64,000 nucleotides of DNA from Candidatus Helarchaeota archaeon (GTDB lineage Archaea; Asgardarchaeota; Lokiarchaeia; Helarchaeales; RDOG01), in the NCBI GenBank assembly GCA_019058315.1, contig JAHPZH010000001.1, positions 789,169 to 853,168 on the forward strand, read 5' to 3'. Positions 1 to 64,000 of this stretch are shown in pieces. The position numbers and the translations under genes are program-made. The notes under the pieces are model-generated. The model was given only the letters and a program-made list of their open reading frames with translations, did no database searches and was not told the origin of the DNA. Every line of letters begins with the position of its first letter. Position 1 is the first letter of the stretch.

Positions 1-810
1 GATGCTAAGAGTACAAATCCAAGCATTGCAGTCGAAAGTAACGGAAACATTCACGTAGTTTGGGAAGATTGGACGGATGGTGAGTGGGGAACTGATGATG
101 AAATAATGTACGCTAACTACACCGCTTCTGGCTGGTCCAATGCAACTTGTATCTCCGACCTTTATGGGTGGAATGATCATCCTAGTTATAACCCAAGCAT
201 CGTCGTAGATAATAATAGCAACGTGCACGTGGTCTGGGCTGATGGGACGTGGGGTGAGTGGGGAATTGATGATGAAATAATGTACGCTAACTACACCGCT
301 TCTGGCTGGTCCAATGCGACCGTTATTTCCGATAATACAGGATGGAATGATGGTCCTAGTATAAATCCAAGCATTGCAGTCGAAAGTAATGGAAAGATTC
401 ACGTAGTTTGGGAAGATTGGACGTGGGGTGAATGGGGAGTGGACAATGAAATTATGTACGCAAACTACACCGCTGCGGGCTGGTCAAATGCGACCGCGAT
501 TTCGGACCTTTACGGGTGGAACGATGGCGATAGTTCTTACCCAAGCATCGCCGTGGACGGCAGTGGCATCGTGCATGTGGTCTGGTGGGATGAAACGGAT
601 GGTGAGTGGGGAAATGACGATGAAATAATGTATGCAAACTACACCAGTGCGGGTTGGTCCAATGCTACCGCGATTTCCGACTTTTTCGGGTGGAATAATG
701 GTTTTAGTCTGACTCCAAGCGTCGCATCGGACAATAGAGGAAAAGCACATGTGGTCTGGGAAGATTGGACGAACGGTGAGTGGGGAAATGATGAGGAAAT
801 AATGTACGCA
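1..810 (+). repeat. Intragenic 174-nt tandem repeats
   Basis: Near-identical blocks at 94-143 vs 268-317 and 16-75 vs 364-423. Confidence 0.9.
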
Positions 811-1335
811 GTAATAAATGAAAGGCCATCTTCAAACAACCCTTCTGATATTATAACGACAACTATGGGGCCAGATACTATTGATTGGGTAATTTGGGAT
901 GATACTGGTGAAGGACAATATCGGGTTTGGGTGTATGATATTATCAAAAAAAGTTATTATTTATGGGTAAATTGGACGGTATGGACGAATAATACAAATT
1001 TAAATATCCCTATTAATCGAAGTATAGTGGGGGTGGGAGTTTTCAATTATACTATTGAATTTTATGATATCTATCAACAATACGGCATTTCAGACTCAGT
1101 TATTGTAACAATAACCGATTATATTCCCACTAAAGATGAGCCAATCATAATCGCACCACAAGGCGGTGGAGATATTTCCAGCTTATTATTATCCCCTTTA
1201 GGTCTTGGAATTATAGCTGGCGTTGGGGTGATGTTTCTAATAATGGTAGCAGTTATAATAAATAAAAATAAAACTATCGAAGAGCTTAAAAAAACAAGCA
1301 AACCTACGACTTCTAAAAAAGCAATTGAGAAATAA
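1..1335 (+). CDS. Membrane-anchored surface repeat protein (58-aa beta-propeller-like repeats), 5'-partial
   Basis: Frame is open from base 1 (DAKSTNPSIAVESNGNIHVVWEDW...). The repeat EIMYANYTxxGWSNATxISD..GWND..S..PSIAV...VHVVW has Met codons at 106/280/454/628/802 (174-nt period). C-terminal TM helix (LGLGIIAGVGVMFLIMVAVII) and Lys-rich tail. Confidence 0.8.
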   Translation, partial: DAKSTNPSIAVESNGNIHVVWEDWTDGEWGTDDEIMYANYTASGWSNATCISDLYGWNDHPSYNPSIVVDNNSNVHVVWADGTWGEWGIDDEIMYANYTASGWSNATVISDNTGWNDGPSINPSIAVESNGKIHVVWEDWTWGEWGVDNEIMYANYTAAGWSNATAISDLYGWNDGDSSYPSIAVDGSGIVHVVWWDETDGEWGNDDEIMYANYTSAGWSNATAISDFFGWNNGFSLTPSVASDNRGKAHVVWEDWTNGEWGNDEEIMYAVINERPSSNNPSDIITTTMGPDTIDWVIWDDTGEGQYRVWVYDIIKKSYYLWVNWTVWTNNTNLNIPINRSIVGVGVFNYTIEFYDIYQQYGISDSVIVTITDYIPTKDEPIIIAPQGGGDISSLLLSPLGLGIIAGVGVMFLIMVAVIINKNKTIEELKKTSKPTTSKKAIEK

Positions 1336-1364
1336 AATAAGAATTATACTAATTTTTAGTTCCA

Positions 1365-1376
1365 TTTTTTTTTTTT
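1365..1376 (+). terminator. Oligo-T tract, putative archaeal terminator
   Basis: T12 run 30 nt after the stop of the first gene, between convergent genes. Confidence 0.4.
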
Positions 1377-1415
1377 ACAATATAGAATTAGAATTATAGG
1401 TTTCTTACTTCTTTT

Positions 1416-2579
1416 TCATATTTTTAAACGTTTTATTATTTCTTTTGGATTAGGAATTTCTCCTCCAATTTTTAACAATTTATCTACATTGCATCCTTTG
1501 GCATGCTCAACTACTTTGTGATAAATTTGCCCTAGATTCATTTCTACAACTACAAATTTTTTTATTTTATTCGCCAATTCATTAATTTCTTCGTATGGAA
1601 ACGGCCAAATGGTGATTAAACGTAAAAGACCTACTTTAATTCCTTCTTTTCTTGCTAACTCAACTGCCGTGAGGACAGGTCTTGAGGTAATTCCATAAGA
1701 AACTATAACTATATCTGCATCTTCTATAAATTTCGTTTCTAATGTTATTATATCTTCTCTGTTATCTTGAATTTTTTCATAAAACCTTCTTACTAATTCT
1801 TCATGAACTTTGGCATCGTCTGTTGCCGGATAAGCTTTTATATCATGTGTTAATCCCGTTAAGTAAGTGTAATATTCATCACCTAATTTATCCATCTCCG
1901 GAACTTTAGAGCGACGTGTAAATCCTGTTCGAAAGGGGTGATATTTCGATTTATCAATAGTTACTGGAACTCGTTCTACAATTTTTACTTCTTTTTGATA
2001 TGGAATGACTAATCTCTCTCTTGTATGAGCAATAGCTGCATCTGACAATAAGATAACGGGCACTCTATATTTATCTGCAAGATTAAAAGCCCTGATTGTA
2101 ATTGAGAGACTTTCTTGAACACTATTTGGATAGAGGGCAATCACGTAATGATCACCATGTGTACCCCATCGTGCTTGCATTATATCTCCTTGTGCAGGCT
2201 TTGTTGGTTGCCCTGTGGATGGTCCCGATCTTTGAACATTTACTATTACACACGGAGTTTCCGTCATACAAGCATAACCGATATTTTCTTGCATAAGAGA
2301 AAATCCCGGACCTGATGTTGCAGTCATAGTTCTAATTCCATTCCATGAAGCACCTATTATTGCTGCAATTGATGAAATCTCATCTTCCATTTGTACACAA
2401 AGCCCATCAACTAATGGAAGGTATCTGGCCATCCCCTCCAATATCTCTGTAGCAGGAGTAATAGGATATCCCGCATAAAAACGACAATTAGCTAATAAAG
2501 CCCCATAAACAATAGCATCATTTCCTGTGGCAAATTGAATTTTTGGTTCTATAAGATCATCAACTTTTATTTCCTTTAT
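1416..2579 (-). CDS. korA: 2-oxoacid:ferredoxin oxidoreductase alpha subunit
   Basis: QMEDEI, TATSGPGFSLMQE and QRSGPSTG motifs. The frame extends upstream of the tracked start through GNDAIVYGA..FYAGYPITPATEI to an ATA at 2579 that overlaps the ferredoxin stop. Confidence 0.9.
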   Translation of the reverse strand: MKEIKVDDLIEPKIQFATGNDAIVYGALLANCRFYAGYPITPATEILEGMARYLPLVDGLCVQMEDEISSIAAIIGASWNGIRTMTATSGPGFSLMQENIGYACMTETPCVIVNVQRSGPSTGQPTKPAQGDIMQARWGTHGDHYVIALYPNSVQESLSITIRAFNLADKYRVPVILLSDAAIAHTRERLVIPYQKEVKIVERVPVTIDKSKYHPFRTGFTRRSKVPEMDKLGDEYYTYLTGLTHDIKAYPATDDAKVHEELVRRFYEKIQDNREDIITLETKFIEDADIVIVSYGITSRPVLTAVELARKEGIKVGLLRLITIWPFPYEEINELANKIKKFVVVEMNLGQIYHKVVEHAKGCNVDKLLKIGGEIPNPKEIIKRLKI

Positions 2580-2791
2580 TTTCCTTCTTCCTCCTTTTTA
2601 ACACTAATAGCCATTTCTGGACAAATTAATTCGCATTGTTTACAAAATATACAAGAATCTGGGTCAACAATATTTGGCTGCGTATATCCTTTTTTATTCA
2701 CATTATTAGATTCCTTAAAGATATGCTTTGGACAAATTTCTATACAGAATCCGCATCCTTTGCAAAGATTCTCATCTATGTTTATTTTCAA
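2576..2791 (-). CDS. 2x[4Fe-4S] ferredoxin (KorD-like delta subunit)
   Basis: Two CxxCxxCxxxCP motifs; immediately upstream of korA. Confidence 0.9.
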   Translation of the reverse strand: MKINIDENLCKGCGFCIEICPKHIFKESNNVNKKGYTQPNIVDPDSCIFCKQCELICPEMAISVKKEEEGK

Positions 2792-2792
2792 T

Positions 2793-4073
2793 CTAATCTT
2801 CTTTGATAATTACTTTCTTATTATTCATTAAAGGTTGGAGCACTTTGGGGATATTTACAGACCCATCTTTATTTTGATTATTTTCTAGTATAGCACAAAT
2901 TGTTCTTTCTGTTGCGATTGCCGTGGAATTTAACGTATGTAATGGAATCCATGGTTTCTTACCCAGAATTCCGAATCTAATATTCAATTTTCTTGCTTGG
3001 TAATCCGTGCAATTTGAACAAGAGACTAATTCACGATAAGTGTCTTGAGCAGGAAACCAAGCTTCTAGATCATATTTTTTTGCTGCATTATCATTCATTT
3101 CGCCACTTGCTATATTAACAATTCTATAAGGGATTTCTAGTTTCTGATATAACTCTTCTGAATTTTGAATTAGTTCCTCATGAAATTTCCAAGATTCTTC
3201 TGGTTTACAAAAAATATATTGTTCTACTTTTTCAAAATTATGAACACGAAATATGCCCTTAGTATCCCTTCCATGTGCACCAGCCTCACGTCTATAACAA
3301 GGAGAAATGCCTGCGTATTTTAATGGTAATTTATTTACATCTATTATCTGATCAATATGCAAAGCTGCTAATGTCTGTTCTGATGTAGCAATTAAAAATA
3401 AATCAGTATTTTCTAATTTGAATAATTGCTCTTCAAAGTCAGCTAATTCTGCAGCTTTTTCTATAACATCCCGTTTTAAATAAGCAGGTGTCCAAAATGG
3501 TATAAAATCTTTAGAAATCAAATGATTGAGAGCTAATTGAATAAGTGCTAGGTTTAAAAGAACTAGATCTCCTTTTAAATAATAACTCCGTGCACCTGAT
3601 ACTTCAGCTGCCATTTTCAAATCTGCAATGTCTAGATCTTCTACTAAATCTACATGTGACTTGGGTTTAAAGTTTAATTTCTTAATTTTACCCCAAGTTC
3701 TTACAATTTCATTCTTTTCTTCACTTTCACCAATAGGCACTGTATCATGAAGTATATTACCTACTTTATATCGATAATCATACCTGAGTTTTAAGTATTC
3801 CTCCCTTTTATTGGTTTTATCAATAATTTCTTCATCTATTTTTCGAGATTTCTCTTTTTGCTTCTTGATATCTTCCCCATTTTTAATCATTTTTCCAATT
3901 TTTTTGGTTATTTTATTCTTTTCTTGTCTTAAAAGATCTATTTCTCTTTTTAATTCCCTCCATTTATTATCATATTCAATGACCTTGTCCACATTTGAAT
4001 GATCTTTAAATCTTTTCTTTTCAGATTTCCTTATTATTTCTGGATTCTCACGAAATAGATTGATATCTAACAT
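2793..4073 (-). CDS. serS: Serine--tRNA ligase
   Basis: MLDI N-terminus with coiled arm; LIATSEQ, CYRREAG, GIFRVHNFEKVEQ, KKYDLEAWFP and ELVSCSNCTDYQAR motifs. Start placed at ATG 4073. Confidence 0.97.
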   Translation of the reverse strand: MLDINLFRENPEIIRKSEKKRFKDHSNVDKVIEYDNKWRELKREIDLLRQEKNKITKKIGKMIKNGEDIKKQKEKSRKIDEEIIDKTNKREEYLKLRYDYRYKVGNILHDTVPIGESEEKNEIVRTWGKIKKLNFKPKSHVDLVEDLDIADLKMAAEVSGARSYYLKGDLVLLNLALIQLALNHLISKDFIPFWTPAYLKRDVIEKAAELADFEEQLFKLENTDLFLIATSEQTLAALHIDQIIDVNKLPLKYAGISPCYRREAGAHGRDTKGIFRVHNFEKVEQYIFCKPEESWKFHEELIQNSEELYQKLEIPYRIVNIASGEMNDNAAKKYDLEAWFPAQDTYRELVSCSNCTDYQARKLNIRFGILGKKPWIPLHTLNSTAIATERTICAILENNQNKDGSVNIPKVLQPLMNNKKVIIKED

Positions 4074-4215
4074 AATCTTTACCAATTCTTTATACTGTTA
4101 TAAAAATCACAGATTTTGTATTTATTAATTTTTATAAAAATGAATTATCAATAAATAGTATAGTAAGAAAATTAAAAAGTAAAAGTTAAAAAATATTTGT
4201 TATTAAGAATTGAGC

Positions 4216-4959
4216 TTATGGACGCATTATTCTCTCGATTGGATTATTAAGTCCTATTCCTTTTTGAAAATCAGATCTTATTTCTCTATACTTTAATATG
4301 GTAACTTTTGGAACTTTTAAAATTTCTAATATTGGCTCAATATTTTCAATCATTCCAAAATATTTTGGAGAATTATCTTCAATAATTTCATAAACTAAAT
4401 TTAATTTTTGTAAATAAAAAACAATATATTTAATAGCTAGAGCTTTTATTTTAACCCTTTTTGCTAAATTATTTAGAGAGATGCCAGGTTCTAACAGGAT
4501 TTTTTCTAAAATTCTTAAATTTCTTGTTTCTCTAAGTAAAAAAATTGGTTTGTCATATTCAGGATTAATATTAATCTCAAAATATGCAATTTTTTTATTA
4601 ATTCTAGTTTTTCTTATAAATCGAAATTTTTGAAGCATTTGCAAATGCCAAGCAGCTTGATGTGGTGTAATATTTAATTTATTTCTAATTTCCCTCAAAT
4701 ATGTACCGGGAGTCTTGATAATATATTCGAATATTTTTCTTCTAGTATCGTTCTTAAGAAGATCATCTTTTGTTATTTTAGTATCTTTTATCAGAATTTT
4801 TTTTGAAAAAAGTTGGTAGATTGCTTGATCTATTTCATTTCTTGGATATTTCAAGTGTAAAATTGAAACGGTATATAGTCTCTCGATATTTATTGTACCT
4901 ACTTTTAATAGCCTTTTTGCTAAATCTAAAATCGAACTTTCAATAGGTGAAAGATTCAA
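4216..4959 (-). CDS. Tandem winged-helix transcriptional regulator
   Basis: TRRKIFEYIIKTPGTYLREIRNKL...WHLQMLQKFRFI and a second unit ILEKILLEPGISLNNLAKRV. Confidence 0.75.
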   Translation of the reverse strand: MNLSPIESSILDLAKRLLKVGTINIERLYTVSILHLKYPRNEIDQAIYQLFSKKILIKDTKITKDDLLKNDTRRKIFEYIIKTPGTYLREIRNKLNITPHQAAWHLQMLQKFRFIRKTRINKKIAYFEININPEYDKPIFLLRETRNLRILEKILLEPGISLNNLAKRVKIKALAIKYIVFYLQKLNLVYEIIEDNSPKYFGMIENIEPILEILKVPKVTILKYREIRSDFQKGIGLNNPIERIMRP

Positions 4960-5004
4960 ATCATTTATAATATATTCACCTCAAGGTTAATGTCATTTGT
5001 TTCT

Positions 5005-8000
5005 TCAAAAATTTCCTTCAACATCCTCTAAAGCCTTTAGAAACTCTTCTCTTTCTTTTGGAGATAGACTTGCTAATTCTTTAAGAATTTCAGCTTTTTC
5101 AGATGTACTAGGAATATCTAATTTTAAAACTCTGTTTATTTCAGCACTTGAAAGAACTGCAATTTCTTGATCAAAATTGTCTAATAGATTCTCATTTACG
5201 AGACGCTTATAGATTTTATATTGAGATATTATACTTTCTGCCTCACTTACTGCAGCTGAAGTAGATAATTCTTTATTTTTCTTTCCTTTTATCTTTAATT
5301 GCCCTTTCTCCACACTTGAGGGGTGATATAACTGCTTATATAATTTAAAAATACTAAAACTTGCTCCAGCTCCCACAACTCCAATTATAATTATAATTAA
5401 TATCATGGGATTTTCTGAAGGTGTGAAAATAGGTGGAATCGTAAAGGGACCAAGAATTGTTATTGTAATAATTAATGATTCGCCTGTATTATTTGCCTCA
5501 TCCACTGGAGTTATTATATAAACATAAGTTCCATGGCTTAAATTCAAAATGTCAGAGTAATAATTGGAAGTAGTATTTCCTAAATTTTGTCCATTTCGCC
5601 ATATCTTATAATAAACAGTATTATTATCCGATGATGCGGACCAAGAAATTGTGATATTTCCTGGTTGGATTACAAAGCTCGGGTTTGAAGGTTTTGTTGG
5701 CGGAGTATCATCAAAGGTAAGAATTACCGTAGCAATGCTCTGATTTCCCATTGTGTTATTTGCTCTAATCCAGAATAAGACAACTTGGTCACTAGTGAAA
5801 TTTGAAAGATTTATATCGTAGGTACCAAACCAAGAATTCGTCCAATTGGTCTCGGTTATATTTGCTTTCCATTCCACAGAAGAAGGATCTAAATTAGCAT
5901 CGGTTATTGTTAAATTGATAAAATCTGGTATTTGTAGCACACTATTATTCTGAGGAAAGTCTAGGGTAATTAAAGGACCTGAACTTGTATTATACCATAT
6001 TGCAGAGTCCTTTAATTGATTATAAATCGCTGCGATAACATCCCCATCTTGTACTAATATGAAATCCAAAGCGTCATTGCTCGCCGTAGTATTAAAAGTG
6101 AAAGTTCCCATAAATATACTTGAATTTACCCCATTTTCAGTCAATGTAACATTAATGCCAATAAGATCGCTGGAACTATTTACCCATACATCTAAATTTT
6201 CTATTATGGTTGAATTTTGATTTAAATCTTCATTATCAATTGTTATTGCTGCAATGGTCCCAGCTCCATAATAAAATTCAGCATCTAAAGTTAAGTTACC
6301 AGTTACAATCGAATGCCAAATTGCGGTATCTTTTGAGTTATTATAGGTTACCATAACTGTTCCGCCATCCTCAATTTTGATGATTTCTAAAGAATCATTA
6401 CTAACAATATTACTGAATGTGAAATTACCCCTAAATATACTTGAATTCCATCCAATTTCAGTTAATGTAACATTTATACCTATAACATCACTAGAACTAT
6501 TTACAGTCACATTTACAGTTTCATTTATAAATGGATTTTGATTCAAAGTCCAATCAATAACCGTAATAATGGCGACTGCTCCTAGACCGTAATAATCATT
6601 AGCGTCCAAGAAATTAGCTTCGCTGATATTATGTAGCCAAACTGCCATATCCATTATATTATCAAATAAACCATGTACGTTGTTAGTATCATTATATACC
6701 ACAGTTATAATGCTACCATTTTGAATTAAAATTACATCATTTAAATCATTACTCGCTACAGTACTAAAAGTGAAAGTACCCATAAAAATACCAGAATCCA
6801 CATTTGTTTCATTACAAGTAACATTAATACCAATCGGATCGAATGTGCTAGTTACTGAAATATTAATTACATTAAATGCTATAGGATTCTGATTTAAATC
6901 ATAATCATCGACCGTAATCATAGCCACTGTTGTTGTTTCATAGTAAATTGTTGCATTTAAATTAATAGTTCCACTCACATATTGTGTCCACAACGCAGTA
7001 TCTATGACATAAGTTGGCATACCAGATCCGTTAATTTCATCATAATATACTACAGTAATTACACTTCCATTCGTTACTTCAATGATATCGGCATCATCAT
7101 CGCTAATACCTCCGAAAGTAAACGTTCCTTCAAAAATTGAAGTATTTACTCCTGTTTCGGTACAAGTAACGTTAATCCCAATCGGATCATCAGAGCTTGT
7201 AACGTTAACTTTAACACTTTCTGCTGCCCCTGGCATAGTATTTAGATCTGGGTCATTAACTCTAATTATAGCAGTTCGACCGGAACTATAATACTCATCA
7301 TCTAAAAATATGCTCCCATTATTTGGTGTAGTCGTATTCCAAGTAGCAGAATCCTTTGCTATTGCGGGGTCGCCAGAAGCGGTTTGAGAATCATTATAAA
7401 TCACCATAACAATAGTACCGTCTTGAACCCAAATTATATCAGAAGGATCATTGCTGGCGATATTGCTAAATGTGAAAGTACCCGTAAATTCCCCAGTTGT
7501 ATTTCCAATTTCAGTTAATTGCACTATAATTCCAATAGGATCGATAGAACTATTCACATTCACATTGAGGGTATCAACACCTGCAGTTTTGTTTAAATCT
7601 GAGTCCATTACAGTGATTGTGGCAACCGATCCTGTTCCATAATATACTTCTGCGTCTAATTCTATAGTTCCGGTAGTCGTTTTATTCCACCAGATCGCTG
7701 TATCTTTTGAAGTGTTGTGGATTGCCATGATAATGTCACCATCTTGAACCCAAATAACATCAATTGTATCGTTGCTTGCAGAAGTGTTAAATGCGAAATA
7801 TCCTTGAAAAATACTAGTATTAACCCCAGTTTCCGTTAAGGTAACATTTATTCCAATAATGTCGCTGGAACTATTTACACTTACATTCACGGTTTCTTTA
7901 ATTAAAGGATTTATATTAAAGTCCGAATCAAAAACTGTAATCACAGCAATTGTACTTTTTCCATAATAATAATCAGCGTCTAAATTTATAGTTCCAAGAG

Positions 8001-9171
8001 CATGCCAAATTGCGAAATCCCTTGGTAGTGCTGGTAGTCCAGTAGCTGTATGTGTATCATTATAGATGGCTGCAACTATATCACCATTTTGAACAAAGAT
8101 ACTATCCGTAGGATCATTACTTGAGGTCATATTAAATTTGAAAGTTCCTACAAATATACCAGTATTAACCCCTGTTTCAGTTAATAATACATTTATACCG
8201 ACTATATCACTAGAACTATTTACCATAACATAAACAGAATCAATTAAAGTAGGAATGCTATTTAAATCAGCATCAACAACTGTTATAGCGGCAGTCGTAC
8301 TTATTCCATAATATTCTGTTGCATTTAAAGCTATAATTCCAGTGTAAGTTTCAATCCAAATCGCTGTATCTATTAAATTATTATAACTTGTGGTAATAAT
8401 ATCACCATCTAAAGCTATGATAATATCACTTGCATTAGAGCTTGCTAGCATGCTAAATGTAAATGTTCCTGTAAAATTTGCTGAAGTTCCATTGGTTTCG
8501 GTTAAAGTGACAAAAATAAACTCAGTACCAGAAGATGTACTATTAACACGAATATCTAGAGTATCTGAGCTAGCAGTTATATTCGAATCTATATCAAAAA
8601 CAGTTACCATAGCAACAGTTGCCGTTCCATAATAAAAATCCTTATCTAAATTAATAGAACTATTAATTACTGATTCTGTCCAAATTGCTGAATCAGTAAT
8701 AATAACTGGAAATCCAGTGCCATTTTCTTGATCATAATAATGAACAGTAATTATACTCGAATTAGAAACTGCAATAATATCAAGAAAATTATTACTAGAA
8801 GCACCAAATGTAAAATTACCTACAAAAATTGAGGTATTAATTCCAGTCTCCGTGCAATTTACATAAATTCCAATCGAATCTATACTACTACTGACATTTA
8901 TTTCCACAACTTCCTCTATTAAGGGTTGTATATTCAAATCAAAATCTATAACTGTTACGGTTGCAGTCTGTCCAGAACTATAATATTCATTATCTAAGTT
9001 AATACTTCCATTGAAAGCCAAAGTATTTAATGGAGTCGAAATATTAGTTATTTGAGTAATTGGAGGGAATGAGGAATTGGAATTAAGGAGTAAATTAACG
9101 TTTATTAAACTTATTAAAAATAATGCTGAAATTACAATAAATAGACAAGAATTAATTTTTCTATTTTTCAT
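5005..9171 (-). CDS. 1388-aa single-pass surface protein with about 9 Ig-like repeats, FN3-like domain, TM helix and cytoplasmic tail
   Basis: Signal peptide; nine ~105-118-aa repeats (ITVxDxDLN...VNSSSDxIGINVTLTETGVNTGIFxGTFTF); FN3-like ITISWSASSD..YKIWRNG; TM near the C-terminus. Confidence 0.8.
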   Translation of the reverse strand: MKNRKINSCLFIVISALFLISLINVNLLLNSNSSFPPITQITNISTPLNTLAFNGSINLDNEYYSSGQTATVTVIDFDLNIQPLIEEVVEINVSSSIDSIGIYVNCTETGINTSIFVGNFTFGASSNNFLDIIAVSNSSIITVHYYDQENGTGFPVIITDSAIWTESVINSSINLDKDFYYGTATVAMVTVFDIDSNITASSDTLDIRVNSTSSGTEFIFVTLTETNGTSANFTGTFTFSMLASSNASDIIIALDGDIITTSYNNLIDTAIWIETYTGIIALNATEYYGISTTAAITVVDADLNSIPTLIDSVYVMVNSSSDIVGINVLLTETGVNTGIFVGTFKFNMTSSNDPTDSIFVQNGDIVAAIYNDTHTATGLPALPRDFAIWHALGTINLDADYYYGKSTIAVITVFDSDFNINPLIKETVNVSVNSSSDIIGINVTLTETGVNTSIFQGYFAFNTSASNDTIDVIWVQDGDIIMAIHNTSKDTAIWWNKTTTGTIELDAEVYYGTGSVATITVMDSDLNKTAGVDTLNVNVNSSIDPIGIIVQLTEIGNTTGEFTGTFTFSNIASNDPSDIIWVQDGTIVMVIYNDSQTASGDPAIAKDSATWNTTTPNNGSIFLDDEYYSSGRTAIIRVNDPDLNTMPGAAESVKVNVTSSDDPIGINVTCTETGVNTSIFEGTFTFGGISDDDADIIEVTNGSVITVVYYDEINGSGMPTYVIDTALWTQYVSGTINLNATIYYETTTVAMITVDDYDLNQNPIAFNVINISVTSTFDPIGINVTCNETNVDSGIFMGTFTFSTVASNDLNDVILIQNGSIITVVYNDTNNVHGLFDNIMDMAVWLHNISEANFLDANDYYGLGAVAIITVIDWTLNQNPFINETVNVTVNSSSDVIGINVTLTEIGWNSSIFRGNFTFSNIVSNDSLEIIKIEDGGTVMVTYNNSKDTAIWHSIVTGNLTLDAEFYYGAGTIAAITIDNEDLNQNSTIIENLDVWVNSSSDLIGINVTLTENGVNSSIFMGTFTFNTTASNDALDFILVQDGDVIAAIYNQLKDSAIWYNTSSGPLITLDFPQNNSVLQIPDFINLTITDANLDPSSVEWKANITETNWTNSWFGTYDINLSNFTSDQVVLFWIRANNTMGNQSIATVILTFDDTPPTKPSNPSFVIQPGNITISWSASSDNNTVYYKIWRNGQNLGNTTSNYYSDILNLSHGTYVYIITPVDEANNTGESLIITITILGPFTIPPIFTPSENPMILIIIIIGVVGAGASFSIFKLYKQLYHPSSVEKGQLKIKGKKNKELSTSAAVSEAESIISQYKIYKRLVNENLLDNFDQEIAVLSSAEINRVLKLDIPSTSEKAEILKELASLSPKEREEFLKALEDVEGNF

Positions 9172-9488
9172 TTCTTATCACATCAAAGAAAAATATAATC
9201 TAAAATCCTTTATCATAAGAAATTTGATTCTTGTATAAAAATGGGTTTGGTCCACGTTAACATATCAAAAACTCCAAGTTTTAAATTCCTGAAATAATTT
9301 AAGAAATATAAAAGTGATAAAAGTCAAATTATATTTTAAAATATTATTTTTCATCAAAATTAGATAACTTGAGAATTAAATCATCCAGATTATTAATCAG
9401 AATTATATAATTTTAAAACAATTTAATTTCAAAATGCAACCTTTCAAATTAAATAATCATTTAATAATTCTTTTTCATATCTAGACTA

Positions 9489-10604
9489 GTGATGATAGAA
9501 ATGTTAAAAGACTATATCAATCAAATAGAATCTTGCACAGAATGCGAGATGTGTTTAGATGTATGTCCAATTTATCAAGATGGAAAAAATAATACATTAA
9601 CTCCATTATATATGTTTAAAGTCACCAAAAAAATTCTAAATAATGAAAAATTAGAACAAGAAGATATTAATGCACCTTTTTCTTGTCCCAAATGCGAAGC
9701 ATGTTCTAATATTTGTCCTGAAAGTATTAATGTGCCTGCGATAGTGGCTGAATTACGAAATGAATTATTTAATCAAAAATATACTCCTCTAAAGAATCAT
9801 GCAGCCATTTCAGAATCTATCTTAAAAAATGAAAATTCTGTAAATAAAACACCCGATATTAGGTGGGATTGGTTCCCGAAAGATGAAGAATTTCCAGAAG
9901 ATTCATCAACCTTATTTTTCGTAGGGTGTCTTCCGTGTTATTTTATTAAAGACGGTGTTGTATCTTCATATAATATTTTAAAGAAGATAAATTACGATTT
10001 TAGACTGCTTAAAGATGAAGGTTGTTGTGGAAGCATTTTTTATGATATTGGTAATATGGAGCAAGCTGAAATACTTTATAAAAAGAATCTTGACAAATTT
10101 GATGATTTAGGTATAAATAAATTAATTATTTCATGTTCAGGATGTTATAAAGCTTTCAAAAATTTTTATCCCGAAGTAACTGGGGAAAAAATTGATGTTG
10201 TACATATTATCGAAGTGCTTAACAACGAACTCAATAAAGGAAAATTGAAATTTAAAAAACTAGATGAAAATGTTACATATCAAGACCCATGTAATTTTGG
10301 GAGGGTCTTTAAAATGTTTGATGAACCCAGAAATCTCTTAAGACCATCCTGTAATTTAGTGGAAATGGAACATTCAAAAGAAAATACTATTTGTTGTGGA
10401 GCCGGTTCAGCAGTTCGCTCGGCATTTGCACCTCTTTCTATTAGAATGGCATTAAAAAGAGTAGATGAAGCTGAAAAAGCTGCTTCAACATTAGTTTCAA
10501 CTTGCCCATTCTGTGTTTTTAACCTAGGATATGCAGTTAGAAAAAATGATAGAAAGATTAAAGTTCGTTATATAACAGATATTTTAGACGAAGCCTTAGT
10601 TTAA
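9489..10604 (+). CDS. (Fe-S)-binding oxidoreductase, HdrD/GlpC-type with CCG domains
   Basis: Two CxxCxxCxxxCP motifs plus FVGC, EGCCG, SCSGC, YQDPC, CCGAG and TCPFC. Confidence 0.88.
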   Translation: MMIEMLKDYINQIESCTECEMCLDVCPIYQDGKNNTLTPLYMFKVTKKILNNEKLEQEDINAPFSCPKCEACSNICPESINVPAIVAELRNELFNQKYTPLKNHAAISESILKNENSVNKTPDIRWDWFPKDEEFPEDSSTLFFVGCLPCYFIKDGVVSSYNILKKINYDFRLLKDEGCCGSIFYDIGNMEQAEILYKKNLDKFDDLGINKLIISCSGCYKAFKNFYPEVTGEKIDVVHIIEVLNNELNKGKLKFKKLDENVTYQDPCNFGRVFKMFDEPRNLLRPSCNLVEMEHSKENTICCGAGSAVRSAFAPLSIRMALKRVDEAEKAASTLVSTCPFCVFNLGYAVRKNDRKIKVRYITDILDEALV

Positions 10605-10650
10605 ACTTCTATCTCATTCCTAATTTGATATAATTATCTATTATATTAAT

Positions 10651-11169
10651 TCATAAAAAATTAGGAATCTCTTTAATTATTTTTAAGGTTTCATCCCTAT
10701 CTAAAATTGAATAGGAGATTAATTCTTCTTTAGTCCTTTTCTTAAGTTCTTTTTTGATTTCTTCAATTGTAGACTCAATCCAAGACTTTGGCATTTTCTT
10801 AGTTAATGGACAATCACCAAGATATATTACTAATTTATTTTCTTTCGGAAAATAATCATAAGTTAATGGCCAAATCTTACAATCAAATGGTTTAACTTCA
10901 TTTATTCGACAATATCTTCTATTTTCTAAGAAAATACAATCCTTGTTAATCTTTTTTATAACCTTAAACTTTAATGGTTCATCTTCGTAATAAACAACTT
11001 CAATATCTATAAAATCTTCTGATTTATCCGAAATTTTAAGTTTTAATTCTTTAATTTTATTTCTTATTCGTTCTATTTCATTCTCTGCAACAAATGCATA
11101 GTAAGGTTCACGACAACATTCTTCATCTTTACATTTTTTACAAGTTTTAAAGAAATCAAATTTCTCCAT
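10651..11169 (-). CDS. YkgJ-family cysteine-cluster protein
   Basis: CxxCxxxxCC ... CIFL....CRI...KPFDCKIWP pattern. Confidence 0.85.
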   Translation of the reverse strand: MEKFDFFKTCKKCKDEECCREPYYAFVAENEIERIRNKIKELKLKISDKSEDFIDIEVVYYEDEPLKFKVIKKINKDCIFLENRRYCRINEVKPFDCKIWPLTYDYFPKENKLVIYLGDCPLTKKMPKSWIESTIEEIKKELKKRTKEELISYSILDRDETLKIIKEIPNFL

Positions 11170-11318
11170 TCTTCATCTTCGTTTCAAATGAATTTTTCAT
11201 AAAATTTATTAAAATTAATTAATCCAGCTAATCCTCCAATATCCCATTTGGAATTAAAATTTATTACATTTAACTGAAATTAATTTATTTTGAATTATAA
11301 AATAATAAAAAAAAGAAA

Positions 11319-14300
11319 TTATTTTTTAGTATATTGCTTTTTTAAATCATCTATAGTTGTTCTTTGCTCATCTGGATCTAGTAAAAGAATGCTATCTCTT
11401 ATCATCTTTCTATCCTCGTCCGAAAGACCAGGAATTGATTTCAATTCTTGATCTATTTGTTCAGCAGTGAGCCCTTTCGGCTTTTCAGCCTCTTTTACTC
11501 TTTTCTTCTCAATTCTTTTCTCTTGCTTTGCCCGAAGATTTGAAATAAATTTACGTTGATCTTTAGGAGTGAGAACTTTAATTTGTTCAAAGAATTCTTT
11601 TCGACTTTCAACTGATAAACTAGGAATTGTCCTTAATTCTGCTTTAATTTCTTTATTACTCATGGGTTGGAGTGCTTTTCTACGTTTTTTCTTTAATTTA
11701 TCAGTAGAAATTCCAATGGTATCTAACAATCTAATTCTATCTTCAACTGAAATTAAGTGAGTATTCCAAAGGTAAGAATCAGCATCAGAAGGTTTCAAAG
11801 TCTTCAATTTATTATAGATTTTTTCTCCATCATCATAAGTGTATGTTCTACCCTTAATTTCTGATAGTAAAAGCGTGAAATCTAGCACTTCAGGTCGCTT
11901 ATATTTTATCAGCCCTGCTATTGTTAATAAAGTACGCCTAGCTTCTGGTGGGATCATCAACTTTTCTAAATAACCATCAGCTGCCTGTAAGTCTGGCTGA
12001 GCCTGTAAGTTTAACATGAGTGATTTTGCCTCCGTTGTTGTAACTCTAGTTCTCCTAATATCGCTTAGCTCCTTCGCAAACTCCACAACCTCGGTCGAAA
12101 CCATTGTATGCGGCTTTAAACTTAAGGAAGCCCAATCATCTGCATAATGATCCGCAAAGATTTCTTTACGATCTCTAACTGTTGGATCTGGAGAAAGTTC
12201 TTTTTGCTTTTTAATTATTTTTTTAGTTCTGACTATTTGCTTAACCGCATATGGTGTAAATAACCACCATTTAATTTGTCTATAGGCAAAAAAGCCGACT
12301 GCTGCTGCAAGACCTATCATCCCAATTATAAATGCCCAATGAGTTGTGAAAGATTGAACAAAAATAGGGATTTGAATTGTACCCTCAAAAGTAGCATAAT
12401 TGTCATTGTTGGGATCTGCCATAATATGCATTATATAAATTCCCGGTTTAAGACCCCAACCGACAATTTGTGCTTTATAAATACCACCACCTATTGGAAT
12501 AAGAGGTCTCCAAGTTGGAGTAACTCCTACTATGAATACCTGAACTGAAGCTGTATCAATGGGATTACCATATTCATCCACAAAAGTTGCAGTTAAATCA
12601 ATAAGGTCAAATTCAAATGATGCAAGGCTAGATGGTACAATTGAAAATTCAACATTTGCTTGTAAAATTTGTAAGCTTAAAACCGTAACAGAGTTATTTC
12701 TGTATTCTAATGGACTAGTATCATTTGCAAATATAGTTATATTGTAAGATCCAGCATCTCTCTTTGATATAATTGAAAGTAAATAGATTCCTGGGGTTGC
12801 GGTTTCGCTAATAGTGGCCAATTCAGAAGGCCATCCTGTAAAGCTTATATTTGCATATCTAATGTAAAGTTCTGAGCCAGAGTAATATGCTTGAGTTGGA
12901 AATTCATTATCTAAATCTTTAAATCTAAAGTATATATTAAATGAAGGATTAAAGTATTTAGTAGTATTTTCTAATGTTGTTAGTGCACCGAATTGATCAA
13001 CCCAGATTAGTTCAGTATTATGTTTTCTTAAAAATATTGATGTGTTGAATATTTGGCGAATATAATTAGTTTTATTAAATTCAATTTGTAAAGTCACATT
13101 TTTGTAACCTGTACTATTCCATGGAAAGAGAGTACTGTTTTCTGTATGAATTGTATCAGTGTAGATTTTAAGAATATGTTGAGGTAAGTTGGGCGAATAT
13201 TGTACTTTTCCAGGTTCCCAATATTCCCATCTGCTTAAAATAATATTCCACCATTTCAAAGAGTAAGTTTCTATATATTCAATTGTTTGACCTGGTTCTG
13301 TGTAATTAAATTCTATTGTGAAGTAATAAAATGAACCAGGGGCTCCAAATGGTATAACTGGTGTAGGAATTTCTAATTCTGCTTGCCCCGTAACGGAATG
13401 TAACTTATACGCGTGCACTCCTAAAGTTGTATTGACTGGAAGAACATGTAACCAAAACGTTATATTCGTATGGAGATAAATTATAGGAGCGTTTGCGAAA
13501 TCATAATGAATATTAATTGTTAGGTTGTATGTTCCATTTCCAAATGGTCCTCCGTTCACAAGATCTTCAAAAGGATAATAATCTTTTAAAATACTCGTTT
13601 TAATTTCGAATAAAAAGATTCCTTTATATGAAATATTTTTATAAGATGGATAAATGTCATCAAGGTATAAATTGTGAATTGTAACCAGATCTCTCAGATT
13701 TATTCTTCCAGCAAATGGAGATGAACTCGATATATTATAAATTGGCCAAGTTTCAATTCCTGATTCGTTATAAGGTCCTGAAATATATTCACTCGAATTA
13801 AGATCATACCAAAATGCTGAAACGTTAATATCTTCACCATAGATTATTGTATTATTACTATAAATATTTGTAAGTTCAGGGACTTGTGGGAATAGTTTTT
13901 CTCCATTATATAGTTCATCTGGATTTATAGTAATGTTAGTATGGTGATTTTTAATTGTCAAAATAATAGGTCTGGAGTCTTCAGCATATTCTTCTCCAAT
14001 TTGAGGACCGCCTAAGTGTGAACCATTAGCACGAATATAGATAATATAACTATCAGAGACATTTATATCTATATTGAATTTAAATGTGTAATTTTCTCCA
14101 ATTGGATTGTAATAGACTTCAAAATCGCCATATTGGAAATTTCTACCCCAATTAGTATAGTTAGATCCTCCAGATGCGAAATCAAACATCCAAAAAGTAA
14201 CATTTTCATATCGAGGGTCACTAGATCCATATGCAATTGGAATTCTTCCAGCATCTAAATCATAAAGTTTAATTGTAAAATTGAAATGTGAGACAATATC

Positions 14301-17300
14301 GGTCTTTATTTCATATTGAGAAACCACAATTTCGAGTTCGATTCTAATATCCCTAATAATGACGTACGCTTGACTAAAACTTTCTGCAACTTCTGTTTTA
14401 TTTGCTGATATTCTCCAATAAAATTTCAAATTACGTGGTACCCAAGAAGTATTCATTGTAACTATATATCCTTCTATGCCATCAGAAAAGTCAGAAATGT
14501 TACCCATGAAATCCCCAAATTCTGCAGTCCAATTTGAAGAATCCCAAACATCACCTGTAGCTGGGTCCTCAATTAGGGTTACCAATGGATCGATAGTAGC
14601 ACCTGTAATATTTGAACCTTGTTCAACATTCCAATATAATACATTAAACGTAATATTTGTACCCCATGGCACATACGATTCATAAAATAGTATAACATTA
14701 GTTACTGGCTTTCTAAAAGATATCGTAAACGTAAAACTCTGATTTTTATATGGCTCATCTGGATCTGATGAATTGAATAAAGTAATGTTGAACCTATAAG
14801 GAATATTATTTTCAGGAACTGAACCATCCAGAAAGAGTTTGAAAATTCCAGATGTTGAATTTGTGCGTTCTTCCCACTGTCCTAATGCATTCATTCCATA
14901 TATTTTATAATTAGCTGGATTATTATATGGAGCTGGTAATGCTATTTGAATATTAGAGTTATTAATAGGTAAATCGTCATAAATTCCTTCATAACCAATA
15001 TATTCAATTGTGATATTTACTCCCGGAGGTCCCCACGGATATCCAGAAACTGATTCTCCTTCGATCACACCTTTCTGTATATAGACATCTCTATAGGTCT
15101 CAATTTTTCGGCAAACTATACTAACATTTACTGATGCATTTTTAAAGAAAGGTTTTCCAGAATAACTAATACTTACATTTACTTGATGAACATCAAGCTT
15201 GTCTTGAGTAATAAATTCAGAAGTATTAACTGTAACTAAATACAAGCCAGGTTGGCTGTTATCATAAACGCCGGGCTGAAAAACACTAACTATTCCATCA
15301 AATATTAGTTGTGGACCAGCTACACCATCTAAATCTTGATAATAAAGCCTAATAGTAACATTATTTCCATAATAGGTTGTAGCCGGAGAATCGTAAGTGA
15401 TTAATGTGTTTCTTTCGCGAGTAGTTATAACTGTGTCTAAACTAGCATTTTCATAATGTTGTGCTATTGTATAATTAATTTGAACTGTGAAGTTATAATC
15501 ATCTATTCCATCAAGATTAAATGTATTAAATGTAATGATATATTCTCCCGCTATAGGGCCATATGTCCATGTAGCTAATGTTGGAATCCAATCATATGAA
15601 GTATCATTTAACAAATGTATTTCCATTTCAGATAGAGTAAAATTCAATCCAGGTTCAGCAGGATCGTCAATGTCCTTTAATTCAACTGTAAAAGTGACAT
15701 TGTTTCCGAATGCAGTTGGATTTGGACGAATTCCTGTTAATAATACACGTCTAGATCGTACTTGGATATCAATAAAAATACTTTTTTTATTGTAACTCGA
15801 ATTATCAACTGTTATATTAAGTGTGTGCACACCAATATCCAATCCTTCAGTGTCAATATCATGAATTGTATAGACATTACTACTAAACGTTACTATTCCA
15901 TGAGCTATTGATGTTCCATTGATTTGCATTACAGTATTATTATTCATGTCTATTAGAGGATATGAATTCAAATCAGTATCATGAAATGTGATTTCAAGAG
16001 CTGAAATATTATTTCCCCAAGGTATTTGTCCAGGTGGAGTGTATAAAAGTTCAACACCATGCTGTCTAATTGTGAATGGAATGTCTAAAGTTGCGTCTGA
16101 ATAATGTGTGTTGTTTATGGTAATACTCATTAAATAATCCCCAATAGTAAGTCTCGAAGTGTTAATATTTGTGATTGTCCAAGATGAACTCTGTATCACA
16201 TAATCGAATGTTGTCGGAGTCCCGTTTATTAATAAACTAACGCTGGCATTATTTGGAATGGGAATATAAGATGCACTATCGATGTCGTAATAATCTATAA
16301 CCACAGAAATATTCTTACCCCAAGGTTCACTGCCAATAGGTGTATATGATATTTGAGCGGAGCGATTTCTTATGTTTAAATTTATTTGGATTGATGTATT
16401 CGCATAATATGGTTCATTCGGGCCTAATGCATAACTCCAGTTAGCATAAATGATAAATGGATATGTACCAGGCTGAGCCCAAAAAGTTGAATTAATTGTA
16501 ATAGCATAATCTGATGCGACTCTTGACCAATTATAATACCCTGTACCTTGAATACCAGGTGTAACAATATCCAAATCCAAAGTTATTGATACATTTGCGT
16601 CATTTATGATTGGTAAATCGTGAAAAGTATCTCTATACTCAATTGTAAAAGTAACGTTGCCTCTATATGGTGTTACTTGAGGTGCATCATACAATATTTG
16701 TGTATCTATAGCACGAATATTTAATTTAAATTGCTGAGAAATTTGTTCATAAGTTCCAGATTCCTCCGAACAATTAACTCTAACCATGTAATAACCGCTA
16801 GCTGGAAGTGCTTTTGCTGAAGTATCTAAATTGATGCTATATGTTCCATCTAGAAGATCAGTAACTGTATAATATTGTGTAGGACCTTTAAACCAATCAA
16901 TTTCAACTGTTGTATTAGGTATATAATTACCATCTAACGTGGTATAAGTAACATTAAAAGTAACATTTTCACCCCATACTGTAGGTTCAGGAGGAACAAT
17001 TCCCATAATTGGTTGATTTCTTCGTAATTGAATTGTAATATTTATTTCTTGGTGCTCATAATACGTTTTATTTGCAGTTATTGTCACAACATAAGTTAAA
17101 CTGATATTATACCCCGTAGTATCAATACTTAATATCCAATAGGGTGAAGTATCCCCAATTTGAATCAATTGACTATCACCCTGCAAAGTACTATTATCCC
17201 AATTGAACGTCATGTTTACATGATAAGGTTCGGTGGTTTCATTGCTGATTCTTACACCAGCTTCGCGATCCTCGTAAAAGATAGTGATATTATATTCACC

Positions 17301-20300
17301 TAGAGGTATAATGGAACTTGGTTGTTGTGGGGAATATAATAGTGTATAAGTGGATCTGATTGTCATATTTACTGAAAATAATGATTGGGAGACATAATTT
17401 GTTTTATTGACGTCAATTTGAAAAGTATAAGTAGTATCTTGTGCAGTAAGATTTTCAATGGTAACATGTATAAGATATATTCCTCCACCTTGATAATAAT
17501 ATGTCCAATTTTCATTATAAATATATTTTGTAGTTGTTGGAAGACCATTTTCGTATAATAATGTAAGATTGACAGTTGCATCAATAATTCCTACACCAAA
17601 TTCATCTTTATATGTAATATCAAAAGTTGTATTTTCCGTTGCACTATATGGGACTATTCCTGGTGGTGTGTAGCTTAATGAGGTAGAAATATTTCTAACT
17701 GTAATTGGGGTTGTTATTGTGGCTGTATCATATAAATCCGAAGAATTTGTTACTGTAATGTTTAATACATGATTTCCTAAGGGTTGATTATCCATCTTAA
17801 TATCATATATATAATATGAATTACCAACTCTAGACGTTGAGCCATAACTTATAGATGAACCGTTGATCAATAACGAGCTTGCCATATCCATTATTGGATA
17901 ATTGTCCAAATCTAAATCATGATACCAAATTCTAATCGTAGCATTACTTCCATAAGGTATTTGTCCTGGTGGAGTGTAAAGTAGTTCGGTGTTGTGTGTT
18001 CTTATTGTAATAGGAATAATTCGTTCAGCAGGATCAAAATGAGTTTTTACAATTGTAATATTAAGTCTATGAGTTCCTATTGCAAGCGTTGAAGTATTTA
18101 TATTCTCGATTGAATAATAATTATCTAAACCTGGTCCAGTAATAGCTACATATGCGATATCAGTCCCATTTAAATAAACGGTTGCATCTGGAGCTAAAAT
18201 ATCAGGATAAGTATCGTTATCAGTCTCATGGAATTGAATTTTCAATGCGCTTATATTCAAACCCCAAGCGATAGAACCTGGTGGGATGTATAAAATTTCG
18301 GTTGAACCGTTTCGCACTGTGAAAAGAACTTGAACACTACCATTTTCGTAATATGGAGAACCAGACCAATTTGCAGAAACGATTATTGGGAATGTCCCGG
18401 CAGTTCCCCAATAAGTTGTATTAATTTCAATTAAATAATTACCATTTGGTTCATCTCTTGTGACACTATAATATAATGGATCAATATTAACGGAAATAAC
18501 AGTATTTGAACTATTAATTAATTGGTAATGATATGTATCCTGATACGTTACATGAAACGTGGTATTTGTTCCATATGGATTCACAGGTGGAACATCGTAG
18601 AATAACTGGGCATCAACTGGTCTAACGTAAAGTCTTACTTGAGCTGACCTTCTATCATAATTAGGGGCATCCATTGTGACATTTAATCTATGATATCCTT
18701 GCGATGGGATGCCATAAGCACTGGTATTTACCGTAAAGTTTACATCAACGCCGACTGTGTTGAGCTCAGGAATCGATTGTGATGTATCATTAATATAATA
18801 ACCAGCACGGAATAATTCCCATGATGAAGATGTATCATTAAACCAATAAAGATCAATAGTTGCATTGTCAACGAGTGAATTTCCCGCTTGATCTGTATAT
18901 GATGCATAAAATGAAACACTTTCACCCCAAACGGTGGGTGGTGGATTTGTTACCCCAATAGCGGCAATATTTTGTCGTAATCCAATTGTTATATTCATTT
19001 CAGCAGGATCATAGTGAGCTTTCGATGCTTTAACAGTAAGATTATATTTAATATTGATATCAAATCCTGTGGTGTCTATCTCAAGAAACCAAGAATCATT
19101 CGATGCCTTTTGTATCAAGGTAGAAGTTCCATTTAAAGTTGAATTATCCCATGCCCATTGTATAATAACTGGATTTGCAGGAGTATTATTTTCTATTAAA
19201 ATTACATTATCTAAATCCCAATATTCAATAGTTATATTATATGGTCCTTGTGGAATAATAGAAGCAGGATATTCTGGCGAATCTAATCTTGTATTGGTCG
19301 AGATAATTGTTAAATTAATTTTATAAAGTTCTCTTGTTCTAAAATTTGGTCTACTCGCAGAAAAATTAAATGTATATTTATTGTTTGGAGATTGGTCAGT
19401 TAGATTATCCATTTTAAAATGAGCTTCATAGACACCGGATCCAAGTTCATAAACTGTATAATTAATAGGATCTACAAAATTATAACCTACACCTCCAGAA
19501 TCCGTCCAATCTGTCAGAGTAATTGTAGCACCATCAATACCAGCACCACCGTGATCTAGATCCAAATAGTAAAAAGTTATAGTTGCATTTACTGTATCGC
19601 TCCAATATTCTTGACCAGGAGGATCATATGTAAAATCACTTGTAATATTTCTGATTGTCAAGGGAATTAGTAGAGAACGATTATAATGGAATGATTTATT
19701 AACATTTATTTGAACTAGGTAATTTCCTTGGCTTAAAGCATCTGTTTCAATGTCAATAGTATAAGTTCCATTAACTTCGGAAGTATTTATTATATTTAAA
19801 GAAGCATTAGTGGAAATTATTGCTCCAATTAATGGCCCAGTTGAATTTTCAGCTTGAATAGTAATTGTTGAATTATCTCCATATGGTGTAACTGGAACAT
19901 CACTAAATGAAAGTGTCATATCTTCTAAAACCAATACATTAAATGCGCTTAAATTAGTTTTAGAATCATAATACGTTTTGGAGGCATAAATATCAACCAT
20001 ATAGCTGCCAATGTATGAAGGGTCAGTCGGAACGCTTAAAATATATTTACCTGCACTCGTGGCAACTTCTGGATCACCAGTTTGGTAAACGGCATCTGAT
20101 CCAAGTCCGTTCCAATCATTTATAACAAATGTAACATTTGCATTATCAATATCTCCAAAACCGCTTTCAGTATCATCATAATACACAGTTATATCAATTT
20201 TTTCACCAGCAAGATATTCTTTCAAATAATTATCACTAGTTATTAATCTTGAACCATGAGTGACAGTAAAATAGCCGATTTTTTGCCCTACAACTAGTGG

Positions 20301-22070
20301 ATTACTTACAGAATCATTGAAATTGAATATTGCTGTGTAATTACCTACAGGAGCATTATCTAAAGAATTATTATATGAAAACAAAGTGGAATCGTTAGAT
20401 CTAAAGAGATTTTCGTTTGGATCATATATTAATAATTGTGTGTTTCCGCTAACGCTAGTAGAAACTGTTGTATTTAAGATATCAGATATCCTAAAATCGC
20501 TTTTTTGGATAGTTTCATTATAAAAGGCTATTCCAGTGAGAGGATTTGGTGCACTCGTCTTAATCTGCCAAAAACCATCTGGTGCTTGTGAAATGGGGGG
20601 AACTGTAATATTCAGGAAACCTGCAGTAGAATTATCAACTGCTGGATCATTGATTACATTAACGTTAGGATTTTGTGGTTCTGATACCCAAGTAACCACC
20701 CAATTTGTTGGGAATGATGTGTAAAAGTTTGATTCGGTATAACCCGTTGGAACTGAAATGTAGGCATAAAAATCATATACAATATCTGAAGATTGTTCTG
20801 AATCAATTGAAAAAGATATTCCTTGTGAAGCTGTATTTCTTTCATATAATGAAGAATCATTTCTATATGCATTAGCGGTAAGATTTGTCCTTAATTCAAT
20901 TGTAGAACCAGTAGCGGCTAAATTCTCACTAAAGGTTGCTGTAATTGGAGAAGATGTCCAAGAACCAATTTCAGTTACAGTTCCTGTTCCCCATCCCGTG
21001 TTAACTACATTATTTCCATTCATTTCTAAATCAATTTGAGTTGGTTGCACTTCGGATTTTATTACAAGTCTAAAATTATCAATCCATAATTGTTGATATT
21101 CAATATCTGTAAATCCTGAACTATATCTTGCGTCAGTTGAAGTATAAGTTAAGCCAAATTCGATGTCTACATTTCCGTTAATTGGATCTGAAAATACATC
21201 CGAACTATTACTCCAAACACCTAAAGGAATAGATCTTGAATGCCAAGTAGAATATCCCCAATTTTTTATATTATACGTCCCTTCAGCGTATACATTTTGT
21301 CCATTAATTGCAATATAAAATATCCATGAATTAAAATCTGCTAAATGATCAGTATATAAATCAAATTCAACAGCAGCATCAATAACAGTTCCCCTCGGAA
21401 CATTAACCGTTTGAGACCACCAGCAGCTATCACCTTCGTTATAACCATAATAACCAGCACTAAGATCACCATCCATTCTTAACTCAACCCGTTCATTTGG
21501 ATTTCCTCCTGTTAACAAATAATTTCCACTCATTGGATTTACATAAGGTCGAGCCACAGGAACATTATCGAGTACTGTAAAAGCCCAATTTGTCACAAAA
21601 GAATCATCATCATCCCCTGGATTATATCCATTTGTTGATCCAGTTAATGAAAAATCACCATTTGAAGCCCAATCACGATCATCCCAAAGATCATATACTA
21701 CTGATGTGATTTGGGTTGCTTCCCAATTAGCTCCCAAAATTATTTGCGCATTTGCTGATGCTCCCTCTGCAAATTGTAAATATTGATCAGGATTTGTACT
21801 AGAAGCATTCTGTACTATTAACCTTGATTGACCTACACCAGAATATTCTTTCGCGATGGCAGCAGTTTCTAAATCGAGTGAATTATCATTTGGATCTTTA
21901 AAAATATCATAAATATTTGAAGGTACAGGTGGAAGCAAAGATCCTCCAAAAATATCTGAATTATAATTAGTAAAATTAGGAATAAGTGATGAAATATAAG
22001 GAAGTGTAGTCGCAAAAATTATTGAGAAAAGTAGAGCAGGTATTAATAACCTAGATTTTCGCCTCATCAT
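11319..22070 (-). CDS. Giant 3583-aa membrane-anchored surface protein (tandem Ig-like domains, TM helix, charged cytoplasmic tail)
   Basis: Signal peptide; many ~100-aa beta-rich repeats (YxPPGxxPWGxNxxxxxxYxD...); very dense N-x-S/T sequons; TM (WAFIIGMIGLAAAVGFFAY); ~310-aa helical tail. Confidence 0.85.
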   Translation of the reverse strand: MMRRKSRLLIPALLFSIIFATTLPYISSLIPNFTNYNSDIFGGSLLPPVPSNIYDIFKDPNDNSLDLETAAIAKEYSGVGQSRLIVQNASSTNPDQYLQFAEGASANAQIILGANWEATQITSVVYDLWDDRDWASNGDFSLTGSTNGYNPGDDDDSFVTNWAFTVLDNVPVARPYVNPMSGNYLLTGGNPNERVELRMDGDLSAGYYGYNEGDSCWWSQTVNVPRGTVIDAAVEFDLYTDHLADFNSWIFYIAINGQNVYAEGTYNIKNWGYSTWHSRSIPLGVWSNSSDVFSDPINGNVDIEFGLTYTSTDARYSSGFTDIEYQQLWIDNFRLVIKSEVQPTQIDLEMNGNNVVNTGWGTGTVTEIGSWTSSPITATFSENLAATGSTIELRTNLTANAYRNDSSLYERNTASQGISFSIDSEQSSDIVYDFYAYISVPTGYTESNFYTSFPTNWVVTWVSEPQNPNVNVINDPAVDNSTAGFLNITVPPISQAPDGFWQIKTSAPNPLTGIAFYNETIQKSDFRISDILNTTVSTSVSGNTQLLIYDPNENLFRSNDSTLFSYNNSLDNAPVGNYTAIFNFNDSVSNPLVVGQKIGYFTVTHGSRLITSDNYLKEYLAGEKIDITVYYDDTESGFGDIDNANVTFVINDWNGLGSDAVYQTGDPEVATSAGKYILSVPTDPSYIGSYMVDIYASKTYYDSKTNLSAFNVLVLEDMTLSFSDVPVTPYGDNSTITIQAENSTGPLIGAIISTNASLNIINTSEVNGTYTIDIETDALSQGNYLVQINVNKSFHYNRSLLIPLTIRNITSDFTYDPPGQEYWSDTVNATITFYYLDLDHGGAGIDGATITLTDWTDSGGVGYNFVDPINYTVYELGSGVYEAHFKMDNLTDQSPNNKYTFNFSASRPNFRTRELYKINLTIISTNTRLDSPEYPASIIPQGPYNITIEYWDLDNVILIENNTPANPVIIQWAWDNSTLNGTSTLIQKASNDSWFLEIDTTGFDINIKYNLTVKASKAHYDPAEMNITIGLRQNIAAIGVTNPPPTVWGESVSFYASYTDQAGNSLVDNATIDLYWFNDTSSSWELFRAGYYINDTSQSIPELNTVGVDVNFTVNTSAYGIPSQGYHRLNVTMDAPNYDRRSAQVRLYVRPVDAQLFYDVPPVNPYGTNTTFHVTYQDTYHYQLINSSNTVISVNIDPLYYSVTRDEPNGNYLIEINTTYWGTAGTFPIIVSANWSGSPYYENGSVQVLFTVRNGSTEILYIPPGSIAWGLNISALKIQFHETDNDTYPDILAPDATVYLNGTDIAYVAITGPGLDNYYSIENINTSTLAIGTHRLNITIVKTHFDPAERIIPITIRTHNTELLYTPPGQIPYGSNATIRIWYHDLDLDNYPIMDMASSLLINGSSISYGSTSRVGNSYYIYDIKMDNQPLGNHVLNITVTNSSDLYDTATITTPITVRNISTSLSYTPPGIVPYSATENTTFDITYKDEFGVGIIDATVNLTLLYENGLPTTTKYIYNENWTYYYQGGGIYLIHVTIENLTAQDTTYTFQIDVNKTNYVSQSLFSVNMTIRSTYTLLYSPQQPSSIIPLGEYNITIFYEDREAGVRISNETTEPYHVNMTFNWDNSTLQGDSQLIQIGDTSPYWILSIDTTGYNISLTYVVTITANKTYYEHQEINITIQLRRNQPIMGIVPPEPTVWGENVTFNVTYTTLDGNYIPNTTVEIDWFKGPTQYYTVTDLLDGTYSINLDTSAKALPASGYYMVRVNCSEESGTYEQISQQFKLNIRAIDTQILYDAPQVTPYRGNVTFTIEYRDTFHDLPIINDANVSITLDLDIVTPGIQGTGYYNWSRVASDYAITINSTFWAQPGTYPFIIYANWSYALGPNEPYYANTSIQINLNIRNRSAQISYTPIGSEPWGKNISVVIDYYDIDSASYIPIPNNASVSLLINGTPTTFDYVIQSSSWTITNINTSRLTIGDYLMSITINNTHYSDATLDIPFTIRQHGVELLYTPPGQIPWGNNISALEITFHDTDLNSYPLIDMNNNTVMQINGTSIAHGIVTFSSNVYTIHDIDTEGLDIGVHTLNITVDNSSYNKKSIFIDIQVRSRRVLLTGIRPNPTAFGNNVTFTVELKDIDDPAEPGLNFTLSEMEIHLLNDTSYDWIPTLATWTYGPIAGEYIITFNTFNLDGIDDYNFTVQINYTIAQHYENASLDTVITTRERNTLITYDSPATTYYGNNVTIRLYYQDLDGVAGPQLIFDGIVSVFQPGVYDNSQPGLYLVTVNTSEFITQDKLDVHQVNVSISYSGKPFFKNASVNVSIVCRKIETYRDVYIQKGVIEGESVSGYPWGPPGVNITIEYIGYEGIYDDLPINNSNIQIALPAPYNNPANYKIYGMNALGQWEERTNSTSGIFKLFLDGSVPENNIPYRFNITLFNSSDPDEPYKNQSFTFTISFRKPVTNVILFYESYVPWGTNITFNVLYWNVEQGSNITGATIDPLVTLIEDPATGDVWDSSNWTAEFGDFMGNISDFSDGIEGYIVTMNTSWVPRNLKFYWRISANKTEVAESFSQAYVIIRDIRIELEIVVSQYEIKTDIVSHFNFTIKLYDLDAGRIPIAYGSSDPRYENVTFWMFDFASGGSNYTNWGRNFQYGDFEVYYNPIGENYTFKFNIDINVSDSYIIYIRANGSHLGGPQIGEEYAEDSRPIILTIKNHHTNITINPDELYNGEKLFPQVPELTNIYSNNTIIYGEDINVSAFWYDLNSSEYISGPYNESGIETWPIYNISSSSPFAGRINLRDLVTIHNLYLDDIYPSYKNISYKGIFLFEIKTSILKDYYPFEDLVNGGPFGNGTYNLTINIHYDFANAPIIYLHTNITFWLHVLPVNTTLGVHAYKLHSVTGQAELEIPTPVIPFGAPGSFYYFTIEFNYTEPGQTIEYIETYSLKWWNIILSRWEYWEPGKVQYSPNLPQHILKIYTDTIHTENSTLFPWNSTGYKNVTLQIEFNKTNYIRQIFNTSIFLRKHNTELIWVDQFGALTTLENTTKYFNPSFNIYFRFKDLDNEFPTQAYYSGSELYIRYANISFTGWPSELATISETATPGIYLLSIISKRDAGSYNITIFANDTSPLEYRNNSVTVLSLQILQANVEFSIVPSSLASFEFDLIDLTATFVDEYGNPIDTASVQVFIVGVTPTWRPLIPIGGGIYKAQIVGWGLKPGIYIMHIMADPNNDNYATFEGTIQIPIFVQSFTTHWAFIIGMIGLAAAVGFFAYRQIKWWLFTPYAVKQIVRTKKIIKKQKELSPDPTVRDRKEIFADHYADDWASLSLKPHTMVSTEVVEFAKELSDIRRTRVTTTEAKSLMLNLQAQPDLQAADGYLEKLMIPPEARRTLLTIAGLIKYKRPEVLDFTLLLSEIKGRTYTYDDGEKIYNKLKTLKPSDADSYLWNTHLISVEDRIRLLDTIGISTDKLKKKRRKALQPMSNKEIKAELRTIPSLSVESRKEFFEQIKVLTPKDQRKFISNLRAKQEKRIEKKRVKEAEKPKGLTAEQIDQELKSIPGLSDEDRKMIRDSILLLDPDEQRTTIDDLKKQYTKK

Positions 22071-22372
22071 TAAAAACCTCTAATATTTTATCGTTTTGCC
22101 GACAAAAACAAAATCTTAGTGAAGAATAATTGATTGGTTAAAATTTCAATATAATACTACTTTAATAGATTAGATTTTCTTGATATATATATTTTTAGAT
22201 GAATTGTTGAAAATTTGAGGTATAATTAAAATAAAAAAAAATGGTACATTTGTTTCTCCTATCAAAATTTTAGTTTAAATAGAAAATATGAGGTTAATTG
22301 GAAAATATTGTAAAAAAACTTTCATTAATATTTTCTAATTTATAATTGATTTTATTTTTTTCTAAATTAAAG

Positions 22373-22954
22373 TTATTCTTTTTTCTCTTCTTGTTTATCT
22401 TTTTCCTCTTCTTTTTTCTCTTCCTCTTCAGTTAAAATTTTTTGAATTTTTTCTCTATCTTCTGGTGAAAGTTTCTTCATTGCGTCCTCTGATTGTTTTT
22501 GAAAAAACTGTAGAAATAGAAATTGCAATATTGGTAGTGTTGCTAAAGTCTCAACACGGCTTTTATAATCCATTTGGGCTCTATCTCTAATTTCTTTTAA
22601 ACCCTCCTTAGTCATCGATCCTTTCCCTAAACCTTCACATTTTTTAAAACTAACAATATAATTTGAACCATTATATTCTAAGGGAATAGTTGAACAATTG
22701 ATTGGCTTTGAATACTCGATGAGACACTGATTTTCCACAAGCAAAGGGCAAGTACCATCTTCTTTTGGTTTAATAGTTATTACTAAAGCATTATCTTGAT
22801 CTGTAATTTCTAAAAATGGAAACACTCTATTTAAAGTTTGATCTTTAACCCACCTATCAATATCTTTATAATAAATTTGGAATCGTTTTCTATTTTTTAA
22901 ATTACAACATTTCCGACATTCTTGACATTCAAAAACAAACTTTGGTTTAGCCAT
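22373..22954 (-). CDS. YkgJ-family cysteine-cluster protein
   Basis: FECQECRKCC ... CPLL....CLI...KPINCSTIP; acidic/Lys-rich tail. Confidence 0.8.
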   Translation of the reverse strand: MAKPKFVFECQECRKCCNLKNRKRFQIYYKDIDRWVKDQTLNRVFPFLEITDQDNALVITIKPKEDGTCPLLVENQCLIEYSKPINCSTIPLEYNGSNYIVSFKKCEGLGKGSMTKEGLKEIRDRAQMDYKSRVETLATLPILQFLFLQFFQKQSEDAMKKLSPEDREKIQKILTEEEEKKEEEKDKQEEKKE

Positions 22955-23078
22955 ATTGACACCCTTAATAATAATTTGACCTATTTACCAAGAATGAATT
23001 TTTTTTGAAAAATTTTTCTATGTTAATAAAACTTGAATAAGCCATTTAAAATCTATAAATAATCTTTTAAAATGTCTT

Positions 23079-23672
23079 TTAAGGCTTTATAAAATAAAAA
23101 ATTGTTCTAGGTCCTCTTTTTAAAGGAACTGACCATATCTTACTGAAGGACTCAACTGCTCTAATTAGTTCTGGATGGTCATTAGAAAAGTCATGACCAG
23201 CTAATACTCCATTTCGGTGTACTTTTGGCCACCAAGCTTTGAGATCTGTTGTAATGCTTAAATAATCATGAGATGCATCCAGAAATACGAGACTGCAACT
23301 TTTATCTTTAAAATAACTCACGGCCTCTTGACTATCCATCTCAAGCATTTTATATGGTATTTCCAATTTTTTTAAGTTTTTTCGGAATTGGATTGGGACC
23401 GGTTTACCATCATTTTCGTGTTGCTCTAATAATTCACGATATAATTTGGAATATTGATCTTTTGAACCTTTCCAATTATCAATACACCACAATCTCTGTG
23501 GTTTTCCGATCAATACAGAAGCAAGATATGATGTAGAAAGACCCTTCCAACAACCAATCTCAACTATCCAACCATTTGAAAGTTTTTTAACTTGTTCTTG
23601 ATACCACTTTCCTTCCTCTGGATGGAACCATCCTTCTATTCTAACTCTTGTTTTTTTATTATTCAGTTTCAT
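23079..23672 (-). CDS. Class I SAM-dependent methyltransferase (Methyltransf_24-like)
   Basis: VEIGCWKGLST, FLDASHDY and GVLAGHDF motifs. Confidence 0.85.
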   Translation of the reverse strand: MKLNNKKTRVRIEGWFHPEEGKWYQEQVKKLSNGWIVEIGCWKGLSTSYLASVLIGKPQRLWCIDNWKGSKDQYSKLYRELLEQHENDGKPVPIQFRKNLKKLEIPYKMLEMDSQEAVSYFKDKSCSLVFLDASHDYLSITTDLKAWWPKVHRNGVLAGHDFSNDHPELIRAVESFSKIWSVPLKRGPRTIFYFIKP

Positions 23673-23689
23673 AATTGATATTCCAATTT

Positions 23690-24751
23690 CTAATTTACAA
23701 ATATTTCATCCACAAAAGATTTAATTTTTTTGAATGGAGTAATATTTCCATGGAAATCTTCTAATTCAGTACTAAAATGCTCTTCTACTTCTTTTACAAT
23801 TTTTCTTAAGTTATCTCTTAAAAAAATATGATTTTTTTCTGTAACTAACGCTACACTAACATATTTTCCATGTTCTAGAAGGATAAATCTTCCTTTTTGT
23901 ATTAAGATATCCAATTCAGTTTCAGTTTTAGTGACTTCTTGTATCAAGGCGGAAATTCCAGTTAAACCTCCCGCAACCAAATTGGCTGAAACATTGGCCT
24001 CTGCTTTAAAAGCTTGATCATAAATTGAACCACCATCCGAAGTGTAGAAATAAATATGATGTAAATTTCTGAATGAGGGGATAAAATATAATTTAGGTTG
24101 GACTTGAAAAGCAATTGTCATTAATAAAGCACCAATCCCTTGAAATACTAAATGGATTCCAGGGAGTATTTGAACTATAACACTTACTGCGCTAATTGGA
24201 CTTAAAATTGAGAGACATATTGCACCTATTAGATTTAAACTGGAAATTTTTTTCAAATTATCTGGAGTATAGTAAAAGATTTTTACAACATAGTAAAGAA
24301 AGAAGCTTATACTTACTAAATAGGCTAACATAGTTGTGAATAAAAAATTCCCGGTCCAAGTGAGTCCAATTTCTCCAGAGGGGAAATGAAATATTCTCGT
24401 TGCATTTGGATCAAATGAAAATACAACAACTGCAGAGGATAGTGCGGTTAGCAGCAGTAGAAAAGTTGGATTAATTGATTCTTTAAAAATATAAATTAAA
24501 AATATTATATAGCAAAAAATGAATGCAATAATGGTATATACGGTTAAAATAAAAAGTAAACTTGATAAAAACAATTTAGATAATGCAAGTAATATACAGT
24601 CCATTACCATAAAAAAATAGGCTAGTGTCATGAAAAAAACACAATGATTTCTCATTTTATTATATTGGTTAAGTGCTATTAAAAATCCAATAACGGTAGG
24701 AATTAGCGAGATTAATGAGATTGTAACTTCTAGTGTCCAATTTAAAGTCAA
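23690..24751 (-). CDS. 7-TM membrane protein with C-terminal longin-like domain
   Basis: Seven hydrophobic segments followed by IYFYTSDGGSIY...LVAGGLTGISALIQEV...ILLEHGKYVSVALV...F. Confidence 0.7.
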   Translation of the reverse strand: MTLNWTLEVTISLISLIPTVIGFLIALNQYNKMRNHCVFFMTLAYFFMVMDCILLALSKLFLSSLLFILTVYTIIAFIFCYIIFLIYIFKESINPTFLLLLTALSSAVVVFSFDPNATRIFHFPSGEIGLTWTGNFLFTTMLAYLVSISFFLYYVVKIFYYTPDNLKKISSLNLIGAICLSILSPISAVSVIVQILPGIHLVFQGIGALLMTIAFQVQPKLYFIPSFRNLHHIYFYTSDGGSIYDQAFKAEANVSANLVAGGLTGISALIQEVTKTETELDILIQKGRFILLEHGKYVSVALVTEKNHIFLRDNLRKIVKEVEEHFSTELEDFHGNITPFKKIKSFVDEIFVN

Positions 24752-24830
24752 TAAATATCACCCAACAGTTAAAGATTATTGTATTTTAACATATTATTGT
24801 TTTTTAATTTAGGTTATTAATAAATAAATC

Positions 24831-25598
24831 ATGAAAATAATATTCCATGAAAAATTTTTGAAAAATTATACGAGTGATCCTGCAGCATCGGAAGGTAGAC
24901 TAGAACCAATAATAAAAGAACTGAAAAAGCATAAAGATTATGAATTTGTAACTCCTAATCCTGCGACTAATGATGATATTCTTTTAGCACATACTAAAGA
25001 TCACCTTCAACGAATAAAGAATTCACCTATAATTTATGAGGTTGCACTTTTATCAGCAGGAGGGGCAATAAAAGCTGCTGAAATGGCTTTTCAAGGAATA
25101 CCTACTTTTGGCTGCATACGTCCACCAGGTCATCACGCATCTGCTAATAGCTGCTGGGGATTTTGTTTCTTCAATAATATAAGCGTTTCACTATTAAAAT
25201 TGAATGAGCAAAAGAAAATAAAAAGCGCATTTGTGCTAGATTTTGATCTTCATACGGGGGATGGTGTAATTAATATCCTTAAAGAAAAACAGAATAAACT
25301 TAAAACAAAAATTTTAAACCCAACCAGTCATTCTGAATCTGATTATTTGGAAGAAATCGCTAATAAATTTAATGAAATTGGTGAATTTGATATTATTGTC
25401 GCAGCTGCAGGATTTGATGAATATATATTAGATTGGGGTGGGAAATTATCCACAAATGCTTATAAAAAAATTGGAAAATTAATGAGAGATTTTTCTGAAG
25501 ATAAATGCAAAGGAAGACGTTATGCTCTACTAGAAGGGGGTTATTATTTTGAAGATCTTGGGAAAAATATTTTTTCATTTTGTGAGGGTTTTAAATAA
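24831..25598 (+). CDS. Histone deacetylase family protein (compact)
   Basis: RPPGHHA, GFCFFNN, DFDLHTGDG, AGFD and LEGGY motifs. Confidence 0.92.
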   Translation: MKIIFHEKFLKNYTSDPAASEGRLEPIIKELKKHKDYEFVTPNPATNDDILLAHTKDHLQRIKNSPIIYEVALLSAGGAIKAAEMAFQGIPTFGCIRPPGHHASANSCWGFCFFNNISVSLLKLNEQKKIKSAFVLDFDLHTGDGVINILKEKQNKLKTKILNPTSHSESDYLEEIANKFNEIGEFDIIVAAAGFDEYILDWGGKLSTNAYKKIGKLMRDFSEDKCKGRRYALLEGGYYFEDLGKNIFSFCEGFK

Positions 25599-25768
25599 TA
25601 TAAAAGAATTTTTAGCAAGATATATCACAATACTGTCGAATTAGCATATAATCTTAATTTTTTTCATTTTTCAATAAGTCACTTTGGTTTAAATAACTTT
25701 ATTATAAATAAATGAATATAGTTTAGAAAAACTTACTCTAATTAACAATTATAAAAGCTTAAAATGAG

Positions 25769-27121
25769 ATGATAATTTTATCTTCTGCATTTAATGATTT
25801 CGAATATTCTACTATGGATTTTATAGACGATATAAGAAAAGAATTACAAAAATATGGCGAATTATTATCCAAAGTATTACCCAATAGAGTAAACAAGTAT
25901 AAGGATTATTGGCTATCTACACTATGTGGTTTTAGTAAGAAATATGTAAATACTCTTAAGAATCAATTGAAATCAGATTCTCATAAAAAATTATCTAATA
26001 AATCTTTAAACAATATCAAACAAAATATAATAGAAAAATTGGGAAAAAAAGCAAAAGTGTGTCTAGAAATAATCAAATCTTATGAGGAGAATAAGATAAA
26101 TACTCATATGTTTTTAGAAAATTTAAGTAAAGAATTGGGAAGGATTTCTGGCTAAATTCCCGTAACCCTTGAAGAATTAGGTTTGTTTTTGGTAGGTTCA
26201 ACAAGATATTTTGCTGGTGTGTGGGAAAGAATAAATTCTCCAGACCATAAAAAATACAATCCAAATTATAAATTTTCACTTGAAAGACTGGAACAATTTA
26301 AGGAATCTATTACAATTATTTTAGGTACAAAAGCAAAAAAGAGCCTTCAATTGTTAAATAAATATAAAAAGGCTAATTCAGATTTAAAGGAGTATAAAAA
26401 TCAACAATATACTATTAAAAATCCAAATTTTTTTAAGAATTTAAATACAGCAGAACAATTATATTGGTTTGGGTTTCTTTGTGCAGATGGTTGGTTAGTT
26501 AGAGGGGATATTAAGAAATATTATAGGATAGGGATAGAACTTTCAAAAAAAGATAGGGATAGATTAGAACTATTTGGCAAATTAGTAGGATTTCCTTTAA
26601 ACCGTATTAAAGGGAGAGTAAAATATACAAAAGATACTTCTGGCAACCTTAATGCTAATAAAATGTCTTATATTGTGTTTGGATGTAAGCCAATGTTTAA
26701 AGATCTTATAAAATATGGATTAACCTACTCAAAATTGCAGCAATTACCTGCTATTATCAATAATTTTATTGATAAAGCAAAAATAGAATTATCTCAAGGT
26801 AAATTTACTTCTTATGAGATTGATTCATTCAAACTTTTAGATTCAAAACACTGGTATTATACTCCTTCAGGACGAGTAACTCTAGCTTGGTTACTTGGTT
26901 ATTATGATGGGGATGGTCATTATATGGGCGGTAAAAGTGCTACAATATCATCATCTAATGAATCATTATTAAAACAAATTAAAAATTCATTTATGATAAA
27001 AAATCCTGTTAGAAAATATAAATATTCCAAATCTCTTTCGCTTGGTCCCAAATTATTTGAAGCCATGATACTAAGTTATAAAAATAGCATGAAAAGAAAA
27101 CGACCTCCTGACCAAACATAA
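25769..27121 (+). pseudogene. Free-standing double-motif LAGLIDADG endonuclease-like gene interrupted by one in-frame TAA
   Basis: ORFs 25769-26155 and 26183-27121 share a frame and are separated only by TAA 26153-26155 (GRISG*IPVTLEELGLFL). Motifs YWFGFLCADG and AWLLGYYDGDG. Confidence 0.7.
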
Positions 27122-27205
27122 AGAAAAATCAAAAATTATTTAAATTCTAATATAATATCTTCTCATTTTGCGAAGGATTCAAGTAAATTTATTAATATAA
27201 GATTT

Positions 27206-28372
27206 TTACTTAACTGCGCTTTTTAATAACATCCACTCAGCATCAAAAGCCGCTTTACTAATCGCTTTCGCATGTTCTTCGTTAAATGTAGATCTTGATA
27301 TCAAATCTTTTGTTTTTTTGTAAAATTTTTGTTCAAGTTCACTTAATTTTGAATAGAGTTGCTTTTGTCCTAATCTATTCAAAGCTTTTTCATAAGCTAA
27401 CCATAATTCGGCTGAATTTTTTGTAAAAGAGCCTGGCATAAAATATGGGGGAACATAAGTTCCAGGAATAAAAATAGGTTTAAACATACCTAGACAAGGA
27501 TTAGGTGTGCCCATTACCCAATGAACAGAAAATTCTGGTGTAACACGTGATACTAAAGATGCTGTAGATCTAAACCCCCCATGCATACAAATTCCTCCAT
27601 TATGATCACGTAAAAATTCCATCATCAGATCTGGAGTTATTGATCCTTTGTTATTTTCTAATAGAATTCTTGCACGACCTTCCCTACAGAATGGTGAAGG
27701 TGAATCTGGAACATCACTTGATGAAAAACGAGTGAAATCAAGTTCTTGATTGGCTGATTGATAACCCACTTTCACAGTATATTCCTCAATTCCCTTAGCC
27801 GATTTATCAAATTTAGTACGAATTGAGAGTTCATTTGAAATATTTCGAACATTATTATTAATTTTCTCTGCTACCCACCATTTACCAGCAGTTTCTAAGA
27901 CCCAAGCTTCTTGAGGATCAGCTATTATGAAGGAATTATGATATGTCATATGTCCATCTTCCGAACAATTTCCTCCTTGACCAAACTCTTCTAAAAGTTG
28001 GATAATTGTTTCGAGGGAGTCTTTTGCGGTCCTTCCACGTTCTAAACCTAATCTTAAAAGGTCCATTCCAAGCAATGCGGTGGGACCATCAGGTTCTTTA
28101 GTCCATACTGCTTCATTTCCAATAACAACTCCAAACTCATTTGCTCCCATCTCACCACCCCACATCCAAACTGGTTGAGATAGGATAATACCATAAGTTT
28201 CAGTAACTTGTGGGATGCTGATATAAGTGCATTTCACTTGTTTTTCTGTTGTTTTTCGGTGAGGATAAAATACAATTGTTTGAATTTCGTTATAAGGACG
28301 GTCGCTATTTTTTCCAAAAATCATAGACCCATCTTTACTAGCTGTTCCTAAAGCAACTAAAGTATCACACAT
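27206..28372 (-). CDS. Peptidase C69 (dipeptidase/secernin family)
   Basis: MCDT N-terminal nucleophile; GKNSDR, WGGEMGANEFGVVIGNEAV, GMDLLRLGLERG and NSFIIAD motifs. Confidence 0.92.
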   Translation of the reverse strand: MCDTLVALGTASKDGSMIFGKNSDRPYNEIQTIVFYPHRKTTEKQVKCTYISIPQVTETYGIILSQPVWMWGGEMGANEFGVVIGNEAVWTKEPDGPTALLGMDLLRLGLERGRTAKDSLETIIQLLEEFGQGGNCSEDGHMTYHNSFIIADPQEAWVLETAGKWWVAEKINNNVRNISNELSIRTKFDKSAKGIEEYTVKVGYQSANQELDFTRFSSSDVPDSPSPFCREGRARILLENNKGSITPDLMMEFLRDHNGGICMHGGFRSTASLVSRVTPEFSVHWVMGTPNPCLGMFKPIFIPGTYVPPYFMPGSFTKNSAELWLAYEKALNRLGQKQLYSKLSELEQKFYKKTKDLISRSTFNEEHAKAISKAAFDAEWMLLKSAVK

Positions 28373-28617
28373 CTATAAATCTCCATAATTAAAAAATTTG
28401 ATACGACTTATATAAAGAAATATCTTTACTAACTTTTTTACATTTTTGAATTTATATGGATGAAAATAAATTAATTTAGAACCATTATCAAAATATTAAA
28501 AATAAGCAGTTCATTTTTATTTAGTATAAAGAAATCACGAAATAAAATATAAAGAATATTGTTAAGAGGCTGGTAAAATTTCAAGATAAATCTGAAGATC
28601 TCGATACACAAATCAAC

Positions 28618-29565
28618 GTGATTAAAGAACGTCTTGAAAGACTTAATATCAGTGAATTTCCTACTCAACATGCAGAAAGTCAGTATAATCTTGGGAAATT
28701 GCTATTAGATCGTTTCAAACGTGATAATAATAAAGAAGATCTTATTAAAGCAGAAATTTCTTTTAGACTAGCTGAGACTATTAATACTATTGATGCAAAT
28801 CCTTATGAATTTGCCAAAATTCAATTAATGACTGGTATGGTATATTTTCACTTAGCAGAATTTCAAGATCCTGAAGCATATTTATATAAAGCGATTAATA
28901 TGATTTACCAAGCTCTTAATATCTTTACAGATAAAAAATTTCCAAAGTTTTATGCGAAATCTCAAATTACTTTAGGAAATATTTATAGATGCCTCGCTGA
29001 TATTAAGAATAGAAGTGAAAATATTAGCCAAGCGATTGATGCTTACGAAAAGGCTTCAAAAATTTATAAGAAGGAGAAAGATAGCAAAGAATATACAAAT
29101 ATTCAATTAAATTTAGGAGCCTCCCACATTATTCTTTCAAAGGTAAAGGATAAGGAAAAAAATTTAGATAAAGCGTTTGATGCATTTAACGAAGCTATTA
29201 AATTATTAAGCATTGATAGAGATGCTTTTAGTTACGCCAAAATTCAATGTGATATTGGTGTAATTTATATGATGCTTTCTCAAATTCGAGACGAACAAAA
29301 AAATTTATTTAAGGCTAGCCTTGTTTTTAAAGTTGCTTTAAAGGTTTTTACAATTGATGATTATCCATTTGAATTTGCTACAACTCAAAATAACCTTGGA
29401 CTAGTTCATCTCATGCTTGCTAATTTACAAAACCCAAATGAAAATCATTTAAAAGCAATAGAAGCATTTAAAAACGCTCTAGAAATATTTAATGAAAAAG
29501 ATTATCCTTCAAAACATAAAAAAATAATGTCAATTCTAAAGAGTTTAAAGCAGCAGACAAATTAA
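28618..29565 (+). CDS. Tetratricopeptide-repeat protein
   Basis: Repeats of PxxFAxxQxNLGxxY...AIxAFxxAL. Confidence 0.8.
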   Translation: MIKERLERLNISEFPTQHAESQYNLGKLLLDRFKRDNNKEDLIKAEISFRLAETINTIDANPYEFAKIQLMTGMVYFHLAEFQDPEAYLYKAINMIYQALNIFTDKKFPKFYAKSQITLGNIYRCLADIKNRSENISQAIDAYEKASKIYKKEKDSKEYTNIQLNLGASHIILSKVKDKEKNLDKAFDAFNEAIKLLSIDRDAFSYAKIQCDIGVIYMMLSQIRDEQKNLFKASLVFKVALKVFTIDDYPFEFATTQNNLGLVHLMLANLQNPNENHLKAIEAFKNALEIFNEKDYPSKHKKIMSILKSLKQQTN

Positions 29566-29667
29566 TAATCAATTTGTGAATTTTTAACTAATTTTTAATT
29601 AATTTTATTAAATTTTTTAAATATAAACTACATATTAGATAAATAATAAGCAATTTGAGGACTAAAT

Positions 29668-30192
29668 TTGAAAATACTTATAACTTATTATTCAGAAACT
29701 GGAAATACAGAAAAGATAGCTGAGAGCATAGGAGAAGGAATTACCAAAGAAAGTCCAACAATAAAACAAATTAAAGATGTGGATATCAACTCGCTTAATA
29801 ATTACGAACTGGTTTTTTTTGGTTCTCCAACACAAGCAAATGGATTACCAAGTGTTGCTAAAAAATTTTTAAAAGCATGTTCCGAAGATGCCTCCTGTAA
29901 ATTTGCGATATTTTCAACACATGGAAGTTCAGAATCATCAGGATACTCAAGTTTCTTTAAAGCAGTAAATAAAATTTTGGGAAAGAAGAATATAACTGTT
30001 GTAGATCAGTTTGATAGTGTTGGTGAACTAAAAAATGAACAGGTAATCCAAATGCTGAGAAGTGCAATGCCTGATATGATTGATAACATGATCAATAATT
30101 CAAAAGGACGTCCAAATGCAAATGATCTGGACAAAGCTAAGGAATTTGGTAAGCAAGTCATAGAGAAATTATCTGCAAAAGCCCAATTATAG
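29668..30192 (+). CDS. Flavodoxin family protein
   Basis: YYSETGNTEKIA, FFGSPT and FSTHG motifs. Confidence 0.9.
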   Translation: MKILITYYSETGNTEKIAESIGEGITKESPTIKQIKDVDINSLNNYELVFFGSPTQANGLPSVAKKFLKACSEDASCKFAIFSTHGSSESSGYSSFFKAVNKILGKKNITVVDQFDSVGELKNEQVIQMLRSAMPDMIDNMINNSKGRPNANDLDKAKEFGKQVIEKLSAKAQL

Positions 30193-30274
30193 ACAAAAAT
30201 AGAAAAATTACGCTTTTTTTTATTTTTTTATGAATTCCTGAAGCTTTAAAAGATTAAATTCCAAATCTAATAAT

Positions 30275-30727
30275 TTAAACAGTATATAAATTCAGTTTAG
30301 ATTCTTTATCCGTCTTCGTAGGCTCCCAATCTGGAAATGTAAAGACATAAGAGACGACCCGTGCACCAGGTTTTAGCTCCTCTTTCAATTTTTTCATCAT
30401 TTTATTGTTGGTCTGTTGTAAAAGATACATTGTAACAACATCAGCTTCACTTATATCACGTAAGAAAATATTTCCCCATTTCACATGTACTTTATCTTGA
30501 AGCCTTTCGAGAAAAATTCTGAAGTTTGAATAAGCGACTAAGATTGCATTAAGCTCAATTCCAACAGCTTTTGCATTAAATTCAGTTGCTGCGATAATTA
30601 AAATTCTGCCATCTCCAGATCCTAAATCATATAATATTTCATTTGGCTTGAGTTCTGCAAAATTTAACATTTTTCGAATTTGTTTTTTACTTGTTGGAAC
30701 CCATGGGGCATCTAAAAAAATTGACAT
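30275..30727 (-). CDS. Small SAM-dependent methyltransferase (probable protein-lysine methyltransferase)
   Basis: APWVPT, YDLGSGDGRI, GIELN and ELKPGARVVS motifs. Confidence 0.8.
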   Translation of the reverse strand: MSIFLDAPWVPTSKKQIRKMLNFAELKPNEILYDLGSGDGRILIIAATEFNAKAVGIELNAILVAYSNFRIFLERLQDKVHVKWGNIFLRDISEADVVTMYLLQQTNNKMMKKLKEELKPGARVVSYVFTFPDWEPTKTDKESKLNLYTV

Positions 30728-30840
30728 ATAAAACCCTTCAAATCTATTTTTCTTATAGTATAAATAATAATAAAAAAGATTAAGATAATACTTAATAAAA
30801 ATATTTGGAGTCGTAGGAAAACAAAAAGGAGAAAAAATAA

Positions 30841-31950
30841 ATGAAAAAAAGATTAATTAAGACCAAAATTCTTTTAAAACAAAATTTCACCTTACTTATA
30901 TCAATATTCCTTTGGTATTTACTCAATTTTATTATTATTTTCTTTTTAACAGAAGGAAACTTCCTAGAAACCTTATCTATCGTCTTTTATTTTCAGGTGC
31001 TACCAGGACCTTATGGAATTGTTTATCCTGAATTAAGTGAATTATTAATTTTTGGAATTATATTGACATTTATTATTACTGAGTTTTATAGGAAATATAA
31101 TCCCCAACAGACCGCTTTAGAAGAAGCACGGTCAATGAGAGACCATACTATAATTATCGGATATAAACATCTTGGAAAACAGATTAGAAATTATCTAGTT
31201 GCAAATAATGAAGGATGCGTAGTTATAGAACCCGATGAAGATCTTGTTAGAGACTTATTAGATGAGGAGTGTCCAGTGATAATTAGAGAGGCTTATGATG
31301 TTGATGTATTAAAGGATGCAAGTGTGCAATATGCTAAAATGGTATTTATAACTAAAAATGACCTAGATACTTTAATAGTTGCGACTCATAAAATTAGGGC
31401 TCTAAATAAGAGATGTAAGATTGTTTGTCGTTGTTTTGATGATTCAGTTGCTGAAATAATAGAAAAAACCTTTAATTGTAGGACAATTTCAACTTCAAAA
31501 TATGCTTCTGAATTTATTTTAAAAGAAATCCAAGCGAAAAATGTTAAAAAATCTATAATTATTGGGTATAATCGCATAGCAGAGAGGTTAATTGCAAGAT
31601 TCAAGAATCAAGGCATAAATTACAAGATAATTGAAAGGGATAGGGATAGGATCGAGGATATTATTGATGTTGAACCTGTGATTGTTGGAGATGCAAAGGA
31701 TATAGATAATTTAAAAGAAGTCGGAATTGAAAACACTGATTTAGTTATCGCTCTTGTCGACCGGGCGGATGAAGTAGTAGTAATAGCAGATAAGGTGAGA
31801 GATTTAAATAAGAATTGTGTTCTGATTTGTAGATTTTTTCATGAACATGTAGGAGAAATCCTTGGAAAACCTCCATTTAATGCAATAGTAATATCACGAT
31901 CTAAGCATGCTTTAGATTTATTAATTAATGAAGGAATTTTCAATTTTTAA
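30841..31950 (+). CDS. Membrane protein with tandem TrkA-N/RCK domains
   Basis: N-terminal TM helices; IIIGYKHLG and IIIGYNRIA Rossmann starts; VGDA..L..VGI. Confidence 0.8.
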   Translation: MKKRLIKTKILLKQNFTLLISIFLWYLLNFIIIFFLTEGNFLETLSIVFYFQVLPGPYGIVYPELSELLIFGIILTFIITEFYRKYNPQQTALEEARSMRDHTIIIGYKHLGKQIRNYLVANNEGCVVIEPDEDLVRDLLDEECPVIIREAYDVDVLKDASVQYAKMVFITKNDLDTLIVATHKIRALNKRCKIVCRCFDDSVAEIIEKTFNCRTISTSKYASEFILKEIQAKNVKKSIIIGYNRIAERLIARFKNQGINYKIIERDRDRIEDIIDVEPVIVGDAKDIDNLKEVGIENTDLVIALVDRADEVVVIADKVRDLNKNCVLICRFFHEHVGEILGKPPFNAIVISRSKHALDLLINEGIFNF

Positions 31951-32072
31951 TGACAATCTTTTATTAAATTCATATATCTTTTTAATATTTCCCTATTTTA
32001 TACCCTCAAATACATAAATCAACCATATTATATTTCATTAAAGAAAAAATAAAATCCAGAACTTTATGATAC

Positions 32073-35000
32073 CTACGATTTTTTAAGCATTTTAGAATAA
32101 TTTCTTCTTTTTCTTTTCCATTTTCTTATAAACAAAATAGCAGTTACTCCAATTGAACCTAATATAACTCCAATTTGTGAAATCAAAGCCCAATTAGCAT
32201 CATTTAATTTAGGGAATAGTAATATCGGATGTTTTCCTTTATTATTACCATAAATAATGATTACTGTCTCATTATTGTTAGAATCTGTATAATTTCCCGT
32301 CCAATCATAAGCTCTTGCCCAAATATCATGTGTTCCATTTGGACCAAACCAAAGAAATTGAAATTGGTCAGGTTGTATTCCTTCCCCAATTTTTACACTT
32401 CCCTTATAATATTCGACCTTTGCTATACCTGATAAATCATCTGAAAGATTATTTACCCAAAATTCAACAGAATAATTATTTCGATGCCCATAGGTAAAAT
32501 TAAATACATTTGGTGCTTTTTTGTCAATATATAAATGAATCTTATCTGTTCTATTATTAGAATAATTATCATATGCCACAATGAATATTTCATATAAATC
32601 ATCATTAACACTATCAATATCCCATATGAATTCGCATTCCGTCATTGATGATAGAAATGGATCTTTATTAATAGAATCCATCAAAACACCATCATCTTTA
32701 GGATCACCGATAAAAAATTCTACCTTATGAACTCCAGAAAACTGATCATAGACTTCAACCTTAATTGTAACATCACCATTTTTTGCTTCTCCGTCATTAG
32801 GTTCAATGATAATACATTTTGAGGGAGGATCTGGATCTCCAATATAAATCATCGAAGGTCCATCATCTGCGAAATTACCACCATTATCATAAGCTACTAC
32901 ATAAATCGAGTGATTTCCTTCATCAGTTCTGTTTGTAACCCAAATAAATTTCCAAGAATCACCAAAGTTATAACTAGTTCCTATAAATTCTCCATTACTA
33001 TCAGGATCTCCATCATAATATTTTACATAAGCTATATCATTTGTATCATTAGCAGTGGCATATAATTCTATCGCTCCTGGTAATTGCGGAGATACTAATG
33101 GTGCAATTTTTACTAAATGTGGAGAACTCTTATCAATTAGAATTTGAATTTCTGAAATCTTATAATTACTATAATTGTCATATGCGCGAGTATAAATTGT
33201 TCTATAACCTTCTCCAAATCCCAATTCTGTTATATCTAAATCAAAATAAAAATAACCATCAACAGCAGGTTCAAATTGTATTTCGATAGGTTCATCCACT
33301 GTACTTGAAAGATTATCATATAATATCACATTATCAACTCCCGATTCGGGATTATTACTCAAATCAATATCTTCGGCTTGTACTCTTATTCTTGCCGTCT
33401 CTCCTACTATATTATCTGGTTTTGTGTTATTATTCTGATCTACAAGATCTATCTCACAGATTCGAGGAGGAACATTATCTCTTGTATAATATTCCCAAGG
33501 ATCATGAGATTTACTTAAATTTTCTATGGTAAAAGCTAAAGTCTGATATCTTTTATCCCTATAAACATCAATAATATATTGATCTGCAATATTTCTCGTT
33601 GGTTGATCCTCGAAAATATAACCCATAGTCTTGGTTTCTTCTTGTCCAACCTCGATAGATTGCTCTACTACCCATTTATATGTAAAAGTATAGTCAAATT
33701 GGTATTTATATTTACTTGTAATTCCAGTATAGGTTCCAAATCCTAATGGTGCAGAAATATATCCAATTGAATGTCCCCAATCATGCCCCAATTTAACATA
33801 CGCTCTAATATTACAACCCGTATTCGTGCTTAGTAAATAAGAAACAGCCTCACTATTCTCCTCTTCATAAGTGTAGGTTTGTCCACCACCTGTTAAAAAC
33901 AAATTATCTTTAAGTTTTGTTGCCTTAGGGTATAATATTGATATTATACTTGATGTATCTTCAATACTTGACGGAATTTCATCATCTAATTCAGACGAAT
34001 CGACAATATTATCATATACCAAATTAGCTCTTTTTAGTGCTTTTAATAATTTGGGTAATTTGGTGTTATTTTTAAAAGCTGTGGATATCTCTTGCATAGT
34101 TATTTGAATTTCACCACCCAAATCCATCCAAGTATAATATTTATATTCAGGTGGTGCTATTATTTCTCCTTTAGAATTGTATTTAGTAATTTCTACCAAA
34201 TAATAATAATCTAACTTATATCTTCCCCAAATTACATCCCCTCTACCAGGTCCCATAAATTCTTTATCGTTGGATTTTGATGATGTTATTTCTTCTGTGG
34301 TCTTTTCATAAATTCTCCAAGAATTATCATTTGTCCATTCAATAAAACCACCTCCCCCTATACCACCACCAAAACCATTTATTGTAAAAATGGAAATCAT
34401 ATCATGTTCATAACTTGTTTTTAAATTTATTTTAAGATCAATATATCTTTCAGAACCTTTTTTGATATACCCATAGCTACCAGTCCCAGGAGGATCATAA
34501 ATTATTCCATATATCACAGGAATATCAAATTCAGCGCCTTCTTCAATAATTCTTTCAGTTATGAAAATTTTTTCATCAGCAATATATTCATCAGTATTAT
34601 CAGGATCTTCTGAATTATATGTGTCATTTCCGAGAAATTCATAATGAAATTTATCGATTCTTAATGAATCTAATACTAAAATATCATTCTGGTTAATTGC
34701 AAGATCTATATTATTTTTAAGACCATTAGGAACTAAAGACCATCTAAATTGACCCCATTCTGATTTAAAATTACCATGTTTATCAAATTTCTGTATTCTC
34801 GAATTCCCTATATCTAATACATAAACACCTCCACAATAATCTCGCACAACTTTGTAGGGACCAATGAAATCTCCACACATGGATCCATACTTTCCCCATT
34901 CTCTCAAAATACTCCCATTCTCATAAATTACTTTAATCTTATTGTCTAATAAATCTGTAATATATATTTGATCTAAATCATCATTTGTAAATACACAAAT

Positions 35001-38000
35001 ACTGGTGGGTAATTTCAAATCTACATCTGAAATAGAATAATTTAATTCCGCCGAAGTCAAGTTATAGATATATGACCTTATGTAATAATTTCCACTTTGA
35101 TTTTCAGCTAAAATATTTATTTTATCAGTAATATAAAAATCTATGAAATTTAGATTTGGTTCATAAATAATTGTATTGAAGTACTGTATCTCATCATCAT
35201 ATATTTTTATTGTACTATCAGAATCCATTACTATTAAATAATTATTACTATCTATATCAATACGAAATGGAGATTCCAGTCCGGAATCACTTAGAGTCTT
35301 TCGATAATAACCGGATGAATTATAAATTTTAATACTATTATCTATTGAACTTATACCAAAGATATAACCAGTAGTATTCATAATGACTTCTGTCCAACTT
35401 TCATCATCCGTTAATTGAAAAGTAAGCTCTGGAGGAATCTCTTGTGAACCATATTTATATAGCATTGATTGGTTACTACTTATGTTCTTGAAAATATATA
35501 CATCCCTGAAATAATCAATTGAAAGAGAAATATCTTCTGATTCATTATAATTAAATTCATATCTACTGGTTAAATCGCTTTCATTTGAAAATTTAAGAAT
35601 TTGAGCTTCACCATCTAATTTATTTAGAAGATAAAGATTATCCTTTTTATCCATGAATATTTGGTGTTCAGTTAAATTTTGATCAATATGCCAGCGCTCT
35701 GAAATTTCTTGTGCTTCCCAATCTATTTTTAAAATTTCGTTAGTAGAATGAGAAAGATAATATAAGTTTCCTAACGAATCTACTTCAATTTGATTTTTTA
35801 GTCCTTCACTTGAAATTTCACCACTTCCATTATAATTACTAAGAGAACAATAATGATCCATTTCTTTATTACGACCTTCATAATAACCCTCTGACCATGA
35901 GAAATCTACTGCATCCACATAGTTTTTATAACTACCAGATTGAAAATTTTCAAACTGAATGTAACTATATGGAGTGCTATCAGAAGAAAAAGCATATTCC
36001 CCAGATGTTGGATATCTTATGTCATTTATAAACAAGTACCATCCACTAGAAACATTAAACACAACTTTAAAATGGTACCAAGTATTATCTATAGCACTGC
36101 AAATATAAAATAAATCGCTTCCATTTTTTCCCGTAAAATGGTCATTATTAATATAAGCACGACAATATTTTGAGCTGCCAGATTTCGGTGCTATAGTGAA
36201 GCGAAACTCATAAAAATTATTTACATCAGTGCTTTGTATATAAAACTCAACTATGCCATTATCATAATCATCTCCAAAAGAATATTCTATTTTATCATCC
36301 ACCTTAACCATCTCTACTACCTTTTTATGACCTATAACCTCACTAACAACTTGAACAGTTGTTGGTAAAGTTTCCTCAACAGTCCAACCACTAGGATTAC
36401 ACCCAATTGTATCATTTGTAAAACTAAATAAACCTTTATAATGTCCAGAAGTATAAGCAAATTTTAAAATTTCTGAATTAGTTAAACAATATATAGATTG
36501 ATTATCATCTATGACAATGCTTGATAAATTATCATAATTGGTGATATTTATTTGGTATATTTTTTCACCATCAAGAGCATATATAACCACATGTTCCGGT
36601 CCATTATCGTCATGAAGAGCATGATATAAGAATGATACATTTTCAAAGTTTTTTATTTCAATATCAGTCCCTGTACCATTTAATCCTGAATTAAATGTCG
36701 CTAAATAGTTACCATAATTATCAAATTTATATATTAAATTATCTTTTAATGCATAAATATTACCCTGTTTATCAAATGCAGGTGATATTGATGTATTAAG
36801 AGAACTCTGAGTAAAATTGGGTTCTATTATTGAAAGCAAAGATGGAAAATTTTTTAGATATCTATATTTCAAAATTGAATTATTCGTTGTAATTAGAATA
36901 TTATCATTCAAATCAACACATACATCAAGTGGGGTTGTTGTATTTATGTCAATTTTCGCAAAAATAATTAAACCTGTTAAAATATACAGACTATGGTTGT
37001 TATAATCTGGATCTGTATCAATTAAATATAATCTATTATGCGAATCGTAATATAATCCCAATGGATTATTAAATGTATTATTTATTTTAGATGAAGGTTC
37101 TCCTGTTGAGTCGAATATAATTAAACTTTTATTTTCCCCATCCGAAACGGTTAAACTACCTTCAGAATCTATAGCAATACCATAAGGTTCTTGGAAATAA
37201 TGAATTTCATCTTCAATCTCGTAACTATCCCAGTCTGTAATATACATATAACCTAAAATTTCTCGATTTTCCACTTCTTTATCAATGAAGAATTTTACTA
37301 TTCGCTTATTATTTTTATCAACAACATAAAGATAATCACGATTTTCTTTATCGGTATAAACTTCAAGATCATTGGGGAAGCTGAAAGTATCATTAGCTGC
37401 CCATGTATTGAAGTTAAAAAAATAAATAGAGTCTGAAAATATATGGATTCTATTATTTCCAGAATCTGCTACATAAATATAACCATCAGAATCAACTGTA
37501 ATTCCACCAGGATTATTAAATTCATATTCAACAGAGGGAGAGCCATTACCCCATTTCTTTATAAAATTGCCAAATTTGTCAAATTTGACTATTACATTAT
37601 TTGCAGAATCACATACATATTGATTTCCTTCAGAATCAACAGCCATTCCTCTTGAATTATTTAAATTCATATTCCCATATTGACTCCATTTATCAATGTA
37701 TGTTACTGTCGGAATTTCAAGTTCAGGAATGACAGTTCCCACTTGCCATAAAAAGTTGGTTTCATTATCATATTTTTGAATTCTATAGTTTAATGGGTCA
37801 GCAAGATAAAAATCATCTTGTTGGTCTATTACCAAACCGTTTGGAGCGTAAAATTCTCCTTCTTCATAACCTAGAATTCCCCAACTGCTTTCATTAATAT
37901 AATCGCCTGAAAAAGTAAATTTTTGTATTCTGTGGTTAAGTGAATCCATTATATGAACATCCCCTTCAGAATCGAACGCTATATCTGTAGGTTTCGAGAA

Positions 38001-39830
38001 TTCGCCTTCCTTATCACCGAACTTCCCCCATGTGCCTAATAAATTCCCAATTAGATCGTAATAACGAATCATATTATTTTCAATATCTGCTAAGTAAAGA
38101 TAATTGGTCGAATTAACTGTGATTTTAAAATTGTTACTTAATTGTGAATCTTGCCATTTACCAACGGGATCACCAGTTGGAGAAAATATTCTTATTTGTT
38201 TATTACCCGAATCTGCCACATATATTATTGGTAATTCCCATTGTCTTTCTGGGGAGAAAATTGTAATTCCTGAAGGTGTCTTTAACTTTCCTTCTTGATT
38301 GGCTTCCCCATATTCGCCCCACTCTAGAACAAACCTTCCATTTTCGTCGAATTTCTGAATACGATGGTTATAATAGTCAGCTACGTAAATATAATTGTTG
38401 TAATTTGAACCATTCCATTCCTTACTAATATCTAAAGCATAAGGATGATCAAATTGACCCTTTAAAGATCCTGAGCTTCCCCATTCTAAGGTAAAATTTC
38501 CGTTGGAATCAAATTTTTTAATACGATTGTTGAGAGTATCGGCAACATAGATAAATCCTTTAGAATCTATTGCAATATCACGGGGTTGATTCATATAAAT
38601 AGGTCTATCAATAAAAGAATTATCATTAAAAGTAATATTATAATAATTGAGTGTTAAATTGTATAAAAATGCGTTTGAATAACAATCTGTGCTGAAATTG
38701 ACTCTAAATTTAAATATATTTTGAGTAGTATTTCTATATTCCGCTACGCCCAGCCAATTATCCGTATTAAAATCATAATATTCCAAAGTGATATTTGTAC
38801 CTAATTGTTTCTCTGAATTTATATCGACAGCTAAAATAGTTACATTATCACATATTGGAATATCCTTAGATGTATAATAACCATTTGTGAAATTACTTTC
38901 TAAATTCAAGATTCTATTTTCATAATGATTATTTGAAAAATTAAAATCAACTGAATCTATCCAAACTGTAAGGGAGGCACTACTACCAGAAGTACAAGAG
39001 CGGCAAGCATTGAGAAGGGAAGGAGAGTTAATTAATGGATAATCTCCATATTTTACATCATCAACATAAATAAACCATGTTCCACTAGTACAATTCCAAT
39101 GAACTTTGGCATGATACCATGTATTAGACGCCACACTTCTGATATTGCACCAATATGTACCATCCCAATATTGTAATTTGCCATTAATATCACCACGAAA
39201 TCCTATCATTATTCCATCACCAACAGTTGGATAAGGATAAATACAAAAATCACTACGTTCATTAACGTCATCAGATCTAAAATAAAATTCACAAATACCA
39301 GTTACAGAATCGGAAAAATTACATTGAGCTTGACCATAACCAGAACCAGTATCGTTTAATAATATAGTATGATTATGACCAGATATACCTTCGATTATAT
39401 GAATTTCATTAGATCCTGTTGAAATATCTGCCCAGCCCTCAGGGATTGAGTCAATTGTATCATTTTTAAAATTATATTGGGCTTGAAATATTCCTGGATT
39501 CTCTGTTAGATTTAAGTTACCATATCCATAATTTACATTTTGACTAGAATTATGATATTCTGTAAAATTTTTAATAAGTATAGTGTGTATAAATGAATCA
39601 TCAGATTCGTCTTCATTTGTAGTTTGAAGAAAAAGTTCAAAAGGATCTTCAGGAATTGGGTTATAATTGTCAATATATTTGGTTTGTAAAGTGTTTAATA
39701 TTAAAGTAAAATTCAAAAATTCTCTATTTATAAAGTTTGGCTGATTAATTTCAAGAAAATTAGTGAAATTTGGTAAAGTTATTATTGAAATTAAAATTAA
39801 AATGATATATTTTCTTTTATTTGCTCCCAT
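32073..39830 (-). CDS. 2585-aa surface protein: NHL propellers, two LamG/ConA-like domains, DPPG region, Ig-like domains, C-terminal TM
   Basis: Repeated PxxIAxDSxGxIYVADxxNxRIQKFD; two copies of FxNDTI..PxGW...GH...DxVDF; TM then RKWKRKRR. Confidence 0.85.
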   Translation of the reverse strand: MGANKRKYIILILISIITLPNFTNFLEINQPNFINREFLNFTLILNTLQTKYIDNYNPIPEDPFELFLQTTNEDESDDSFIHTILIKNFTEYHNSSQNVNYGYGNLNLTENPGIFQAQYNFKNDTIDSIPEGWADISTGSNEIHIIEGISGHNHTILLNDTGSGYGQAQCNFSDSVTGICEFYFRSDDVNERSDFCIYPYPTVGDGIMIGFRGDINGKLQYWDGTYWCNIRSVASNTWYHAKVHWNCTSGTWFIYVDDVKYGDYPLINSPSLLNACRSCTSGSSASLTVWIDSVDFNFSNNHYENRILNLESNFTNGYYTSKDIPICDNVTILAVDINSEKQLGTNITLEYYDFNTDNWLGVAEYRNTTQNIFKFRVNFSTDCYSNAFLYNLTLNYYNITFNDNSFIDRPIYMNQPRDIAIDSKGFIYVADTLNNRIKKFDSNGNFTLEWGSSGSLKGQFDHPYALDISKEWNGSNYNNYIYVADYYNHRIQKFDENGRFVLEWGEYGEANQEGKLKTPSGITIFSPERQWELPIIYVADSGNKQIRIFSPTGDPVGKWQDSQLSNNFKITVNSTNYLYLADIENNMIRYYDLIGNLLGTWGKFGDKEGEFSKPTDIAFDSEGDVHIMDSLNHRIQKFTFSGDYINESSWGILGYEEGEFYAPNGLVIDQQDDFYLADPLNYRIQKYDNETNFLWQVGTVIPELEIPTVTYIDKWSQYGNMNLNNSRGMAVDSEGNQYVCDSANNVIVKFDKFGNFIKKWGNGSPSVEYEFNNPGGITVDSDGYIYVADSGNNRIHIFSDSIYFFNFNTWAANDTFSFPNDLEVYTDKENRDYLYVVDKNNKRIVKFFIDKEVENREILGYMYITDWDSYEIEDEIHYFQEPYGIAIDSEGSLTVSDGENKSLIIFDSTGEPSSKINNTFNNPLGLYYDSHNRLYLIDTDPDYNNHSLYILTGLIIFAKIDINTTTPLDVCVDLNDNILITTNNSILKYRYLKNFPSLLSIIEPNFTQSSLNTSISPAFDKQGNIYALKDNLIYKFDNYGNYLATFNSGLNGTGTDIEIKNFENVSFLYHALHDDNGPEHVVIYALDGEKIYQINITNYDNLSSIVIDDNQSIYCLTNSEILKFAYTSGHYKGLFSFTNDTIGCNPSGWTVEETLPTTVQVVSEVIGHKKVVEMVKVDDKIEYSFGDDYDNGIVEFYIQSTDVNNFYEFRFTIAPKSGSSKYCRAYINNDHFTGKNGSDLFYICSAIDNTWYHFKVVFNVSSGWYLFINDIRYPTSGEYAFSSDSTPYSYIQFENFQSGSYKNYVDAVDFSWSEGYYEGRNKEMDHYCSLSNYNGSGEISSEGLKNQIEVDSLGNLYYLSHSTNEILKIDWEAQEISERWHIDQNLTEHQIFMDKKDNLYLLNKLDGEAQILKFSNESDLTSRYEFNYNESEDISLSIDYFRDVYIFKNISSNQSMLYKYGSQEIPPELTFQLTDDESWTEVIMNTTGYIFGISSIDNSIKIYNSSGYYRKTLSDSGLESPFRIDIDSNNYLIVMDSDSTIKIYDDEIQYFNTIIYEPNLNFIDFYITDKINILAENQSGNYYIRSYIYNLTSAELNYSISDVDLKLPTSICVFTNDDLDQIYITDLLDNKIKVIYENGSILREWGKYGSMCGDFIGPYKVVRDYCGGVYVLDIGNSRIQKFDKHGNFKSEWGQFRWSLVPNGLKNNIDLAINQNDILVLDSLRIDKFHYEFLGNDTYNSEDPDNTDEYIADEKIFITERIIEEGAEFDIPVIYGIIYDPPGTGSYGYIKKGSERYIDLKINLKTSYEHDMISIFTINGFGGGIGGGGFIEWTNDNSWRIYEKTTEEITSSKSNDKEFMGPGRGDVIWGRYKLDYYYLVEITKYNSKGEIIAPPEYKYYTWMDLGGEIQITMQEISTAFKNNTKLPKLLKALKRANLVYDNIVDSSELDDEIPSSIEDTSSIISILYPKATKLKDNLFLTGGGQTYTYEEENSEAVSYLLSTNTGCNIRAYVKLGHDWGHSIGYISAPLGFGTYTGITSKYKYQFDYTFTYKWVVEQSIEVGQEETKTMGYIFEDQPTRNIADQYIIDVYRDKRYQTLAFTIENLSKSHDPWEYYTRDNVPPRICEIDLVDQNNNTKPDNIVGETARIRVQAEDIDLSNNPESGVDNVILYDNLSSTVDEPIEIQFEPAVDGYFYFDLDITELGFGEGYRTIYTRAYDNYSNYKISEIQILIDKSSPHLVKIAPLVSPQLPGAIELYATANDTNDIAYVKYYDGDPDSNGEFIGTSYNFGDSWKFIWVTNRTDEGNHSIYVVAYDNGGNFADDGPSMIYIGDPDPPSKCIIIEPNDGEAKNGDVTIKVEVYDQFSGVHKVEFFIGDPKDDGVLMDSINKDPFLSSMTECEFIWDIDSVNDDLYEIFIVAYDNYSNNRTDKIHLYIDKKAPNVFNFTYGHRNNYSVEFWVNNLSDDLSGIAKVEYYKGSVKIGEGIQPDQFQFLWFGPNGTHDIWARAYDWTGNYTDSNNNETVIIIYGNNKGKHPILLFPKLNDANWALISQIGVILGSIGVTAILFIRKWKRKRRNYSKMLKKS

Positions 39831-40523
39831 TTTGGGTTTTCTCCTATCAATTAAATTTAAAGAATTTTCCTATGTTAATTCCCTTGGAAGTATATAAACC
39901 CCACAAAAGTCATATTTAAAGATTATTGAATATTTTATTGATATATAGAAAGATTTATCTAGAGAATGCTTTGTTTTTAAACCGCATAGTATATAATTTT
40001 TTATCTTTATATCCTTATTTTATTGAATAAAAATAAATATTTCCGTTTTTCTTATTATAAACCAAAATATATCAGATTATTCAATAACCCACTTCTGTAT
40101 CTATGATACATACCAAAGATATTTTGTTTCATAAATACAAAATAAATATACTAATAAATTGATTGTTTAAATTTTATAAAGTGACTTATTCTGTAATCAT
40201 CTTCTGACTTTAATTAAAAAAAAATTAGCATATTGAGAAGAAAATTTAATTTCTTTCAAAAGACTCAATAGAAAATCAAAATATTGATTATAAGAATAAT
40301 GGATATAAATATATTAGAACTAGAATCCTAATTATTACTCAAGTATTAACAATTTGTATTAATTAAATAGAAATTAAAAATTGGGATCTATTCGAAGGTC
40401 TTTGTAGCCAAATTTTACAGAATTTAGTACTGAATAACTTATTTTCTTTTTTTTTTAAATTTTTAAATTTTCATCTATTTTCAGGAACTAAATTCAAGAT
40501 TTAATTTATCAATAAATTTATCG

Positions 40524-40715
40524 ATGAGAGATGATGATAGTTGGGCTTATTTATTCTATAATCCAATATCAAGCAATGATAATTTGCCACCTTTAATTCT
40601 ACTATTAACGATGCTAGAAGCTGGAGATTAATTAATATTCATATATCTAATAATTGGAATCGGTGCAGCGGCAGTAATAGTCATATTAATTATTGTGATA
40701 AAGCAGAAAAAATAA
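40524..40715 (+). pseudogene. Remnant of a paralogous C-terminal membrane anchor of the downstream WD40 gene
   Basis: Translates to YLFYN..DNLPPLILLLTMLEAGD*LIFIYLIIGIGAAAVIVILIIVIKQKK*, colinear with the end of 40886-42175; CAA>TAA at 40629. Confidence 0.75.
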
Positions 40716-40885
40716 TTTTCAAATAAACTTTATTCTTTTTCTTTTTTATAATAACAAAAAGATAGTTGTTCTAAAATCAATTTGCTTTTGCAATCCTAGC
40801 ATTAAATTAGACATTTCCTCAATGAAAAGATTTTTTAATCTATTTATTGAATTCAATTAAGAATTATTCATATCGAGGGAAAAAT

Positions 40886-42175
40886 ATGAAAAGGAAAATT
40901 GTAATTTTACTGTTCTCCCAAACAATCTTGATTTTTACGATGATTTTTCCGAGCTTAATGGCTATAACTAGTCAGAGCAACATATCTAACAATCTAGTTT
41001 TATCTATTACTGATACAAACAATGATCTAATATCATCCACAACTCCTATTCTATTAGGTAAATGGTCTACGAAAGAATATCCTTGCACAGTAGACATTTC
41101 GGCGGATGGGAGATACTTTGTGTCAGGAGAAGTAATTCATTGCAATGTTACATTTTATAATAGAAATGGTCCTAAGTGGTTCAACGACACTGGAGCTGCT
41201 ATTAATTTCGTTGCCATTTCTGCAGATGGTCAATATGTTGTTTCTGGAGATGATGATTATAATCTTACTTTATTTAACCGAACTCATCATTTATTAGATT
41301 ATTACAATTTTACCAGTGGAGTTAATACAGTTGCGATTTCCGAAGATGGTATGTTCTTTGTTGTTGGAAATAATAATGGAAATGTTACTTTGTTCAATAG
41401 ATCCAACCCCAATTTCAATCAAATTAATAAGATGTGGGGTCATTCAGTAGGTGGAAGCGTTCATTCCGTAGATATTTCAAGGAACGGTAAATACATCGTT
41501 TCTGGAAATGATGCTGGAAATGTTACTTTATTTACACAAAACAATACAATACTATGGGAGTATAATACTGGAATTACTATAGTCAATTCAGTGGGAATTT
41601 CAGCCGATGGTGATTATATCGTCTCTGGGGATGCTGAACATAATGTTACTCTATTTAATAGAACTGACTGTTTTCTATGGAATTATCTAGCAGGAGATGG
41701 TATTAATTCAGTGGCAATTTCGCAAGATAGTCAATATATAGTTGCAGGAGACACTGGTGGTAACGTTACTTTCTTTATGCAAAACAGTACGAAATTATGG
41801 GATTATGAGACTGAGAGTTATGACGTATATGATGTAGCAATCTCGATAGATGGTCAATATGTAGTTGCCGGAGATGGCAATAGTAATATTACCTTGTTCA
41901 ATAGGGACGGATTTGTGTGGTTCTATGAAACTGGAGATGATGTTGAGGCTGTGGCGATTTCTGCAGATGGTCGATATATCGTTGGTGGATCAAATGATCA
42001 AAACGTATATTTGCTTTATAATGGAGTTCCAAGTAAAGATAATTTGCTACCTTTAATTATACTATTAGGGATGCAAGAAACTGGAGATCAAGTAATATAC
42101 ATATTTTTAATAATTGGAATAGGTGCAGCGGCGGCAATAGTAATATTTATTGTTTTGATAAAAAAGGGAGAATAA
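40886..42175 (+). CDS. Membrane-anchored extracellular WD40/PQQ-like beta-propeller protein
   Basis: About eight VAISADGxYIVxGDxxxNVTLF repeats; signal peptide from ATG 40886; C-terminal TM. Confidence 0.85.
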   Translation: MKRKIVILLFSQTILIFTMIFPSLMAITSQSNISNNLVLSITDTNNDLISSTTPILLGKWSTKEYPCTVDISADGRYFVSGEVIHCNVTFYNRNGPKWFNDTGAAINFVAISADGQYVVSGDDDYNLTLFNRTHHLLDYYNFTSGVNTVAISEDGMFFVVGNNNGNVTLFNRSNPNFNQINKMWGHSVGGSVHSVDISRNGKYIVSGNDAGNVTLFTQNNTILWEYNTGITIVNSVGISADGDYIVSGDAEHNVTLFNRTDCFLWNYLAGDGINSVAISQDSQYIVAGDTGGNVTFFMQNSTKLWDYETESYDVYDVAISIDGQYVVAGDGNSNITLFNRDGFVWFYETGDDVEAVAISADGRYIVGGSNDQNVYLLYNGVPSKDNLLPLIILLGMQETGDQVIYIFLIIGIGAAAAIVIFIVLIKKGE

Positions 42176-42230
42176 ATCTCAAATTATTTTTTTTAATTTT
42201 TTTAATTTTATATGAAATTTTTTCTCAGGA

Positions 42231-43814
42231 TTAATTATCTTTTAATTTATCTTTTAATGCAGCAATAATTATTTTAGCCTGCAAATTTTGAGGATCTAAT
42301 TCGATAATTTTTTGATAGCATTTTATTGCTTCATTGTATTTATGCAATTTTCCGTATAATTTACCTAAACATATCCAGCTAGAAATTTGTGCTGGATTAA
42401 TCTTTGTTATTTTTTCAAAACAAATTATTGCATTTTGATAATCCTCTAAATTCTTATATGCTACTCCAAGTTTTTCCCATGCTACAGCATTTTGAGGATT
42501 TATTTCAATAATTTTACCGTATAAATCAATTTTTCTATAACTATCGGTAAATTTTGGGGATATTTCCGACTTTTGAGATGTATTCAAAATTATTATTGAT
42601 GGATCTTTCATATTTGATAATTTTCGGCTTTGAAAAGGTTCTTTTTTTGTTTTTATATATCTTTTTCTATAAATTACAAAACTAAATACTGCAAGAATTA
42701 TACTACTCATTAGTTCGACACCAATAAATGGAATTAATAGATTAGGCTTATTATTTCCCACCAAATATAGTAAAATTAAAGATGGATCAAATGGAGTATG
42801 AGTCAGAGAAATAATAACAATTTGAATAGTGAAATAAGAACAATTCCTAAATGCAGATGGATGAGTATCATTTGCAAAAATTGTTATATTATATATCCCC
42901 TGAGGATAATTAATTTGCAATATTAATTCATAAAATCCTGGTGTAACTGTTTCTAGGATTAAAGCCCAATTTCTATTCCATCCTGTAAAATTTAATTCTG
43001 CATATGTAATGTATTTTGGAGATCCGGAATAGGTAGAAATTGAATCATTAATATTATCCAAATCAATAAAACGAAAGAAAATTGTGTAAGTTTGAATTGA
43101 ATTATTTATTGTCTCATTAATTTTCGATGGTATGGGATCTTCTGTTACTGGATCACACCATTGTATTATTGTATTATGCTTTCTAAACCAAATAGTCTGT
43201 ATTAGAGTTTGATTTTCGTAATTTGTTTTTCTAAATTCTATTGATAAGGTAATATTTTTAAATCCTGTTCGATTCCATGAAATCTGTTCTGTATCAAATG
43301 TAAAAGTGTAAATTTTTAATTCATGTAAAATCCCAGGAGTAACCTGATATTTACCAGGTTCCCATGATTTCCAATAACTTCCATTCCATATTTTCAAAGA
43401 ATGATAATTAATACTATCTAGAGTGGTTCCGTTAGTTGTTGAATAATTTAGGAATAATTTAAAGAAATAAAAAGATCCAGGAACCTCATAAGGAAAAATT
43501 GGTCCAGTTAACTCTTTAAACACTCCATTTATTGAATGTTGTTCTATTTTTTCAATCTTTAGTATAGTAGGAATTGGTAATATATGTAACCAAATCTCAA
43601 AACTTGTTTGGAGATAATTTATCTCAAAACCAGAAAAAGTATAGTGAATATTAATAGTGAAATTATAAGTCCCATTATTAAATGGTCCTCCATTTACAAC
43701 ATCTTCGGTTGGCCAAAGTTCTTTATAAATATTGGTATTAATTTCAAGTTTGTAAATTCCACCAGAACATGAGATACAATTTATTTTTATTTTTAAGTTT
43801 AAAATGGAATTCAT
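42231..43814 (-). CDS. Ig-like ectodomain fragment + TM + cytoplasmic TPR protein (probably 5'-truncated)
   Basis: N-terminal ~320 aa resembles the juxtamembrane part of the 3583-aa protein (EDVVNGGPFNNGTYNFTINIHY vs EDLVNGGPFGNGTYNLTINIHY); no signal peptide; C-terminal TPRs (AWEKLGVAY...AIICFEK). Confidence 0.75.
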   Translation of the reverse strand: MNSILNLKIKINCISCSGGIYKLEINTNIYKELWPTEDVVNGGPFNNGTYNFTINIHYTFSGFEINYLQTSFEIWLHILPIPTILKIEKIEQHSINGVFKELTGPIFPYEVPGSFYFFKLFLNYSTTNGTTLDSINYHSLKIWNGSYWKSWEPGKYQVTPGILHELKIYTFTFDTEQISWNRTGFKNITLSIEFRKTNYENQTLIQTIWFRKHNTIIQWCDPVTEDPIPSKINETINNSIQTYTIFFRFIDLDNINDSISTYSGSPKYITYAELNFTGWNRNWALILETVTPGFYELILQINYPQGIYNITIFANDTHPSAFRNCSYFTIQIVIISLTHTPFDPSLILLYLVGNNKPNLLIPFIGVELMSSIILAVFSFVIYRKRYIKTKKEPFQSRKLSNMKDPSIIILNTSQKSEISPKFTDSYRKIDLYGKIIEINPQNAVAWEKLGVAYKNLEDYQNAIICFEKITKINPAQISSWICLGKLYGKLHKYNEAIKCYQKIIELDPQNLQAKIIIAALKDKLKDN

Positions 43815-44259
43815 AATTTAATTAGGAGATTCCGTTTTAAATAGTTTACTAGAAAAGAATTTAATAAGTTTCTCTATATTTAGAGACGAATCCACTTTGT
43901 TTCGGGAATAAATTTCTGATAAATTACCACGACGGGAAAGATAAATATTTCATTTGACATAAAATTTTAAATTTCATATATTTGTTAAGATGGATAATCA
44001 AGAATTGAAAGTTTCCATAAATTTTCTAAATTTTTTTTATTAAAAATACAATAAGATCATTCTTGCCATTTTGTTTTAAAATTAATTAAATAAATAAACT
44101 ACCGACAAAAATCCGATATTTTTTTAACTCTAATTTAAATCTAATAAATCAAAATTTAAATAAAATGATATTATAATAATAAATTTTAAATAGAATGATT
44201 TATTGGGGAATTTTTAGAAACCGAATAAATATATTTTAAAAAGAAATTTATTTCAAAGG

Positions 44260-45723
44260 ATGGTGTTTAAAGTCAACAATGAAATACAAGAAAATAATTA
44301 TTCTTTAGCACAAAGAGAGATTAATTTAATTGTAAAAAAATTTAATAAAAAATTTAAAATTAATTTTAGAGAATTATTTGAAAACGAAATTACAAATCAA
44401 AGGAAAATTCAATTAATTAAAAATTTTTATGAAACTTTATTAATAAAATTTAAAGATTTAGAGAATTCTGAAGCTTTTAATAATTTTTTAAAAGAATTTG
44501 AATCAATTTTAGTTGACGAATCTAAATTAATTGACAAATTCTTAATAATTTGTGAAAAATTTGGAATTCAATTCAAATTACCAAAAAAAATTGATGATAT
44601 TTTTCATATTTATCGTATAATATCGAATCCCAATACCTCTACTAAATATTATTTTATACTCAAATGTTTTTATGAAAATTCGAATAGATATTTAACAAAA
44701 AAACATGTTGAAATCTTATTATCTGAAATTCTAGGGGATTCAATAATTGATTTAGATGTTTACTTTAGAAATTTAAAATCTGTGAAATTAATAAAAAAAC
44801 AAAGTAAGAGATATCATTTAACAGAAATCGGAGTTACTTTTTTTGATTCAATTTTAAAATTAAAAGAAGAAATGAAAATACCTTTAATAGATAAATTAGA
44901 TCGGGTTATGCTATTACAAGCATTATATGATGAAAAAGGAATTCCTATACAAAGTCATCATCATATTCAACAAATAAGTTCTCTTATTAAAGAATTTATT
45001 GATGAAATTATAGAACACGATAATGTCCTTGAATGGTCGTCATACCTTGATAAGTTAGATGATATTATTTTAGATCTAGAAACATTTGCCCAAAGATATA
45101 AAAATGATTTCGGGATTTATCAACAAATATTAAGAGAAAAATCAGAATTAGCAAGAAAACTTGCAATTTATCATGAAGTGGCTCAAGAATCACTTAATAA
45201 ATACATTTCTTTAATTCATCAAGGATACGATCCAAAAAGAATGAAGTTAATCATTAATTTATTTAATAAAACTATATTCTCAGAATTATCAAATTGTTTA
45301 TACAACAATATTTTAAATGCTAGATTACCTCAGAATGAAGATTTATGGATGGATATTTTAATCATTAATAAAAAAGATTTTGAAGATATTAAGGATAATA
45401 GAATAAAAGAATCAATTATGACTGAAAAATTAAAAGATTCTAAGGCAATTGAATTATTAGATTTTTATTATCCTAGTTATAAATTGATGGGAGAAAAATT
45501 AATTTCGAAAATTAATAAATCGCCAATCAAATTATCAGAATTAACCAAAAGGTGGGATTGTAATTGGAAAATTTTAGCAGATTTCATTAATAATTTACCT
45601 TCAATTATAACCGAATTTCCTATCATTGCAATTGCTCAGAAGAAAATATTTAATTTCAAAGAAGGTATTGCAAGAGAGGGTATATTTTATACTTTATTAT
45701 CGGGTGAGAAGAATGATATTTGA
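44260..45723 (+). CDS. Putative kleisin-like subunit (JetA/MukF/MksF-like)
   Basis: wHTH (FRNLKSVKLI...YHLTEIG), helical bundle, C-terminal wHTH-like segment (PIKLSEL); first gene of the SMC operon. Confidence 0.5.
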   Translation: MVFKVNNEIQENNYSLAQREINLIVKKFNKKFKINFRELFENEITNQRKIQLIKNFYETLLIKFKDLENSEAFNNFLKEFESILVDESKLIDKFLIICEKFGIQFKLPKKIDDIFHIYRIISNPNTSTKYYFILKCFYENSNRYLTKKHVEILLSEILGDSIIDLDVYFRNLKSVKLIKKQSKRYHLTEIGVTFFDSILKLKEEMKIPLIDKLDRVMLLQALYDEKGIPIQSHHHIQQISSLIKEFIDEIIEHDNVLEWSSYLDKLDDIILDLETFAQRYKNDFGIYQQILREKSELARKLAIYHEVAQESLNKYISLIHQGYDPKRMKLIINLFNKTIFSELSNCLYNNILNARLPQNEDLWMDILIINKKDFEDIKDNRIKESIMTEKLKDSKAIELLDFYYPSYKLMGEKLISKINKSPIKLSELTKRWDCNWKILADFINNLPSIITEFPIIAIAQKKIFNFKEGIAREGIFYTLLSGEKNDI

Positions 45724-46291
45724 AATTAACGACGAATTCTTAGAAGATGTTCAACTATTAATCAATATTTTAATATTTAACGGAGGGAAAGGTATTAGTT
45801 TAGATGAAATTAAAAAGATTTTTGAAGAAAATTGTGATTCTATAATCAACGAAACTGATATCATTTTAAAGATGCTTCAGATAGAATTAAGAAATAATGA
45901 GAATAGACTTTTTATTGTTCCAAATAGAAAAATATATACTCAATTAAATTTATATGGTATAACAAATAAATTATTATCTCTAGAAACTAAAGAGCGAGAA
46001 AAACTAACACGCTTTATTACATTGTACTTGGCTGAGGGGAAAAATGAACCAATATCTAAAGAAAAAGTTAAATTTGAATTAAATGAAAAGTTTGGACTTA
46101 ATTTAGTTGAAAAAGATCTAAGAACTTTAGAAAGGTTTGGTTATATTAAATTAATTCATAATAAATTCGTTGATCTGGGATGGAGATTAAAAAATAGCAA
46201 AGAATTTAAAAGTTTTGAAACAAAATTTTTAGAATTTATAAAGAGGTTTGAAAAAAAACAAGTGTTAAAGGATAAAATTCGAAATGACTAG
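45713..46291 (+). CDS. Putative KITE subunit (tandem wHTH; JetB/MukE/ScpB/Nse1-like)
   Basis: 192 aa from ATG 45713 (GGTGA upstream; overlaps the previous stop); two wHTH units (GISLDEIK...; LRTLERFGYI...LGWR). Confidence 0.6.
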   Translation: MIFEINDEFLEDVQLLINILIFNGGKGISLDEIKKIFEENCDSIINETDIILKMLQIELRNNENRLFIVPNRKIYTQLNLYGITNKLLSLETKEREKLTRFITLYLAEGKNEPISKEKVKFELNEKFGLNLVEKDLRTLERFGYIKLIHNKFVDLGWRLKNSKEFKSFETKFLEFIKRFEKKQVLKDKIRND

Positions 46292-49145
46292 AATTTTGAA
46301 ACGATTAATTGTTAGAAATTTCAGATTATTTGGAGACAAAGAAAGAATTTTTGACTTTGGAGGAGGTTTTACTGAATTTATAGCGGGTAATTATAAAGGT
46401 AAAAGTACTTTATATTACGCTATAAAAATTGGATTAACAGGCAAAATACCTTCAGGTATGAGAAGATTAGGAGATCAAGGGGCTATACATTTTCCTCAAC
46501 TTGACGACAAGAATAAAGCTAAGAAAGCACAAGAAAAATTAAATGCAGAAATAAATATAGTTTTAAATAATGAACCTGGTGAAAATGGAAGAATTTTTTA
46601 TGAATTTGATCCATCATCAGATGAAATAATTATTGAGACGACTATTCCTCCTAGGGGAAAAATTAAATGTTATGTAAATGGAATAGAATGGGAGAAAAAT
46701 AATATTAGGACAGTTTTAAAAAGATTAGGAATTAATCCTGAAAACCCATTACTATTTTTAGAACAGGGGAAAGCTACAACTTTACTATCTAAGGGGCCAA
46801 TTGGTCTAATGGAATCTTTTGAAGAAACATTAGATTCTAAAGAGACAAAAGAAAATTTAGATGATGCCTTAAATTCTTACTTGAATACCGAAGAACAATA
46901 TAAGAATACCAGAACGAGATTTTATGAATTAGAAAGGACTTTGAATAAGTATGAAAAAGAATACGAAAGATTTAAAAAGTTTCTAGATTTAAATAGCGAG
47001 TTAAAAAGAACTCAAATTGAAAAACTTGTAAAAATTTTAAATGATACCATTATTTCTTTAGAATCTGATAAAAATGATTTAACATCAATTGAAGATAATA
47101 ATAAAGAAATTTACACTGAAAATGAGAATTTAATTAAGGATTTAAATAAAATTAGAATTGAAATAGCTAAATATCAAAATGAGAAAAAAGTTATTGAAGA
47201 ATTAAAGGAGAAATATCAAATTGAACTGGGTCAAATTAGATTAAAAATAGATAATTATCCTGAAAAATTAAACAAAATAGATTCAATTTTAAATGAAATT
47301 AATAAATTAAGACAATTAAATATAATAGAATTAAATAATAGATTAAGTATCTTAAAAGAAACACTATCAAAATCTAATTATGAAAATGAAGGAATTAAAA
47401 ATAATATTAGTAAAATTAGAACAGAATTGAAAGAATTAAAAAAAGGAGGGTTAATAGGACCAAGTAATTCTGAGAAATTTTTAAAAATTTTAAAGCAAAA
47501 TGAGATAAAAGCAGATTTATTAATAAATACATTAAATATAGAACCAATTCCATCTGACAATATTGAAAAAATTAAAAAATTACAATATTTTGAATCAGTT
47601 CTTGGTACTTTAAGGTGGTCGATAGTTATATATGATTTTAAAGATGAATTCGCAAAAGCTGTGAAAATTGCTAAAGAATGTTTTTTCAACAATTATTTAA
47701 TTAAAATAAATGAAGGAAATAATAATCTTCAAAAATATTCAATTGTTTTTGATATAATAAATTTAAATTCAAAAAGTCTATTAATTAAAAAGTATATTGA
47801 AAAGGTTATAGATGAATTTGAAAAAAAAATACTAAAAATTGAAGATTATAGATTAATAAAAGATATGTTTGGAACTAGATTTTTTATTTTAAAACCTGGA
47901 GAATTCTATTTAAACAAAAGTGAAAGAGTAAAATGGTTAGAAAAACAGGAAGGTGTCTTAACTAAAAATAAAAAGGAAATGACTAAAAAAATTGAACAAA
48001 TGGAGCAGGAAATATTAGAAATTAATGAAATAAACGAGAAAATCGAAAAAGAAGAACAATTGATTTTGGAGAAGGAAAAATTAATTTCTGAATATAAAAA
48101 GAATAAAGCTAGAGATATAAAGATTAAAAAAGAATTAGAAAAAAATAAAAATGAAATAAAAAATTTTGAAGAAATGATTGAAGAATCACGAAAAAAAGAA
48201 TATGATATTAATTATAAATTAGAGAATAATCAAAGAATTTTAGACAATAACAATATAAAGATTTCAGATCTTAGGAATCAAAATAACAAACTAGAGATTA
48301 TAATAAAAAATTATAATAAATTTTTAAGAAATGTAAAAGAAAATTTCAAAAGACCTCGCGAAATATCTATCCTTAATTATATTATTAATGAAATTAATGA
48401 AAATTTAAAAAAATTATCTAATATTGATTTTGAAATAAAAGAAAAATATTTTAAAACTAAAGGATCTTATGACGACGTGATAGTTGCATTTGAAAAAATC
48501 CAAGATGATTTATATAAGAAAATAGAACGTGTTAAGAAATATCAACTCGAACATAAGGAGTTTATTGAGAAAGTTTTAAAAGAATTAAATAGAGAATTTT
48601 CAAAAATTCTAACTCAAATTGATTTTAAAGGTAAGATAATTAGTAAATTATATCGTAAAGAAAAAAGAAAAGGATTGAAAGTAATTTCAGAAGATCCAGA
48701 AATTATTATGACTCCTAAAACTAAATATGGTCTGGACTTATTAATAAAAGAACCTAATGATACAATTTTTTATCCTCTTTTTAATGAAGAAGGTAATGTT
48801 TCGATTCGTCACTCAGGAGGAAAAAGAGAAATTCTAATGTTAGCTTTTTTATTATCTATACAACGAATTTTGAAACGATTTTCAAGTTTTTATACATTAG
48901 ATGAACCTACACCACATATGGATGATAAAAATACGGAATTGTTCATGAAAATATTAGGAGAATCTGAAAATCAGATAATTTTATTTACGCCTAGACCAAT
49001 ACCTGCGGAGCATGTAGATGAAATTATTTCTTTGATTGATAATAAAATTTACAAGATAGATAAGAAGGAACTAAAAAAAATAAAAATATCAAAAGATACG
49101 AATCTAAATGAGTATTTTTACATTCGTAAAGGTGAAATAAATTAA
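46284..49145 (+). CDS. SMC-family ATPase (SMC5/6 / JetC-like)
   Basis: VRNFR, Walker A AGNYKGKST, Q-loop GINPENPLLFLEQG, long coiled coils around a central hinge (FESVLGTLRWSIVI), signature HSGGKRE, Walker B FYTLDEPTPHMD, ILFTP. Confidence 0.9.
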   Translation: MTRILKRLIVRNFRLFGDKERIFDFGGGFTEFIAGNYKGKSTLYYAIKIGLTGKIPSGMRRLGDQGAIHFPQLDDKNKAKKAQEKLNAEINIVLNNEPGENGRIFYEFDPSSDEIIIETTIPPRGKIKCYVNGIEWEKNNIRTVLKRLGINPENPLLFLEQGKATTLLSKGPIGLMESFEETLDSKETKENLDDALNSYLNTEEQYKNTRTRFYELERTLNKYEKEYERFKKFLDLNSELKRTQIEKLVKILNDTIISLESDKNDLTSIEDNNKEIYTENENLIKDLNKIRIEIAKYQNEKKVIEELKEKYQIELGQIRLKIDNYPEKLNKIDSILNEINKLRQLNIIELNNRLSILKETLSKSNYENEGIKNNISKIRTELKELKKGGLIGPSNSEKFLKILKQNEIKADLLINTLNIEPIPSDNIEKIKKLQYFESVLGTLRWSIVIYDFKDEFAKAVKIAKECFFNNYLIKINEGNNNLQKYSIVFDIINLNSKSLLIKKYIEKVIDEFEKKILKIEDYRLIKDMFGTRFFILKPGEFYLNKSERVKWLEKQEGVLTKNKKEMTKKIEQMEQEILEINEINEKIEKEEQLILEKEKLISEYKKNKARDIKIKKELEKNKNEIKNFEEMIEESRKKEYDINYKLENNQRILDNNNIKISDLRNQNNKLEIIIKNYNKFLRNVKENFKRPREISILNYIINEINENLKKLSNIDFEIKEKYFKTKGSYDDVIVAFEKIQDDLYKKIERVKKYQLEHKEFIEKVLKELNREFSKILTQIDFKGKIISKLYRKEKRKGLKVISEDPEIIMTPKTKYGLDLLIKEPNDTIFYPLFNEEGNVSIRHSGGKREILMLAFLLSIQRILKRFSSFYTLDEPTPHMDDKNTELFMKILGESENQIILFTPRPIPAEHVDEIISLIDNKIYKIDKKELKKIKISKDTNLNEYFYIRKGEIN

Positions 49146-50625
49146 TTTAGATAAAATTAAGCTAAATAATAAGTGTAAATGTAATAATTATAAAGATTTA
49201 ATCTATAAGATACTTCCTACTAGCAAAATTATAAATATAAATGATTATATATCGGAAATGAAAATAAAAATTAAGGCAAAGGTATGTCCATTTTGCAGTA
49301 AAATAGTAAAAATATTAGATTATAAATTAATAAATGAAATTGTTTATTTTCAGAAAATAATTGATACAAAATTTTTTGATTCATTAAATAAAAATTCTCA
49401 AAATTTTTTGATTAAACTTAATTCTAAAACATTTAGTCATTTTAGGAATTTAAGAAAGGAATTTGGAATTAATTATTTAAATATTATAAAAGATTTGTGG
49501 ACACACGGATTTATTAAAATTAAAAGAAATAAAATAAATCCAAAATTAACTTCATCTATAGAATTGTCATCAAAATATCATGAGAAATTTATTAATAATT
49601 TAGAAAAGAAGGGTATGATAAATAAAACTATTTCATTGACGCCAAATTGTAAGAATTTTTTTATAAACAGATTCATTCACCTTAAAAATAAAGAAATAAA
49701 GGAGAAACGATCTCAAATTATTTCTAAAATAAAATCAAAAATAAAATATTTGGAGGGGTTAGTTCATAAAAATCCTGATGAAAGAATTAAATGGATAAAA
49801 CAAATTTTTGAAAATATTCAATTCAAATCTAATGTAACTATTGGCATCCAGAGATGTGATTTGGATTTTTTAAATAAATTTGATATATTAGAATATAATT
49901 TAGATTTTTTAATATATGTTTGTAACGAAATTTCTAAAAAAGAATTAATTTCAATTAAAAATTTCAATAAAATATATAAGAAAAAAATTTCAAAAGAAAA
50001 ATTTGAAAAGTTAAAAAAATCAATTAGAGATTTCAGAAATATTCCAAGAATCATCTTAAAATTTGATTTAACATGTTATAACATTGTCAAAGAACCTATG
50101 AAGAATATCAGTAGAAGTATGAGACTTTTTAGAGAACTTCAAAATTTTTTAATTAATTTTTTAGAACCTTTGATTAATTCCTTTGTAATTAATAATTTGA
50201 AAAGCGAAGTTGACCTCGATAAAATTTGGTCTGAAAGAATTCCAAGAAATGTTAGAAATAGTATAAAAGGAGCTTTTTATTCTACAAAAAAGAAATTGAA
50301 AGTTGAAAGAATTATTTATGAAGCTGAATTTCAGGATTTAATTGATAATTGTAAAATTGATGAACTATTAAATTATTCCTTATTTAATTCCTTGGGTTCA
50401 ATTATTATTTATCCAGTCAATTGGGATTCAATTTTTAAAGACTATTTTACATTCTGTTCAACTTCCTCTGAGTTACAAGATAAATTCCTAAAGTTATTTT
50501 TTCTTAGAAATAAAGTTGCTCATAAAAAAGATATAAAAATTGATATTTTAAAAATACTTAAAATAGAGAATATTGAATTATCAGAAATTTTAGAATTTTG
50601 TTTTAATTTATTAAGATCGTTATAA
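49141..50625 (+). CDS. Zn-ribbon/wHTH protein with C-terminal Swt1-like HEPN domain
   Basis: Frame is open from ATT 49141, overlapping the SMC stop, with GGTGA at 49131; CKC...CPFC; C-terminal WSERIP...LLNYSLF..L..II..NW..IF...F...RNKVAH. Confidence 0.7.
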   Translation: MNLDKIKLNNKCKCNNYKDLIYKILPTSKIININDYISEMKIKIKAKVCPFCSKIVKILDYKLINEIVYFQKIIDTKFFDSLNKNSQNFLIKLNSKTFSHFRNLRKEFGINYLNIIKDLWTHGFIKIKRNKINPKLTSSIELSSKYHEKFINNLEKKGMINKTISLTPNCKNFFINRFIHLKNKEIKEKRSQIISKIKSKIKYLEGLVHKNPDERIKWIKQIFENIQFKSNVTIGIQRCDLDFLNKFDILEYNLDFLIYVCNEISKKELISIKNFNKIYKKKISKEKFEKLKKSIRDFRNIPRIILKFDLTCYNIVKEPMKNISRSMRLFRELQNFLINFLEPLINSFVINNLKSEVDLDKIWSERIPRNVRNSIKGAFYSTKKKLKVERIIYEAEFQDLIDNCKIDELLNYSLFNSLGSIIIYPVNWDSIFKDYFTFCSTSSELQDKFLKLFFLRNKVAHKKDIKIDILKILKIENIELSEILEFCFNLLRSL

Positions 50626-50788
50626 AATAATTTTAGATTGTTTCAGACTTTAGAAAAAAGCTTAATTTTTTAAAGAATTGTGTTATAGAAACCAAATTGC
50701 GTTAATAAGTTTGATTTTTAGAGTCCTGTCTTAAAGATATTTTGAACATTAAAATAAAAACTGAATATATCATTATTATATAAAGCTT

Positions 50789-52756
50789 CTACTCCCTGAA
50801 ATACTTTCTTTTTACGATAACTTCTCCTATATTGTCTCGAATATTCTTTTGATATCGCTGTTCAATTTCATTAATTCGTTTACGGGAATAAAATTCAGAA
50901 CCACCATATTCACCAACATTAACAAACAATATTTTTAATTCAGGATAGTGCTTTTTATTAAAAATTCGAACAACTTTATAATTAAATGGCAAGACTTTGC
51001 TTGTTAGAGATGGAACAACTATGAAATCAACTTTATTTTCTTCAGCCCATTTTGAAATTACTTCATATAAACGAAGAAAATCTTTACAAATAAAAATCGC
51101 AATCCTACCAAATGTAGTTTGAAAAATATTGATTTTAGGTTTTCTCTCACATTTTATACTCTCAATGATGTTGGGGTATATCAAAACAGGTGTTTGTTTT
51201 TTCTGAATATTATGTGCGAAATTATCAATTATAATTGCCTGATTTAAATACTCATCAAATTTATGTGATTTGTGCATTTTTGATAAGTCATCCCAAGAAA
51301 AACGATATCGGGGACTTTTTATGTGTTCCATCCCTCCTATGAATAAAATATTAAAATCAGTATTTATCTCTTTAAATTGCTTAATAGTATTAATCAGGCC
51401 TTTAAGGTAATTGTTTGGGATTGAATTTTCTGGAAAAATTATGAGTTTATTTTTCCCAGGATCCCTTAAAATTAGTTCCATTATTTCATTAGTTTTCTTA
51501 AATATACCCAAGTCGGTTACATCATACTGAAGAACATTTGATTCTATTGCATCAGGTCTCCAAACTTGTTTCACGAAATAAAAAAAATGATCTTTTATAG
51601 ATTCATCTGGTTTAAAGTTATATTTCATAGAAAGCGAGTGAATTTGTACCATGTAAATTTGGACTTCTCTAATATTTTTATTAAATTTATTTAATGGAAT
51701 TTCATTAGGTTCATAAGCTAAAAACCACGCATTCTGTTTATCCCTTAAAATATCATTTTCTCTCCAAGTTCCCAAATCAAGGATTTCCTCTTCTGATACA
51801 CTCTCAATATATTCTTTATATTCTTTTATTCTTTTTGCATTTAATTCAACTTTACTAATAGGTTGTTGTTCTCTCTTCTTGCAATAATCAAGGACTTTTG
51901 GAATTGAAGTTTTTAATAAGTGAATCTCTTCAAAAGACAAAGGATTGTATTCAAGGCGTAATACCCTAAGCCTAGTAAGATTTGTTAATCCTTTAATTTC
52001 AGTTATTCTATTATTACTAAGATTTAGATGTTCAAGCTGAGTTAAAGCCTCCAAATTCCTAATTTCGGTGATTTGATTGCTTGCAAGATTTAAAAATTTA
52101 AGTTTATTTAATTTATCTAGCTTTTTGATTTCTGATATTTTGTTCCCACTGAGAAAAAGAGCCCTAAGATCTTTTAAACTGTCTAACTTTTCAATATTTG
52201 AAATTAAATTAGAAGAGAGATCTAAAGTTTGAAGATTTATAAGAGAATCCAGATTTTTGATTTCTTTTATTTTATTAAACATTAAATTCAAAGTTTTTAG
52301 TGAAGTTAAGGCGTCTAAGTTTTCTAATTCTGGAATCTTATTTTTTATACATTCTAGAAAAGATAATTTAGTGAGATGATCAATATTTTCAATTTTTGAA
52401 ATTTGATTATTACCTAAAAACAAAGATTTCAGATTAGTTGAAGTCTCAAGTTCTTCAATTTTTGTTATTTGGTTATTATTAAATATTAGCGTTTTAAGTT
52501 GTGTTAGATTTTCCAAATTTTCAATTTTTTTTATTTGATTACCTGCAAGTCTTAAATCTAGGAGATTAGTTAAGGTTTCTAAATTCTTAATCTCGGAAAT
52601 TTTATTGTATGAAAGATCTAATACTTGAAGGTGAGTCTGCTGTTCTAATTTCTTAATCTCTGAAATATCTCTTATTCCAACCGCATTTAATTGAAGATAT
52701 TTAATTCCATTAACATCCTCAATTTTATAAGATTTTCCCCTAAATTCCACGGACAT
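50789..52756 (-). CDS. Leucine-rich repeat protein fused to a nitrilase/carbon-nitrogen hydrolase domain
   Basis: About 11 SDS22-like 22-aa LRRs, then IIFPENS (Glu), QKKQTP (Lys) and IFICKDF (Cys). Confidence 0.8.
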   Translation of the reverse strand: MSVEFRGKSYKIEDVNGIKYLQLNAVGIRDISEIKKLEQQTHLQVLDLSYNKISEIKNLETLTNLLDLRLAGNQIKKIENLENLTQLKTLIFNNNQITKIEELETSTNLKSLFLGNNQISKIENIDHLTKLSFLECIKNKIPELENLDALTSLKTLNLMFNKIKEIKNLDSLINLQTLDLSSNLISNIEKLDSLKDLRALFLSGNKISEIKKLDKLNKLKFLNLASNQITEIRNLEALTQLEHLNLSNNRITEIKGLTNLTRLRVLRLEYNPLSFEEIHLLKTSIPKVLDYCKKREQQPISKVELNAKRIKEYKEYIESVSEEEILDLGTWRENDILRDKQNAWFLAYEPNEIPLNKFNKNIREVQIYMVQIHSLSMKYNFKPDESIKDHFFYFVKQVWRPDAIESNVLQYDVTDLGIFKKTNEIMELILRDPGKNKLIIFPENSIPNNYLKGLINTIKQFKEINTDFNILFIGGMEHIKSPRYRFSWDDLSKMHKSHKFDEYLNQAIIIDNFAHNIQKKQTPVLIYPNIIESIKCERKPKINIFQTTFGRIAIFICKDFLRLYEVISKWAEENKVDFIVVPSLTSKVLPFNYKVVRIFNKKHYPELKILFVNVGEYGGSEFYSRKRINEIEQRYQKNIRDNIGEVIVKRKYFRE

Positions 52757-53008
52757 TTCAAACTCATCCGCATTTTAAATTTTAATTTATTAAAATTAAT
52801 TTATTATTTATTACAACCTTTTAACAAAATAAAGTATTTTCCTATGGTCTTTTATTATGAATTACGAAATATATCATTAATAATTATATAATTTAATTTT
52901 TTTACTTCTATTAAACCTAGAATTAAATTTAAATAATTTAATATGAGTTAACACTGTTATTTATTTTCTATTTTGGAACTATTGGAAAAAATTTTATTTA
53001 AAAATAAA

Positions 53009-53069
53009 AGTGACTAAAAAAAGTCCTAGTGACTAAAATAAGTTCCGAAAAGTGACTACAAAAGGTATC
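53009..53069 (+). repeat. Three direct repeats of AGTGACTA(A/C)AA just upstream of the nuclease gene
   Basis: Copies at 53009, 53028 and 53051. Confidence 0.6.
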
Positions 53070-53078
53070 TTTAACAAA

Positions 53079-53654
53079 ATGAAAGAAATTGAGCTAATAG
53101 ATGGGTTTTGCGAATTTCTAGAAGCGCAAAACCTAAGTTATAAGAGAGAATTATGGAGAGGAAGTCGTTTTAATGAGGGGTATGTGGATATCGTAATTTT
53201 TGATGGTGAATATATAGGCATAGAAGCAAAATTAAATAATTTCAATTCTGTATTAGCCCAAGCTTGGGTAAATACTCTGTATTTTCCCTTATCTTATATA
53301 TTATATTCCAAATCTCCAACCAGATATAATAAATTCGAATTGAAAAAGACAACGATAGGGCTAATCATTCCTCAAGGTAAAGGTTTTAAAATATTAAGAA
53401 AACCAAGAATGAATAAGACTTGTTTTTATGATATAATTAAAAGAAATTGGGAGGAAAATAGAGTTGGGAGGAAAATACATAATTCTGAAATTCCAGAAAA
53501 TTATAATATTGAGAAAGTTAAAGAATTAGAATGTACATATGATTGGTTAAAATCTAAATTTGAACTTGATTTAAAGAATAAAATTCAAAAACGAATAATT
53601 GATTTTCTGGATGATCTACGAATTGAAAAAAGAGAACACGAAATTCTTCCCTAA
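53079..53654 (+). CDS. Small PD-(D/E)XK nuclease-fold protein
   Basis: E...YVDIV....IGIEAK.....LAQA pattern; start placed at ATG 53079. Confidence 0.65.
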   Translation: MKEIELIDGFCEFLEAQNLSYKRELWRGSRFNEGYVDIVIFDGEYIGIEAKLNNFNSVLAQAWVNTLYFPLSYILYSKSPTRYNKFELKKTTIGLIIPQGKGFKILRKPRMNKTCFYDIIKRNWEENRVGRKIHNSEIPENYNIEKVKELECTYDWLKSKFELDLKNKIQKRIIDFLDDLRIEKREHEILP

Positions 53655-55896
53655 AAAAGATATTAATGACAATATTGACAAATTCATAGCGTGGATAGGA
53701 TTTTTTATATCAGATTTTCTTCTCGAATACTCCCTTAATCTATTTGAAATGTTTAAAGAGAACTACCAAAACGATCCTGAAAAATATGTTGCCTTTGAAA
53801 TATTTGATTCATGGAAAGATCAAACCAATCGTAGGAATGAATTAGAAGATAAAAATAAAGCTCAATTTTGTATAGAATCAATATTGATGTTTCTAATTAA
53901 AATTTTATTTTTAAGAATTTGCGAAGATAAAGGAATTTACCCCCATTCCTTAAAGAAAATTGTATTATACGGTAGAACCGCATTATTAAATAATGAAATC
54001 AAAGATGATGACGTTTTAAACTCAATTTTTAAAAGAATTATCGAATTATCACCCAATTATTTTAATTACGGAGTATTACACTGGCATTTAACTCAAGACA
54101 AAATTTTTAATGAATATCTAAATAGAATTATCGATTTTTTCTATCGATTTGATTTTAAGAACTTAGACTGGGATATTTTAGGTAATATTTATGAAAAATG
54201 TATATTTAAAGAAAGGAGGAAATCCTTAGGTCAATTTTATACTCCAATTGAAATTATTGATTATATACTTGAAAAAACAGGTTATAGAGCAAGTTCAGAA
54301 ATTGAAAATCTGAAAGTTATAGACCCTTGTTGTGGTTCCGGTTCATTTTTGATTCGAGCGATTAAAAAATTAATAGAGAGATATAAAATAAAATATCAAA
54401 CGGATATTTTTTCTCCAAAGCAAGCAGAAAATGTTCTCAAGAGTATAACAAATAACATTTATGGATTTGAAATAAACAATTTTGCATGTTTTCTAGCAAA
54501 AATGAATATAATCTTTCAAATCATTGAGCTTTATTATCTTGTACTTAAAAATAACAATTCATATAAGCAAGATCCTTTTCACATCCTTAATATTGATGTG
54601 TTAAATCTTAAATTTACGGAAATTGAGCCTTTAATTGGAAGTATAAAACCTGATATTGTTGTAGGAAATCCTCCATATGTTTTCATTAGAGATTTGCCAG
54701 AATCTGAAAGAAAAAGAATTCAAGCTCTCGAACTAGAAACAAACAAAGGACAGTGGGATTTATATCAATTATTTATTGAAATCGGAATAAAACTGTTAAA
54801 TGAAGGAGGATATTTTGGATATATCGTCCCAGATAGCATCCTAGCTAATAGTGAAAGGGGAGTTGTTCGAGAATTCATCAATAATAATTGTAATATTGAA
54901 ATTGTGCATCATGTTGGAAAGAAATTCAAAATGCCCGTTGTATCAAATGTTATTCTAATACTTCAAAAAGCAAGTGAACCCAACTATGATACAGAAACAA
55001 ACCTGATTTTTAGCTCAGATGAGAGAGAAATAGTCAATACAATACAACAAAGAGAAATTAAGGAAAATTGGGATTATAAATTCTATTTACATTTATCCAA
55101 GGAAGATGATAAATTAATTAAAAAATTGAAAGAGTTTCCAACTATTGAAGAAATTGATAAAAATAATCCCAAAATTAATATTAAAATCAGTAGAGGTGTG
55201 GAATTAACCAAGAAAGGCAAGATCTTTTACTGTTCTAATTGTAAAATTTATTATCCCTTACCTGAAAAACAAAATAAATGTAGGATTTGTGGAAATGATT
55301 TTGTTGTTAATTCGATTGAAACTATTGTAAATGAAAAAAAAATAGATGAAAATTATAAATTATTTGTTTCAGACCTTAATAGATATAAAATTCAGAAATA
55401 TCAATATATTGCTATAAATAAGGAAGGGATTAATTATAAAAATCCAGAAATTTATCTCCCAAATCGGATAATAGTTAGACAATTAAGTGAAAGTGGGCTA
55501 ATCTGCGCAACTATAGAACCAGAAGGAGCTTACACTAGTCAAAGCATTTACAATATTAATACAAATTTAAATCCTTATTATTTGTTAGGTATAATTAATT
55601 CAAAATTAATGAGTTACTATTTTTCTAAGATTTTTGGCAGTTATAAATCTCTTTTCCCAAGAATTTTAATTGAATATATCAAAAAATTACCTTTAGCGAT
55701 TGCTGATAAAAATATCGAATCCCAGATTGAAAATTTAATAAAAAAAATACTTAATCTTAATATTAAAGAAGTGAACGAAGGTAAAAAATTCTGTTTAATG
55801 GATTTTCAACCCCAAATTGATAGTTTGGTTTTTAATCTGTATGGTTTAAATTTATCTGAAAAGTTGCTTGTCCGAAATTTTTTTGATGCAATTTGA
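53611..55896 (+). CDS. N6-adenine DNA methyltransferase with TaqI-like target-recognition domain
   Basis: LGQFYTP, DPCCGSG, VGNPPY, YLLGIINSKL motifs; CxxC..CxxC insert. Confidence 0.9.
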   Translation: MIYELKKENTKFFPKKDINDNIDKFIAWIGFFISDFLLEYSLNLFEMFKENYQNDPEKYVAFEIFDSWKDQTNRRNELEDKNKAQFCIESILMFLIKILFLRICEDKGIYPHSLKKIVLYGRTALLNNEIKDDDVLNSIFKRIIELSPNYFNYGVLHWHLTQDKIFNEYLNRIIDFFYRFDFKNLDWDILGNIYEKCIFKERRKSLGQFYTPIEIIDYILEKTGYRASSEIENLKVIDPCCGSGSFLIRAIKKLIERYKIKYQTDIFSPKQAENVLKSITNNIYGFEINNFACFLAKMNIIFQIIELYYLVLKNNNSYKQDPFHILNIDVLNLKFTEIEPLIGSIKPDIVVGNPPYVFIRDLPESERKRIQALELETNKGQWDLYQLFIEIGIKLLNEGGYFGYIVPDSILANSERGVVREFINNNCNIEIVHHVGKKFKMPVVSNVILILQKASEPNYDTETNLIFSSDEREIVNTIQQREIKENWDYKFYLHLSKEDDKLIKKLKEFPTIEEIDKNNPKINIKISRGVELTKKGKIFYCSNCKIYYPLPEKQNKCRICGNDFVVNSIETIVNEKKIDENYKLFVSDLNRYKIQKYQYIAINKEGINYKNPEIYLPNRIIVRQLSESGLICATIEPEGAYTSQSIYNINTNLNPYYLLGIINSKLMSYYFSKIFGSYKSLFPRILIEYIKKLPLAIADKNIESQIENLIKKILNLNIKEVNEGKKFCLMDFQPQIDSLVFNLYGLNLSEKLLVRNFFDAI

Positions 55897-55944
55897 AATA
55901 TCTTAAACGGTTGGATTTATTAAAACAATTTCAATTTTTTTATT

Positions 55945-57345
55945 ATGAATGTCGAATCTCATAGTGGTAGTATTTGGTTCAAGGAAATATTTAATGCAAA
56001 AAATATTGCAATAATCGGTGCATCAGAAGATACAACAAAATTAGGTTATAGAGTTACGCAGATTTTTCTTAAATCTGATTGTAATATTCTTCCTGTTCAT
56101 CCCCAAGCTAAAGAAATTTTAGGTCTAAAGGTATATACTTCAGTTAGAGAAATACCTACAAATGTTGACCTCGCGGTTATTTTGGTTCCTCCAAAAATAG
56201 TACCCCAAATAATTCAAGAATGTGGGGTTAAGGGGATTAAATATGTTGTCATAACAACTGAAGGCTTTGGAGAAAGTGGAGAAGAAGGAATTAAATTAAA
56301 AAATGAGATAAAAAAATTATTTAAAACCTATAATATTCATGCTATTGGGCCAAATACTATGGGAGTCGTCGATGTTCATAAAAGATTCAGCACATCATTT
56401 GTTGATCATAGCATGTTACGACCTGGAAATGTCTCAATATCAGCACAAACTGGTATATTAACAGGAGCTCTTCTGCATTACATAAATCTCACTAAAAATA
56501 TCAAGATTTGTAAATCAATTGATTTGGGGAATAAAATTGAACTCGATCATGCAGATGTTCTTGAATATTTAGCTGAAGATGAGAAAACAGAAGTTATTAT
56601 GATGTATATTGAGGGAATTTCTGACGGGAAGAAATTCTTAAATTCTTTAAAAAAGACAATTAAAAAAAAGCCGGTAATTATATTAAAAGGAGGAGCAACT
56701 GAAGCAACCCAAAGAATTGTGAAATCACACACTGGGAGTATTGCTGGATCTATTGAAGTATTTGATAATATTGTAAAACAAGCTGGCGCAATTCGAGCTC
56801 ATACTTACGAAGAAATGATTGAATTAGCTAAAGGGTTTTCTTATATGTCTCTTCCTAAGGGTAATAGATTTGCAATTATCACAGGAAGTGGGGGTGCCTC
56901 TGTAACTACAGCCGATACTGGAGTCCGGTATGGGCTGGAACTAGCTACCTTTTCCAAATCTACAACAGAAAAATTAATGGAAGTAGTTCAAAATTCAGAA
57001 AAAATTCGAAATCCAGTCGATATATGGCCAGCAGGTCTGAATCAAGGATTATGTGAAATCTATACCAAAACAATTTCAATTCTTGATCAAGATGAAAATG
57101 TAGATGCCATTATACCCCTAGTTTTTCGGGTGAAGGATTTCCTATGGGATCCTAAGGACGTTGTAAAAGTATGTATGGAATGTAAAAAACCAGTATTTGT
57201 TGCGGTACAAGGCCATGATGTCCAAGGGGCTCGCAATGAATTTGAAAAAAATAATATCCCTACTTTTAGTTTTGGTGAAAAAGCAGCTTTTGTTTTAAGT
57301 CAGATGTGGAACTATAAAAAAACACTTGAAATTTTAAAAAATTAA
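55945..57345 (+). CDS. ADP-forming acyl-CoA synthetase alpha subunit
   Basis: IAIIGAS, GPNTMG, SAQTG, SHTGSIAG phospho-His loop, GSGG and NPVD motifs. Confidence 0.9.
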   Translation: MNVESHSGSIWFKEIFNAKNIAIIGASEDTTKLGYRVTQIFLKSDCNILPVHPQAKEILGLKVYTSVREIPTNVDLAVILVPPKIVPQIIQECGVKGIKYVVITTEGFGESGEEGIKLKNEIKKLFKTYNIHAIGPNTMGVVDVHKRFSTSFVDHSMLRPGNVSISAQTGILTGALLHYINLTKNIKICKSIDLGNKIELDHADVLEYLAEDEKTEVIMMYIEGISDGKKFLNSLKKTIKKKPVIILKGGATEATQRIVKSHTGSIAGSIEVFDNIVKQAGAIRAHTYEEMIELAKGFSYMSLPKGNRFAIITGSGGASVTTADTGVRYGLELATFSKSTTEKLMEVVQNSEKIRNPVDIWPAGLNQGLCEIYTKTISILDQDENVDAIIPLVFRVKDFLWDPKDVVKVCMECKKPVFVAVQGHDVQGARNEFEKNNIPTFSFGEKAAFVLSQMWNYKKTLEILKN

Positions 57346-57360
57346 TAATATATGATTAGT

Positions 57361-58659
57361 TTACTCCAATTGAATATAATCTGATTGAAGGCGAAGAATT
57401 TCATCTAACATCTTCTCAGCTTGAGTAGCGCTGTCCACAACAGGGTCTACAAGGAGTGCTTGTAATGCTATATCTTTAGATTTAGTTAGAACTGCTTCAA
57501 CCACGAGATCTTGCACTGATGCTTGATTTCGAAGTAGTCCCGCAAGCCCTTTAGGATAGTCTCCGAGTTTAACTGGATGAATACCGTCTTTATTTATAAT
57601 TCCAGGGCATTCAACCACAAGATCCCTCGGCAGATTTGTAATAATATCCTCATTAGGCAGATTTACCGTGAGTTCTTCATGATTTGAATTTGTTAGAATC
57701 CCCTCAATGATTGGAATTGCCCGTTCTGGATCTGGTCTTACAAGTCTTGCTCCTTTTCCCCTTTTTATTAGACTTCTCATTGTATCACCTGTGCTCAAAG
57801 TTGTTGCTTTATATAATCTATAAAATTCTTGACCTTTTTCAAAATCTGCCACTTCCCACCCCCATTGTATATATTCTCCAATATGAGAATCTGGTGTATA
57901 AAAGAGATACCCAAATTTTTCAAGCATATATTTAACGAGATCAACGTCAAAAGCTGTTATTTTTCGAAAATATTCAGGTCCCTTCTTACGTATTTCGGGA
58001 TAGGCATCTTTTCCAGAATCGCGATATTTTACTTCTAACACTGCGGCGAAATGATTTAATCCCCCTGCTTTAATTTTGAGTTTAGAAAATGGAACCCCAA
58101 GGAGTTGAGGAAGGTAAATTTGAGCTGCTGCAATTGCATGACAAAGCCCAACAAATTTAAGCGAAGGAAACTTTCGTTTAATTGCAAGACAAACTCGACT
58201 CATAGGATTAGAAAAATTGATAAATAATGCGTTTGGACAGATTTTTTGAACATCTGAACAAATTTCGAGAATTGGAGGAATAACTCTTAAAGAATGGAAA
58301 AAACCACCAGGCCCTCCATTTTCACCATAAACTTGTTTATTGCCAAATTTTCGTGGAATGTTAAAATCCATTTCCCAAAGTTCGAAACGTGGAGTTACTT
58401 CTATAGAATTGATGATAAAGGTCGCGTTTTTCAAGGCATCTGATCGACTAGTCGTAGTTTCTAATGTAAAGTCTAATTTTTTCTTATCAATTGCGGATTG
58501 ACAAGATTGATAAACCATATCTAATGATTTCTGATCTATATCATGAAGGGTAATAGTGGAACCTCTCAAAACTTCGCTAGCCAGGATATTTCCTACGGTT
58601 CCTAATCCAAATTGTAAGGATCCCGCTCCAGTTAAAACAATTTTTTCTTTACTCGACAT
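57361..58659 (-). CDS. Glycoside hydrolase family 4 (alpha-glucosidase/galactosidase), copy 3
   Basis: GAGS, ENGGPGG, NFSNPM, GLCH, GLNH and VVECP motifs. Confidence 0.92.
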   Translation of the reverse strand: MSSKEKIVLTGAGSLQFGLGTVGNILASEVLRGSTITLHDIDQKSLDMVYQSCQSAIDKKKLDFTLETTTSRSDALKNATFIINSIEVTPRFELWEMDFNIPRKFGNKQVYGENGGPGGFFHSLRVIPPILEICSDVQKICPNALFINFSNPMSRVCLAIKRKFPSLKFVGLCHAIAAAQIYLPQLLGVPFSKLKIKAGGLNHFAAVLEVKYRDSGKDAYPEIRKKGPEYFRKITAFDVDLVKYMLEKFGYLFYTPDSHIGEYIQWGWEVADFEKGQEFYRLYKATTLSTGDTMRSLIKRGKGARLVRPDPERAIPIIEGILTNSNHEELTVNLPNEDIITNLPRDLVVECPGIINKDGIHPVKLGDYPKGLAGLLRNQASVQDLVVEAVLTKSKDIALQALLVDPVVDSATQAEKMLDEILRLQSDYIQLE

Positions 58660-58697
58660 AGATTAAAAATAATATAAACTCATTATAAATTTTTTTT
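58660..58697 (-). promoter_or_regulatory. Putative TATA-box promoter for a leaderless GH4 transcript
   Basis: A-tract then TTTATAAT about 25-30 nt upstream of the ATG; similar elements precede the other two copies. Confidence 0.35.
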
Positions 58698-58739
58698 ATT
58701 CTATATCTTTCAAATTCTTGATTTTTGTGAGTTTATTCC

Positions 58740-60038
58740 TTACTCCAAATAAATGTAATCTGATTCAAGACGAAGAATTTCATCTAACATCTTCTCAGCT
58801 TGAGTGGCGCTGTTAACAAGTGGGTCTACAAGGAGTGCTTGCAGAGCTATTTCTTTAGATTTAGTGAGGACTGTTTCAACCGCAAGATCTTGCACTGAAG
58901 CTTGATTCCGAAGTAGTCCCGCAAGTCCTTTGGGATATTCTCCGAGTTTAATGGCATGAATACCATCATTATTTATGATCGCGGGGCATTCAACTACAAG
59001 ATCGCTAGGTAAATTTGTAATAATATCATCATTAGGTAGATTAACAGAAAGCTCTTCATGATTTGAATTGGTCAGAATCCCCTCAATAATTGGAATCGCC
59101 CGTTCTTGATCTGGTCTTACAAGTCGTGAACCTTTTCCTCTTTTTATTAACTTTCTCATTGTTTCACCTGTGCTCAATGTTGTTGCTTTATATAGGTTGT
59201 AAGCGTTTTGAAATTTTTTAAAATCTATTATTTCCCACGCCCATTGTATAAATTCTCCAATATGTGAATCTTCTGTATAAAAGAGATAACCGAATTTTTC
59301 AAGCATATATATAACGAGGTCAACGTCAAAAGCTGTCATTTTTTGAAAATATCCAGGTCCCTTTTTTCGTATTTCAGGATAGGCATCTTTTCCAGTATCA
59401 CGATATTTCACCTTTAATAATGCAGCAAAATGATTTAATCCTCCTGCTTTAATTTCGATATTAGCAAATGGAACCCCGAGGAGTTGGGGAAGGTGAATTT
59501 CAGCAGCCAAAATTCCATGACAGAGCCCTACAAAATTAAGAGAAGGAAATTTCCGTTTAATTGCCAGACAAACTCGACTCATTGGATTAGAAAAATTGAT
59601 AAATAATGCATTTGGACAGATTTTTTTGACATCTGAACAAATTTCGAGAATTGGAGGAATAACTCTTAATGAATGGAATAACCCCCCAGGACCACCATTT
59701 TCACCATTTATTTGTTTAACACCAAATTTCCTTGAAATATTAAAATCCATTTCCCATAGTTCGAATCGGGGGGTTACTTCTATAGAATTGATGATAAAAG
59801 TAGCGTTTTTTAGGGCATCTGATCTACTAGTTGTAGATTCTAATGTGAAATCTAATTTCTTCTTATCAATTGCGGATTGACATGCTTGATGAACCATATC
59901 TAATGATTCTTGATTTATATCGTGAAGAGCAATGGTGGAGCCTTTCAAAACTTCGCTAGCTAGGATACTTCCCACAGTTCCTAATCCAAATTGTAAGGAT
60001 CCCGCTCCAGTTAAAACAATTTTTTCTTTACTCGACAT
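58740..60038 (-). CDS. Glycoside hydrolase family 4, copy 2
   Basis: Same GH4 motifs; 432 aa. Confidence 0.92.
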   Translation of the reverse strand: MSSKEKIVLTGAGSLQFGLGTVGSILASEVLKGSTIALHDINQESLDMVHQACQSAIDKKKLDFTLESTTSRSDALKNATFIINSIEVTPRFELWEMDFNISRKFGVKQINGENGGPGGLFHSLRVIPPILEICSDVKKICPNALFINFSNPMSRVCLAIKRKFPSLNFVGLCHGILAAEIHLPQLLGVPFANIEIKAGGLNHFAALLKVKYRDTGKDAYPEIRKKGPGYFQKMTAFDVDLVIYMLEKFGYLFYTEDSHIGEFIQWAWEIIDFKKFQNAYNLYKATTLSTGETMRKLIKRGKGSRLVRPDQERAIPIIEGILTNSNHEELSVNLPNDDIITNLPSDLVVECPAIINNDGIHAIKLGEYPKGLAGLLRNQASVQDLAVETVLTKSKEIALQALLVDPLVNSATQAEKMLDEILRLESDYIYLE

Positions 60039-60116
60039 AGATTAAAAATAATATAAGATTATTTTAAATTTTTTTAGAGCTTTTTAAGTCTAAAAACTCA
60101 TTTTAGAATTTTTACA

Positions 60117-61415
60117 TTACTCCAAATGAATGTAATCGGATTGAAGGCGCAGAATTTCATCTAACATCTTCTCAGCTTGAGTTGCACTGTCTACTACGGG
60201 GTCTACTAGGAGTGCTTGTAATGCTATATCTTTAGATTTAGTGAGAATTGCTTCGACTACAAGATCTTGCACTGAGGCTTGATTCCGAAGAAGTCCAGCA
60301 AGACCCTTTGGATATTCCCCGAGTTTAACAGCTTGGAGTCCATTTTTATTTATAATTGCTGGACATTCAACTACAAGATCTTTTGGAAGGTTTGTGATAA
60401 TATCATTATTAGGTAAATTAACCGAAAGTTCTTCATGATTTGAATTCGTCAGAATCCCTTCAATGATTGGAACTGCACGTTCTGGATCCGGTCTTACTAA
60501 TCGTGATCCTTTTCCTCTTTTTATTAAACTTCTAATTCTCTTACCTGAACTATTAGTTATTGCCTTATACAGATCATAAAAACCTCGTACTCCTTCGATA
60601 TCTGCTATTTCCCACGCCCATTGTATATATTCTCCATAATGAGAGTCTGTGGTATAAGGCATATATCCAAATTTGTCAAGGATATATCTACTAAGATGGA
60701 CATCAAGATTTTCTATTTTTTTTAGATATTCAGGAGCTTTCTTGCGGACATCAGGATAGGCATCTTTTCCAGAATCACGATATTTTAATTCTAATACTAC
60801 TCCGAAATGATTTAGTCCACCAGCTTTAATATAGAGGTTGGATAACGGAGTCTTAAGCATTCTAGGTAGGTGAATTTGAACAGATACAATTTCATGACAG
60901 AGGCCAACGAATTTAAGAGCTGGAAATTTTCTTTTAATCGATAAGCAAATACGACTCATCGGGTTAGAATAATTAATAAATAATGCATTTGGGCAAAATT
61001 TTTGGACATCTGAACATATTTCTAAAATAGGTGGAATGATTCTCAAGGAATGAAAGAATCCTCCAGGACCACCATTTTCACCAAAAATTTGTCTATTACC
61101 AATCTTCCTTGGGATATTATAATCCATTTCCCAAAGTTCGAATCGTGGAGTTACTTCTATAGAATTAATGATAAAAGTAGCGTTTTTCAAAGCATCTGAT
61201 CGATTAGTTGTTGATTCTAAAGTAAAATCTAATTTTTTTTCATCAATAGCAGCTTGGCATGCTTGATGAGCCAAGCCTAAAGATTCGGAATCTATATCAT
61301 GAAGACAGATAGTGGATCCTTTTAATACTTTGCTGGCTAGAATACTGCCTGCGGTCCCTAATCCAAATTGTAATGAGCCAGCTCCTATTAAAACAATTTT
61401 TTCTTTGTTCGACAT
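60117..61415 (-). CDS. Glycoside hydrolase family 4, copy 1
   Basis: Same GH4 motifs; 432 aa. Confidence 0.92.
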   Translation of the reverse strand: MSNKEKIVLIGAGSLQFGLGTAGSILASKVLKGSTICLHDIDSESLGLAHQACQAAIDEKKLDFTLESTTNRSDALKNATFIINSIEVTPRFELWEMDYNIPRKIGNRQIFGENGGPGGFFHSLRIIPPILEICSDVQKFCPNALFINYSNPMSRICLSIKRKFPALKFVGLCHEIVSVQIHLPRMLKTPLSNLYIKAGGLNHFGVVLELKYRDSGKDAYPDVRKKAPEYLKKIENLDVHLSRYILDKFGYMPYTTDSHYGEYIQWAWEIADIEGVRGFYDLYKAITNSSGKRIRSLIKRGKGSRLVRPDPERAVPIIEGILTNSNHEELSVNLPNNDIITNLPKDLVVECPAIINKNGLQAVKLGEYPKGLAGLLRNQASVQDLVVEAILTKSKDIALQALLVDPVVDSATQAEKMLDEILRLQSDYIHLE

Positions 61416-61452
61416 AATTTAAAATTTTATGATAATATATTAAATTCTTTCT

Positions 61453-63822
61453 CTATTTTTTGATATCATTTAAATTCTTTAGTTCTTCTGCTACATATAA
61501 ATACAGATTTCTCAAAATATCCTCAATTTCTTCTGATTCAAATCCGAGAATTTCTAAGAATGCTTTATCAATGATGGTCCTCCCTCTAAAGGGTTTCTCA
61601 AACTGTTTTGCTACTGATGGGAATTCCAAATCTTTGATATCATCAAAAATTTCAAGCAAATGATTAAAATCTTTATTATTTAATTTAGGAACGAAATATC
61701 TCATTAAATCTTCCTTTACTAGTTCTCCCCATGTTCCTCCAGTTTCTCTTCGAGTTAATAGAAGTTGTATAATTGAAAATGAGCTATTTAACCAAAGTGT
61801 TAGAATCTTTGCAGTTTTTACGTCTGTATTTATACAATAAAAATTCTTAGATGCGACAAGCTTATCCTCACTAAAAAAGGCAATTAATTTGGTTCCTTCT
61901 GAAAATCCAAATCGTCTAATGATTAATAAGTGTGCTGAACGTTCTAAACCTTTATCACTAATATATGAAAAATCAACTTTAGGAACTTTCAACTCTTTTC
62001 TAATTATTTGAAAATCTTCAAATTCATGAAAAATTATGTAATCAGGTTTTTCTATTGATAATTTATTACAATATGTGTGTGTTTTCAATCCTTTTTTTAG
62101 GAATTTCTTTGAAATCTTAAAATGTCTATTGGAATTTTTTAATCGAACATCAATTTTATCAAGATGCTCTTTTTCAATTATTAATGTTGAACGGGATATC
62201 CGTTGGTCACTTAAAGCTCCCACTAGAAATATTGTTTTAAAAAGCCCAGGAGGATTTGGCTCTAATCCCCGTAAAATATTTTTTATTGAGGTTAAATCTT
62301 GAAATTTAATAAGTTTATTTAAACTTCTACCTTTTTCCAATAGTCTTTTATAAAAATTATACAAATTACTTTGAATTTCAGGACTGCTGAATCCGACAAT
62401 ATGCCATAAATTATAAATTCCTTCTAATATTTCGGAATGTTTTATCCATTTAATCTTAAAATATTCATTTTCATAATCCTCTCCTTCAGAAATATTTCTT
62501 ATTCGTGCTCCAATTCTATTAATCTGTTCTAATTTTAACTCATCAATTGATTCAGTCAAATAAATTAATCCAAAAAGTGACGATTTTTTTGTTGGATTTT
62601 TTTCTAAAATTAATAAGAAATCTCTTTGAATTGCTGATTCAGTAAAAGCTACATTTTTAGTTAATTTGATAATATAACGAAATCTATAATTTTTATCTTC
62701 AAATAAAAAACGTCTCAAGTCTAGGGTATCACTTCCTCTGAAAAAACCCGATGGTATAACTGCTGCTATTTTTCCATTATTCTCCAGAATTGCATCTGCC
62801 AACAGAATGAAATAGCCCCAATAGCTCATTGATCGAAAATTCGACCACTTTGAAGGAAGTTTATTCTTCATACTTTTAGTTAAAAGCTCTTTTCTTGTAA
62901 ACGGTGGATTCATTAATACAATATCTATGTTTTTAAGATTAAAGTTATCTCGGACTTGGCTTGGAAGGGGAGAAATTTTGGTATCCTTGTTTAAATTAAG
63001 GGCATTAATAATTCCAATATTAATTTTTTTATTTGATGAGTTTAAATTTTGTAATTTAAGATTTATAGCCGCTAAATAAGCAGCAAAAGGCATGATATCG
63101 AGACCAAATAGATCTTCTAGAATAGAATTATGAATTTTATTCAGGTTATTTAATTTAGAATCAGCAATTTTATTTTGGTATAGTGCTAATTTTCTTTTAT
63201 ACGCAGCAATTAATAGAGTTCCAGACCCACAAGCTAAATCTACGATTTTTTCACCAGAAGAATCGATTGCTAATTGAGCTAATAGTTCTGCAGCAGCGGG
63301 TCTTGTATAGAAAGCCGCAGATTTCTTTCTAGATACACTTGGTAATGACTCTTGAAAGAGTCTGCCAACAAGATCTTGCTGAATTAATTGCGGATTTAAG
63401 GTTTTAAGCTGCTTAATAATATCATTAACATGTTCTAAAAGAGAAGAATTGTTTGTAAAAATCGAGATTAAATCAAATGAATAAATGAATTTTAAAAATT
63501 TATCTTGAACATTTTCAAAATTGTGTTTTAAATCTTCAAGGCTTCTAAGTGGCTCATCTAATGGTGAAACTTCTCCCGAAAGTATGCTATATTGATGATA
63601 AAGAAGAATTTGGTTCACTAATAAATAGCTTGCTAACTCAGTTACTATCTGATTGTTAAATGTGCTATTTTGTTTTTCATTAGGAATTGAAAATAAACTC
63701 AAATTTCTTGAAATTATCTTATTTAATTTAAGTGACATATCTTTTGTAAGATTTTTTAAAATATCCGATATAATTTGAATTTTTTTCTTTAAATTATCAA
63801 TAAATGATTTAAAATTTTGCAT
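61453..63822 (-). CDS. N6-adenine DNA methyltransferase with C-terminal specificity region
   Basis: AAFYT, DLACGSG, LMNPPF and LWLNSSF motifs. Confidence 0.88.
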   Translation of the reverse strand: MQNFKSFIDNLKKKIQIISDILKNLTKDMSLKLNKIISRNLSLFSIPNEKQNSTFNNQIVTELASYLLVNQILLYHQYSILSGEVSPLDEPLRSLEDLKHNFENVQDKFLKFIYSFDLISIFTNNSSLLEHVNDIIKQLKTLNPQLIQQDLVGRLFQESLPSVSRKKSAAFYTRPAAAELLAQLAIDSSGEKIVDLACGSGTLLIAAYKRKLALYQNKIADSKLNNLNKIHNSILEDLFGLDIMPFAAYLAAINLKLQNLNSSNKKINIGIINALNLNKDTKISPLPSQVRDNFNLKNIDIVLMNPPFTRKELLTKSMKNKLPSKWSNFRSMSYWGYFILLADAILENNGKIAAVIPSGFFRGSDTLDLRRFLFEDKNYRFRYIIKLTKNVAFTESAIQRDFLLILEKNPTKKSSLFGLIYLTESIDELKLEQINRIGARIRNISEGEDYENEYFKIKWIKHSEILEGIYNLWHIVGFSSPEIQSNLYNFYKRLLEKGRSLNKLIKFQDLTSIKNILRGLEPNPPGLFKTIFLVGALSDQRISRSTLIIEKEHLDKIDVRLKNSNRHFKISKKFLKKGLKTHTYCNKLSIEKPDYIIFHEFEDFQIIRKELKVPKVDFSYISDKGLERSAHLLIIRRFGFSEGTKLIAFFSEDKLVASKNFYCINTDVKTAKILTLWLNSSFSIIQLLLTRRETGGTWGELVKEDLMRYFVPKLNNKDFNHLLEIFDDIKDLEFPSVAKQFEKPFRGRTIIDKAFLEILGFESEEIEDILRNLYLYVAEELKNLNDIKK

Positions 63823-63825
63823 TTT

Positions 63826-63999
63826 CTATTCGATTTTAATTAATTCTTTTTCAGTTAATATAAAATTTATCTTTTCATCATGAGATTCTTTTAAATGACT
63901 AAAATCTTCAAAAACTTGACTAGAATGGACCAAAGTTCCTGCTAAAAAGTTTTTTCCTTCGAATTTCTTTTTTAAATACTTAATTTCTCTGTCACCATA
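63826..63999 (-). CDS. C-terminus of a 5-formyltetrahydrofolate cyclo-ligase-like protein (5'-partial)
   Basis: Translates to YGDREI...TLVHSSQV...ESHDEKINFILTEKELI*, matching the YxDR/HD..V..I.T tail of the family. Confidence 0.6.
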   Translation of the reverse strand, partial: YGDREIKYLKKKFEGKNFLAGTLVHSSQVFEDFSHLKESHDEKINFILTEKELIKIE

Positions 64000-64000
64000 A

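What the first reader, a model, noticed from the sequence alone, without database searches (positions are those of the whole stretch)
44260..50625. Wadjet-like SMC operon in a probable Asgard archaeon with a HEPN RNase in place of the Toprim nuclease
Seen: four co-oriented genes with overlapping stop/start junctions and very AT-rich sequence: a 487-aa wHTH/helical protein, a 192-aa tandem-wHTH protein, a 953-aa SMC ATPase and a 494-aa protein ending in an RxxxxH motif. Known: Wadjet (jetABCD/mksFEBG) has the order kleisin-KITE-SMC-Toprim and cleaves plasmids sensed by loop extrusion; HEPN RxxxxH domains are RNases used in abortive defence. Inference: an SMC sensor of extrachromosomal DNA wired to an RNase, giving dormancy or cell death rather than DNA cleavage. 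I know of no description of this arrangement.
Basis: partly seen in the sequence, partly recalled or inferred. Interest (0 to 1): 0.92.

Follow-up and report, generated by a model that had tools for sequence, protein, structure and literature searches.

The report
Wadjet-like SMC operon with HEPN effector
An Asgard archaeon carries a rare four-gene operon built like the anti-plasmid Wadjet system, but its fourth subunit has a predicted HEPN RNase where the usual DNA-cutting Toprim domain sits, so a DNA-sensing SMC motor may here be coupled to RNA cleavage.

Summary
Four co-oriented, overlapping genes lie at 44260-50625 at 21-23% GC, against about 30% in the flanks.

- **Gene 3** is an SMC-family ATPase.
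- **Gene 2** is a tandem winged-helix protein with weak ScpB and MksE hits.
- **Gene 1** looks like a MukF/JetA-type kleisin, but only by language-model features and operon position. Its fold failed and the docking job gave no verdict.

The same four-gene operon occurs in three other assemblies (32-47% identity). A more divergent MksE/JetC-like trio carries a shorter homologue of the same HEPN effector. Among 400 genomes of the phylum, full-length gene 4 and gene 1 occur in the same three genomes.

No JetD Toprim domain was found in this genome. Bona fide JetD-bearing Wadjet operons in other Asgard genomes have the same gene order and sizes.

I found no published description. RNase activity, complex formation and a defence role are inferred. 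Other first-stage notes of this scan flagged the same stretch, none on other DNA.

Verdict: a new variant of a known kind.

The parts
44260..45723 (+). Gene 1, 487 aa: probable kleisin-like subunit (JetA/MukF-like). It has a winged helix near residues 130-206, long helices, an acidic linker and a C-terminal winged-helix-like end.
   Evidence: ORF. The language-model search places it nearest to MksB (PF28010), MukF and JetA clusters, score 0.90-0.86 with 166-184 shared features. Orthologues at 33-35% identity sit in the same operon position. No HMM hit to any kleisin family. The AF2 model has pLDDT 49 and is unusable.
45713..46291 (+). Gene 2, 192 aa: tandem winged-helix protein, probable KITE subunit (JetB/MksE/ScpB-like).
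   Evidence: ORF. Orthologues at 39-47% identity. Among 6 aligned members, SMC_ScpB matches 2 (best E 2.2e-4) and MksE matches 1 (6.6e-5). All are below Pfam cut-offs. The nearest Atlas clusters are unnamed Asgard proteins; DUF4194 and MAGE clusters score 0.76-0.77.
46284..49145 (+). Gene 3, 953 aa: SMC-family ABC ATPase with short coiled-coil arms and a central hinge-like domain.
   Evidence: Pfam SMC_N 2.2e-16, above the cut-off. TIGR02169 1.2e-18. The family profile matches archaeal Smc heads in the PDB at 6e-29. hhalign against the SMC subunit of JetD-bearing Asgard Wadjet operons gives probability 98.9, E 1.7e-17, 797 columns.
46383..46409 (+). Walker A of gene 3 (A34-G-N-Y-K-G-K-S-T42; [AG]x4GK[ST]).
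   Evidence: A34, N36, G39 and K40 are invariant in the 4-member alignment.
48813..48905 (+). ABC signature (S844-G-G-K) and Walker B (F869-Y-T-L-D-E874) of gene 3.
   Evidence: R842, H843, S844, G845, G846, F869, Y870, D873 and E874 are invariant.
49141..50625 (+). Gene 4, 494-aa open frame (455 aa from the ATG at 49258): JetD-like N-terminal module fused to a C-terminal HEPN domain. It is the predicted effector subunit.
   Evidence: AF2 model with pLDDT 89.9. Family of 10 representatives among 1.84 billion proteins. Alignment A3. Fold searches.
49174..49296 (+). Four-cysteine zinc-ribbon motif of gene 4 (C12-x-C14 ... C49-x-x-C52). The first pair lies upstream of the first ATG.
   Evidence: Conserved in all full-length homologues. 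JetD proteins of Asgard Wadjet operons carry CxC...CxxH at the same place.
49360..50094 (+). Winged-helix (residues 74-187) and CAP-like (residues 209-318) domains of gene 4.
50110..50622 (+). HEPN domain of gene 4 (residues 324-494).
50506..50523 (+). R456-N-K-V-A-H461, the HEPN R-x4-H motif.
   Evidence: R456 and H461 are invariant in all 12 aligned family members.

Best explanation
The locus is a horizontally acquired, Wadjet-like SMC module. Gene 3 (SMC ATPase), gene 1 (kleisin-like) and gene 2 (KITE-like) would form a JetABC-type DNA-loading and loop-extruding sensor. Gene 4 takes the place of JetD. It keeps a JetD-like N-terminal zinc-ribbon, winged-helix and CAP module, presumably for docking on the complex or on DNA, but carries a Swt1/Abi-type HEPN domain where JetD has its Toprim nuclease.

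The most likely mechanism is as follows. The SMC complex recognises small extrachromosomal DNA. It then brings two gene 4 subunits into a dimer that completes the composite HEPN active site. RNA is cleaved rather than DNA. This either destroys transcripts at the invading element or arrests the cell.

Shown here:
- the gene order and overlaps;
- the SMC family assignment;
- the HEPN fold with invariant R and H;
- the conserved four-gene synteny and co-occurrence;
- that no JetD Toprim domain was found in the genome.

Inferred:
- kleisin and KITE identity;
- physical assembly of the four proteins;
- RNase activity;
- what triggers it, and that it serves defence.
For: - **Operon.** The four genes overlap and have lower GC than the flanks.
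- **Gene 3.** SMC_N matches at 2e-16. The family is homologous along its whole length to the SMC subunit of JetD-bearing Asgard Wadjet operons. Those operons have the same order and sizes: 471/454, 254/230, 978/973 and 486/495 aa.
- **PADLOC blind spot.** In those bona fide operons PADLOC also misses JetA and JetB. The lack of HMM hits for genes 1 and 2 is therefore expected.
- **Gene 1.** It is nearest to MksB, MukF and JetA clusters by language-model features.
- **Gene 2.** It gives weak ScpB and MksE hits.
- **Synteny.** The same four genes occur in L011, L021 and L022. A divergent trio of a 540-aa protein, an MksE-like protein and an AAA_29/JetC1-like SMC is followed by the gene 4 homologue P0018.
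- **Co-occurrence.** Full-length gene 4 and gene 1 occur in the same 3 of 400 phylum genomes.
- **No JetD.** No JetD_C or DUF2399 was found in the genome. The only Toprim genes are on other contigs.
- **Context.** The operon sits in different chromosomal neighbourhoods, next to R-M methylases, PLD, kinase-helicase and DUF4062 genes.
Against: - No sequence-level link joins genes 1, 2 or the gene 4 N-terminal half to JetA, JetB or JetD. hhalign E values are 0.18, 0.12 and 0.03-0.04.
- The JetD shape matches are modest, TM 0.35-0.42. No solved JetD appeared among the VIA rows shown.
- The gene 3 family profile scores the genome's own housekeeping Smc (46 bits) about as well as Asgard JetC (43 and 39 bits). 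It does not detect the MukB-like SMC of L028. Gene 3 is therefore not specifically a JetC by sequence.
- The gene 1 fold is unknown.
- The family is tiny, so covariation and statistics are weak.
- No mobility gene or flanking repeat marks the island.
- Some HEPN homologues of gene 4 stand alone.
Confidence: 0.6

Rival explanations
1. Genes 1-3 form an accessory SMC complex for chromosome or episome organisation, for example a divergent Smc-ScpAB or Smc5/6-like paralogue. Gene 4 is then an RNA-processing or regulatory partner and the locus is not an immune system.
For: The gene 3 head is closest to canonical Smc and Smc3 in the PDB. It scores the genome's own Smc as well as it scores JetC. Gene 2 gives weak ScpB hits. 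No mobility genes were found.
Against: The operon is present in only 3 of 400 genomes of the phylum. The genome already has two full-length SMC genes. GC is much lower than in the flanks. Chromosomal neighbourhoods differ between genomes and defence-type genes are adjacent. The gene order is that of Wadjet and MukFEB, not that of smc with a separate scpAB.
Confidence: 0.12
2. Gene 4 is an independent HEPN toxin or abortive-infection gene embedded at the end of an SMC operon. It is co-inherited with the SMC complex but does not bind it and is not controlled by it.
For: HEPN-only relatives occur alone (P0017 in L025; G053 loci). Defence genes are often nested within other systems (abstract of 10.1101/2024.01.29.577857, listed).
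Against: Every full-length homologue sits directly after the SMC gene, with overlapping or abutting reading frames. Its distribution across genomes matches that of gene 1 exactly. A second, divergent SMC lineage has the same arrangement. Its N-terminal half resembles JetD, the docking subunit of Wadjet. No antitoxin-like partner is evident.
Confidence: 0.12
3. The HEPN domain is not a nuclease here. It serves as a dimerisation or RNA- or nucleotide-binding module, and the complex blocks or silences foreign DNA without cleaving anything.
For: No activity data exist. JetD dimerises through its Toprim domain (review PMC10586767), so a replacement could be selected for dimerisation alone.
Against: R456 and H461 are invariant across members at 27-41% identity, together with N427, W428, E318 and E342. 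That is the pattern expected of a maintained active site.
Confidence: 0.1
4. The system is a Lamassu-type module, with an SMC-like LmuB and a variable effector, rather than Wadjet-type.
For: PADLOC LmuB models match the gene 3 orthologue P0008 (6e-20) and gene 3 itself weakly. Lamassu effectors are variable and act by abortive infection.
Against: The same LmuB models also match the SMC subunit of bona fide JetD-bearing Asgard Wadjet operons, so the hit is generic. No LmuA or LmuC model matches. The operon has kleisin-size and KITE-size genes upstream in Wadjet order. Gene 3 is about 950 aa with a hinge-like centre.
Confidence: 0.05

Closest known systems
Wadjet / JetABCD (also MksBEFG, EptABCD), especially the JetD-bearing operons found here in Asgard genomes G183 and G048
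   Same: Four-gene order of a kleisin-size gene, a KITE-size gene, an SMC gene and an effector. Subunit lengths are nearly identical. The SMC is homologous along its full length. The fourth subunit has a JetD-like N-terminal shape and a CxC...C zinc-ribbon motif. Distribution is sporadic.
   Different: The C-terminal Toprim/JetD_C nuclease is absent and a HEPN domain is in its place. Genes 1, 2 and 4 match no JetA, JetB or JetD model. By sequence the SMC is no closer to JetC than to housekeeping Smc. The predicted substrate is RNA, not DNA.
Lamassu (LmuABC)
   Same: An SMC-like ATPase sensor is coupled to exchangeable effector domains, and the proposed outcome is abortive. LmuB models hit gene 3.
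   Different: Lamassu has no kleisin-KITE pair, its ATPase is shorter and its effector subunit LmuA is unrelated. No LmuA or LmuC was detected here.
Swt1-like and Abi-type HEPN RNases (yeast Swt1 C-terminal domain, AbiF, Csm6)
   Different: These proteins act alone, in toxin-antitoxin pairs or under cyclic-oligoadenylate control. None is reported as a subunit of an SMC complex.
Smc-ScpAB of archaea and bacteria
   Same: It is the closest solved head sequence (5xei_A, 6e-29). Gene 2 gives weak ScpB hits.
   Different: Gene 1 is about twice the length of ScpA and matches no ScpA model. The coiled-coil arms are shorter. The genome has two other full-length SMC genes. The operon is present in only 3 of 400 genomes of the phylum.

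Membership tests
Wadjet (JetABCD) | SMC-family ATPase subunit (JetC) | tested here: inconclusive
   SMC_N is above the Pfam cut-off, so the SMC family is met. JetC-specific assignment is not. PADLOC JetC models give only E 9e-4 to 0.1 for gene 3 and 1e-16 for JetC3 on the orthologue P0008. hhalign to Asgard JetC gives probability 98.9. The family HMM scores housekeeping Smc equally well.
Wadjet (JetABCD) | Kleisin subunit (JetA) bridging the SMC neck and cap | tested here: inconclusive
   Language-model similarity to MksB, MukF and JetA clusters is 0.86-0.90. No HMM or profile hit. The AF2 model has pLDDT 49. JetA of bona fide Asgard Wadjet is equally invisible to PADLOC.
Wadjet (JetABCD) | KITE subunit (JetB) of tandem winged helices | tested here: inconclusive
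   ScpB matches 2 of 6 members (best E 2.2e-4) and MksE matches 1 of 6 (6.6e-5), all sub-threshold. hhalign to Asgard JetB-like proteins gives E 0.12. The fold was not predicted.
Wadjet (JetABCD) | JetD effector with a C-terminal Toprim nuclease domain | tested here: not met
   No Toprim, JetD_C or DUF2399 hit in gene 4. Its C-terminal domain is a HEPN fold. No JetD_C or DUF2399 was found in the 94%-complete genome.
Wadjet (JetABCD) | JetD N-terminal CAP (arm) module | tested here: inconclusive
Wadjet (JetABCD) | Operon order jetA-jetB-jetC-jetD | tested here: met
   Genes of 487, 192, 953 and 494 aa are co-oriented and overlapping. The order and sizes are the same as in the JetD-bearing Asgard operons.
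HEPN superfamily (Swt1-like / Abi-like) | R-x4-6-H motif | tested here: met
   RNKVAH at residues 456-461. R and H are invariant in 12 of 12 aligned members.
HEPN superfamily (Swt1-like / Abi-like) | All-helical HEPN fold | tested here: met
HEPN superfamily (Swt1-like / Abi-like) | Metal-independent RNase activity | not testable with these tools
   This needs a biochemical assay.
Lamassu | LmuA effector and LmuC partner alongside LmuB | tested here: not met
   PADLOC gives LmuB hits only. There is no LmuA or LmuC hit for genes 1, 2 or 4. The same LmuB models also hit bona fide Asgard JetC.
Smc-ScpAB | ScpA kleisin (PF02616) partner | tested here: inconclusive
   Gene 1 and its orthologues give no ScpA hit. 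In the genome as a whole the only ScpA match is weak and lies elsewhere.

The most novel reading that the evidence does not exclude
Wadjet-type SMC sensors have exchangeable effectors, as Lamassu does. In this Asgard lineage the JetD scaffold has swapped its Toprim DNA nuclease for a HEPN RNase. Recognition of small circular DNA by loop extrusion would then be read out as RNA cleavage, meaning abortive infection, dormancy or destruction of transcripts at the episome. This would be the first SMC-kleisin-KITE complex wired to an RNase.
Probability: 0.45. Interest if true: 0.85.

Novelty: new variant of a known kind. Interest (0 to 1): 0.74.

Why it matters
Wadjet is described as an SMC sensor tied to one effector, the JetD Toprim nuclease. 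The 2023 review PMC10586767 contrasts this with the variable effectors of Lamassu.

A natural JetD-scaffold-HEPN chimera would show that the effector end of a kleisin-KITE SMC complex is modular. It would also give a test case for how an SMC motor's stalled or collided state is passed to a bound enzyme. HEPN sites need a dimer, as the Toprim site of JetD does.

The finding would add an RNA-directed, possibly abortive branch to SMC-based immunity, in the archaeal lineage closest to eukaryotes. Eukaryotic Smc5/6 also restricts episomes without cutting them.

The work also shows that standard defence HMMs miss the JetA and JetB subunits of Asgard Wadjet operons. Such systems are therefore probably under-counted.

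Tried and rejected
- **Word-index homology search for gene 4:** only the protein itself was found. The same search with the gene 1 alignment found only known members.
- **Sequence profiles against the PDB:** nothing relevant for the gene 1 or gene 4 families.
- **Foldseek of the whole gene 4 model against the PDB:** no hit at E<=0.001. The VIA second look at Foldseek's list returned only winged-helix proteins.
- **AF2 model of gene 1 from a 5-sequence alignment:** pLDDT 49, so it was not used for fold search.
- **Complex prediction of gene 1 with the two head halves of gene 3:** no verdict, score 0.21 against a mark of 0.32. This is neither support nor evidence against.
- **Profile comparisons with JetD-bearing Asgard operons:** hhalign of genes 1, 2 and 4 against JetA-, JetB- and JetD-position proteins was not significant. 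hhalign of the gene 1 family against the 540-aa first gene of L028 was also not significant.
- **Pfam JetA (PF18982) across 400 Asgard genomes:** one sub-threshold hit, so it gave no reference sequences.
- **Gene 3 protein search in 60 relatives:** no hits at 1e-5.
- **Flanking direct repeats or att sites around the low-GC island:** none convincing. No tRNA or Rfam hit in the window.
- **Sequencing runs:** no RNA holder listed. Only the probable source sediment metagenome holds the DNA, so expression was not assessed.
- **Taxonomic placement of L028 and L011 by genome handle:** the records are not held.
- **Smc5/6-like head, proposed by a sister note:** the profile search ranks prokaryotic Smc, Smc3, Smc2 and Rad50 well above Smc5 and Smc6, so that reading was not adopted.
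Full report
**Observation**

The window holds four co-oriented ORFs on the + strand:
- Gene 1: 44260-45723, 487 aa.
- Gene 2: 45713-46291, 192 aa.
- Gene 3: 46284-49145, 953 aa.
- Gene 4: a fourth frame open from 49141 to 50625.

Gene 2 overlaps gene 1 by 11 nt, and gene 3 overlaps gene 2 by 8 nt.

The first ATG, GTG or TTG is at 49258, which gives 455 aa. The homologues show that the longer form is the real one. A CxC pair at residues 12-14 of the long frame is conserved and pairs with a CxxC at 49-52. The alignment with ATG-started orthologues begins at residue 7. Initiation is therefore probably at a non-canonical codon at or just after 49141 (ATT), overlapping the gene 3 stop.

GC is 0.21-0.23 over the operon, against 0.28-0.35 for most of the window.

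The host is an Asgard archaeon. The 5.8-Mb, 12-contig assembly encodes a eukaryote-type actin at 448 bits. The window also carries giant ORFs and WD40, TPR and LRR proteins. The DNA comes from a sediment metagenome.

**Gene 3**

Gene 3 matches Pfam SMC_N at 2.2e-16, above the cut-off, and TIGR02169 at 1.2e-18. Four sequence motifs are invariant among four orthologues:
- Walker A, A34-x4-GKS;
- Q-loop, LEQ161;
- signature, S844-GGK;
- Walker B, FYTLDE874.

A profile of the family hits archaeal Smc heads best in the PDB (5xei_A, 6e-29). Smc3, Smc2 and Rad50 follow, with Smc5 and Smc6 far behind. MukB and JetC chains do not appear.

The genome has two other full-length SMC genes of 1189 and 1192 aa. 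Gene 3 is therefore an extra paralogue.

**Genes 1 and 2**

Neither gene matches any kleisin or KITE model above threshold.

By protein-language-model features gene 1 is nearest to clusters carrying MksB (PF28010), MukF and JetA. Scores are 0.90-0.86 with 166-184 shared features. The AF2 model of gene 1 was poor (pLDDT 49) and could not be used. The docking job with the SMC heads gave no verdict.

Gene 2 and its orthologues give sub-threshold ScpB hits (best 2.2e-4). The counterpart in locus L028 gives an MksE hit at 6.6e-5.

Kleisin and KITE identities therefore remain inferences from position, size and these weak signals.

**Gene 4**

An exhaustive HMMER search of 1.84 billion representatives found only ten family members. 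In a 12-sequence alignment R456 and H461 (RNKVAH) are invariant, together with N427, W428, E318, E342 and R299.

AF2 with this alignment gave a confident model (pLDDT 89.9, pTM 0.71).

An exhaustive VIA-align search of PDB representatives gave three sets of matches:
- Residues 74-187: MarR-type winged helices.

The shape search of the ESM Atlas returned two JetD clusters as its first two rows. These carry JetD_C, DUF2399 and Toprim families, with TM 0.35-0.42 and 232-234 residues aligned within residues 26-464. Its third row was a Swt1-like HEPN cluster. Pfam HEPN_Swt1 is hit weakly by 5 of the 12 members.

Gene 4 is therefore a zinc ribbon, a winged helix and a CAP-like module followed by a HEPN domain. 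This is the layout expected if the JetD scaffold had exchanged its Toprim domain for HEPN. The Z and TM values are moderate. Profile comparison of the N-terminal half with Asgard JetD is not significant (E 0.04). The JetD-scaffold part is therefore probable, not proven.

**Synteny and co-occurrence**

Gene 2 orthologues led to a contig of GCA_019057975.1 with genes of 450, 192, 959 and 491 aa in the same order and with overlapping junctions. Identities to the window proteins are 32-47%.

Genome searches found the same operon in G228 (484, 188, 955 and 489 aa) and in G216. Among 400 genomes of the phylum, gene 1 and full-length gene 4 are found in exactly the same three genomes, counting the window's own.

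The weaker gene 4 hits elsewhere cover only the HEPN domain, and the two inspected lie outside SMC operons.

A more distant homologue, P0018 (368 aa, RNRIVH), closes a different four-gene operon in GCA_048886445.1. That operon has:
- a 540-aa protein;
- a 240-aa protein hitting MksE;
- a 1261-aa SMC hitting AAA_29 at 4.9e-8 and JetC1 at 2.9e-7.

Another homologue, P0016, follows an SMC-like fragment with a weak MukB-hinge hit. The HEPN effector is thus associated with at least two divergent SMC lineages.

**Comparison with real Asgard Wadjet**

JetD_C (PF09983) is present in 3 of 400 Asgard genomes. In G183 and G048 it ends operons of 471/454, 254/230, 978/973 and 486/495 aa. This is the same order and nearly the same sizes as here.

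In those operons PADLOC recognises JetC and JetD but not the first two genes. This explains why genes 1 and 2 of the window are invisible to the same models. The PADLOC hit profile of their SMC subunit (JetC3, mad3, LmuB, JetC1) resembles that of the gene 3 orthologue P0008.

hhalign of the gene 3 family against these JetC proteins gives probability 98.9 and E 1.7e-17 over 797 columns. However, an HMM of the gene 3 family scores the genome's own Smc (46 bits) as well as it scores these JetC proteins (43 and 39 bits).

The Asgard JetD proteins begin with CxC...CxxH. They share a conserved W and an LTxxG with the gene 4 family in a colinear alignment.

The window's genome has no JetD_C or DUF2399 match. 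Its only two Toprim genes are on other contigs.

**Context**

The operon sits in a low-GC stretch of about 14 kb. An LRR-nitrilase fusion and Eco57I-type methyltransferases lie downstream.

In the other genomes the neighbours differ:
- a kinase-helicase and a PLD protein;
- a DUF4062 protein;
- methyltransferase-corrinoid genes and a histidyl-tRNA synthetase;
- a PLD protein;
- a Mu-type transposase.

These are documented. This pattern fits a mobile accessory cassette. No integrase, tRNA or flanking repeat was found here.

**Interpretation**

The best reading is a Wadjet-like SMC module whose JetD-position subunit carries a HEPN RNase.

By analogy with JetABCD (review PMC10586767), the SMC-kleisin-KITE core would sense small circular DNA by loop extrusion. 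It would then switch on the bound effector.

From general knowledge of the family, HEPN active sites are formed across a dimer. This parallels the dimeric Toprim site of JetD. The output would be RNA cleavage, and its target range is unknown.

Physical assembly, RNase activity and a defence role are all inferences.

The rivals are less well supported:
- a non-immune SMC paralogue;
- an embedded independent HEPN toxin;
- a non-catalytic HEPN domain;
- a Lamassu-type system.

**Novelty**

Full-text searches gave the following results:
- Wadjet with HEPN and kleisin, and MksG with HEPN: no papers.
- JetD with HEPN: only general surveys.
- HEPN with SMC-like and KITE: the ten listed papers contain no HEPN mention.
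- Wadjet with HEPN and SMC: only general surveys and reviews.

The review of SMC-based immunity states that Lamassu, unlike Wadjet, combines its SMC with varied effectors.

Sister first-stage notes of this scan proposed the same reading for this same stretch. None was on other DNA.

I class the locus as a new variant of a known kind. It fails the Toprim criterion for Wadjet membership but most probably works like Wadjet up to the effector step.

Noticed in passing
L021:7642-10512 (-) and L021:6176-7651 (-); window 49141-49257: In the G216 operon the SMC gene and the HEPN gene both lack any ATG, GTG or TTG at the position where their orthologues start. The frames open with ATC/ATA/ATT and TTC-AAT-TTA-ATT codons directly after the upstream stop. 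The window's gene 4 does the same (ATT AAT TTA). This suggests AUU, AUC or AUA initiation, or termination-reinitiation, at overlapped junctions in these AT-rich Asgard operons.
   Followed up: partly
L034 (G183:C142) 3130-9550 (-); L035 (G048:C21) 2975-9359 (-): Bona fide JetD-bearing Wadjet operons in Asgard genomes have first and second genes that no PADLOC model recognises. Standard tools would therefore call these systems incomplete. Their JetD proteins begin with a CxC...CxxH zinc-ribbon-like motif.
   Followed up: partly
window 50789-52756 (-): A 655-aa protein with about eight LRR_4 repeats (2.6e-47) is fused to a carbon-nitrogen hydrolase domain (9.6e-5). It lies directly downstream of the operon and is convergent with it. 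It may be a sensor-effector protein.
   Followed up: no
window 53052-55896 (+) and 61453-63822 (-): Two large N6_Mtase/Eco57I/MmeI-type methyltransferase genes, the first also carrying a TaqI_C specificity domain, are probably type IIG/IIL restriction-modification enzymes. The first is preceded by an overlapping 200-aa ORF with no Pfam family hit.
   Followed up: no
window 57361-61415 (-): Three tandem 432-aa ORFs of identical length lie here. The first is a family 4 glycosyl hydrolase, so this is an apparent tandem triplication.
   Followed up: no
window 11319-22070 (-), 32073-39830 (-), 5005-9171 (-): Giant ORFs of 3583, 2585 and 1388 aa. They were not examined.
   Followed up: no
window 40548-40750 and 42008-42210: A 203-nt direct repeat (78% identity) brackets the WD40-repeat gene at 40847-42175.
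   Followed up: no
L025:1174-4387: The stand-alone HEPN homologue P0017 (284 aa) sits between a 424-aa Peptidase_U32 gene and a 162-aa ORF with a weak Peptidase_U32 hit. This looks like an insertion next to or into a duplicated gene.
   Followed up: no

Follow-up and report, generated by a model that had tools for sequence, protein, structure and literature searches.

A four-gene operon of a Candidatus Helarchaeota archaeon probably represents a rare variant of the Wadjet kind whose effector has been exchanged, the fourth protein joining a JetD-like front half to a HEPN domain. The explanation that best covers the locus as a whole, which we hold with moderate confidence, combines a Wadjet-like operon, a JetD-derived gene 4 and a HEPN RNase triggered by the motor. 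The DNA analysed, here called the window, comprises 64,000 nt (assembly GCA_019058315.1, contig JAHPZH010000001.1, positions 789,169-853,168 of the forward strand; GTDB lineage Archaea; Asgardarchaeota; Lokiarchaeia; Helarchaeales; RDOG01). Within it, four co-directional genes in A-B-C-D order encode proteins of 487, 192, 953 and 494 aa and meet at overlapping junctions. This order is kept in every complete locus (L003, L007, L010, L013, L025), and the SMC gene is followed directly by gene 4 in 9/9 loci.

Gene 1 (44260..45723, + strand, 487 aa) is kleisin/JetA(MksF)-like in position, size and its N-terminal winged helix, and is presumably a kleisin; it is also the first gene in the five complete loci named above, and it gives weak winged-helix Pfam matches only, with no JetA profile match in PADLOC. 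Gene 2 (45713..46291, +, 192 aa) is KITE/JetB(MksE)-like and, from its position and size, is taken to encode a KITE protein; profile searches gave weak winged-helix-type matches only. Its start is an ATG placed 5 nt after GGTGA, which was preferred to a rejected TTG at 45626. Gene 3 (46284..49145, +, 953 aa) is an SMC-family ATPase of JetC/MksB-like type (SMC_N E 2e-16) with conserved Walker A, SGG signature and Walker B motifs. Its PADLOC matches to AriA, LmuB and JetC are weak (JetC profiles E 1e-3 to 0.1), and in the SMC tree it falls in its own clade, apart from both SMCs of canonical length that the genome encodes. No PADLOC Jet model recognises genes 1, 2 or 4, and LmuA and LmuC have no PADLOC matches in the operon. 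The layout nevertheless resembles Wadjet/JetABCD (MksBEFG, types I-III) in its four coupled genes, their A-B-C-D order and the intact SMC ATPase motifs, and the gene sizes fall in the MksF/E/B ranges used in PMC7617805.

Gene 4 (49141..50625, +, 494 aa), with a JetD-type N-terminal scaffold and a HEPN domain, starts at a near-cognate codon. Specifically, an in-frame TAA (49138-40) is followed directly by the probable start codon ATT (49141..49143, +), which overlaps the SMC stop TAA (49143-45) and opens 39 codons that run up to ATG 49258. A Shine-Dalgarno element, AGGTGA (49130..49135, +; GGTGA at 49131-35), lies 5 nt upstream at the modal spacing: the 16S tail of this genome is complementary to GGTGA, and the spacing from GGTGA to ATG peaks at 4-6 nt. 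The open codons, the overlap and the spacing described in the earlier note are thus all present in the sequence, and the hidden start that it proposed is well supported by homologs and by genome statistics. All eight homologs with an intact N-terminus (L002, L003, L007, L009, L010, L011, L013, L025) retain the extension with its CxC motif, and none begins at the equivalent of ATG 49258. Six homologs use an ATG or GTG that overlaps the SMC stop by 4-11 nt, and L013 gene 4 has no canonical start ahead of the cysteines.

Since ATT and ATG differ by one base and the L010 gene reads GGTGA-AAT-ATG, the ATT might reflect an error in sequencing or an ATG lost recently, so that this copy is mis-assembled or yields only a 455-aa form lacking half of the zinc site. 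That reading is very improbable, because L011, a homolog at about 40% identity that is present in two assemblies, reads GGTGA-CTTAA-ATT with a geometry identical to the gene 4 junction, and near-cognate codons also stand 5 nt past GGTGA in the L013 SMC gene (ATC) and the L059 JetD gene (CTG). It is further opposed by the genome-wide statistics, in which 51/1918 near-cognate codons against 106/11779 other codons lie behind an on-spacing Shine-Dalgarno element (OR 3.0, p 4e-9), with no excess of near-cognate codons at off-spacing positions. The ATT start, though unusual, is a habit of this genome. Translation of the extension is very likely, and initiation exactly at ATT 49141 is likely. A second ATT at 49156 is a weaker alternative start that has no Shine-Dalgarno element.

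The predicted model of the 494-aa protein is confident (pLDDT 88) and arranges, in order, a zinc site with a hairpin, a winged helix, a helical stalk, a CAP-like part and a Swt1/AbiF-like HEPN domain, with no Toprim; single-sequence structure prediction gave no confident fold (pLDDT 34). The predicted zinc site (49174..49296, +) flanks a long β-hairpin with strands at residues 21-33 and 36-48. It unites CKC (residues 12-14, 49174-82) with CPFC (residues 49-52), a pairing suggested in the earlier note and well supported here, as C12, C14, C49 and C52 (CxC...CxxC) are invariant in the eight homologs with an intact N-terminus; the four cysteines presumably bind metal. Residues 75-184 (49363..49692, +) form a MarR/ArsR-like winged helix that matches 2eth in the VIA structure search (Z 9.2, rmsd 2.2, 84 aligned), and this part (pI 10.2) is strongly basic, as is the CAP-like part. 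The stalk and CAP-like helical domain, residues 185-320 (49693..50100, +), end in YNIVKEP and sit where JetD has the region ahead of Toprim. This region lies within an Atlas alignment to a JetD_C cluster (residues 28-326), while its sequence support for a JetD link is not significant (E 0.017). The SK.FE motif, taken at first as a JetD N-terminal signature within ISIKNF...IVKEP (about residues 270-319), does not hold up as one: SKEKFEK sits in an unconserved, lineage-specific insertion that is absent from 6/8 full-length members.

Evidence that this scaffold derives from JetD comes from shape, motif and position. In the ESM Atlas shape search the top three ranks go to JetD/DUF2399 (JetD_C) Toprim proteins, with most of the alignment lying in the N-terminal 300 residues (221-231 aligned, rmsd 5.2-5.7). 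Both sides of these comparisons are predicted models, and TM by query is 0.32-0.36, below 0.5, or roughly 0.45-0.51 on an approximate rescaling to the first 310 residues; of the three alignments, two continue into the HEPN part, to residues 413-418. On these models the scaffold resembles JetD_C/DUF2399-type JetDs with a winged-helix N-terminus more closely than the type I arm-CAP form. From the JetD of known Wadjet types I-III it differs in its extra N-terminal zinc hairpin and winged helix and in its all-helical HEPN C-terminus, which stands where Toprim would be. Additionally, Lokiarchaeial Wadjet operons of the same layout (about 455-490, 230-255, 955-980 and 470-495 aa) encode a true JetD (PADLOC JetD E 4e-16) with CxC/H-x29-CxxH/C and a winged helix. 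Four of these JetD-type proteins carry Toprim (G195, G171, G305, G288). In the fifth, G372, a kinase takes the place of Toprim after the same front half, and this form is nested among the Toprim members (96/96). Like gene 4, the Lokiarchaeial JetDs have the N-terminal Cys motif, a winged helix with LTxxG and, in some members, non-ATG starts. Unlike gene 4, they carry Toprim or kinase and not HEPN, space their cysteines by 29 instead of the 33-34 of the HEPN family, mostly use His as the fourth ligand, and accompany SMCs only about 20% identical to gene 3. The Cys motif, defined after the sequences had been seen, occurs in 8/8 HEPN-family and 5/5 Lokiarchaeial JetD-family proteins, against two unrelated Fe-S-type proteins among 2441 long ORFs of this genome. 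Moreover, the Lokiarchaeial JetDs have their elements in the same order and reach the effector junction after a matching length (about 300-320 aa), and in L020 the same CAP-HEPN module follows genes for a 1261-aa JetC1-like SMC and MksE (MksE E 7e-5).

Sequence profiles give no such link. Neither DUF3322/PF11795, the JetD N-terminal model named in the earlier note, nor JetD matches gene 4 or its family in Pfam, PADLOC or NCBIfam, and hhalign and HMM comparison of HEPN-clade with Toprim-clade profiles was not significant (best hhalign E 0.005-0.02, probability <7%). Such profile comparisons fail for genes 1 and 2 as well, so these tests have little power. Solved JetD/MksG chains (7TIL, 8B7F; type I arm-CAP), proposed for superposition, are not among the best 50 VIA matches, which are dominated by winged helices; Foldseek against PDB and viral models returned nothing at E <= 0.001, and a family-profile sequence search of PDB was empty. 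Atlas feature searches gave weak HEPN_Swt1 leads only and none for residues 1-322, and word-index homolog searches recovered the gene 4 protein itself only. Taken with solved-structure matches that are generic MarR/ArsR winged helices and HEPNs, and with an orphan homolog (P0010) that has no SMC neighbour, the missing JetD profile match could mean that an independently recruited zinc/winged-helix/HEPN effector or toxin-regulator took up position four in an MksBEF-like operon and that the likeness reflects common folds. This is improbable: an unbiased shape search places three JetD-type clusters first with about 230 residues aligned, against about 85 for the winged helix; the rare Cys motif, element order and junction length agree with Lokiarchaeial JetDs; and P0010 is a truncated piece within a split peptidase gene. 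Derivation of the scaffold from JetD is likely. The earlier proposal that the JetD front half was kept and the effector exchanged accordingly stands in part, backed by the Atlas shapes, the Cys motif, the gene position and the kinase swap, but not by any profile link. The SMC tree does not recover the HEPN clade as sister of the Toprim clade, and so gives no direction for the swap.

The HEPN domain, residues 324-494 (50110..50622, +), contains the RxxxxH motif as RNKVAH (residues 456-461, 50506-50523). It matches AbiF 8vz6 (Z 8.9, rmsd 3.6, 151 aligned) and Swt1 4pqz (Z 6.9) in the VIA structure search, and a HEPN_Swt1 cluster is also among the ESM Atlas shape matches. The HEPN_Swt1 profile reaches E 0.0015-0.019 in 5/7 sequences tested, with scores below the curated Pfam gathering cut-off. 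R456, H461 and the upstream E342 are invariant in 10 sequences at about 30% identity, which fits catalysis. The residue after R is N in this copy and I in 4/8 full-length members, which read RI(L/M/F)(V/I)AH and so lack the polar residue usual at that position (PMC3710099); some of these HEPNs may therefore be weak or inactive. On balance the domain is probably an active RNase.

In the proposed mechanism, genes 1-3 would form a motor that scans DNA, in which SMC is identified directly and kleisin and KITE are putative. Translation of gene 4 would begin at ATT 49141, coupled to termination at the SMC stop; by descent from JetD, the gene 4 protein would have kept the zinc-hairpin, winged-helix and CAP-like front, as the predicted architecture suggests, and replaced Toprim with a Swt1/AbiF-like HEPN. 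If RloC and the activation of JetD are taken as models, the front half would most likely bind both motor and DNA, presumably docking on the SMC core; in type I Wadjet, JetD touches the larynx of JetC (10.1101/2023.11.03.565488). Stalling of the motor on a small foreign DNA circle would then move a pair of HEPN domains so that they form an active RNase site, and cleavage of cellular RNA would lead to dormancy or death. That DNA sensing triggers RNA destruction is probable on this analogy, and the full SMC-triggered RNase mechanism stands at nearly even chances. Alternatively, a JetD-derived scaffold docked on the motor could direct the HEPN at the invader, whose transcripts (plasmid or viral), R-loops or perhaps DNA it would cut or bind where the motor has stalled, in which case no abortive outcome would follow, or the HEPN could be a non-catalytic dimerisation module. 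In its favour, Wadjet itself targets the plasmid directly and does not work through abortive infection (PMC10586767), the polar residue after R is missing in half of the members, the Swt1 HEPNs of eukaryotes are classed as inactive (PMC3710099), and both the winged helix and the CAP-like part are strongly basic. This alternative is nonetheless unlikely, given the invariant R, H and E and the habit of the characterised ATPase-linked HEPN effectors RloC and PrrC of cutting host tRNA.

Among known systems, RloC and PrrC put a HEPN RNase under the control of a DNA-state sensor, an ATPase of the ABC family (PMC3710099), and share the RxxxxH HEPN tied to an ATPase, but hold both in one chain and have no kleisin, KITE or JetD parts. 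AbiF shares the HEPN fold and differs as an RNA-regulated toxin. Lamassu (LmuABC/DdmABC) couples an SMC-like sensor to exchangeable effectors on a docking domain in abortive infection (PMC10586767), and gene 3 has weak LmuB matches. Its effector, however, is N-terminal on LmuA and encoded ahead of the ATPase gene, whereas here it is C-terminal, in the fourth gene downstream of SMC; Lamassu also has no kleisin/KITE pair, for which the present operon has genes of fitting size and putative identity. Whereas Lamassu has many effectors, descriptions of Wadjet give its SMC sensor a single output, the Toprim nuclease JetD, and JetD appears solely as a Toprim nuclease in the Wadjet literature searched. 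That literature yielded no case of a Wadjet whose effector is a HEPN or a kinase; Krishnan et al. 2020 (ABC ATPase systems) may hold a prior description.

If a JetD-type scaffold does carry an RNase here and a kinase in another member of the same class, the motor signal can pass to unrelated enzymes. More tentatively, the JetD front half may be a general plug-in adaptor, through which Wadjet-type loop-extruding motors of Asgard archaea drive interchangeable Toprim DNase, protein kinase and HEPN RNase outputs; here a foreign DNA circle would be converted into RNase activity and SMC-driven abortive immunity. As kinked DNA is of no use as a substrate to an RNase or a kinase, a standing question becomes directly testable: whether contacts between proteins and the geometry of the dimer switch JetD on, or the bent DNA itself does. 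The operon also adds an Asgard archaeal defence system missed by PADLOC and Pfam, one reason being that gene callers shorten the fourth gene where its start is not ATG.

The locus is reasonably regarded as a Wadjet-like defence operon of Promethearchaeota (Lokiarchaeia) that is rare and moves horizontally, a judgement made jointly with the explanation of the whole. No Toprim JetD or JetD_C was found elsewhere in this genome, which is 94% complete. The context speaks for defence: GC content is 22% here, against 30.5% for the genome, and the distribution is patchy (3/161 class genomes). Restriction-modification genes are neighbours, and a Tn7-like element adjoins L007.

The four genes lie on the forward strand at 44260..45723, 45713..46291, 46284..49145 and 49141..50625, overlap at every junction and encode products of 487, 192, 953 and 494 aa. 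Gene order is the same in all complete loci, with gene 4 directly after the SMC gene in 9/9. The gene 3 SMC retains intact motifs and forms its own clade in the tree, apart from the two canonical-length SMCs encoded elsewhere in the genome (1192 aa, contig C3 near 666715; 1189 aa, contig C11, frame 659058), whose presence makes the operon's SMC accessory. By position and size alone, gene 1 would be a kleisin and gene 2 a KITE protein. The operon is rare, occurring in 3/161 genomes of the class, and its GC content is 22% against 30.5% genome-wide. A search across 1.84 billion representatives returned nine relatives. Named relatives belong to Promethearchaeota, and the host probably does as well.

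Gene 4 probably begins at a concealed ATT, as the earlier note had proposed. The junction with the SMC gene reads GGTGA (49131-35), AATAA and then ATT (49141). An in-frame TAA immediately precedes this ATT, the SMC gene stops at 49143-45, and 494 codons from the ATT remain open to 50625. The resulting N-terminal extension is retained in all eight homologs with an intact N-terminus, none of which begins at the position corresponding to ATG 49258, and C12, C14, C49 and C52 are invariant among them. Six homologs use ATG or GTG starts overlapping the SMC stop by 4–11 nt. The related locus L011 has the junction GGTGA-CTTAA-ATT, and the gene caller's model there is 120 codons short; in another, L013, about 135 codons were overlooked. 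The 16S tail is complementary to GGTGA, and Shine–Dalgarno (SD)-to-ATG spacing in this genome peaks at 4–6 nt. When ATT, ATA, ATC, CTG and ACG were examined upstream of first canonical starts without an SD, an on-spacing SD preceded 51/1918 near-cognate codons versus 106/11779 other codons (OR 3.0, p 4e-9), and this excess was absent from the off-spacing control (OR 0.77). The 51 candidates, in ORFs of at least 150 codons, exceed expectation by about 34. GGTGA-5 nt-ATC and GGTGA-5 nt-CTG junctions also occur in related operons. Because of this enrichment and these junctions, the start at ATT 49141 is well supported at the sequence level, and near-cognate initiation is a general habit of the genome, not peculiar to gene 4. 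Genes with such starts are shortened by gene callers.

The gene 4 structure, predicted from a 12-row alignment, is confident (pLDDT 87.9, pTM 0.71). In the model, a long hairpin separates the two Cys pairs, residues 75–184 adopt a MarR-like winged helix (Z 9.2, rmsd 2.2, 84 aligned), and a long helix then leads into a small, hairpin-containing helical domain that extends to ~320. Residues 324–494 are all-helical and match AbiF (Z 8.9, rmsd 3.6, 151 aligned) and Swt1 (Z 6.9). The HEPN_Swt1 profile matches five of seven members tested (E 0.0015–0.019), and R456, H461 and E342 are invariant. Half of the homologs do not have the polar residue that normally follows the Arg, so a weak or non-catalytic role for the HEPN is conceivable.

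The proposal that gene 4 combines a JetD scaffold with an exchanged effector is borne out in part. An Atlas shape search with the model returned JetD_C/DUF2399 Toprim proteins as its best three matches; the JetD_C match aligns 231 residues across 28–326, ending at the HEPN junction (both structures predicted), with a TM of 0.36 by whole query and approximately 0.5 when rescaled. Moreover, the pattern CxC-x33/34-CxxC is present in 8/8 full-length HEPN proteins tested, and CxC/H-x29-CxxH/C followed by a winged helix opens 5/5 Lokiarchaeial Wadjet fourth-gene products. This pattern, defined post hoc once the sequences had been seen, recurs in only two other ORFs of the genome's 2441. On the other side, the front half (residues ~1–320) showed no link to JetD by any profile method, no DUF3322 match was found, and the SK.FE likeness to JetD proposed in the earlier note lies within an insertion absent from most homologs. 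The missing profile link is weak negative evidence because the same methods also fail for genes 1 and 2 between the HEPN and Toprim clades, which share just 20% identity in their SMCs. The absence of a type I JetD match is not surprising, since the JetD N-terminal part differs even between types I and II (10.1101/2025.03.10.642339). Common descent of the front half and JetD is quite probable.

A related clade, that of the Toprim operons, gives direct evidence of an effector exchange at this junction. The Lokiarchaeial Wadjet operons, found via a phylum-wide JetD_C search, share the four-gene layout, and their fourth genes match PADLOC JetD (E 4e-16) and Topo VI-A. In one of these genomes, G372, the fourth-gene product (L061:8611-10362, contig C290) keeps residues 4–295 (36% identity), followed by a Ser/Thr protein kinase (Pkinase E 9e-43), and its SMC nests among Toprim members; these two features establish the exchange. 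The kinase-form gene has no canonical start before its cysteines. Divergent Toprim operons occur at L029:7475-17707 (genome G195), L059, L060 and L062; the first lies directly 3′ of mre11-rad50-like genes, and the other three have large Rad50-like ORFs ahead of them. PADLOC recognises neither gene 1 nor gene 2 of the G195 operon, the only one tested. In a second operon type (L020:1790-8995 and L018:44-4099), a 540-aa product, a 240-aa MksE-like protein and a longer, 1261-aa JetC1-like SMC are followed by the CAP-HEPN part, here behind another N-terminus that lacks cysteines. The fourth gene of L018 and L019 is broken into two frames at an A run in both assemblies.

The operon is built like Wadjet but is not a strict member, because gene 4 contains no Toprim domain; nor was a Toprim JetD found elsewhere in the genome. 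The papers searched contained no description of a HEPN- or kinase-armed Wadjet. In type I Wadjet, the front half of the JetD dimer attaches to JetC and JetB, and JetD becomes active after a small circle has been extruded by the motor (10.1101/2023.11.03.565488, PMC10586767). Most HEPN domains bearing Rx4-6H are RNases; RloC is kept off by its own ATPase until DNA damage (PMC3710099). By analogy, the gene 4 front half may dock the protein onto motor and DNA, a stalled motor would bring two HEPNs together into an active site, and the paired domains could cut cellular RNA, leading to dormancy or death.

Restriction-modification-like genes lie 2.4 kb downstream of the operon (53052-55896, +): a small nuclease-like ORF (weak REase match), then an N6-adenine methyltransferase whose specificity domain is TaqI-like and which contains an inserted CxxC...CxxC ribbon. 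Convergent with the operon is a gene for an LRR protein fused to a nitrilase/CN-hydrolase-like domain (50789-52756, −; PADLOC RT-associated nitrilase, E 3e-7). Three tandem 432-aa ORFs (57361-61415, −) include two close paralogs that by eye resemble family 4 glycoside hydrolases. Two very large ORFs are also on the reverse strand, of 2585 aa (32073-39830) and 3583 aa (11319-22070); the former appears by eye to carry a signal-like N-terminus, numerous NHL-like repeats and a C-terminal membrane anchor. Among related loci, Tn7-like transposon genes (TnsA-like/Mu transposase, TniB; L007:10176-16002) stand immediately 3′ of a homologous operon, and a Mu-type transposase is also found downstream in L018. 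A truncated orphan gene 4 homolog of 284 aa, P0010 (L064:3064-3918), lies between two fragments of a U32 peptidase gene, and no SMC gene is nearby in that locus. A separate SMC operon (L024:458-5767; SMC of 1043 aa), with small winged-helix genes and, by eye, ScpA/ScpB-like ORFs, adjoins an AAA ATPase.
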